This document shows positions 1 to 16,716 of a DNA stretch of 16,716 bases, piece after piece. A program made the translations under genes and the position numbers. How positions within the stretch are numbered: the first letter of the stretch is position 1; each line of letters starts with the position of its first letter. The notes under the pieces were generated by a model. It was not told the origin of the DNA. It made no database searches and saw only the letters and a program-made list of their open reading frames with translations. Origin of the DNA: Oligoflexus sp. (lineage in GTDB: Bacteria; Bdellovibrionota_B; Oligoflexia; Oligoflexales; Oligoflexaceae); the NCBI GenBank assembly GCA_041736305.1, contig JBGSTX010000295.1, positions 1-16,716 of the forward strand, in the 5' to 3' direction.

Positions 1-1155
1 GATGCCAACGTAACGACTCTGATCGCAGCTTTTGTCCTTTTGGAAACCAGCTCCTCTGGTCCCATCAAAGGCTTCTCTATCTCCCTTATCTTAGGTCTTC
101 TGGTTTCGCTTTTTACGGCTCTTTCCGTCACCCGCATGCTCTTCTATATAGTCTTGAGCCGCGCTAAGACAGATGCCGAAGTAAAACGGTGGCTGGGTTG
201 GTCGAACGTTCAAAAAGCGCAGAATAGTCCTAAGCGCGCCTTTGATTTTCTTAAGTATGGCAAATTAATAACGGGTATCGGTCTGGCTATTATTCTTTCA
301 GTCCTCGTGCTGGCAGGCACTTTAGGCTTCAACTGGGCCGTGGACTTTGCTGGTGGTACTGAAATGGAAGTGACTTTCAAAAAGCCGCTCACTTCTGAAA
401 ATCTGCGTACTGCCCTGGAAACAGCGGGTATCAAAGAGCCTTCGGTACAAGCTGTCGGTGAGAAAGACCAGCACTATCTGGTTCGCTTTGAAGGCAGCAG
501 TCTCGATTCTGCTGACCAGAAAGTGAATCCTGAGCAGGCGAATTCTATTCGCTCAAACGTCATCACACAGCTCAAAGATTTCGAGCCCGACGTGCAGAGG
601 GTTGAATACGTTGGCCCGGCGATCGGTAAAGAGCTCCGCAGGCAGGGCATACTCTCTATCATCTGGGCGGTACTTGGCATCTTAATTTATGTTGGACTTC
701 GCTTCGATATGCGCTTCACGCCTGGTGCGATGGCGAAGATGGTGCAGGATGTCTTTTGCGTCCTGGCCTTCTATCTCTTCTTCCAGAGATCCTTCGATCT
801 CACGGCGGTGGCGGGAGTCCTGACTGTCGTTGGTTATTCAGTTAACGATGTCATCGTTATCTACGACCGCATCAGGGAGAACATCATGAATTTCCCCCGG
901 CGCAAGCTCTACGATAATATCAACGTCGCCCTGAACGAGACTTTAGCTCGCTCGATCAACACTTCGATTGCGTCGATGATTTCGCTGGTTGGAATCCTGA
1001 TCTTCGGCACATCACAAATTCTGAACTTCGCCCTCGCGATGATGGTCGGTATCGTCTCAGCGACGATCACCTCCTCTTTCCTCGCAACTTCTTTTGTGTT
1101 GTGGTCGGAAGAGTGGCGTCAGAAGAAGGCCATAAAAGTGGGCACCGGTGCGTAG
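1..1155 (+). CDS. secDF: Fused protein translocase subunit SecDF (5'-truncated by window edge)
   Basis: Frame is open from base 1 (DANVTTLIAAFVLLETSSSGPIKGFSISL = SecD C-terminal motif). It continues without a stop into SecF motifs: VDFAGGT, VGPAIGKEL, YVGLRF, LTVVGYSVNDVIVIYDRIRE, ETLARSINTS. The TTG at 40 is not the real start. Confidence 0.95.
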   Translation, partial: DANVTTLIAAFVLLETSSSGPIKGFSISLILGLLVSLFTALSVTRMLFYIVLSRAKTDAEVKRWLGWSNVQKAQNSPKRAFDFLKYGKLITGIGLAIILSVLVLAGTLGFNWAVDFAGGTEMEVTFKKPLTSENLRTALETAGIKEPSVQAVGEKDQHYLVRFEGSSLDSADQKVNPEQANSIRSNVITQLKDFEPDVQRVEYVGPAIGKELRRQGILSIIWAVLGILIYVGLRFDMRFTPGAMAKMVQDVFCVLAFYLFFQRSFDLTAVAGVLTVVGYSVNDVIVIYDRIRENIMNFPRRKLYDNINVALNETLARSINTSIASMISLVGILIFGTSQILNFALAMMVGIVSATITSSFLATSFVLWSEEWRQKKAIKVGTGA

Positions 1156-1169
1156 GCACCCGTGCCCGC
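1138..1169. terminator. GC-rich hairpin between convergent secDF and the 122-aa gene (possible terminator or mRNA 3' stabiliser)
   Basis: GTGGGCACCGGTGC-GTAG-GCACCCGTGCCCGC: 14-bp near-perfect stem with the secDF stop codon in the loop; no clear U-tract. Confidence 0.5.
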
Positions 1170-1194
1170 TCTAGGCATCACAAGTTCCTATCGA

Positions 1195-1563
1195 TTAGAG
1201 AAGCTCCATGTCCGTGATGGAGCTTCCAGATAGAATGTCTGAGTACTGGAAGTCTTTGGTTGGGATGACATCGTTCTTGCGTGAAGTAGATTTGAAAGTC
1301 TCTTGATAGACTGCGCATTCAATGTAGTCAAAAACGCCGGGAAAAGGATGATTGATGCATTCCATGACGGGTTCAACTTCGCCCTTCTTGCTAGGCTTCT
1401 TGATAGGCTTTTTGGGGCCTTTGGCCTTGAGATCCTCAGGGACTTGATCCTGAGCCAGATGCTTCTTCATGATGAGTCCGCAAAGGTTCTTGAAGTCAAT
1501 CGCCTTGGAGTCTTGATTATACTGACCATGGCGCACGAGGTGAGGACAACGCTTGCACAGCAT
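1195..1563 (-). CDS. Hypothetical protein, 122 aa, Cys-containing, possibly metal-binding
   Basis: ATG preceded by AGGAAAGG RBS; CKRCPH plus three more Cys; Lys/Pro-rich linker; upstream sigma70-like promoter. Confidence 0.75.
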   Translation of the reverse strand: MLCKRCPHLVRHGQYNQDSKAIDFKNLCGLIMKKHLAQDQVPEDLKAKGPKKPIKKPSKKGEVEPVMECINHPFPGVFDYIECAVYQETFKSTSRKNDVIPTKDFQYSDILSGSSITDMELL

Positions 1564-1678
1564 CCAGCAGCCTTTCCTAGCAATGCAGGCGACGCACGCG
1601 ACAATATAATTCTAAGACCTGCTGTCTCAGGCTAAGTGTCTACGCTGTCAACCATTAATTTTTCGATGGAGTAGGGTC

Positions 1679-1707
1679 ATCTTAGGCGAAGCCAAATAGC
1701 AGTGCAA
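1679..1707 (-). promoter_or_regulatory. Sigma70-type promoter for the 122-aa gene
   Basis: Minus strand TTGCAC-17 nt-TAAGAT, about 115 nt upstream of the ATG at 1563. Confidence 0.5.
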
Positions 1708-1886
1708 GGCGAAAATATTTGTAATTTTTGGGAAAATTCGTTTTAGCCCTCTTAGAAAAAGGGCCCCTTTCGCTGGATTATTAAGCCCTTATGACTTTGT
1801 TGCTCCGGCGATTCAAGAGTCCGCAAAAGGGCGGAGTTTGCCTAGAAATCTTGATGAGTATTAGTGGTTTAAAAGGTATTTCTTTT

Positions 1887-3272
1887 ATGGAATTCGATGC
1901 GCTATTTTCGAAACGATCGACGCATATCAAACCAGGCCTTGAGCGGATAGCTCGAAGCTATGAATATTTAGCTCGTCCTGCGAAAGATATTCCTTCGGTT
2001 CTCATCGGTGGCACCAATGGCAAAGGCAGCACGAGCGGGTTTCTCTGGTCACTCATTGCCGCCAACCAACTTGAAGCAGCGCTCTTCACCTCGCCTCATC
2101 TGGCCGCATTTTCTGAACGCTTTCAACTCTCATTACAGCCCACATCCGACGCAGAAATCTCCACTTACATAGAGCATTTGAAAGAAAGTCTAACGACTGA
2201 GCTTTATGATGAGCTGTCTTTTTTCGAGGCGACGACTCTGATCGCCTTTCAACTTTTCGCAGAGCGACAGGCGCGTTTTCAGGTTCTCGAAGTCGGCCTT
2301 GGCGGACGTTGGGACGCGACCAATATCAGCGATCCAGCTGCCTCTGTGCTGGTCAGCGTCTCACTCGATCATGCGGAATATTTGGGCAGTGATCTCGAAG
2401 GAATTCTCCGCGAGAAGCTCGGTATTATGCGCCAGGGCCGACCCTTTTTCTGGGGAGGCGGAGGCGAAATATTAGAACTGCCGCAGCATCGATCGATTAT
2501 CGAAGAGGAAGCTAAGGCTAAAGGGGCTCAGCTTATAGTCGCAGACGAGCACTTTGCATTTGACGAAGCCGCAGCGTGCATCCGACTTAATCTCCCCAAC
2601 CTAGCGCCGCTGACTCTAGCGTTGACCCCTCACTGGCAGGGGCTGCCCCGTTTTCTTTTGAAGAATCTAAGTCTCGCAGCCGCTGTTTACTGCTGGCTCA
2701 GCCAAAGAGAAAGTGCCTATGGGCTCTTGCCATTGGCTGAGGTCTGGGACAATTTTCTTGAGGGGAAACAGGCCAGTCCGGTAAGTCTGATTGGGCGCTG
2801 CCAGCGGCTCAGCGCGGGGCCTGGGTCACAGAAGTTCCTGGTAGACGTCTGTCACAATCCGGACGGAGCGCGGAACTTCGTTGCGTCCGTGAAGGCTCGG
2901 CGAGGAGAGCAGGGGCGTCCTCTCGGGGCTCTCGTTTCGGTTTTGCGCGACAAAGATTACGATCTTATCTTAGATATCTTGCGTTCTGCTTTTCAGCCTG
3001 TAATGCTCTTTGGCATCGAGCATACTCGAGCATGGGAGCCGGAGATCTTAGCGAGCCGACATCGTGATCTTCCCTTCTTTCCGAATTTTCAGGCAGCGTT
3101 GGATGCGCTGCAAGGGCAGAAAGGATCTTCAGAGCCGCGGCCCTGGGCTGTTTGCGGATCAGTATTAGCTGTAGGTCAGGTCCTGCAGAGTTTGGACGTG
3201 TCACCGAAGGACATGCATGTTGCGAGAGTTATTGGCGGTGATTGGCCTTGGGCTGATCTTCAGCAGTCTTAA
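1887..3272 (+). CDS. folC: Bifunctional folylpolyglutamate synthase/dihydrofolate synthase
   Basis: GGTNGKGST P-loop, FTSPHL, SFFEATT, LEVGLGGRWDATN, SLDHAEYLG, EKLGI, DVCHNPDG, DKD, CGS motifs. ATG 1887 (AAAAGGT upstream) fits better than 1791. Confidence 0.95.
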   Translation: MEFDALFSKRSTHIKPGLERIARSYEYLARPAKDIPSVLIGGTNGKGSTSGFLWSLIAANQLEAALFTSPHLAAFSERFQLSLQPTSDAEISTYIEHLKESLTTELYDELSFFEATTLIAFQLFAERQARFQVLEVGLGGRWDATNISDPAASVLVSVSLDHAEYLGSDLEGILREKLGIMRQGRPFFWGGGGEILELPQHRSIIEEEAKAKGAQLIVADEHFAFDEAAACIRLNLPNLAPLTLALTPHWQGLPRFLLKNLSLAAAVYCWLSQRESAYGLLPLAEVWDNFLEGKQASPVSLIGRCQRLSAGPGSQKFLVDVCHNPDGARNFVASVKARRGEQGRPLGALVSVLRDKDYDLILDILRSAFQPVMLFGIEHTRAWEPEILASRHRDLPFFPNFQAALDALQGQKGSSEPRPWAVCGSVLAVGQVLQSLDVSPKDMHVARVIGGDWPWADLQQS

Positions 3273-6200
3273 TAATCTCAGGGCACAGGAAGCTAGGAGC
3301 CCTAGTGAGAGTGAAATTCCTGACCTGGAACTTAATTCAGGTGAAGGTGTGCTCTACGATGCGCGCTCCTACGGCTTCGATCGTGGAGGGAATACCTATT
3401 TCTTCGACGGCGATGTGGTGCTTATCGGCGGTGGTTATGTCATAACCGCTGATAAAATAGTCGTCGAATACTTTAAAAAAGAAATGACGGCAAGCGGCCA
3501 CGTTCTCTTTATTCACCAAAATCAGATATTCACCGGCGAACAGGTTCACATTCAGTGGGATACCGGCGATTTTCGAATCAAAGAGGCGGTGCTCGTCGCC
3601 AATGACGCTAAAGAAATTGAAAAAGTCACCCGTCGCGTTCTAGGTCAGTCTGCTGAGGAGCTGAGCTACGAAACGGCGCGAGTCAAACGCTTGCAGGCCA
3701 TCGAAAAAGAAAAAGGCGATTTGAGGGAACTGTTTCGCCTGCAGCCTGGAGAAGAACCTGATCCAGCCACAGTGGGCTCCTACGCGCGTTTACTGGAACA
3801 GCAGAAACTCGTTAGGGAGAGCCAAGCACCGACTCAGGGTGAACGAGATCCGGAGCGCCGTCAGCGATATGAGCGCCGCCGAACGTTTTGGGAGAAGGCG
3901 AGAGCCGAGGCGGCGAAAGACGCCTTACCGCGCGAATTCTATTTCAAAATCGAGGGCGAAGTTCTGGAGCGTGTCGATGGTCATCTCTACCGAGCGAAGG
4001 ACGCGACCTTTACTCCTTGCTTCTGCGAAGCTGATGAGACGCCTGCTTGGGCTTTTCAAGCCGAAACGATCGAAGCGCAGCAAGAGGGTTACATTGATAT
4101 GGTTCATCCTATACTGAAGATCAAAGGCTTGCCTGTACTGTATCTGCCCTACTTGAAGCTCCCGCTGAAAGCCAAGCGACAGTCCGGCTTCCTCCCGCCT
4201 AGCGTGCAAACGGGCGAGGCGAAAAATGGTTTCGTCTATACCCAGCCGGTCTTCTTCGATATAGCTCCCAACGCTGACGCTACCCTGACCACCGATATAT
4301 TCCAGCGGCGCGGTACGCGGCTCGGGCTCGAGACGCGTTATGAGGCAAGGGCTTTTTCAGGATTTCGCTATCAGGTAGAAGGAATCCGGGATACCTCTTG
4401 GCTGCAGCTTGCCAATCAGCGCGAAGACCTTCTCCGCTATCATCTCGAAGAAAGTCCCTTCTGTGCAAGTGAAACAGATCTCATAGCCAGACAATTCTGC
4501 GAGCAGAAGGTGCGGGAAAATCTCGCATCCCCTTCCGATACGCAGCGGGGTAAGCAGGAATGGGAAGGGCGCTATTTTCTTGCACCCCGTCTTTCGCTGG
4601 TCAGCAACGGCAGAATAGTATCCGATCATCGTTATATCGAAGATCTCTATTTGCCCGAAAATTTCATCACAGCCTTTGCCAATTTAAACAATGCCACCCA
4701 GTTCTCAACAGCGAAAGGCAGTCTCAACTTCGATGGCAAAGACTTTTTTGCCTCGATCGGTAGCTCCTATGGTGACAATATTATCAGTGCCGAAAAATAT
4801 TCCGGGCAGCAGGCTCCGCTGATTTTCCAGCTGCAGTCTCGTTACTTTCGTCTGCTGCCTGACGGCATTCTGCCCATGCCGATTTACGCGGAACTTCAGG
4901 CTCGCTCGATCAGCATCGATGAGCAGCGATTCAGCGCCCGAGGACCTTTCAAAGTACAGGATATAAGCCTCGGCGATGGGCAATGGCAGCGCTATGCTCT
5001 GCAGCTGACGACTCCTTTGCTGAGCGATTCTATCGTGCGCATCGATCATTTTGCGGATGCGGAATTGCGCAGAATCGAGCATCAGGGTCTCGATAAGCGC
5101 AATAGCATGGTGCGCTCGTGGCGAACCGGTCTGACTCTCAATCTGCCCATCGATGGAACAGGTCCTCTCCCGGGCTTTTTGCAGTCTAAAAATTCTAAAG
5201 GAACAAGCTATGTCCAACACCTTATGAATTGGAGCCTAAGCGCTTCAGTTAGACCGGTAGTCATACGCGATGGTCCCTACGGTGACATCATCGATGGAAA
5301 GGGGGCGCCTCTAGTCTATTTTCCAAGCGATCGAAAGGTTCTTTATAGCGATGACCGCGACATCGCTGACGAAGATGTTATGGTCCCTCACCAAAGGATC
5401 ACTTTCAGTACCTTCCAGCGTTGGCAGACTTTCGATCGACTCTGGCAAACTCTGCCGGCTCAAGGGGAAACTAAGAACAAAGCCCTGAAGAGAAATCTCG
5501 ATGACTTGAAAGAGCAGGCCCTGCGCGAGCTGCAGGCAGTCAAGGACCAGCCGGTCAAGCGTCCCGAAGACATGTACAGTGAACAAGGGAGTGGCGAGGT
5601 TAAATGGTATGTGCCGCGCTATGCTTCGGTAGATCAGAATCGGGTCGAACCTCTGTGGTTCTCCGCTAGTATTAGCTACGATTATCAGCAGGAAAAACTG
5701 CGGCGGCAGCAGTTGGAGAAAAATGAAGAAATTGAACGCCAAGCGCAGGCAAGTGCCGATCCTGCTACCGCAGAAGCTGTGCGACAGAAAAAGATAGGGT
5801 ATTATGACTTGCCTGAGTCGTGGCAAGGACCTTTCGCCACTCTTGGCATGAACTACAAGGGTTTTTCTCTCTCCAGCGGACTCATCTATAACCTTTACGA
5901 AAGAACTAGCACTTCCCTTAGTTTTGCGTTAGGACTACCTCCTTTTTACAGCTCTCAGCTCGGTCTAGGGTACGTACTTGAGAAGACCCCAGAGCTCAAT
6001 ACCAGTACCAACACCTTTCTTTTTCGGCGCACTAAGACCACGACTCTGGGTTTTACGACGCGCTTGCTCCCCTACATTACTTTGGGGGCTAACCTCATCC
6101 GTAAGCAGGTGGATGATCAGAAAGGGCAGGTTCTGGCTAGTGCAGCTGATCAGAAGGTTCAGTATGGAACTTCCTATCAGTTGGCTTACGATGATTTATC

Positions 6201-6372
6201 AGGCTGCTGGGGCCTCCAGTTTCTTCGTGAAAAAGATTTGAATCAGAACGAAGAGGACGCCAACTATATCTTGCAGCTGGCAGTCATTTTTCTGGGGAAT
6301 CGGCGGTCGGGCGATATTTCTCCAGCTTTTGAGAAAGAGTTCGTTGGCGATCGTGGCCGGACCAATCCTTGA
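3217..6372 (+). CDS. lptD: LPS-assembly outer-membrane protein LptD (enlarged, 1051 aa)
   Basis: Signal peptide, OstA-like jellyroll (GDVVL..ITADKI..ASGHV), ATFTPC..PAW, VLYLPYL..KRQSGFLPP, PVFFDIAPNADATL, RGTRLGLETRY, C-terminal GCWG; located downstream of folC. Confidence 0.88.
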   Translation: MLRELLAVIGLGLIFSSLNNLRAQEARSPSESEIPDLELNSGEGVLYDARSYGFDRGGNTYFFDGDVVLIGGGYVITADKIVVEYFKKEMTASGHVLFIHQNQIFTGEQVHIQWDTGDFRIKEAVLVANDAKEIEKVTRRVLGQSAEELSYETARVKRLQAIEKEKGDLRELFRLQPGEEPDPATVGSYARLLEQQKLVRESQAPTQGERDPERRQRYERRRTFWEKARAEAAKDALPREFYFKIEGEVLERVDGHLYRAKDATFTPCFCEADETPAWAFQAETIEAQQEGYIDMVHPILKIKGLPVLYLPYLKLPLKAKRQSGFLPPSVQTGEAKNGFVYTQPVFFDIAPNADATLTTDIFQRRGTRLGLETRYEARAFSGFRYQVEGIRDTSWLQLANQREDLLRYHLEESPFCASETDLIARQFCEQKVRENLASPSDTQRGKQEWEGRYFLAPRLSLVSNGRIVSDHRYIEDLYLPENFITAFANLNNATQFSTAKGSLNFDGKDFFASIGSSYGDNIISAEKYSGQQAPLIFQLQSRYFRLLPDGILPMPIYAELQARSISIDEQRFSARGPFKVQDISLGDGQWQRYALQLTTPLLSDSIVRIDHFADAELRRIEHQGLDKRNSMVRSWRTGLTLNLPIDGTGPLPGFLQSKNSKGTSYVQHLMNWSLSASVRPVVIRDGPYGDIIDGKGAPLVYFPSDRKVLYSDDRDIADEDVMVPHQRITFSTFQRWQTFDRLWQTLPAQGETKNKALKRNLDDLKEQALRELQAVKDQPVKRPEDMYSEQGSGEVKWYVPRYASVDQNRVEPLWFSASISYDYQQEKLRRQQLEKNEEIERQAQASADPATAEAVRQKKIGYYDLPESWQGPFATLGMNYKGFSLSSGLIYNLYERTSTSLSFALGLPPFYSSQLGLGYVLEKTPELNTSTNTFLFRRTKTTTLGFTTRLLPYITLGANLIRKQVDDQKGQVLASAADQKVQYGTSYQLAYDDLSGCWGLQFLREKDLNQNEEDANYILQLAVIFLGNRRSGDISPAFEKEFVGDRGRTNP

Positions 6373-6422
6373 TTTCTCAAGCTAACGCTAAGAATTTTCA
6401 ACAAACCCTGGGAGGTTTTTCG

Positions 6423-7193
6423 ATGAAAAGAGTGGTACCAAATGCTGGACCAATCAAGTTGGAGGGTTTCAACAACCTCACCAAGGCCTTGAGCTTCAAT
6501 CTCTATGATTTCTGCATCGCGCGCAACGACGAGGAACGCGCAGCATACGTCAAATATATTCACGAACGTTTCAGTGCGAAACGAATCACAGAAATCCTCA
6601 AGGGCATCTGCGATATCATCGAAGCACAGGTCCTCGCGGTCTCCGACCAGGATTACGATCCCTGGGGCGCATCCTCGCTAGTGCTTATGAGCGATATCAA
6701 GGGCAGTGGCGTCGGCGATGTTAAGATGCACCTCGATAAGAGCCATATTTGTGCGCATACCTATCCTGATTTTCGGGTCAATGGCCAGGTTTGCTCCTTC
6801 CGCATCGACATCGACATCGCTACTTGCGGTGAGATCTCGCCTCTGCGGGCCTTGAACTTCATGTTCGAAGCCTTTGAATCAGACGTCGTCGTCGTCGACT
6901 ACGTGGTGCGCGGTTATACCCGCGACGAAGACGGACGTCGGGTCTATATGGACCACGAGCTCCGCAGCATTCAAGATTTCGTTAACGAGAATATTCTTGA
7001 CGACTATCACTGCATAGATATCGCCCTGCAGTCAGACAATATCTGGCAGACAAAGATGCTCAGGACTCGTATGGACGAGGCCTCCTACTTCATCGATAAG
7101 GAAAAAGTCGATCTGAAGAGCGAGGAAAGCCGCCGCTTTCTCGATATGGTCAAGAGCGAAATGCGCGGCGTAGTCTATATGTGGCCTGATTGA
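6423..7193 (+). CDS. speD: S-adenosylmethionine decarboxylase proenzyme (E. coli-type, class 1A)
   Basis: LEGFNNLTKALSF, QDYDPWGAS, HLDK|SHICAHTYP pyruvoyl cleavage site, TCGEISPLRALN, DYVVRGYTRD match E. coli SpeD. ATG 6423 follows GGAGG at 6411. Confidence 0.95.
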   Translation: MKRVVPNAGPIKLEGFNNLTKALSFNLYDFCIARNDEERAAYVKYIHERFSAKRITEILKGICDIIEAQVLAVSDQDYDPWGASSLVLMSDIKGSGVGDVKMHLDKSHICAHTYPDFRVNGQVCSFRIDIDIATCGEISPLRALNFMFEAFESDVVVVDYVVRGYTRDEDGRRVYMDHELRSIQDFVNENILDDYHCIDIALQSDNIWQTKMLRTRMDEASYFIDKEKVDLKSEESRRFLDMVKSEMRGVVYMWPD

Positions 7194-10057
7194 ATTTGTT
7201 TGACGAAGGAGGCGATAGCCTCCGGTTCCTTACTGAGACGTCCCCAAGGCTCTGCCGCGCTGCCTCTGCCTATCTCGGGTAGGTGCGTACAGAGGAAGAG
7301 TTTGAGCTCAGGGCAGAGAGCCCTGAGTTTTCGTAAAAACCCTGGACCATCTTCCTCCCCCTCCTCGAACAAGCCGTCACTTATCAGCGCGCGACAGTCA
7401 GCTAAGAGATCGGGATTCTCGTCCCATGCTTGCAGCATAGCTTTTGGCTCTGGGAAACAAGCTAGACTGAGGTGAGACTCTGCAGCCGAGGCTTGCCAGA
7501 TATCCGTAAAAAGCGGGTCGTCTTCGACGAGGATGAGCTGCACTCGCCGGGCTAAAAAGCTTTGGCATAAGTCGATCAGCGCGGTTTTTTGCAAGGGCTT
7601 GGGGAAAAAGACGTCAGCACCGACCTTTAAGGCTGCCTCGCGAATGGCAGAGCTACTGCGATGTGAGTGCAAGGCAATGCGGGCATGAGCTTGCAGCTTG
7701 CGAAACTGGGGAATCCAACTGAGTCCATTGCTCGAGCCGAGCTGATAGTCAATAATAATAAGATCAAATCGTTCGGTGCGGGCCCTTTCGAGCGCGGCTT
7801 CGGGATGCTCATGGCTTTCAAGCGAGACGCCGAATGAGGCCTCCTCCAAACTCTCGACCAATTCTTTGCCATACAGCAGATCCAGAGGATCATCGTCGAC
7901 CCAAAGCAAGGACAGTTTCCGCTTGTAGGAAGAGGGTAGCGGCGCGGACGTCGGCGCTTGCGGGCTGATGGTACTCCAGATCGCGGCGAGTCTATCCAGA
8001 AGCTCAGGAGGCTGGATGTCTTTCCGATAGGAACTCGGGAGAGTCACGATGAAGCTGGTTCCCTTCTCGCTATCAGACTGACAAGCTATTTGTCCACCAT
8101 GCGCGAGGACAAACTTCTTGACGATAGCGAGGCCGAGTCCTGTGCCACCTTCGGTGTAGAAGGCTTCGAAAATGCGTTTGCGCTTTTCTTCGCCGATGAA
8201 ACTGCCTGAGTTATGGATGACAATCTCTATCCAAGTCCGTCCGCCTTCGCTGCGATCTTTAGTCGAAATCGAGATGCGCCCTCCGTCGGGAGTAGCCTGA
8301 ACCGCATTATTCAAAATGTTGTTGAAAATGCGGATCAGCTTGTAGCTATCCGCTTCTAGCATGAGTCGGTGCTCCAGCTCACAGGTCAAAGCGATCGACT
8401 TCTTGCTGGGAAGAAGCAGGCGCAAACTCTCCTCCAGCGCGGTCAACGGACTCATAGCTTCTGTCAGAGTCTCGCCAGTGGCCCCCATCTCAAGTATGTC
8501 TGTAATCATTTCATTAACGGTATGGGTCATGCGCCGGACGTGCGGCAGATACTGCTTAGCCAGTTCTTTGAGTTTCTCCGGATCTTCAGTAGTCGCAAGT
8601 AGACTGAGCACGCCCTCGAGAGTCCCGAAAGGACGACGGATATCGTGGGCGAGCATCTGTACTGCTGATCCAAGAGCGCTGACTGTCGCTTCGCGCAGCT
8701 TTTTCGACTCCTGTCGAGGACGACTCTCGCCTACTGAATTGAGAATGAGCGAGCCAAGGGCAGGTAAATCGCTCAGTAGCATGCGATTGCTAAAGGCTAG
8801 CAGATTGCAGATGCCGAGAGGGAGAAACTGCGGATTGTGAACGAGAGCGTGCAGCCAGTCGCGAAGACGACGGTCGCGCTGGATAGTGCTAGGGTCGAGG
8901 AGAAGCTTTTCAAGGAAAGGTCGTTGCTCGACGCCACCAATAGCTTGCCGGTAAAGGAGACGTAAACCCAGCTCAGCGGCAGAGAGACTGGCCTCGCGGC
9001 TGTAGTTAGGCAGCGCAAAAATCCAACCGTCTACACCGTCGCCTTCAGCTTGAAAGTGCAGCTCAAGCTGAAAATGATGAGTAGCGAAAGCCGCTAGGTC
9101 CTCAAGAAAAACTTGCGAACAGACCCCCGGATCGTAAGCGAACGTCCAGGACTTCCGCTGCAAGTGAGGATCTGACGGCAAAGGATGGATGTCGGCATCA
9201 ACTGCGAAACTATGCTCGCTGTAGAGTTCGCCAAGTCGTCGAAGATTCCAGGCATTGCGGCGCTGAGCAAATCCCTGCAGAGCCGTCCGAAGGGTCTCAC
9301 TGCCCTGGAAGCGGTTCCGCAGCCAGACAGCAAGCTGCATCTCAGGCCGCAGGTTTAGGTTCATGACTCCGCTCAGTGAGCTGGTCTGAGGTGCCCTGCT
9401 GAGAGTACTCGGAAAAATTGCAAGGTAAGCAGCCGAGTCATGACTCTGGTCTAGTGGAAGCTGCTCAAGGGTCTGCACCACGACTTCCTCGTAGATCCGA
9501 GAGTTTCGGGGCTCATCGGGGTGGAGCTTGAGCCGAAGGGAGCTGGGCGACTGGCTCGACACAAACCAAGGGCCGCTGCTGATCCCACTAGGCCGATAGA
9601 TGCTGCACTCAGGTAGGGCCAGACGTTCGAGGAGATCCGGCACTAGACCGTGCAAGAGGATTTCAAAGCGATAGCGGGAATGGAGCTTGAAACTTTTTTC
9701 AGAGCCTAAGCCCTGAAAGCGCAGAAGCCTTCCGAGTTGCGATGCGCTGCTCGCTCGCCTTGCCACCCGCAAAAGGCAGGATATAACGTCAGCTGCACAT
9801 ATCTCATCACCTTGATGGAAGCGTCGACCTTTTTTAATCTGTAGTCTGTAGCTGCCATCTTCTTTACTTATGGAACATGATTCGAGCAGAGATCGATCGG
9901 TCTGCCCACCCTGGCGGAGCTCGACCAAGCGAATAGCGCAGTTGGTCCAATAAAACTCTTCTATCCAACTGTCGGCGGCAGGAAGGCTTTCTGGGTCGAG
10001 ATGAGGGAGACGAGGAAGATAGAGGTGAAGAATGTGATCTCGGGTTTCAAGGAGCAT
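7175..10057 (-). CDS. Hybrid sensor histidine kinase: N-terminal family-5 solute-binding-like domain, HisKA, HATPase, two receiver domains
   Basis: H-box LAHDIRRPF, N-box RIFNNILNNAVQA, F-box RIFEAFYT, G2 GGTGLGLAI. REC1 VDDDP/IIIDYQ/FPKP and REC2 VEDDP/LISD. N-terminal LLESCSISKEDGSYRLQIKKGRRFHQGDEICAADV resembles the SBP_bac_5 signature. Confidence 0.88.
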   Translation of the reverse strand: MLLETRDHILHLYLPRLPHLDPESLPAADSWIEEFYWTNCAIRLVELRQGGQTDRSLLESCSISKEDGSYRLQIKKGRRFHQGDEICAADVISCLLRVARRASSASQLGRLLRFQGLGSEKSFKLHSRYRFEILLHGLVPDLLERLALPECSIYRPSGISSGPWFVSSQSPSSLRLKLHPDEPRNSRIYEEVVVQTLEQLPLDQSHDSAAYLAIFPSTLSRAPQTSSLSGVMNLNLRPEMQLAVWLRNRFQGSETLRTALQGFAQRRNAWNLRRLGELYSEHSFAVDADIHPLPSDPHLQRKSWTFAYDPGVCSQVFLEDLAAFATHHFQLELHFQAEGDGVDGWIFALPNYSREASLSAAELGLRLLYRQAIGGVEQRPFLEKLLLDPSTIQRDRRLRDWLHALVHNPQFLPLGICNLLAFSNRMLLSDLPALGSLILNSVGESRPRQESKKLREATVSALGSAVQMLAHDIRRPFGTLEGVLSLLATTEDPEKLKELAKQYLPHVRRMTHTVNEMITDILEMGATGETLTEAMSPLTALEESLRLLLPSKKSIALTCELEHRLMLEADSYKLIRIFNNILNNAVQATPDGGRISISTKDRSEGGRTWIEIVIHNSGSFIGEEKRKRIFEAFYTEGGTGLGLAIVKKFVLAHGGQIACQSDSEKGTSFIVTLPSSYRKDIQPPELLDRLAAIWSTISPQAPTSAPLPSSYKRKLSLLWVDDDPLDLLYGKELVESLEEASFGVSLESHEHPEAALERARTERFDLIIIDYQLGSSNGLSWIPQFRKLQAHARIALHSHRSSSAIREAALKVGADVFFPKPLQKTALIDLCQSFLARRVQLILVEDDPLFTDIWQASAAESHLSLACFPEPKAMLQAWDENPDLLADCRALISDGLFEEGEEDGPGFLRKLRALCPELKLFLCTHLPEIGRGSAAEPWGRLSKEPEAIASFVKQIQSGHI

Positions 10058-10361
10058 TGTTCAGTCCGTTCTCACGATTCCCAAGGAGCGGTTCTATCAC
10101 GAGAGTTTGGAGAGCTTCGAGCTTACTCAGGTGCTTATCGAAGGCAGCCTGTTTGAGAGGATCTATCGAGTCTTCTCCGCCTTTGAGACCCTTCTGCGCG
10201 AGGTAGCGGAGCGTGCGGATAGCACCTATGTAATCGTGATAGAGACGCCGACGAGCTTCCGCACCGGCAGGCCCGGCTGCTAAATCGATCGAGGCTTCAA
10301 TTCGCCCGTCGATCGCTTCGTTGAAGCGCCAAGTTCCGAAAGGTGGACGAGTCGTTTCCAT
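10047..10361 (-). CDS. Hypothetical protein, 104 aa, possible stand-alone DHp/histidine phosphotransfer protein
   Basis: AGGAGGG RBS; TAATG coupling to the upstream gene and 11-nt overlap with the kinase start; helical with H-box-like RRRLYHDYIGAIRTL. Confidence 0.75.
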   Translation of the reverse strand: METTRPPFGTWRFNEAIDGRIEASIDLAAGPAGAEARRRLYHDYIGAIRTLRYLAQKGLKGGEDSIDPLKQAAFDKHLSKLEALQTLVIEPLLGNRENGLNNAP

Positions 10362-11881
10362 TAGGCACCCTCCTGCGGTATAGAGTCTCCGCTGACATTG
10401 ACCATCGCTTTTAACTCAGTCGCACTCACCAAATCTTTCTTGATGAGATCCTGCAGCTTCGTTGAAAGGGTCGAGCGCGGGATGAGGAGAAGGCGTGCGA
10501 GCTGCCTGAGGGTCATGCGGCCTTCTTTTGCATAGCAGCGTCGAATAAGACTTAATAGGAGCTGCATGCTCAGTCGCTCGAAGGGAATTTGCGCTTCTCT
10601 ATCCCAGTCGAGAATTATCTGCTCTTTGCTAGAGACGGAGGCAGAGTTTGAAACTTTTTCTTTTTCTTCTGCTCCTGCTTCTGTAGCAGCTTCTAAGGCA
10701 GTCATCTGGGACCAGATGTAAGCGGGGATGGCCGAAGGACTCATAAGGCCCCCGTAAGCGTGCTCGGTCATGGCGCGAAGACAGTTTCTAAGTTCACGAA
10801 TATTGCCGTGGCGCCAATCGTATTGCTTTAATACCTGAACTGTCGCTGCCGCAATGCTGTAAGGCCCTCCCCTCATAGTTTGACAGAAGAGCGGTACCAG
10901 CTCGTCGAGCTCATCCTTCCGCGTATGGAGCGGTGGCAGGTGAATGACGGCTTCGCAGAGCCGCTGCCAGAGATCTCGGCGAAATAAGCCCTTTTCCACC
11001 AGACTTTCTAGGTTTTCGTTGGTAGCTGAGAGCACGCGAACGCTAATTTTCTTTGGCATGGAAGCGCCGACCGGCCGCAGCTCTTGATTTTCGAGAACAC
11101 GCAGCAAGGCCACCTGCGTTGCAGCACTGAGAGTGGCCACTTCATCGAGAAAGACCCAGCCACCGTCAGCCTGTTCAAAAAGTCCAATCTTGCTCTGCTG
11201 AGCGCCCGTAAACGCTCCCTTAACGTGACCGAAAAGTTCAGATTCGATAAGTCCTGCGGGAAAAGTTCCGCAGTGTATGCGGATGAAAGGGAGTCGCCCA
11301 GCAAAATGCGCCGCAAACATATCGGCAACGACCTCTTTACCCGTACCTGTTTCTCCAAAGATATGTATTGAACTCAGGGCTGAGGATATGAGGCGCGGAA
11401 TGCGTTCGCTGAGTTCACGCGCTGTCCGACCCGCGACATGAGCTAGTCCTGCTGCGGTCGCTAGGGAAGCGGCATTGCCGTGCTTGCGCTTTTCCTGCTC
11501 TTGCCGCCTGAGATATTCTTGCTGCGCGGCGAAGATCCGGGCCCGCATTCCCTGCTCGTCCTGACCTTTGAAGAGGAAATCGTCGGCTCCGCGAGCAATG
11601 CAGCTGCGAACCGTTTGCGTATCGTGCAGGTCAGAGCACATGACGATCATTGTGCCGGGAAGGCGACTTCTCAACTGCTTGGCCAAACCGCGGCCGTCCT
11701 CTTCACCCTCAGCCAGAAAGATATCCAAGATCACGACGGCGGGATCTGGAGCGCGGTCTATAGCTTGCCAAAGTTCGGCGGGACTCGTGAACGAACGGAC
11801 GGCTTCACCGAGGATCTCTCGGACCTGAGCCAGGAAAAGCTCATCATCATCGAGGTGATAAATAGGGCTAAGGGGGTGCAT
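10361..11881 (-). CDS. Sigma54-dependent response regulator (NtrC/AtoC-family bEBP: REC-AAA+-HTH)
   Basis: REC (LDDD, VILD, FLFK), Walker A GETGTGKE, ESELFGHVKGAFTGA, Walker B FLDEV, SATN, FRRDLWQRL, GNIRELRN, C-terminal HTH LARLLLIPRSTLSTKL. Confidence 0.95.
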   Translation of the reverse strand: MHPLSPIYHLDDDELFLAQVREILGEAVRSFTSPAELWQAIDRAPDPAVVILDIFLAEGEEDGRGLAKQLRSRLPGTMIVMCSDLHDTQTVRSCIARGADDFLFKGQDEQGMRARIFAAQQEYLRRQEQEKRKHGNAASLATAAGLAHVAGRTARELSERIPRLISSALSSIHIFGETGTGKEVVADMFAAHFAGRLPFIRIHCGTFPAGLIESELFGHVKGAFTGAQQSKIGLFEQADGGWVFLDEVATLSAATQVALLRVLENQELRPVGASMPKKISVRVLSATNENLESLVEKGLFRRDLWQRLCEAVIHLPPLHTRKDELDELVPLFCQTMRGGPYSIAAATVQVLKQYDWRHGNIRELRNCLRAMTEHAYGGLMSPSAIPAYIWSQMTALEAATEAGAEEKEKVSNSASVSSKEQIILDWDREAQIPFERLSMQLLLSLIRRCYAKEGRMTLRQLARLLLIPRSTLSTKLQDLIKKDLVSATELKAMVNVSGDSIPQEGA

Positions 11882-12027
11882 GCGATCCCTTCGGAAAGCG
11901 TTTTCTATACCCCAGAAATGGCCGAAATCGGGACAAGTTGCAAGTCGTAGGTCTTGCTTATGGCCCAGATTTGTCCTCCGCGGCCGGACTATAAATCATA
12001 AGTACATGTAATAATTGGAATTAAAAT

Positions 12028-12045
12028 TTGGCACGAAAGGTGGAA
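12028..12045 (+). promoter_or_regulatory. Sigma54 (-24/-12)-like promoter
   Basis: TTGGCACGAAAGGTGGAA: perfect -24 TGGCACG, with GG instead of GC at -12; AT-rich upstream; about 30 nt before the ATG at 12077; divergent from a bEBP gene. Confidence 0.65.
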
Positions 12046-12076
12046 TAGGGGCTTTACCTAACTAAGGAGTTCCCAG

Positions 12077-12256
12077 ATGAGAAAGTTAAATTCTATCCGC
12101 CTCTACCTCTTCAAATTGCACCAGATCAGACAAATCGCTGCCGCTAAAGCCCGGAAGAAAAGTTTCTACTACCGTGCAGATCGGGAGAAGTTTGAATCGG
12201 TTCAAGGGGCAATCCGCGACCGGCTAGCTTGGGAGAACGGCCGCCATGCTAGCTGA
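12077..12256 (+). CDS. Small basic protein, 59 aa (MRKLNSIRLYLFKLHQIRQIAAAKARKKSFYYRADREKFESVQGAIRDRLAWENGRHAS)
   Basis: Translated by hand; absent from the ORF track. TAAGGAG RBS at 12063-12069, ATG 12077, TGA 12254-12256; flanked by a promoter and a terminator. Confidence 0.72.
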   Translation: MRKLNSIRLYLFKLHQIRQIAAAKARKKSFYYRADREKFESVQGAIRDRLAWENGRHAS

Positions 12257-12278
12257 AACAAAAAGCTCAAAAGGCAAG

Positions 12279-12315
12279 AACGAGGCTCAGCTCAAAAGGC
12301 TGGCCTCGTTTTTTT
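12279..12315 (+). terminator. Rho-independent terminator (possibly bidirectional)
   Basis: AACGAGGC(T)CAGC-TCAAAAG-GCTGGCCTCGTT followed by a T run; lies between the 59-aa ORF and the convergent lipoprotein gene. Confidence 0.8.
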
Positions 12316-13339
12316 ATGGGATCTGGTTTTGTTGGTTATTATCGGTGTCAGAATCCGGAAGAGGCGGTCCAAGTGGGTCCGTAATCGGTTCAGACCCGAT
12401 ATTCTCGAGCCGGAGGCTATAGGCCGGGCTGAAGGTTTGCTTATCCTGATCACTGAACTGATAGAAAATTTCCGCTGGCGTATTGCTGCTGATAGGAATT
12501 TGAATCTGCCCGTCCAGACTCATCCAGTTATTGCTGAAGCTTAATTCTTCCTCACTCAAAGCTAGCCGCACCCAACGACACATGGCATTTCCGCTCATCG
12601 AAAAATTCAACGATTTAATATTTGGATCATCGGTGCGAAAGCTCGTAGGAATTTCCAGGCGACCATCAACGATCAAGCGATCGTAAAGACGAAAATCTCT
12701 ATTGTCGTCACTTGTGCCCACATTCCAGATGCCTTTAGTTTGTACATAGCCTTTTAGGGAAATACGAACGGGTAGCAGGCTTTCGGATGGAGCATAAAGC
12801 CTAAAATTTCCGTCAAGATCGGTCGTAGCAGCCAAGCGGCCCACATGAACCAGCGCACCTTCTGCGGGTGAATCGCCCTCTGCGAAAGACTTCGGAGCCA
12901 TGACCTGACCGCTGATGACAACCGGGGTCTGGAGTCTGATGATCCCCAAATCCATGTTACCGACTTCTACTGCTTTTAGCTTATCGTAGACGGCTGATTC
13001 CCCAGGGAAGCCCGCGTTGGTAAAATAGAGACGAAGAGGCTGACCGAGACCACCGTAGCGAACCTTGAGCTCGTCCTTACGTTCACTGGACCAGCTGAAT
13101 GAAAAACGCCCGTCTGCATCGGTGATCTGTTCAGGAGTAGTCTCCTGCTCAACAAATACGCCTATCCCTGCAGCGGCTTGCCCGAAACTGTCTTGTACCT
13201 GTCCGCTCACGCTGAGGGGAACATCTTGGGATTTGACAGCGGCCTTAGGATTTTTCAGGCAGGCTCCCCCTTGCAGAGCGAGGATTAGGCCCGAAGCCTG
13301 GAACATCCTGCTAAAAAAAATCAGTGTTTGACTCCGCAT
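12314..13339 (-). CDS. Putative lipoprotein with two carboxypeptidase-regulatory-like beta-sandwich domains
   Basis: GAGGAG RBS; signal with lipobox-like LQGGAC; repeats VSGQVQD..ITDADGRFSF and ISGQV..PAEGALV..TTDLDGNFRL..KGY. Confidence 0.75.
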   Translation of the reverse strand: MRSQTLIFFSRMFQASGLILALQGGACLKNPKAAVKSQDVPLSVSGQVQDSFGQAAAGIGVFVEQETTPEQITDADGRFSFSWSSERKDELKVRYGGLGQPLRLYFTNAGFPGESAVYDKLKAVEVGNMDLGIIRLQTPVVISGQVMAPKSFAEGDSPAEGALVHVGRLAATTDLDGNFRLYAPSESLLPVRISLKGYVQTKGIWNVGTSDDNRDFRLYDRLIVDGRLEIPTSFRTDDPNIKSLNFSMSGNAMCRWVRLALSEEELSFSNNWMSLDGQIQIPISSNTPAEIFYQFSDQDKQTFSPAYSLRLENIGSEPITDPLGPPLPDSDTDNNQQNQIP

Positions 13340-13396
13340 GACCGGGGCTCCTCAAGAGAATAGACGCGTTTTTGCGAAAGCTTCAATCTCAATTAC

Positions 13397-13413
13397 TGCA
13401 AGGATCTGACCAA
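13397..13413 (-). promoter_or_regulatory. Sigma54 promoter for the lipoprotein gene
   Basis: Minus strand TTGGTCAGATCCTTGCA = GG-N10-GC with TTGCA at -12, about 58 nt upstream of ATG 13339. Confidence 0.65.
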
Positions 13414-13451
13414 GCGGCAGAGCCGTGGCGCCAGGAAAATTTTGATGAGAT

Positions 13452-13480
13452 TTGATAGGATTAGCCGCTGCTGCTAAACT
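13452..13480 (+). promoter_or_regulatory. Sigma70-type promoter for the polysaccharide export operon
   Basis: TTGATA-17 nt-TAAACT with extended -10 TGn. Confidence 0.55.
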
Positions 13481-13563
13481 TAGAAGCAAAGCATCATGAC
13501 CAATATCTAGACGCCTCGCTGCGATGCATGGGGAACGGTCGGGTAACAGGAAGGAGCATAGAT

Positions 13564-14400
13564 ATGCTGGGCTTGAGCCTCTTCTCTCGCCGTACCAGAG
13601 CTCGGACTACGGGTCTGATCCTGATTTCGGCAATTCTCCTAGCGTCATGCAACAAGTCGGAAGATGAGACCACCTGCAATCTCGACGCTAACGGTCTAAA
13701 AAGCGAAGGCTGGAACAGTAGCGAACTCAAAGATCTGGAATTATCATTTATTTTCCTCAAGGGACCTTCAGGCGTCTCTGCCGACATTGGCGACGTGCTA
13801 CAACTCAATGGGATATCGGCCTTATTCTTTGTGCAGGGTTCTGCCATCGAAGGTAATAAGGACCAACTGCCGATTCTCAAGGACCAGGGCCACCTCATCG
13901 GCAATGGTGGCTATCGCTATCAAGATCTGACTAAAGCCGAACACCCCGTGCTCGAGCTCAGAACCACAGACGGGCTCATCACGCCGTACGTGACCGGCAA
14001 CATGTTTCTCTTTCATGCGCCGCTGAAATCCTTTAACGAGCAGTCCGCGGCTCTTTACCGGGCCAATGGCCTCGGCAAGTACGTTGGACCCATTTTCGAC
14101 GACACCACGCCGAGCGAAACGTTTCGCTATGACGAGCAGTGTTGGGTCGACAATCTGACGCCAGCCGTATGTGCACAGCAGTACTTCGATGAGCTCAAAC
14201 GTATAGGGAAGGGCATCGTGGCTTTCAACGACACGCAGCCGAAATCCCTCGAAATGCTCAACGAGTTGCTTCCCCAATTGAAGACCTTTGGGTTCACCTT
14301 TGTTCGCATCGACCAAATTCCGAGCATCCGCAGTGCCCTGACTCGTGCAGGCGCCCTCGTCGATGCAACGGGATCCAGTTCTTGCGATGATTACGATTGA
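13564..14400 (+). CDS. Polysaccharide deacetylase (CE4/NodB)-fold lipoprotein, catalytic motifs degenerate
   Basis: GGAAGGAG RBS before ATG 13564; lipobox LLASC; NodB scaffold ALFFVQG, GHLIGN, KGIVAFND, LPQLKTFGFTFVRI. Confidence 0.75.
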   Translation: MLGLSLFSRRTRARTTGLILISAILLASCNKSEDETTCNLDANGLKSEGWNSSELKDLELSFIFLKGPSGVSADIGDVLQLNGISALFFVQGSAIEGNKDQLPILKDQGHLIGNGGYRYQDLTKAEHPVLELRTTDGLITPYVTGNMFLFHAPLKSFNEQSAALYRANGLGKYVGPIFDDTTPSETFRYDEQCWVDNLTPAVCAQQYFDELKRIGKGIVAFNDTQPKSLEMLNELLPQLKTFGFTFVRIDQIPSIRSALTRAGALVDATGSSSCDDYD

Positions 14401-14410
14401 GGAGGCTGCC

Positions 14411-16006
14411 TTGTCGCTTCACTTAGGGTTCCTTCGCTCTCTCCGAGCCACAAGCTACGGAGCCTGCTTTATCATCGGGCTCTGGCAAGGAGCCGTGCTC
14501 GAGGCGAAAGAACTTCCGCCGGCGAATGGTATCGCCTGCGATGCCGCAAGCTGGGCGCTCTATATTGCCAAGGCCCAGAGTTTGGCTAGCGAAACCGAAA
14601 GCATGGGCCGCACGATTATCACTTGCCCAAGCGGAGACTACCGTCAGGCCGGTCTTTACTGGTTGGCTTTTTACCTGCATATGACACAGCAAAACGCTGC
14701 TTTCAGTCAGACTTTCAAGCTTCTGCCAGCACCTACAGGCTCTGACAAGAATATGGTGCGCTATCGGGCATGGAATGGCGACACAGAGACTTTGAAAAGC
14801 AAAGTTCAGAATAGCGAAAAAGGCTATTTCGATGACCCCGAGATGACATTGGCCCTAGCGAGAGCTTCAATGCGAGCTGGGCTTTATAAAGATGGTCTTC
14901 AAAACTTTGAAATATACTTAAAACAAAGAGAGAGCGACGAAGCTGTCGAGGCTGAGCGACTCTTTGCCTATCTCTGGGCTGGAGACAAACAGGCGGCGCG
15001 CCTGCAAATCGGTTCCATGCGACGCTATGCCGTTAGCCCTTATCTGCGCCAGTCGCTTGATCGAGCCGAAGCCCTGCTAGGGCCAGAGGACGTCATCGCT
15101 TCGAGCGAATGGCTCGGCAGCAAGGGTACCTGGTTGCGAATCAGCGGCAACGAATATAGCGACAACCGAGGTTTTGAACGCCGAGGAATCGGACTTGCAT
15201 ACAATGGACCCGTGGAAATCGGCGTCGATGCCTTTGAATCGAGGCACCCCCTCGACCCCGAAACTGAAAATCAAGCCTCCCTAAACCTTGGCAAGACTTT
15301 GAGCGGCAGCTCTTGGAAAGCAGGAGCACGCGTCGGCTACTTTACAGTCGGCCCTCAAAATTTCACGGGCCGCCTCCAAGCCGAATGGTTGCCTTTGGAT
15401 TCTCTACTCGTCGGAGTTGCCGCCCAACGCGAAGCAATAGCGGTCCTTGATCGGCCACTGGTCGGTGCGAGGCGCGGGGTCATGCGTGACACAGGAGAGT
15501 TTCTCTTAGGTGGTTTTCGCCGCAGAATAAGCTTCAAGGCAGCTTTCAACCGAGACGATGAAAAGGCATTTTTCGAGCTTTACGAAGCTGAGCTGCGCAT
15601 AGGTGCCTTGTTAAATCGGGAGACTGATCTGGGCTTTGGATTTTTCATCCCCATTTCCTATCAGCATCGCCCGCTTCCCAGCCAAGATTTAGTGACTTTT
15701 CCGAAAGAGGCCCGGACTGGCCTCGGCTTGCGCTTGGCGCTTGGTGATGGCGCTACCCTGCGGGTTGGCACGGAAGCTCTGATCGAAACCGTGTTCCGCA
15801 GCTACTTCATCGAGCCTGACGATTTCGAACAGCTGCTGTCAGCGCGTGTTCGCAGCGATATTCGTTACTATACGAGCTCGTCCTTTTGCTACTTTCTCAA
15901 CGCTGAACTGAAGCTCACCGAGCGCAATCCATTCGAAAATGAGAACGAGAGAAAGACCGCATTCACCATCGGTATTGCTCTCCGCGATACAGAGCAACAG
16001 AAATAG
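14411..16006 (+). CDS. Secreted TPR-containing outer-membrane beta-barrel protein (probable polysaccharide export porin)
   Basis: GAGGAGG RBS then in-frame TTG at 14411; signal peptide ending VLEA; helical TPR-like N-half (LALARASMRAGLYKDGLQNFEIYL); C-half of alternating-hydrophobic beta strands; directly upstream of an OPX gene. Confidence 0.6.
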   Translation: MSLHLGFLRSLRATSYGACFIIGLWQGAVLEAKELPPANGIACDAASWALYIAKAQSLASETESMGRTIITCPSGDYRQAGLYWLAFYLHMTQQNAAFSQTFKLLPAPTGSDKNMVRYRAWNGDTETLKSKVQNSEKGYFDDPEMTLALARASMRAGLYKDGLQNFEIYLKQRESDEAVEAERLFAYLWAGDKQAARLQIGSMRRYAVSPYLRQSLDRAEALLGPEDVIASSEWLGSKGTWLRISGNEYSDNRGFERRGIGLAYNGPVEIGVDAFESRHPLDPETENQASLNLGKTLSGSSWKAGARVGYFTVGPQNFTGRLQAEWLPLDSLLVGVAAQREAIAVLDRPLVGARRGVMRDTGEFLLGGFRRRISFKAAFNRDDEKAFFELYEAELRIGALLNRETDLGFGFFIPISYQHRPLPSQDLVTFPKEARTGLGLRLALGDGATLRVGTEALIETVFRSYFIEPDDFEQLLSARVRSDIRYYTSSSFCYFLNAELKLTERNPFENENERKTAFTIGIALRDTEQQK

Positions 16007-16026
16007 GTGAGGAGTAGAAAAAAGGC

Positions 16027-16629
16027 ATGAGCTGCAAATCGACCAGTCTCGTTCTGCTGCTGAGCTCAGCGATCACTTCCTGCAGCTACAAGATTCCAGC
16101 CGAAGACATCGCCCAGCTCCAAGCGGGAAAGACCTTCAACCGGCAGGGTAGCTTCCTCATCGGCGCAGGCGATGAGATCGACATTTTCGTCTTCGGCGAG
16201 GAAAAGCTCAGCGGACGTTTCACCGTCTCGCCAACAGGCGTGCTGGCCTTTCCCTTGCTAGCCCCTATTGCTGTCACTGGGATGACGACCGCGCAGCTGA
16301 CCAAGCGGCTCGAAACAGGGCTCGACTCCATAGTCAAAAATCCGCGCGTAGTCTGTTCACTCCTCGGCATCCGTAGCTTTCAGGTCTACTTTGGAGGAGA
16401 AGTGAAGCGCGTCGGTGCCGTGCCCCTGACGAGCGAGACGACGTTCCTCCAGGCTCTGACGCTGGCGGGAGGCATTACTGAATTTGCTAGCGGACGCATC
16501 GTCCTGGTCCGACAACTCGGCAACAATAAGGTCCGGCGCTTCGCGATTCGCTACGATGATATTCTGAGCGGCGAACGCTATGTCGACACTATTTCACTCG
16601 AAAGCGGCGATGTGATATTTGCTGAGTAA
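16027..16629 (+). CDS. wza: Polysaccharide export protein OPX/Wza family lipoprotein (short, Poly_export + one SLBB)
   Basis: GAGGAG RBS; lipobox AITSC; IGAGDEIDIFVFGEEKLSGRFTVSPTG..FPL..GMT Poly_export motif; GEVKRVG..QALTLAGG SLBB; ends LESGDVIFAE. Confidence 0.9.
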   Translation: MSCKSTSLVLLLSSAITSCSYKIPAEDIAQLQAGKTFNRQGSFLIGAGDEIDIFVFGEEKLSGRFTVSPTGVLAFPLLAPIAVTGMTTAQLTKRLETGLDSIVKNPRVVCSLLGIRSFQVYFGGEVKRVGAVPLTSETTFLQALTLAGGITEFASGRIVLVRQLGNNKVRRFAIRYDDILSGERYVDTISLESGDVIFAE

Positions 16630-16657
16630 ACGCCCTCTGCGAAAGAAAGAGTCCAGC

Positions 16658-16716
16658 ATGAATCAGCCCCTTCCCCCTCAGCAGGGGACCGATCAGGGCC
16701 ATTGGCGGTCCCTCCG
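16658..16716 (+). CDS. Start of next ORF (truncated by window edge); unidentifiable, Wzc-like only by context
   Basis: ATG 28 nt after the OPX stop, purine-rich upstream, open to the end (MNQPLPPQQGTDQGHWRSL). Confidence 0.35.
   Translation, partial: MNQPLPPQQGTDQGHWRSL

Follow-up and report, generated by a model that had tools for sequence, protein, structure and literature searches.

Gene organisation of the locus and its conservation

The window, i.e. the whole stretch of 16,716 nucleotides analysed (Oligoflexus sp., contig JBGSTX010000295.1), contains three minus-strand genes encoding a sigma-54 activator (bEBP), a protein of 104 amino acids (p104) and a hybrid histidine kinase. The three reading frames overlap by 1 nt (bEBP/p104) and 11 nt (p104/kinase). 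Divergent from them lies a short unit with the open reading frame s59, and a putative lipoprotein gene is convergent to the latter. The features are as follows:

7175-10057, minus strand: hybrid histidine kinase, 960 aa, SBP5-like sensor/DHp/CA/REC1/REC2 (Pfam, fold, hydropathy, orthologues)
7193-7906, minus strand: two receivers, REC1 (residues 718-829, Pfam) and REC2 (residues ~838-955, alignment)
8033-8671, minus strand: kinase core, HisKA/DHp at residues 463-524 with the H-box AHDIRRPF and HATPase_c at residues 570-675 (Pfam)
8723-10057, minus strand: N-terminal sensor domain, residues ~1-445, predicted family-5 solute-binding-protein fold, cytoplasmic (AF2, Foldseek)
10047-10361, minus strand: p104, candidate histidine phosphotransfer protein of 104 aa, His42 codon at 10236-10238 (position, invariant residues, model)
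10361-11881, minus strand: bEBP, 506 aa, REC, AAA+ with GAFTGA, lid and C-terminal winged-helix-like DNA-binding region (Pfam, translation)
11919-11935, no strand: distal candidate activator site (UAS), inverted repeat TGGCCGAAATCGGGACA (repeat kept across loci)
11962-11976, no strand: proximal candidate activator site GGCCCAGATTTGTCC, beginning 67 nt ahead of the -24 element's start
12029-12044, plus strand: sigma-54-like promoter TGGCACGAAAGGTGGA, TGGCAC-N5-GTGGA (conserved in relatives)
12064-12256, plus strand: RBS AAGGAG (12064-12069) and s59 ORF (12077-12256, 59 aa; homologous ORFs)
12276-12316, plus strand: intrinsic terminator of the s59 unit, hairpin and U-tract, also just 3' of the convergent lipoprotein gene (folding, pattern scan)
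12314-13339, minus strand: putative lipoprotein containing a CarboxypepD_reg-like domain (Pfam), adjoining the module without belonging to it
13397-13412, minus strand: canonical-looking sigma-54 promoter TGGTCAGATCCTTGCA, serving the lipoprotein gene and not tied to the module (conserved in orthologues)

The operon order bEBP, p104, kinase was kept in the genomes of nine relatives from five genera (five of the genus's 13 other genomes, and four of eight that belong to other genera in the family), with the p104 gene always between the other two; in G009 the operon is broken by contig ends. A sigma-54-like promoter divergent from the operon was present in all ten genomes (window and nine relatives), followed in nine of them by a basic ORF of ~45-60 aa, which in the tenth (G015) is cut by the contig end after 18 codons. 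In three genomes the operon and the small ORF are separated by an inserted membrane-protein gene, and there promoter, small ORF and one repeat copy are still together. The genome of the window encodes one rpoN. Since the divergent and the lipoprotein promoter elements are conserved in relatives, they are more than chance; judged by the same comparison, this holds for the RBS and the small ORF as well. The original prediction of coupled bEBP, 104-aa and SBP5-HK-REC-REC genes facing a self-contained unit of sigma-54-like promoter, RBS, 59-aa ORF and terminator is thus found in the sequence, with promoter and ORF conserved. Operon, divergent promoter and small ORF are co-conserved in the nine relatives (small ORF complete in eight), but the lipoprotein gene, which had been counted in, is never syntenic. 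We therefore regard it as fairly probable that kinase, p104, bEBP and the small basic protein s59 constitute a four-gene accessory signalling module of Oligoflexia.

Kinase, activator and p104

Pfam recognised HisKA, HATPase_c and one REC domain in the kinase, and the match to SBP_bac_5 was sub-threshold (22.2 bits, cut-off 32.4); PF00496 is precomputed on three of the orthologues (P0076, P0077 and P0079). An AF2 model of residues 1-450 (pLDDT 73.9, pTM 0.77) had NikA, YliB, OppA and DppA as best Foldseek matches in the PDB (E 2e-20 to 1e-16, TM 0.6-0.73), and no membrane segment was found in the kinase, the maximum Kyte-Doolittle mean over 19 residues being 1.32. Predicted fold and hydropathy thus bear out the cytoplasmic SBP5 sensor that had been proposed. 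Orthologues of full length are encoded in nine relatives. The H-box His was kept in 12 of 12 aligned kinases, and so were the acidic pair, acceptor Asp, Ser/Thr and Lys of both REC1 and REC2; the conserved DD/D/T-S/K columns, by which the second REC was recognised in all 12, uphold the predicted REC-REC tail.

The bEBP contains REC, Sigma54_activat (PF00158, E 3.9e-51) and AAA_lid_14 domains and a weak match to MarR_2/HTH_24 at residues 449-487, whereas HTH_8 was not matched in Pfam. Its translation has GAFTGA and Walker A motifs, and the phospho-acceptor signature of its REC is intact. The protein stayed under every NCBIfam equivalog cut-off, including those for LuxO (178.9 vs 800 bits) and NtrC (247.9 vs 558.6 bits). 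Established two-component logic has hybrid kinases signal through a His relay. Because the kinase is hybrid and both its receivers as well as that of the bEBP keep the phospho-acceptor signature, a relay would be needed here too, and p104 is the candidate.

p104 had no sequence-family match in Pfam, NCBIfam or the PDB. The family to which it belongs is unannotated and comprises 61 clusters of ~100-aa proteins. Among the 62 sequences in which residues were counted, His42 is the sole invariant residue (62/62), followed by Asp43 (59/62), and a small residue (G/A/S) stands at H+4 in 62/62; R49 is kept in 59/62. An invariant His followed by Asp and, at H+4, by a small residue is what characterises phosphorylatable His sites. 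For HPt proteins, PMC6341664 names a Gly at H+4 as conserved. The invariant His in an H-box/HPt-like motif agrees with the H-box-like character assigned to the protein beforehand. Its model (pLDDT 84.3) shows a beta-hairpin and two long helices with the His on helix 1, for which fold searches returned generic helical hairpins only. hhalign aligned His42 with the kinase phospho-His, albeit as a weak match (E 0.021, probability 2.2%).

The strongest rival reading, which we consider unlikely but worth weighing, is that p104 is no phosphocarrier but a small modulator (inhibitor, scaffold or connector) that docks on the kinase DHp or a receiver; the kinase would then phosphorylate the activator REC directly and its own two RECs would be phosphate sinks or regulatory modules. 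The model has two helices only and no four-helix bundle, and family matches are nearly lacking (Hpt weakly in 3 and HisKA in 1 of the 62 members), as such a modulator would have it. Further, in 20 additional loci of the class, p104 homologues are neighbours of an orthologous REC-AAA+ activator in 11 (a kinase is close by in 8) but adjoin neither bEBP nor kinase in 9, so the family may have a role that is not tied to the relay; in three loci of one family the homologues are located beside gmk and relA/spoT. Against the modulator speak the conserved His-Asp motif with its small H+4 residue and the finding that the cognate kinases with SBP sensor are all hybrid, with two REC domains in 12 of 12. 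A phosphocarrier therefore remains our preferred reading of p104.

Divergent promoter, s59 and the lipoprotein gene

The divergent promoter has GG at -24 and keeps TG at -14/-13, with no C at -12. All nine complete loci have the pattern TGG[CT]A[CT]-N5-NTGNN 48-88 nt ahead of the ATG of the small ORF, and the truncated G015 locus has the pattern too; a canonical GC at -12 was absent from 10/10 promoters, which have TGG, TGA or TGT instead. Nine of the ten loci have a G[GT]CC-N7-GG[AC]C repeat at the equivalent place by the start of the bEBP gene; in G015 it is weak. The repeats lie upstream, their starts 67, 86-88 or 108-109 nt from the promoter element, i.e. in steps of ~21 nt, and a 67-68 nt offset of the proximal repeat is common to G009, G006, G007, G002 and G018. 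A composite repeat-plus-promoter pattern located the small-ORF locus in G006, G007 and G002, its other matches occurring at about the rate of the control pattern; two further matches lie in the window's own genome. s59 appears to be the only clear target of the relay.

One could argue from the missing GC that the element is no working sigma-54 promoter, that s59 is read from another one and that the repeats only autoregulate the bEBP operon: a repeat copy always lies within ~40-70 nt of the bEBP start codon, a position fit for autoregulation, and stays by the bEBP in the three genomes with the small ORF ~1 kb away. We hold this to be improbable, since TGG[CT]A[CT] and the exact N5 to TG are kept in 10/10 elements through otherwise diverged intergenic DNA and at a fixed distance from the ORF, a second repeat copy has moved with the promoter at the 67-68 nt offset in the three insertion genomes, and a sigma-70 pattern scan gave no site upstream of the s59 ORF.

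s59 is strongly basic (pI 11, 15 K/R). Homologous ORFs were found in nine relatives (alignment A3), all nine complete loci have retained RBS and ATG, and the motif F-[FY]-Y..E.R.[FY] is retained despite nucleotide divergence. Differences at the first, second and third codon positions numbered 8/9/30, 10/9/26 and 10/4/20 in three close pairs; because substitutions concentrate at third positions, the ORF is, by this comparison, coding. The terminator hairpin (-26 kcal/mol, z -4.75) was matched in stability by 0 of 200 shuffles. The prediction had also entertained a dual-function RNA; such a transcript would act mainly by base-pairing, like SgrS or Qrr, and its ORF would be secondary. Being short, monocistronic, closed by a terminator of its own and divergent from the gene of a sigma-54 activator, the s59 transcript does resemble qrr1 as described in PMC8043402, but an ORF that evolves as coding sequence, with RBS, ATG and amino-acid motif outlasting nucleotide divergence, and a leader of only ~20-25 nt (if transcription starts ~11 nt past the element) speak against this idea, which we rate as highly improbable. 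The nine database clusters of s59 are each named 'hypothetical protein' or unnamed. Searches yielded no s59 homologue beyond this bacterial family; the output has thus not been conserved together with the relay. Three of the module's four parts are, as far as sequence searches tell, without an annotated family.

The lipoprotein gene was the second proposed output. Its TGGTCAGATCCTTGCA element, 73 nt upstream of the ATG, is real and conserved: orthologues are encoded in 12 of the 13 other genomes of the genus, with TGG-N8-TTGCA upstream of 9 of 10 and GGG-N8-TTGCA upstream of the tenth. The proposal that it belongs to the module did not hold, since the promoter is kept in four genomes in which no module was matched (G003, G004, G005 and G013) and the gene is never syntenic; in the five module-bearing genomes of the genus the orthologue is on another contig or, in G006 and G007, 70-80 kb off. 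Although the gene is adjacent, convergent in the window and preceded by a good sigma-54-like promoter, its being a second target of the bEBP is the least credible of the readings, given those four genomes and distances, the lack of a tblastn match in the 16-kb module loci of nine relatives, a different repeat (TGTCA-N8-[TA]GTCAG) accompanying its promoter in four relatives, and no match even to a loose form of the module repeat (TG[GT]CC-N7-GG[AC]CA) upstream of it in the window. The lipoprotein gene is a neighbour and does not belong to the system.

Proposed phosphorelay and its precedents

Taken from the gene content and conservation described above, the module is probably a multistep phosphorelay (kinase to own receiver to p104 His to activator) that switches on one small protein. 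The soluble kinase would sense a cytoplasmic small molecule with its N-terminal family-5 SBP domain, autophosphorylate on the H-box His and hand the phosphoryl group over to one of the two receivers it carries, from where His42 of p104 would carry it on to the activator. p104 would probably be dimeric, its helical hairpins jointly building a four-helix bundle. The phosphorylated activator is then expected to bind the inverted repeats in the divergent intergenic region and to drive sigma-54 RNA polymerase at TGGCAC-N5-GTGGA, giving a short monocistronic mRNA for the ~59-aa basic protein. Our guess is that s59 acts by binding and modulating some macromolecular partner, which might be the relay itself in a feedback.

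The original prediction likened the system to SgrR-SgrS/SgrT of enterobacteria. A cytoplasmic family-5 SBP-like sensor and a divergent short transcript encoding a small protein are indeed shared. In SgrR, which works directly via sigma-70, the SBP domain is coupled to a DNA-binding domain; the analogy is loose because the SBP domain of the module feeds a (hybrid) kinase, from which three phosphotransfer steps are proposed to lead to a sigma-54 activator, and there is no evidence of an RNA function for the s59 transcript. With NtrB-NtrC and other two-component bEBP systems the module shares a REC-AAA+ protein with GAFTGA, upstream (candidate) sites and a -24/-12 promoter, but signalling there is direct whereas a multistep relay is proposed here, and the module activator falls under the NtrC cut-off, has no HTH_8 and would act at a -12 without GC.

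p104 resembles monomeric HPt proteins (PF01627; LuxU, ShpA, Ypd1, the ArcB C-terminus) in its ~100 aa, exposed His, small H+4 residue and gene position between hybrid kinase and response regulator, but the Pfam Hpt model does not match the p104 of the window and the predicted fold is not a four-helix bundle. In Spo0B of Bacillus and ChpT of Caulobacter the phospho-His is on a helical hairpin, and a C-terminal CA-like alpha/beta domain follows. Like these, p104 would form a four-helix bundle by pairing and relay between two receiver domains; unlike them, it is only 104 aa long, has a beta-hairpin at the N-terminus and ends with the helices of the hairpin, and a sequence relation to Spo0B/ChpT was not detectable. 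PMC3433190 presents ChpT as a dimeric phosphotransferase similar to histidine kinases.

By analogy, LuxU-LuxO-qrr1 of Vibrio fits the module logic better than SgrR-SgrS. There, as proposed for the module, a hybrid kinase (LuxN, LuxQ or CqsS) signals through a ~100-aa His carrier, LuxU, to a REC-AAA+ activator, the NtrC-class bEBP LuxO; carrier and activator genes form one operon in the order luxO-luxU, and a short target gene with activator and sigma-54 sites lies directly upstream of the activator gene in opposite direction. According to PMC8043402, this target, qrr1, is located 151 bp upstream of luxO. Because this arrangement is a much closer precedent, the logic of the module, suggested beforehand to be undescribed, is not so; what stands of that suggestion is the number of parts without annotated family. 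The module differs from the Vibrio relay in that its output is a translated protein and not an sRNA, its carrier is not a recognisable HPt four-helix bundle, its kinase is soluble, fused to an SBP5 sensor and encoded in the same operon, and its bEBP, which scores under the LuxO cut-off, ends in a winged-helix-like region in place of the Fis-type HTH. In sum, this module of Oligoflexia joins a soluble SBP5-fused hybrid kinase, the unannotated His-bearing p104 and a sigma-54 activator to a probable small-protein output, on a known relay design.

The activator–p104–kinase operon and its conservation

Three genes lie head to tail on the minus strand of the window and encode a sigma-54 activator (bEBP), the 104-aa candidate histidine phosphotransfer protein p104 and a hybrid histidine kinase. 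A unit with a basic 59-aa small ORF (s59) is divergent from them. The features are as follows:

1-7193 and 13528-16716: flanking genes, encoding a SecD/SecF-family C-terminal domain protein (likely SecF), a Mur-ligase-like protein, a 1051-aa LptD_2-like protein, an AdoMet-decarboxylase-like protein, a polysaccharide deacetylase, a 553-aa protein without family and a Wza-like Poly_export/SLBB protein
7175-10057, minus: hybrid kinase, ORF of 960 aa
10047-10361, minus: p104, ORF of 104 aa
10361-11881, minus: bEBP, ORF of 506 aa
11919-11935: candidate activator site, distal, TGGCCGAAATCGGGACA
11962-11976: second copy of the inverted repeat
12029-12044, plus: sigma-54-like promoter, TGGCACGAAAGGTGGA
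12064-12069, plus: RBS, AAGGAG
ATG at 12077, plus: s59 ORF, 59 aa, pI 11
12276-12316, plus: hairpin and U-tract, -26 kcal/mol, z -4.75
12314-13339, minus: putative lipoprotein with a CarboxypepD_reg-like domain, convergent
13397-13412, minus: sigma-54-like promoter of the lipoprotein gene, TGGTCAGATCCTTGCA

The original prediction had listed the operon ORFs, the divergent unit and the lipoprotein gene accurately; all are in place. The ORFs of bEBP and p104 overlap by 1 nt and those of p104 and the kinase by 11 nt, consistent with translational coupling of the three genes. Full-length relatives of the kinase were found in 9 of 40 related genomes searched, the match in one of them (G009) being divided between two contigs. 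In each of the nine, p104 is encoded immediately upstream of the kinase (in genome G021 with a tblastn E of 7.9e-4 and a profile E of 3.9e-19) and an orthologous activator with 44-66% identity immediately upstream of p104, so that the predicted co-conservation of bEBP, p104 and kinase was borne out. Five of the nine module-bearing relatives belong to the genus, out of 13 further genomes there, and four to other genera of the family, out of 8; therefore, the module is accessory. No other window gene is syntenic with the module in the relatives' module loci, and the flanking proteins gave no tblastn match there. Taken as operon plus divergent s59 unit, the module is almost certainly real. The names returned for related proteins were Oligoflexus tunisiensis, Pseudobacteriovorax and Pseudobdellovibrionaceae, in keeping with the guess of Oligoflexia in the original prediction. 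According to Pfam, the genes flanking the module in the window are envelope-related.

Pfam recognised REC, Sigma54_activat (PF00158, E 3.9e-51) and AAA_lid_14 in the bEBP, and its translation contains GETGTGKE and GAFTGA; the sigma-54 AAA+ domain with a GAFTGA loop is as in NtrC-class activators. The Fis-type HTH_8 of that class was not found by Pfam at the C-terminus, where residues 449-487 weakly matched MarR_2/HTH_24, and the LuxO equivalog model NF041946 scored 178.9 bits against a cut-off of 800. The window's genome has one rpoN and approximately 15 full-length bEBP matches.

The 960-aa kinase contains HisKA (PF00512), HATPase_c (PF02518) and one REC (PF00072) above Pfam cut-offs; a second REC was recognised from an alignment of kinases. 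With a DHp carrying the H-box His, a HATPase_c domain and at least one fused receiver it is a hybrid histidine kinase. The H-box His is retained in all 12 aligned kinases of the SBP type, as are the acidic pair, acceptor Asp, Ser/Thr and Lys of both REC1 and REC2. SBP_bac_5 (PF00496) stayed below threshold in the window kinase (22.2 bits, cut-off 32.4) and is a precomputed assignment in the orthologues P0076, P0077 and P0079. An AF2 model of residues 1-450, built from 9 orthologues (pLDDT 73.9, pTM 0.77), matched family-5 SBPs in Foldseek, with E 2e-20 to NikA followed by YliB, OppA, DppA and AppA, and TM values of 0.6-0.73 across ~500-540 alignment columns, gaps counted. As modelled, the N-terminal sensor has a family-5 SBP fold. 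The kinase lacks a hydrophobic segment (19-residue hydropathy peaks at 1.32), a signal peptide and a lipobox; its N-terminus is charged and the SBP5 domain is fused straight to the DHp. Since hydrophobic segment and signal peptide are both absent, the SBP5 sensor is placed in the cytoplasm. A review treats solute-binding proteins as extracytosolic actors (PMC8050422).

An unusual acidic insertion follows the acceptor Asp directly in both REC2 of the kinase (window 7280-7455, EEGEEDG) and the REC of the bEBP (about 11640-11800, AEGEEDG). In tblastn the two receivers hit each other, at 35.6% identity across 59 residues. REC2 is possibly paralogous to the activator's receiver, and the two could be rivals for p104.

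The p104 family

An HPt protein or a Spo0B/ChpT-like carrier is the usual mark by which a multistep phosphorelay is recognised. A p104 profile search against 1.84 billion representatives returned 61 clusters, all of stand-alone proteins of 63-172 aa. His42 is the single invariant column in the 62-sequence alignment, and Asp43 (59/62), Ala47 (51/62) and Arg49 (59/62) are largely retained. Position H+4 is occupied by Gly in 32, Ala in 24 and Ser in 6 sequences, the window protein reading H42-D-Y-I-G46; p104 thereby has the conserved His and the small residue at H+4 that characterise HPt proteins, for which a conserved Gly at H+4 has been described (PMC6341664). By sequence, the motif resembles the HisKA H-box and the HPt signature alike.

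Family libraries and fold searches gave little. Neither Pfam nor NCBIfam assigned p104 to a family. Among the 62 members, Pfam Hpt (PF01627) matched three weakly (best E 0.017) and HisKA one (E 0.02). When p104 was aligned by hhalign with the DHp of the cognate kinases, His42 fell on the phospho-His in a weak match (E 0.021, probability 2.2%). The p104 profile gave only chance-level matches to PDB sequences (Mediator Med10, E 0.02-0.06), and the protein atlas had no usable match for either p104 or s59. In the AF2 model (pLDDT 84.3) a beta-hairpin (10-26) precedes two long helices, which span 31-59 and 68-93, and the first of these carries the His; the monomeric four-helix bundle of HPt is not seen in this model. 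A C-terminal CA-like alpha/beta domain is absent as well, the protein ending ~10 residues past helix 2. Searches with the model are uninformative for such a two-helix protein: Foldseek against the PDB found nothing at E <= 0.001 (best kinase row 7ltq_D, probability 0.47), and VIA-align wide found only generic helical hairpins with Z <= 7.6 (DesK at rank 46, Z 6.3). Prediction of a homodimer from two copies, with the alignment used for p104 (A6), scored 0.36 against a mark of 0.42 and controls of 0.00-0.01, and speaks neither for nor against dimerisation. We regard it as somewhat probable that p104 is a phosphocarrier.

Of 131 genomes of the class, 54 contain the family. At 20 further p104 loci, an orthologous REC-AAA+ activator adjoins p104 in 11 and a kinase lies nearby in 8, three of these kinases having an SBP-like N-terminus; nine loci have neither bEBP nor kinase, six of which were covered by a Pfam scan. 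Three of them, from one other family of the order (L072, L074, L078), encode p104 homologues in open frames of 114-140 aa beside gmk and relA/spoT, in L078 also beside yicC, with no kinase or bEBP nearby. In another locus (L083:7386-9997) the homologue is flanked by a Fur-family gene on one side and a stand-alone SBP_bac_5 gene (528 aa) on the other, an arrangement in which the link of sensor and carrier may be split. Of the other solitary homologues, one is beside a PBP1-like gene and one beside an arginine decarboxylase gene.

The divergent small-protein unit and its sigma-54-like promoter

Six relatives have a small ORF with an RBS and a sigma-54-like element, divergent from the activator gene and adjoining it; in G015 the small ORF is truncated at the contig end and the promoter-like element is present. 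In three genomes (G006, G007, G002) a membrane-protein gene is next to the activator instead. The small-ORF profile gave weak matches ~1 kb further on in these three, where the displaced unit consists of an inverted repeat, TGGCA[CT]AAAGTCTGTA, an RBS and a homologous ORF of 43-47 aa. In their loci (L021, L022, L023) the activator gene is separated from the small-ORF unit by an inserted gene of ~0.55 kb, whose product is hydrophobic. Counting the window, the promoter-like element is present in 10/10 operon-bearing genomes. All ten loci share TGG[CT]A[CT]-N5-NTG, that is, GG at -24 with the correct spacing to -12. GC at -12 was found in 0/10 elements; they read GTGGA, GTGAA, CTGTA, TTGTA or TTGAT instead, with TG retained and followed by G, A or T.

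Each of the intergenic regions contains an inverted repeat of the form G[GT]CC-N7-GG[AC]C, and G009, like the window, has a second copy. Measured from repeat start to promoter element start, the offset is 67-68 nt in the window, G009, G006, G007, G002 and G018, 86-88 nt in G021, G014 and G018, and 108-109 nt in the window and G009. These steps of ~21 nt mean that the candidate sites would share one helix face. In the three insertion genomes one repeat lies at the activator start codon and another accompanies the small-ORF promoter; moving with the promoter is the behaviour that would be expected of an upstream activator site. A winged-helix dimer would account for the dyad better than would a Fis-type HTH. 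We consider it likely that the activator drives the s59 promoter.

A composite repeat-plus-promoter pattern was run with a reversed control in five relatives and the window's genome. It recovered the s59 locus in 3/5 relatives, G008 and G009 being missed because their spacing is outside the pattern, and its other matches were about as frequent as those of the control. The window's genome gave three matches versus none for the control. The other two loose-pattern matches in that genome (G000 C137:4358 and C390:7418) are unconvincing, with half-sites that have no GAAAT core. The regulon probably comprises very few targets. Around the activators at the more distant p104 loci, a scan for sigma-54-like elements brought up no shared target, and, judged from sequence, relay targets seem to differ between families. 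Canonical sigma-54-like elements were seen upstream of p104 itself in one locus (L066) and before a 204-aa ORF with a hydrophobic N-terminus in another (L068).

The small ORF is present in 9/9 complete loci, 48-88 nt downstream of the element start. In the alignment of the small ORFs (A3), the N-terminus is amphipathic and a basic patch is present, and the ORFs share the motif F-[FY]-Y..E.R.[FY]. Differences by codon position among the three closest homologues are 8/9/30, 10/9/26 and 10/4/20; most lie in third positions, as is typical of a gene that is translated and under purifying selection. A search by shared words among 5.8 billion clusters returned nine s59 clusters, all unnamed or "hypothetical protein". 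NCBIfam and Pfam had no family for the window s59, Pfam gave nothing meaningful for nine s59 homologues, and the s59 profile had no match at E <= 1 in the 20 more distant p104 loci. Because s59 is small, basic and aromatic, and strictly linked to the SBP-kinase form of the relay, our guess is a protein-binding regulator, perhaps with feedback on the relay.

The lipoprotein encoded convergently to s59 had been proposed as a second target of the system. This had to be abandoned, since its orthologues are never in the module neighbourhood of the relatives and also occur where kinase and p104 were not found. Orthologues were found in 12/13 other genomes of the genus, some of them among those without a kinase or p104 match, and lie 70-80 kb away in G006 and G007. 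TGG-N8-TTGCA is present upstream in 9/10 orthologues inspected, the window's own included, and the tenth has GGG-N8-TTGCA. As this promoter is conserved in orthologues away from the module, it looks real, and it looks more canonical than that of the small ORF. Four relatives (G008, G004, G006, G007) have a TGTCA-N8-[TA]GTCAG repeat ~100 nt further upstream, which may be the site of a different activator. The lipoprotein promoter is thus assigned, on sequence grounds, to the putative regulon of another regulator, and its adjacency in the window to coincidence.

A candidate phosphorelay and its relation to known systems

Beyond anatomy and conservation, the following is inferred. As a rule, hybrid kinases cannot act on a response regulator without an intermediate. 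The components are those of a classical multistep phosphorelay that would start at the hybrid kinase with its SBP5 sensor: p104 is the only conserved candidate His carrier, and the activator is the only receiver with an output domain. The candidate dyad sites of the activator lie at enhancer distance from the -24/-12-type promoter, whose sole product would be s59.

The original prediction had likened the system to SgrR-SgrS/T. That likeness does not extend to the architecture: SgrR has an N-terminal winged-helix DNA-binding domain, whereas in the module kinase SBP5 begins at residue 1 and is followed by the kinase core. The closest precedent in logic and layout is the pathway in Vibrio (PMC8043402), where hybrid kinases signal via LuxU to LuxO, and the sigma-54-dependent qrr1 is divergent from luxO and 151 bp upstream of it. 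Unlike in Vibrio, the output here is a protein and not an RNA, the carrier p104 is neither a recognisable HPt nor of the Spo0B/ChpT type, having no CA-like alpha/beta domain after its hairpin, the kinase is soluble with a fused SBP5 sensor, the activator has a winged-helix-like DNA-binding end, and the -12 element is without GC.

Combining these points, we tentatively propose a reading to which we give rather less than an even chance. In it, p104 would represent a third structural class of bacterial histidine phosphotransfer proteins, a minimal beta-hairpin with two helices and an HPt-like H-D-x-x-[GAS]-A-x-R motif, which would be an obligate dimer to form the bundle, and which would be widespread in Oligoflexia and invisible to family libraries. 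It would connect a cytoplasmic SBP kinase with a sigma-54 activator that has only one target, a basic regulatory protein of ~50 aa; this would be the protein counterpart of a Qrr sRNA, possibly feeding back on the relay. In the literature searched, which was limited in coverage, no description of the module, the p104 family or the s59 family was found; likewise, limited searches on cytoplasmic SBP_bac_5-kinase fusions, on two-component and sigma-54 systems of Oligoflexus and on sigma-54-dependent small proteins with phosphorelays returned no paper on the module.

The soluble kinase with a fused family-5 SBP domain would be a clean model for how a Venus-flytrap sensor drives a DHp free of the membrane. 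The module would form a tidy circuit with a single input and a single output, the latter being a small protein, and small proteins are a poorly charted layer of bacterial regulation. The names in the small-protein family include Oligoflexus tunisiensis and Pseudobacteriovorax antillogorgiicola, so that the predictions may be testable in culture. If p104 is indeed a carrier, many "orphan" hybrid kinases might have unseen partners, and if it stands for an unannotated carrier family, relays would be under-counted in the class and perhaps elsewhere.

Follow-up and report, generated by a model that had tools for sequence, protein, structure and literature searches.

A leaderless family-5 solute-binding fold as the predicted input module of a soluble hybrid histidine kinase in Oligoflexus

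The stretch of DNA that was analyzed here (the window; 16,716 nucleotides of contig JBGSTX010000295.1, Oligoflexus sp. assembly GCA_041736305.1) encodes a hybrid histidine kinase whose first 446 residues resemble a solute-binding protein, a clamp-shaped fold that in nutrient transport usually works extracellularly. The whole ORF (7175..10057, minus strand, as are all kinase features given below) encodes 960 residues that are arranged as an SBP5 fold, DHp, HATPase_c, receiver (REC), and REC-like domain. The DHp/HisKA helical hairpin (residues 447–536; 8450..8719) contains the H-box AHDIRRPF, which aligns with the H-boxes of ThkA and ZraS and places the phospho-acceptor at His471 (codon 8645–8647); the H and D columns are invariant in the family alignment of DHp. 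The HATPase_c domain (residues 570–675; 8033..8350) is of the NtrB/AtoS/ZraS-like type, with matches to 3a0r (E 5.6e-21) and ZraS (2.5e-19). Both domains scored above the Pfam cut-offs (HisKA 30.3 bits, HATPase_c 83.7 bits), and the best NCBIfam model for the kinase core was AtoS, at 123 bits against a cut-off of 646. The first receiver domain (residues 718–829; 7571..7906; Pfam Response_reg 63.3 bits) has the residues D721/D722, D770, and K820. The remaining C-terminal part (residues 843–960; 7178..7531) is more diverged and alone gave no Pfam match. It is probably a second receiver, as D846/D847, D894, and K943 correspond to the conserved D/D/K at columns 1092, 1139, and 1193 of the family alignment, and two REC stretches were detected by Pfam in relatives P0008 and P0023. 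With its H-box histidine, HATPase_c domain, and fused receiver, the protein is, on its predicted domains, a HisKA-type hybrid histidine kinase. At the junction with the N-domain, the clamp ends in a strand (residues 411–423) that is followed by a linker of ∼25 residues with a conserved SNR motif and then by the DHp helix with His471; TM, HAMP, and PAS domains were not found between the clamp and DHp.

The original prediction assigned the N-terminal ∼445 residues to the family-5 binding-protein layout, and the motifs on which it relied are all present in the translation: RLVEL (residues 43–47), LLESCSIS (57–64), DGSYRLQIKKGRRFHQGDEICAADV (67–91), SGPWFV (161–166), and LVHNPQFLPL (405–414), together with LERLALPECSI. 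The domain (residues 1–446; 8720..10057) also contains the classic family-5 signature region YRLQIKKGRRFHQGDEICAADV. As a single sequence, it matched Pfam SBP_bac_5 (PF00496) over residues 57–181 only and below the cut-off (E 8.7e-5; 22.2 bits, cut-off 32.4), it gave nothing significant in a phmmer search of the PDB (best E 0.5), and it had 0 matches in NCBIfam. The N-domain is nevertheless assigned to the family-5 fold, because family profiles and the predicted fold both match. Among 23 fused relatives, 17 exceeded the SBP_bac_5 cut-off, four fell below it, and two had no match. A profile built from 25 fused proteins only matched AapF (7kz8) with an E-value of 2.2e-22 over profile positions 26–446, DppE with 1e-16, and NikA with 3e-16, and all 14 PDB matches (E ≤ 1e-3) of a profile restricted to the N-domains of nine loci were family-5 binding proteins. 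A Foldseek search with an AF2 model (pLDDT 89.3, pTM 0.88), which had been named in advance as a check of the assignment, returned 167 matches at E ≤ 1e-3, with 7kz9_B at E 2.4e-20 and TMq 0.70, and every top match listed was a cluster-C binding protein. VIA-align superimposed 414 of the 446 residues on AapF (Z 24.1, rmsd 4.0 Å, model span about 5–446) and gave Z 23.8 for NikA. The predicted structure is thus a complete two-lobed fold, including the extra domain, that matches solved family-5 members end to end.

In the Foldseek comparison, TMq was 0.70–0.71 for liganded AapF and NikA versus 0.54–0.63 for the unliganded structures 4oer, 4toz, 2noo, and 1uiu, so the modeled clamp is closed, with a better fit to liganded than to open forms. 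The residues that are invariant across the family are L44, R71, G83, S127, R130, E132, L146, G162, L176, and P413. The polar ones, S127, R130, and E132, correspond to positions that are not conserved in NikZ-II and AapF and could belong to an interface instead of a ligand site. When the nine N-domains were searched against NCBIfam, matches were obtained to six families, all of them transport binding proteins (GsiB 6, NikA 3, Opp5A_nikA 2, CntA 2, Opp4A 1, and DppA 1), and no SgrR-named model was among them. The closest subfamilies by sequence would be those of the GsiB/NikA/CntA/AapF group and not the long-oligopeptide OppA, which is only a lead. Ligands of this group are short peptide-like, opine-like, or metal-chelate compounds.

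We then consider where the protein resides. Leader and TM calls are based on hydropathy alone, and by this measure no 19-residue Kyte-Doolittle window of the whole protein reaches 1.6; the highest value is 1.32 at residue 826, inside REC, and the highest before HisKA is 1.26 at residue 411, which is the last β strand of the fold in the AF2 model. The hydropathy of the N-terminal 12 residues is 0.67, versus 1.67–2.68 in the six canonical SBP_bac_5 paralogs that this genome also encodes, all six of which have hydrophobic leaders. The fused proteins share this property, with N-terminal values below 1.6 in 23 of 25, and the peaks of the two exceptions, P0017 and P0024, fall on the first β strand; the stand-alone, unfused matches P0029 and P0033 carry leaders. 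A 19-residue window above 1.6 occurs at scattered positions in 6 of the 25 fused relatives. Pfam detected no ABC transporter domain in any of the window's 11 main ORFs. By hydropathy and Pfam, neither the leader nor the ABC gene linkage of a transport-type extracytoplasmic binding protein was seen. The original prediction that the domain lacks a signal peptide, lipobox, or TM helix agrees with these hydropathy values, and the TM helix ahead of HisKA that it had named as contrary evidence was not seen.

The same architecture was found in 23 of 28 library representatives, in kinases of 784–1077 residues, and is shared by about 23 sequence clusters among 1.84 billion representatives. The named members belong to Oligoflexia (Bdellovibrionota), and among 131 genomes from the phylum, 15 had a match. 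The fusion was also encoded by a single ORF in eight other genomes, including the single-contig genome G073. The fused lineages are 18–57% identical and keep the two-lobed fold. A profile search for longer proteins containing the N-domain returned members of the same family only (six proteins) and no other output domains, although with a word index this is weak evidence. In the ESM Atlas, residues 1–700 matched only plain HisKA/HATPase_c clusters, at a score of 0.83 that is below the useful range, and a single-protein scan for related loci gave two, one in an Oligoflexaceae MAG and one a weak Spirochaetota match. The two fused relatives that have a source name are called, generically, 'ATP-binding protein' and 'response regulator' in public databases, and full-text literature searches found no paper describing an SBP_bac_5–histidine kinase fusion. 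CrdS/CrdA was considered as a precedent and rejected: in that system (PMC3147164), the SBP_bac5 protein is merely encoded by an adjacent gene, and CrdS itself contains two TM segments. On these searches, the combination is a rare and unstudied, uncharacterized arrangement of known parts, although SBP_bac_5–kinase fusions may have arisen independently in other lineages. The original prediction that a soluble family-5 fusion would be unusual was borne out, and as far as the database and literature searches reached, the architecture was not found to be already common and characterized.

The kinase is the last gene of a conserved operon. In all eight related loci that were fetched, a σ54 activator with a receiver, a ∼100-residue protein, and the kinase are adjacent and in this order; the flanks differ between loci, and only these three genes are conserved. 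The regulator (P0003; 10361..11881, minus strand; 506 residues) consists of a REC domain with D53, a σ54 AAA+ domain, and a C-terminal wHTH. It matched Pfam Sigma54_activat (173.5 bits), REC (42.9 bits), and, weakly, a MarR-type wHTH, with Walker A at residues 176–183 and GAFTGA at 222–227, and scored 247.9 bits with the NCBIfam ntrC model, below the cut-off of 558.6. These features identify it as a predicted NtrC-type bacterial enhancer-binding protein. Kinase and regulator look intact, judging from the presence of the H-box, D770, D53, GAFTGA, and Walker A, and rpoN is present in the genome.

The protein encoded between them (10047..10361, minus strand; 104 residues) overlaps the kinase start by 11 nt and belongs to no known family: Pfam at E ≤ 10 gave scattered unrelated families only, with no Hpt or HisKA signal, NCBIfam gave none, and Foldseek returned no match at E ≤ 1e-3. 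Its invariant residues are H42, D43, A47, R49, A55, and K57, and the predicted structure comprises three strands and a helical hairpin, with H42-D43 on helix 1. It is a candidate Hpt/DHp-like protein because of this invariant pair and the gene position, which are the only positive signals. Alignment with the kinase's own DHp by hhalign paired His with His but was not significant (probability 0.17%, E 0.35), and the best VIA match had a Z of 8.1, with the DHp domains of DesK and GacS at 6.9 among many unrelated hairpins. Prediction of a complex between two copies of the protein and kinase residues 700–960 gave a median score of 0.18 against a mark of 0.32 (runs 0.44, 0.18, and 0.12). There are 26 ordinary Hpt domains elsewhere in the genome, and these could serve in place of the 104-residue protein.

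Divergently from the operon, on the plus strand, lies a σ54-type −24/−12-like box (TGGCACGAAAGGTGGA; 12029..12044) that is imperfect at −12, and 33 nt downstream of it is a small ORF for a basic protein of 59 residues (12077..12256, plus strand), a candidate output gene. The σ54 consensus matched seven times in the window versus 7.97 expected, which is no more than chance for this stretch taken by itself; the box is informative because its placement recurs, a divergent σ54-type box with a small ORF being present in seven of nine loci. The small ORFs of related loci share the motif FFY..EN..F.Q..D..RAR.

We consider it likely that the protein is a soluble cytoplasmic hybrid histidine kinase with a complete family-5 clamp as its sole input module, and that it is driven by a ligand and feeds the σ54 activator. 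Because the kinase is soluble and the clamp fold takes the place of a membrane sensor, the N-domain probably senses an intracellular molecule; both the binding of a ligand and its identity are inferred. An intracellular small molecule would bind in the interlobe cleft, and closure of the clamp would be transmitted via the hinge strand into the DHp helices, where it would alter autophosphorylation. Phosphate would then take either of two routes to Asp53 of the NtrC-type activator encoded in the same operon. In the direct route, which is proposed because the kinase core is AtoS/ZraS/NtrB-like, it would pass from the kinase to Asp53, with the two C-terminal receivers acting as a sink or brake. 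In the relay route, it would move from His471 to Asp770, then to a histidine carrier, for which the 104-residue His42-Asp43 protein is a candidate, and on to Asp53. The activator would in turn switch on the divergent σ54 promoter ahead of the small basic ORF.

Two further readings question the assignment itself. The resemblance to solute-binding proteins could be fortuitous or due to low-complexity sequence, or two genes could have been joined artificially by an assembly error or a frameshift, and the sub-threshold Pfam match of the window's own sequence would fit this. With highly significant end-to-end matches by profile, Foldseek, and VIA, and with the fusion in a single ORF in 23 independent clusters and eight other genomes, the chance of such an error is negligible. 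It is also very improbable that the sensor is in fact extracytoplasmic, as in an ordinary periplasmic-sensor kinase, through a mis-called start, non-classical export, or a membrane segment. Family-5 binding proteins are normally exported, and P0024 (2.05 at 424) and P0032 (1.81 at 406) have hydrophobic windows just before the kinase core. However, these windows align with the last β strand, and the corresponding window of the Oligoflexus protein is modeled as this terminal strand, which matches the C terminus of binding proteins with solved structures. The ORF starts at the first start codon past an in-frame stop, within the 11-nt overlap with the upstream gene, and all relatives share the aligned start, 5–15 residues ahead of strand 1. 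Moreover, without a membrane span, export would carry the ATP-dependent kinase core out as well.

The readings that accept a cytoplasmic clamp differ in what it recognizes. The fold might be kept without small-molecule binding, as a scaffold for protein interaction or dimerization or to fix the state of the kinase, with the 104-residue protein, the small σ54-dependent product, or another cellular protein as examples of partners. This would suit the strong divergence of the N-domain from transport binding proteins, the location of the invariant S127, R130, and E132 on a strand that is non-conserved in NikZ-II/AapF, and the two small proteins that are co-conserved with the kinase. However, retention of a two-lobed fold with hinge strands over 446 residues at such low identity would be costly for a scaffold, and all known roles of the fold, including those in SgrR-type regulators, are thought to involve ligand binding, so we regard this reading as unlikely. 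Less likely still is a self-contained cytoplasmic circuit of a previously undescribed kind, in which the clamp would recognize a peptide or small protein from its own locus, either the σ54-dependent basic product of 43–59 residues or the ∼100-residue protein through its variable N-terminal region, and this His-Asp hairpin protein would represent a new histidine phosphotransfer class that links the kinase receiver to the activator. The peptide-binding ancestry of the fold, the two co-conserved small proteins, and the lack of a transporter are compatible with it.

Ligand-driven switching by a soluble clamp kinase, the reading that we prefer, has partial parallels in known systems. BvgS and EvgS, which have Venus-flytrap domains, likewise combine a periplasmic-binding-protein fold and a hybrid histidine kinase within a single polypeptide, with the signaling helix continuing from the C terminus of the clamp. 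Their tandem domains belong to family 3 (type II, amino-acid-type), are periplasmic, and precede a TM helix and PAS, whereas here there is one family-5 (cluster C) domain without leader, TM, PAS, or HAMP that is predicted to be wholly cytoplasmic. AapF, NikA, CntA, GsiB, DppA, and OppA have the same fold across the domain (Z 21–24), with AapF and NikA as the best matches in both sequence and structure; AapF binds the signal molecule HEHEAA. According to a review (PMC8050422), periplasmic family-5 proteins are exported, free-standing, and ∼500 residues long and pass ligands to ABC permeases or membrane receptors. In contrast, the domain described here has ∼446 residues, is leaderless and kinase-fused, and has no transporter genes nearby. 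The SgrR/DsvR transcription factors are similar in that they, too, are regulators whose presumed sensor is a leaderless family-5 fold inside the cytoplasm. Their inducing ligand is still debated (bioRxiv 10.64898/2026.04.01.715812). In SgrR/DsvR, however, the output is a DNA-binding domain (HTH) that is N-terminal to the clamp, whereas here the clamp is N-terminal and feeds DHp, HATPase_c, and two REC-type domains. On the output side, the nearest matches of the kinase core are AtoS, ZraS, and ThkA, and the partner is NtrC-type with GAFTGA, as in AtoS-AtoC, ZraS-ZraR, and NtrB-NtrC. The Oligoflexus pair differs from these in that no equivalog cut-off was reached for either protein, the kinase is a hybrid with two C-terminal receiver-type domains and a different sensor, and an extra gene for a ∼100-residue protein lies between the two.

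In cytoplasmic transcription factors (LacI, LysR, and SgrR types), ligands are most commonly sensed by binding-protein folds, which also serve as periplasmic sensors in a few kinases of the BvgS type. Direct attachment of a leaderless family-5 clamp to the helix of a histidine kinase would add a third arrangement to these two. Such a protein would offer a simple soluble, membrane-free system for studying how clamp closure switches a kinase, and it is a possible compact biosensor chassis, given that family-5 pockets accommodate ligands as varied as peptides, opines, metal chelates, and sugars. For the poorly studied Oligoflexia, the analysis defines a conserved four-gene module that is composed of a σ54 activator, a His-Asp mini-protein, the kinase, and a putatively σ54-dependent small ORF.

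The 2,883-nt ORF on the reverse strand at positions 7175–10057 encodes the 960-aa hybrid histidine kinase, and its 5′ part (8720–10057, reverse strand) encodes the N-terminal domain (residues 1–446). The motifs on which the original prediction based its family-5 reading of this domain are all found in the translation of the ORF. On the single sequence, the likeness to binding proteins is marginal: the Pfam SBP_bac_5 model matched the kinase at residues 57–181 with an E-value of 8.7e-5 and 22.2 bits, below the cut-off of 32.4, an NCBIfam scan of the window's own N-domain gave no match, and phmmer of the N-domain against all PDB chains gave no significant match (best E-value 0.5). The identity of the domain was decided on evidence from its relatives. 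An exhaustive phmmer search with residues 1–446 against 1.84 billion representatives returned 28 proteins at E ≤ 1e-3, 23 of which are kinases of 784–1077 aa that share the N-terminal domain (SBP_bac_5 over the Pfam cut-off in 17, below it in 4, and without a match in 2). A profile built exclusively from 25 fused proteins (alignment A2) matched the periplasmic binding protein AapF (7kz8) with an E-value of 2.2e-22, profile positions 26–446 being paired with chain residues 32–484, and it matched DppE at 1e-16 and NikA at 3e-16. A second profile, restricted to the N-domains of the nine genomic loci (A5), gave 14 PDB matches at E ≤ 1e-3, all of them family-5 binding proteins.

The AF2 model of residues 1–446 (pLDDT 89.3, pTM 0.88) was computed from an alignment (A1) that included three free-standing binding proteins besides the fused ones. 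The structural search of this model against the PDB with Foldseek yielded 167 matches at E ≤ 1e-3, with the top matches listed all being cluster-C (SBP_bac_5) binding proteins, among them 7kz9_B (E 2.4e-20, TMq 0.70). The model is nearer to liganded, closed structures (TMq 0.70–0.71) than to open ones (0.54–0.63). In VIA-align, AapF was superimposed with a Z-score of 24.1 and an rmsd of 4.0 Å over 414 residues, spanning model residues 5–446; NikA reached a Z-score of 23.8, and 171 chains had a Z-score of at least 8. Together, the profile, AF2, Foldseek and VIA-align matches identify the N-domain as a complete family-5 clamp that is strongly diverged from the binding proteins, and the family-5 assignment is upheld.

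The kinase start is the first start codon past a stop and lies in an 11-nt overlap with the upstream gene. When hydropathy was calculated in 19-residue windows, for which the usual threshold for a transmembrane (TM) span is 1.6, no window of the kinase reached this value; the maximum (1.32) lies within the receiver, and the highest window ahead of HisKA (1.26 at residue 411) corresponds to the last β strand of the AF2 model and is aligned to the C-terminus of binding proteins of known structure. Over 12 residues, the N-terminus has a hydropathy of 0.67, against 1.67–2.68 for the six other SBP_bac_5 ORFs in the genome, all of which carry hydrophobic leaders, two of them with lipobox-like ...AC ends. 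All 25 fused proteins start 5–15 residues ahead of β strand 1, and the N-terminus is non-hydrophobic in 23, the remaining two peaking on that strand. Windows above 1.6 occur at scattered positions in six fused relatives, and in two of these (P0024 and P0032) they coincide with the terminal strand. Leaders are present in the free-standing relatives P0029 and P0033. The hydropathy windows and the same-genome and family comparisons agree with the earlier claim that the domain has no signal peptide, lipobox or convincing TM helix. As there is no membrane span, the clamp must, judging by hydropathy and comparison, share the cytoplasm with the ATP-dependent kinase core. Two other free-standing relatives of the N-domain, P0031 (464 aa, N-terminal hydropathy 0.69) and P0028 (96 aa), also lack a hydrophobic leader and may represent either a free cytoplasmic version of the domain or gene calls that are truncated.

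The clamp is joined directly to the DHp hairpin: its last strand (residues 411–423) leads into a conserved SNR motif, a linker of ∼25 residues, and the DHp helix, which carries the H-box AHDIRRPF with His471. HisKA (residues 463–524), HATPase_c (570–675) and receiver 1 (718–829) are all over their Pfam cut-offs, and the phospho-sites are intact, receiver 1 containing D721/D722, D770 and K820. The catalytic core is nearest to ThkA (3a0r, E 5.6e-21) and ZraS (E 2.5e-19), with which the kinase has in common the N-S-G form of the G1 region. The top NCBIfam model, AtoS, scored 123 bits, far below the equivalog cut-off of 646. The C-terminal 118 residues (843–960; 7178–7531, reverse strand) have no Pfam match alone; they contain D846/D847, D894 and K943, which are kept across the kinase family, and a second receiver stretch was scored at the C-terminus of two relatives. 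By these conserved residues, they are probably a second, diverged receiver.

Upstream of the kinase and on the same strand are genes for a 104-aa protein (10047–10361, reverse strand) and a 506-aa NtrC-type σ54 activator with a receiver containing D53, Walker A (176–183), GAFTGA (222–227), and a wHTH; rpoN is present in the genome. Regulator, ∼100-aa protein and kinase follow one another in this order in all eight related loci retrieved from other genomes of the phylum, with differing flanks. The small protein is conserved between regulator and kinase in 9/9 loci; in the related loci, seven copies were found by BLAST and the eighth was located by position. The 104-aa protein matches no known family. 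Its model (pLDDT 78) comprises three short strands and a helical hairpin, and the invariant residues H42, D43, A47, R49, A55 and K57 lie on the first helix of this predicted hairpin. The protein resembles a free DHp-like hairpin, but neither Pfam, hhalign against the kinase DHp, Foldseek nor VIA-align gave a clear match to DHp or Hpt. It is a candidate partner in phosphotransfer or regulation. The genome contains 26 ordinary Hpt domains elsewhere and none on the window's contig.

Divergent from the operon is a σ54-type box, TGGCACGAAAGGTGGA (12029–12044, forward strand), with a 59-aa basic ORF 33 nt beyond it (12077–12256, forward strand). Taken alone, the box in the window is at chance level. 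Box and small ORF occur upstream of the regulator gene in seven of the nine loci (the window, L020–L023, L025 and L026), three of which are from one genus and not independent. The pattern across the seven is TGGCA[CT]-N5-NTG, then a basic ORF of 43–59 aa 46–88 nt downstream, and the small ORFs share the motif FFY..EN..F.Q..D..RAR. A similar small ORF without the box is present in L027, and none was found in L024. The small ORF is probably the output gene of the module, driven by the activator. Convergent with it is a 341-aa ORF (12314–13339, reverse strand) with CarboxypepD_reg-like domains; its product, in which a hydrophobic N-terminus ends ...LQGGAC, is possibly a lipoprotein. A GC-rich inverted repeat between these two ORFs (CGAGGC...GCCTCG, with flanking A/T runs), noted by eye, looks like a two-way terminator. 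Elsewhere in the window, the only match of a 1051-aa ORF (3217–6372, forward strand) is to LptD_2 and is weak (30 bits), and a 553-aa ORF (14345–16006, forward strand) without a Pfam match lies amid polysaccharide deacetylase and export genes.

In the proposed mechanism, an intracellular ligand would close the clamp, and the hinge strand would pass this closure to the DHp helices, altering autophosphorylation at His471. The phosphate could pass straight to Asp53 of the activator, the route of AtoS/ZraS-type pairs, in which case the fused receivers would be a sink, or it could arrive there by a relay via Asp770 and a histidine carrier, for which the 104-aa His-Asp protein is the candidate; we give the two routes about even odds. 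The activator would then probably drive the divergent small ORF. NCBIfam matches of the nine N-domains were to GsiB (6), NikA (3), Opp5A_nikA (2), CntA (2), Opp4A (1) and DppA (1), and the top VIA-align structures were AapF, NikA, MoaA and CntA. These families and structures give a weak lead toward short peptide-like, opine-like or metal-chelate ligands and not long oligopeptides. The family-invariant residues S127, R130 and E132, located on a strand that is unconserved in NikZ-II or AapF, could form a family-specific ligand or interface site.

A match was found in 15 of the 131 genomes of the phylum, including the window's own (12 of 83 among good-quality genomes). With that genome left out, the matches fall in three families (9/21, 2/12 and 3/33 genomes), and the remaining 16 families of the phylum have none. 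The named members ('Oligoflexus sp.', 'Pseudobacteriovorax sp.' and an Oligoflexaceae MAG) are Oligoflexia of Bdellovibrionota, and the public names of the relatives are solely 'ATP-binding protein' and 'response regulator'. Within the sequences searched, the fusion kinase is confined to this small, little-studied clade. A Spirochaetota MAG contig (L029) contains a weak match with 25% identity over residues 57–153.

The nearest kinase precedent for a clamp-kinase fusion is BvgS/EvgS, in which periplasmic family-3 Venus-flytrap domains are followed by a TM helix. The nearest known cytoplasmic use of the family-5 fold is SgrR/DsvR, which combines an HTH with SBP_bac_5 and whose ligand is unsettled (bioRxiv 10.64898/2026.04.01.715812). 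In reviews of binding proteins in signaling, free SBP_bac_5 proteins are described as stimulating membrane receptors (PMC8050422), and in another paper SBP Pfam domains are said, in general terms, to act also as the sensory part of signaling proteins, both cytosolic and transmembrane (PMC9602780); neither source names a family-5-kinase fusion. Nor was an account of one found in the full-text literature searched, which comprised the main texts of articles outside subscription journals. Within the limits of sequence and structure prediction, the overall reading of the original prediction, a soluble family-5 domain used as the cytoplasmic sensor of a hybrid kinase, is supported. The individual parts of the system are known, the way in which they are arranged and located is undescribed, and they belong to a conserved four-gene module.

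Follow-up and report, generated by a model that had tools for sequence, protein, structure and literature searches.

The window considered here is a stretch of 16,716 nucleotides of DNA from Oligoflexus sp., comprising positions 1 to 16,716 of the forward strand of contig JBGSTX010000295.1 (assembly GCA_041736305.1). Among its listed open reading frames (ORFs), a small one on the forward strand, at 12077..12256, runs from an ATG start to a TGA stop, included in these coordinates, and codes for a protein of 59 amino acids. The first-pass annotation had proposed a 59-residue gene with a near-ideal ribosome-binding site at this place, and both are indeed there. Its start, 12063, took in the ribosome-binding site, the ORF itself beginning at 12077; a Shine-Dalgarno sequence, AAGGAG (12064..12069, forward strand), can be read in the sequence, separated from the ATG by a gap of 7 nucleotides. 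The opposite strand has a single overlapping ORF, of 39 amino acids. A recount of the residues returned the 15 lysines and arginines against 5 aspartates and glutamates that had been announced, together with the several aromatic residues, which number seven; there are two histidines, no proline and no cysteine. With a mean hydropathy of -0.82, the protein has no apparent hydrophobic segment. A leaderless cationic bacteriocin was considered as a possible identity and rejected on this same hydropathy, no transporter or immunity pair adjoining the gene. An identical protein is already present in a public protein collection, with NCBI and Logan as sources.

Divergent from the small gene, an operon occupies the reverse strand. 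The gene nearest to it (10361..11881) codes for a response regulator of the sigma-54 enhancer-binding type (EBP), made of a receiver domain (REC), an AAA+ Sigma54_activat domain and a C-terminal winged-helix-like domain. Its Pfam matches are Sigma54_activat (3.9e-51) and Response_reg (6.3e-11), with MarR_2 and HTH_24 below cut-off, while its best NCBIfam match, ntrC, reaches 247.9 bits, under the cut-off of 558.6. Its AAA+ domain carries the GAFTGA motif, conserved in ten orthologues. The small gene is presumably activated by this EBP; the genome as a whole holds about 15 strong EBP genes. The conserved operon continues on the same strand with a protein of 104 amino acids belonging to no known family (10047..10361) and with a hybrid histidine kinase of 960 amino acids, identified by its Pfam domains (7175..10057). 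Other genes of the window code for SecD/F, for Mur-ligase-like, LptD-like and AdoMet-decarboxylase-like proteins, and for polysaccharide functions.

Relatives of the small gene were recovered via synteny, by searching for the EBP in 22 genomes of the same bacterial family and reading the DNA upstream of each orthologue. In seven other genomes of the family, ORFs were found at the syntenic place (43-59 amino acids across the small-protein family), each divergent from the orthologous EBP operon. These seven, all with an ATG and a Shine-Dalgarno sequence and 43-56 amino acids long, are those of G009, G008, G006, G007 and G002 (same genus), and of G014 and G021. In a further genome, G018, an ORF of 62 amino acids occupies the syntenic place and goes unrecognised by the family profile; in G019, the small ORF was not found upstream of the EBP orthologue; G015 was left out, as its contig stops 233 nucleotides upstream of the EBP. 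An EBP orthologue stands beside every family member, with an identity (tblastn) of 62-66% in the same genus and 44-45% in the others. At the seven other loci, tblastn found the EBP and the kinase in every case and the 104-residue protein in six, in the same order. No other gene of the window is conserved there by the same search, and none from the far side of the small ORF. As these loci read, the conserved unit is one of four genes, the small gene and the divergent operon for the EBP, the 104-residue protein and the kinase. In G006, G007 and G002 a membrane gene, which a reading of its sequence by eye suggests to be HdeD-like, has been inserted between the small gene and the EBP operon.

The first-pass annotation had suggested looking for conservation of the frame at homologous loci, and for its dN/dS ratio. 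Besides the seven syntenic copies just described, the length differences among the orthologous ORFs amount to whole codons. Nei-Gojobori counts were made on their codon alignment. Between G006 and G007 the differences at codon positions 1, 2 and 3 are 8, 9 and 30 (pN 0.23, pS 0.73, dN/dS about 0.10); between G007 and G002 they are 10, 4 and 20 (dN/dS about 0.08), and between G006 and G002, 10, 9 and 26. When G008 is set against G006, G007 and G002, the counts are 19-21, 17-20 and 34, and for the window against G009 they become 31, 30 and 44 (pN 0.53, pS 0.96). Changes thus fall mostly at third positions, and the ratio is about 0.1 in the two pairs for which dS is computable (G006/G007 and G007/G002); saturation affects most of the distant pairs, where ratios of 0.47-0.87, obtained for some, carry little weight. 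Individual residues go the same way. Between the window and G009, the series S-F-Y-Y is preserved despite three third-position changes, and so is the C-terminal His-Ala-Ser-stop, its serine being encoded by AGC in one and TCC in the other. In a contig from another run (X2), 97.5% identical to the window over 11700-12500, the ORF shows two replacements (R2K and G55S) and two synonymous substitutions, with no insertion or deletion, and these four changes are too few to add much; its promoter motif, ribosome-binding site and inverted repeat are all unchanged. Three further runs (X4, X5 and X7) gave short contigs only, which cover the stretch in part.

A check of the 3' untranslated region for a small-RNA role had also been suggested, and no evidence for such a role appeared: a comparison of the window with Rfam gave no match, RNAalifold returned no consensus base pair for the eight orthologous transcripts, which align poorly, and this region is itself unconserved. 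Synteny, a conserved ATG preceded at all eight loci by a Shine-Dalgarno sequence of the GGAG/GAGG type, the bias of changes towards third positions and the lack of RNA structure or Rfam match all argue for a protein product. On these comparative grounds, 12077-12256 is almost certainly a real protein-coding gene under purifying selection.

Downstream of the stop codon, the terminator that had been claimed for the gene is plainly visible. An intrinsic terminator (12276..12315, forward strand) is formed by a GC-rich hairpin with an A tract before it and a U tract after it. The hairpin itself (12276-12313) has a dG of -24.8 kcal/mol, with a z of -5.63 and none of 200 shuffles as good, and it was also picked up by the terminator scan. 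A convergent gene on the reverse strand (12314-13339) ends at the foot of the hairpin, and since an A tract precedes the latter, the terminator probably works both ways. This arrangement is particular to the window and not to the family: no terminator was found at five of the eight loci, and only G009 and G021 have candidates, in the form of weaker hairpins with a T-run. In G007, G008 and G002 an ORF for a membrane protein follows on the same strand, some 40-60 nucleotides downstream, with no terminator found in between; there the small gene may head an operon. In G009 an ORF of 265 amino acids lies downstream of it.

The promoter is of a more unusual kind. Sigma-54 promoters have a -24/-12 architecture, with a -12 element that carries GC (TTGCW). 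In the window, a sequence of this type is found at 12029..12046 on the forward strand, with a -24 element TGGCAC (12029-12034), a spacer of five nucleotides and a -12 box GTGGAAT (12040-12046). At all eight loci a conserved motif, TGGCA(C/T)-N5-nTG(T/G/A)AAT, begins 46-88 nucleotides 5' of the ATG, and within it TGGCA, the TG of the -12 box and the A that follows are invariant at a fixed spacing. The canonical C of the -12 box is present at none of the eight, being replaced by G, T or A (G in the window, at 12043). At the same place G018 has TGGTAC-N5-TTGTAATA. This motif reads as a sigma-54-type promoter, albeit not a textbook one, the -12 C being missing across the family, and transcription would start at about 12054-12056. 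That the genome uses canonical sigma-54 promoters follows from the distribution of its TGGCA[CT]-N5-nTGn sites: the C is present in 40 of the 69 located outside long ORFs, as against 52 of the 224 inside. A few other non-canonical sites lie at sensible distances before genes in this genome. Natural variation of sigma-54 promoters at -11/-12 has been tied to rpoN paralogues, according to an extract of Francke et al. (PMC3162934), whereas a single rpoN is present here (one Sigma54_DBD match, 220.7 bits).

A scan of the forward strand between 11600 and 12700 for the sigma-70 consensus yielded no site. The pair made of TTGGAA (12016-12021) and TGGAAT (12041-12046) was tried as a sigma-70 promoter and discarded, the two being 19 nucleotides apart and unconserved in the orthologues. 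The promoter of its own that the first-pass annotation gave to the gene is therefore present as a conserved motif, yet it is of the sigma-54 type and tied to the EBP instead of being a housekeeping one. From the motif and its surroundings, we consider it very likely that transcription of the small gene depends on sigma-54 and on the EBP.

A candidate site for the activator is also found. An inverted repeat, GGCC-N7-GGAC (11920..11934, no strand assigned), noticed through its conservation, lies in the window 109 nucleotides upstream of the -24 element and 38 nucleotides upstream of the start codon of the EBP. Its general form, G[TG]CC-N7-GG[AC]C, recurs 32-47 nucleotides upstream of the EBP ATG at the eight family loci, and 71 nucleotides upstream in G018. 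Where the membrane gene has been inserted (G006, G007 and G002), a second copy of the repeat stands 67-68 nucleotides upstream of the -24 element of the small gene. The distances from repeat to -24 element, 108-109, 86-88 and 67-68 nucleotides, follow one another in steps of about 21 nucleotides, or about two helical turns, and this fits a predicted activator site kept on one face of the helix; in G008 the sole copy is 247 nucleotides away from the -24 element. A narrower version of the pattern occurs once in the genome of 5.02 Mb. Taken alone, the core GTCC-N7-GGAC shows no enrichment, with 44 copies where about 76 would be expected from a rough estimate based on length alone, and a genome search for repeats coupled to -24/-12 elements gave eight pairs for some 3.5 expected, none of them convincing. 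The argument for this candidate upstream activator site (UAS) is purely one of conservation. At the EBP-dependent qrr1 promoter, UAS regions were mapped between -175 and -60 (extract of PMC10162802).

What family does the protein belong to? The first-pass annotation did not recognise one, and wider searches were of the same opinion. The window protein matches no family in Pfam or NCBIfam; when the twelve members now known were compared with Pfam, the matches concerned single members only, with E values of 0.027 or worse, PHROGs and PADLOC returned nothing, and the best match among PDB sequences had an E value of 0.24. Used alone against 61 related genomes, the window protein retrieved only the G009 copy (E 2.8e-4, 34% identity), and a word-index search over 5.8 billion clusters retrieved only itself. 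A profile of eight sequences, run without length filter against 1.84 billion representative proteins, was more productive, with nine matches at E <=0.001. All nine are 43-57 amino acids long, and hence fused or longer forms do not appear at this threshold. Five are the syntenic sequences already known (the G021 form being recorded there with 48 amino acids and a start two codons later) and four are new, among them P0009 (E 2.6e-4), which shares 60% identity with the window protein. With a profile of twelve rows, 95 genomes of the order gave eight strong matches (E <=5.6e-15), all within one bacterial family; the weak matches in G057 (E 7.6e-4) and G005 (E 5.5e-3) were not counted as members. 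Members with an organism name come from Oligoflexus tunisiensis (G006), Pseudobacteriovorax antillogorgiicola (G014) and Pseudobacteriovorax sp. (G021), and the named entries are all labelled "hypothetical protein". WP_176736917.1, of O. tunisiensis, has 47 amino acids and is 19% identical to the window protein; WP_159455279.1, of P. antillogorgiicola, has 54 and is 15% identical, both figures being taken from the alignment of the family; these two RefSeq entries occupy the same syntenic place and are assigned to no function or family. Genome contigs searched with P0009, and metagenome contigs searched with an alignment of P0009 and the window protein, gave no match. With P0004 as the query, a match in a Planctomycetota genome contig proved to lie off-frame inside an ORF of 394 amino acids and was rejected. 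A protein atlas contained no usable match, and searches of the literature, in a limited library, found no paper on the family or on the locus.

Sequences within the family diverge widely, with a mean column identity of 39% and only 15-36% between the window protein and distant members. Common traits are nevertheless perceptible: no member has a proline, each has 5-8 aromatic residues, and three positions, F30, Y32 and E35, are conserved at 90% or more. The protein had been thought to be helical, and AlphaFold2, supplied with the alignment of twelve rows, agrees in predicting one helix over residues 2-58 (mean pLDDT 84.4, pTM 0.39), a lone helix at this pTM being a weak model. The family may be described as one of proteins of 43-59 residues, proline-free, aromatic-rich and net-positive, for which a single long amphipathic helix is predicted. 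The extent of the positive charge varies a great deal. It is +10 in the window and +11 in P0009 and G009, and +2 to +5 in the nine other members, where His/Gln-rich segments take the place of the window's basic stretch. A conserved aromatic and acidic stripe along a long predicted helix suggests a protein interface or a coiled coil. In the prediction of a complex between the EBP (10-row alignment) and the small protein (12-row alignment), run without controls, the score was 0.00 for a mark of 0.32, a result that speaks neither for nor against binding.

These features suggest the following chain of events. The kinase would sense a signal and hand over phosphate to the EBP, which would bind the conserved inverted repeat some 70-110 nucleotides upstream and activate the sigma-54 RNA polymerase at TGGCAC-N5-GTGGAAT. 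The ensuing transcript would be short, about 260 nucleotides, and monocistronic in the window, with a strong ribosome-binding site for its translation. The small protein would then be the relay's dedicated local output, and would bind a partner via the hydrophobic and aromatic face of its helix. As partner, another protein would be likelier than a nucleic acid held by charge, and it may come from the relay itself, which would amount to feedback. We regard this explanation as likely when taken as a whole, namely a real gene, driven by the EBP and sigma-54 as a local output of the relay, and a small regulator that binds a partner. Its final step, action through the binding of a protein, is put forward tentatively, at somewhat less than even chances.

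That last step has a sharper form, following the logic of PspA and PspF, where the small protein would act as a feedback anti-activator, binding the EBP, the kinase or the 104-residue protein and damping or tuning the relay. The strict and exclusive linkage of the gene to this one EBP operon is what one would expect from such a role, the predicted helix is amphipathic with conserved positions that are aromatic and acidic, and there is a precedent in helical PspA, which inhibits PspF in trans (extract of PMC3791423). But the small protein has no homology to PspA or to any Pfam family, the EBP carries a receiver domain, through which such regulators are usually controlled, and has no need of an inhibitor in trans, and the contact itself is conjectural. 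We hold this form to be improbable, and whatever probability it has is already part of that given to a protein partner. About equally doubtful is the idea, derived in the first-pass annotation from the basic composition, of a helix that binds RNA, DNA or the ribosome and brings about a global change when the relay fires. The net charge of the window protein and of its two nearest relatives would suit it, as would an R-x-R pair present near the C terminus of most members, and the layout resembles that of EBPs with a global post-transcriptional output, as with LuxO and SypG, which act on Qrr1 (extract of PMC10162802). Yet strong basicity is limited to the subclade of the window, which weakens the case for binding driven by charge: with a range of +2 to +11 it is not a trait of the family, nine of twelve members being only slightly positive and the basic stretch unconserved, and neither Pfam nor NCBIfam gave a match to RMF or to a ribosome-associated or DNA-binding family.

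Two other readings would displace the protein from its central position. In one, the transcript itself is the effector, as a regulatory or dual-function RNA, the ORF being incidental or secondary. A short transcript of the sigma-54 type, ending at its own terminator and divergent from the EBP of a phosphorelay, does make a Qrr-type arrangement (extract of PMC10162802), but nearly everything in the comparison of the loci goes against an RNA: third-position changes dominate, with a dN/dS of about 0.1; a serine is kept through a switch between AGC and TCC, within a His-Ala-Ser-stop end kept from the window to G009; ATG and ribosome-binding site persist at eight loci of eight; and it is the RNA features, from Rfam match and consensus pairs to terminator and 3' untranslated region, that are absent or unconserved. 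This reading is very improbable. So, to the same degree, is that of an upstream or leader ORF, the translation of which would mainly control the genes that follow on the same strand. The membrane-protein ORFs lying closely downstream in G007, G008 and G002, and the 265-residue ORF of G009, are of the kind that it calls for, but the copy in the window is closed by a strong terminator, with a convergent gene beyond it, the downstream genes vary from locus to locus, and it is the amino-acid sequence that is under purifying selection. The preferred reading remains that of a small protein made under the control of the EBP and of sigma-54 and acting by binding a partner.

Few small proteins, a class that annotation often misses, can be placed in a defined regulatory setting. 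Here, a single such protein would come with a kinase, an EBP, a promoter and a candidate operator, one of each, and a cultured relative, Oligoflexus tunisiensis, offers a tractable entry into signalling in the Oligoflexia, a little-studied class. That the -12 C is missing throughout the family, when the genome otherwise uses canonical promoters, makes a natural variant that may bear on activator dependence. If the proposal is correct, the local target of an EBP would be a tiny protein instead of a small RNA or an operon. That a single-helix protein of about 50 residues should be the one dedicated and conserved output of the relay, an equivalent in protein form of EBP-driven small regulators such as Qrr, CrcZ and GlmY, expressed from a sigma-54 promoter without the -12 C, and prove to be a global regulator or a new modulator of EBP relays acting in trans, seems to us unlikely. 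Should the protein be a minor, lineage-specific factor, its interest would be local only.

To be sure, several well-known systems share part of this organisation. The genes qrr1 and luxO are adjacent, as are crcZ and cbrB, glmY and glrK/R, and pxr and nla19. In Qrr1/LuxO, CrcZ/CbrB, GlmY/GlrR and Pxr/Nla19, as is proposed here, a phosphorelay leads to an EBP of the NtrC type and from there to a short transcript nearby, made from a -24/-12 promoter. By contrast, the outputs of these four systems are non-coding RNAs, whereas the small gene of the window codes for a protein and has no conserved RNA structure. Among proteins, MgrB, SafA, PmrD and Sda have tens of residues, are often induced by two-component systems, and bind a kinase or a regulator. 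The small protein is alike in size, but no relation in sequence came out of Pfam and NCBIfam, which may lack models for these proteins, and it stands apart from this class in being soluble by its hydropathy, with no apparent hydrophobic segment. In the case of PspF, pspA is a divergent sigma-54 target, and PspA is about four times longer than the small protein and belongs to the Pfam family PspA_IM30. The two cases part on this point, the small protein having no Pfam family, and also on the activator, since PspF has no receiver domain while the EBP of the window has one. They meet in the association of an EBP with a helical protein, PspA inhibiting PspF in trans (extract of PMC3791423), when binding is only supposed here. 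The protein family, still without a name, belongs to none of those with which it was compared, and it is found in a regulatory layout that is well known, that of an EBP with a sigma-54 target nearby.

The relay operon divergent from the small gene includes, between the gene of the sigma-54 enhancer-binding response regulator (EBP) and that of the 960-aa hybrid histidine kinase, a gene (10047-10361, minus strand) for a 104-aa protein that found no match in Pfam or NCBIfam and is kept in six of the seven related loci. Its invariant residues are H42-D43, A47, R49, R52 and A55-Q56-K57, and AlphaFold2 (pLDDT 72.6) predicts a three-stranded sheet together with a helical hairpin, the first helix bearing the invariant histidine; a Foldseek search of this model against the PDB returned no match at E <= 0.001. 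Because the search of the hybrid kinase (7175-10057, minus strand) revealed no Hpt domain, the 104-aa protein might be the phosphotransfer protein of the relay. The only match in the C-terminal 131 residues of the kinase (830-960) is a faint second receiver-like one (E 0.023), and residues 57-181 show a weak Pfam match, below cut-off, to solute-binding protein family 5 (8.7e-5).

Control of the operon by its own regulator is hinted at by sequence: the inverted repeat that is the candidate EBP site (11920-11934) also precedes the start codon of the EBP gene itself, 32-47 nt upstream, in all eight family loci, so that the operon may be autoregulated through it. At the locus of G018, which carries an ORF that the family profile does not recognise, the repeat lies 71 nt upstream of that start codon. 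In three genomes of the same genus (G007, G006 and G002) a membrane ORF is inserted at the same place, between the EBP gene and the small gene, and the promoter of the latter has been displaced together with a second inverted-repeat copy; in G007 this ORF (L022:3081-3671, minus strand) encodes a 196-aa multi-pass protein, HdeD-like by eye.

On the other side, the small gene (12077-12256, plus strand) is followed in the window by cell-surface genes (12314-16629), whose products are a protein with a CarboxypepD_reg domain, a polysaccharide deacetylase, a protein of 553 aa for which Pfam gave no significant match, and a Wza-like export protein; in related genomes the small gene has none of these genes as a conserved neighbour. 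In G007 and G008 similar membrane-protein ORFs come next on the same strand, and the small gene may therefore be an operon member there. A common element, GCTACGCCAT(A/T)A(T/G)T, stands about 25-55 nt 3' of its stop codon in G007, G002 and G008 (loci L022, L023 and L024).

The lack of a canonical -12 C may not be peculiar to the small-gene promoter, since three more -24/-12-like sites of this kind in the window's genome, C330:3081(+), C170:2403(+) and C276:3693(-), with -12 boxes TTGGAAC, TTGTAGG and TTGTAAC, precede plausible gene starts by 43-71 nt, and a lipoprotein-like gene follows in two of the three cases.

As for the EBP itself (10361-11881, minus strand), its Sigma54_activat score of 176 bits is well under the 231-251 bits reached by 12 further EBPs that this genome encodes. 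Activators of the NtrC family usually carry a Fis-type HTH; this domain is absent from the 18 Pfam families listed for the protein at E up to 0.1, and the C-terminal DNA-binding region (residues about 440-490) gives weak winged-helix matches, MarR_2 (7.6e-5), HTH_24 and TrmB, all below the Pfam cut-off.
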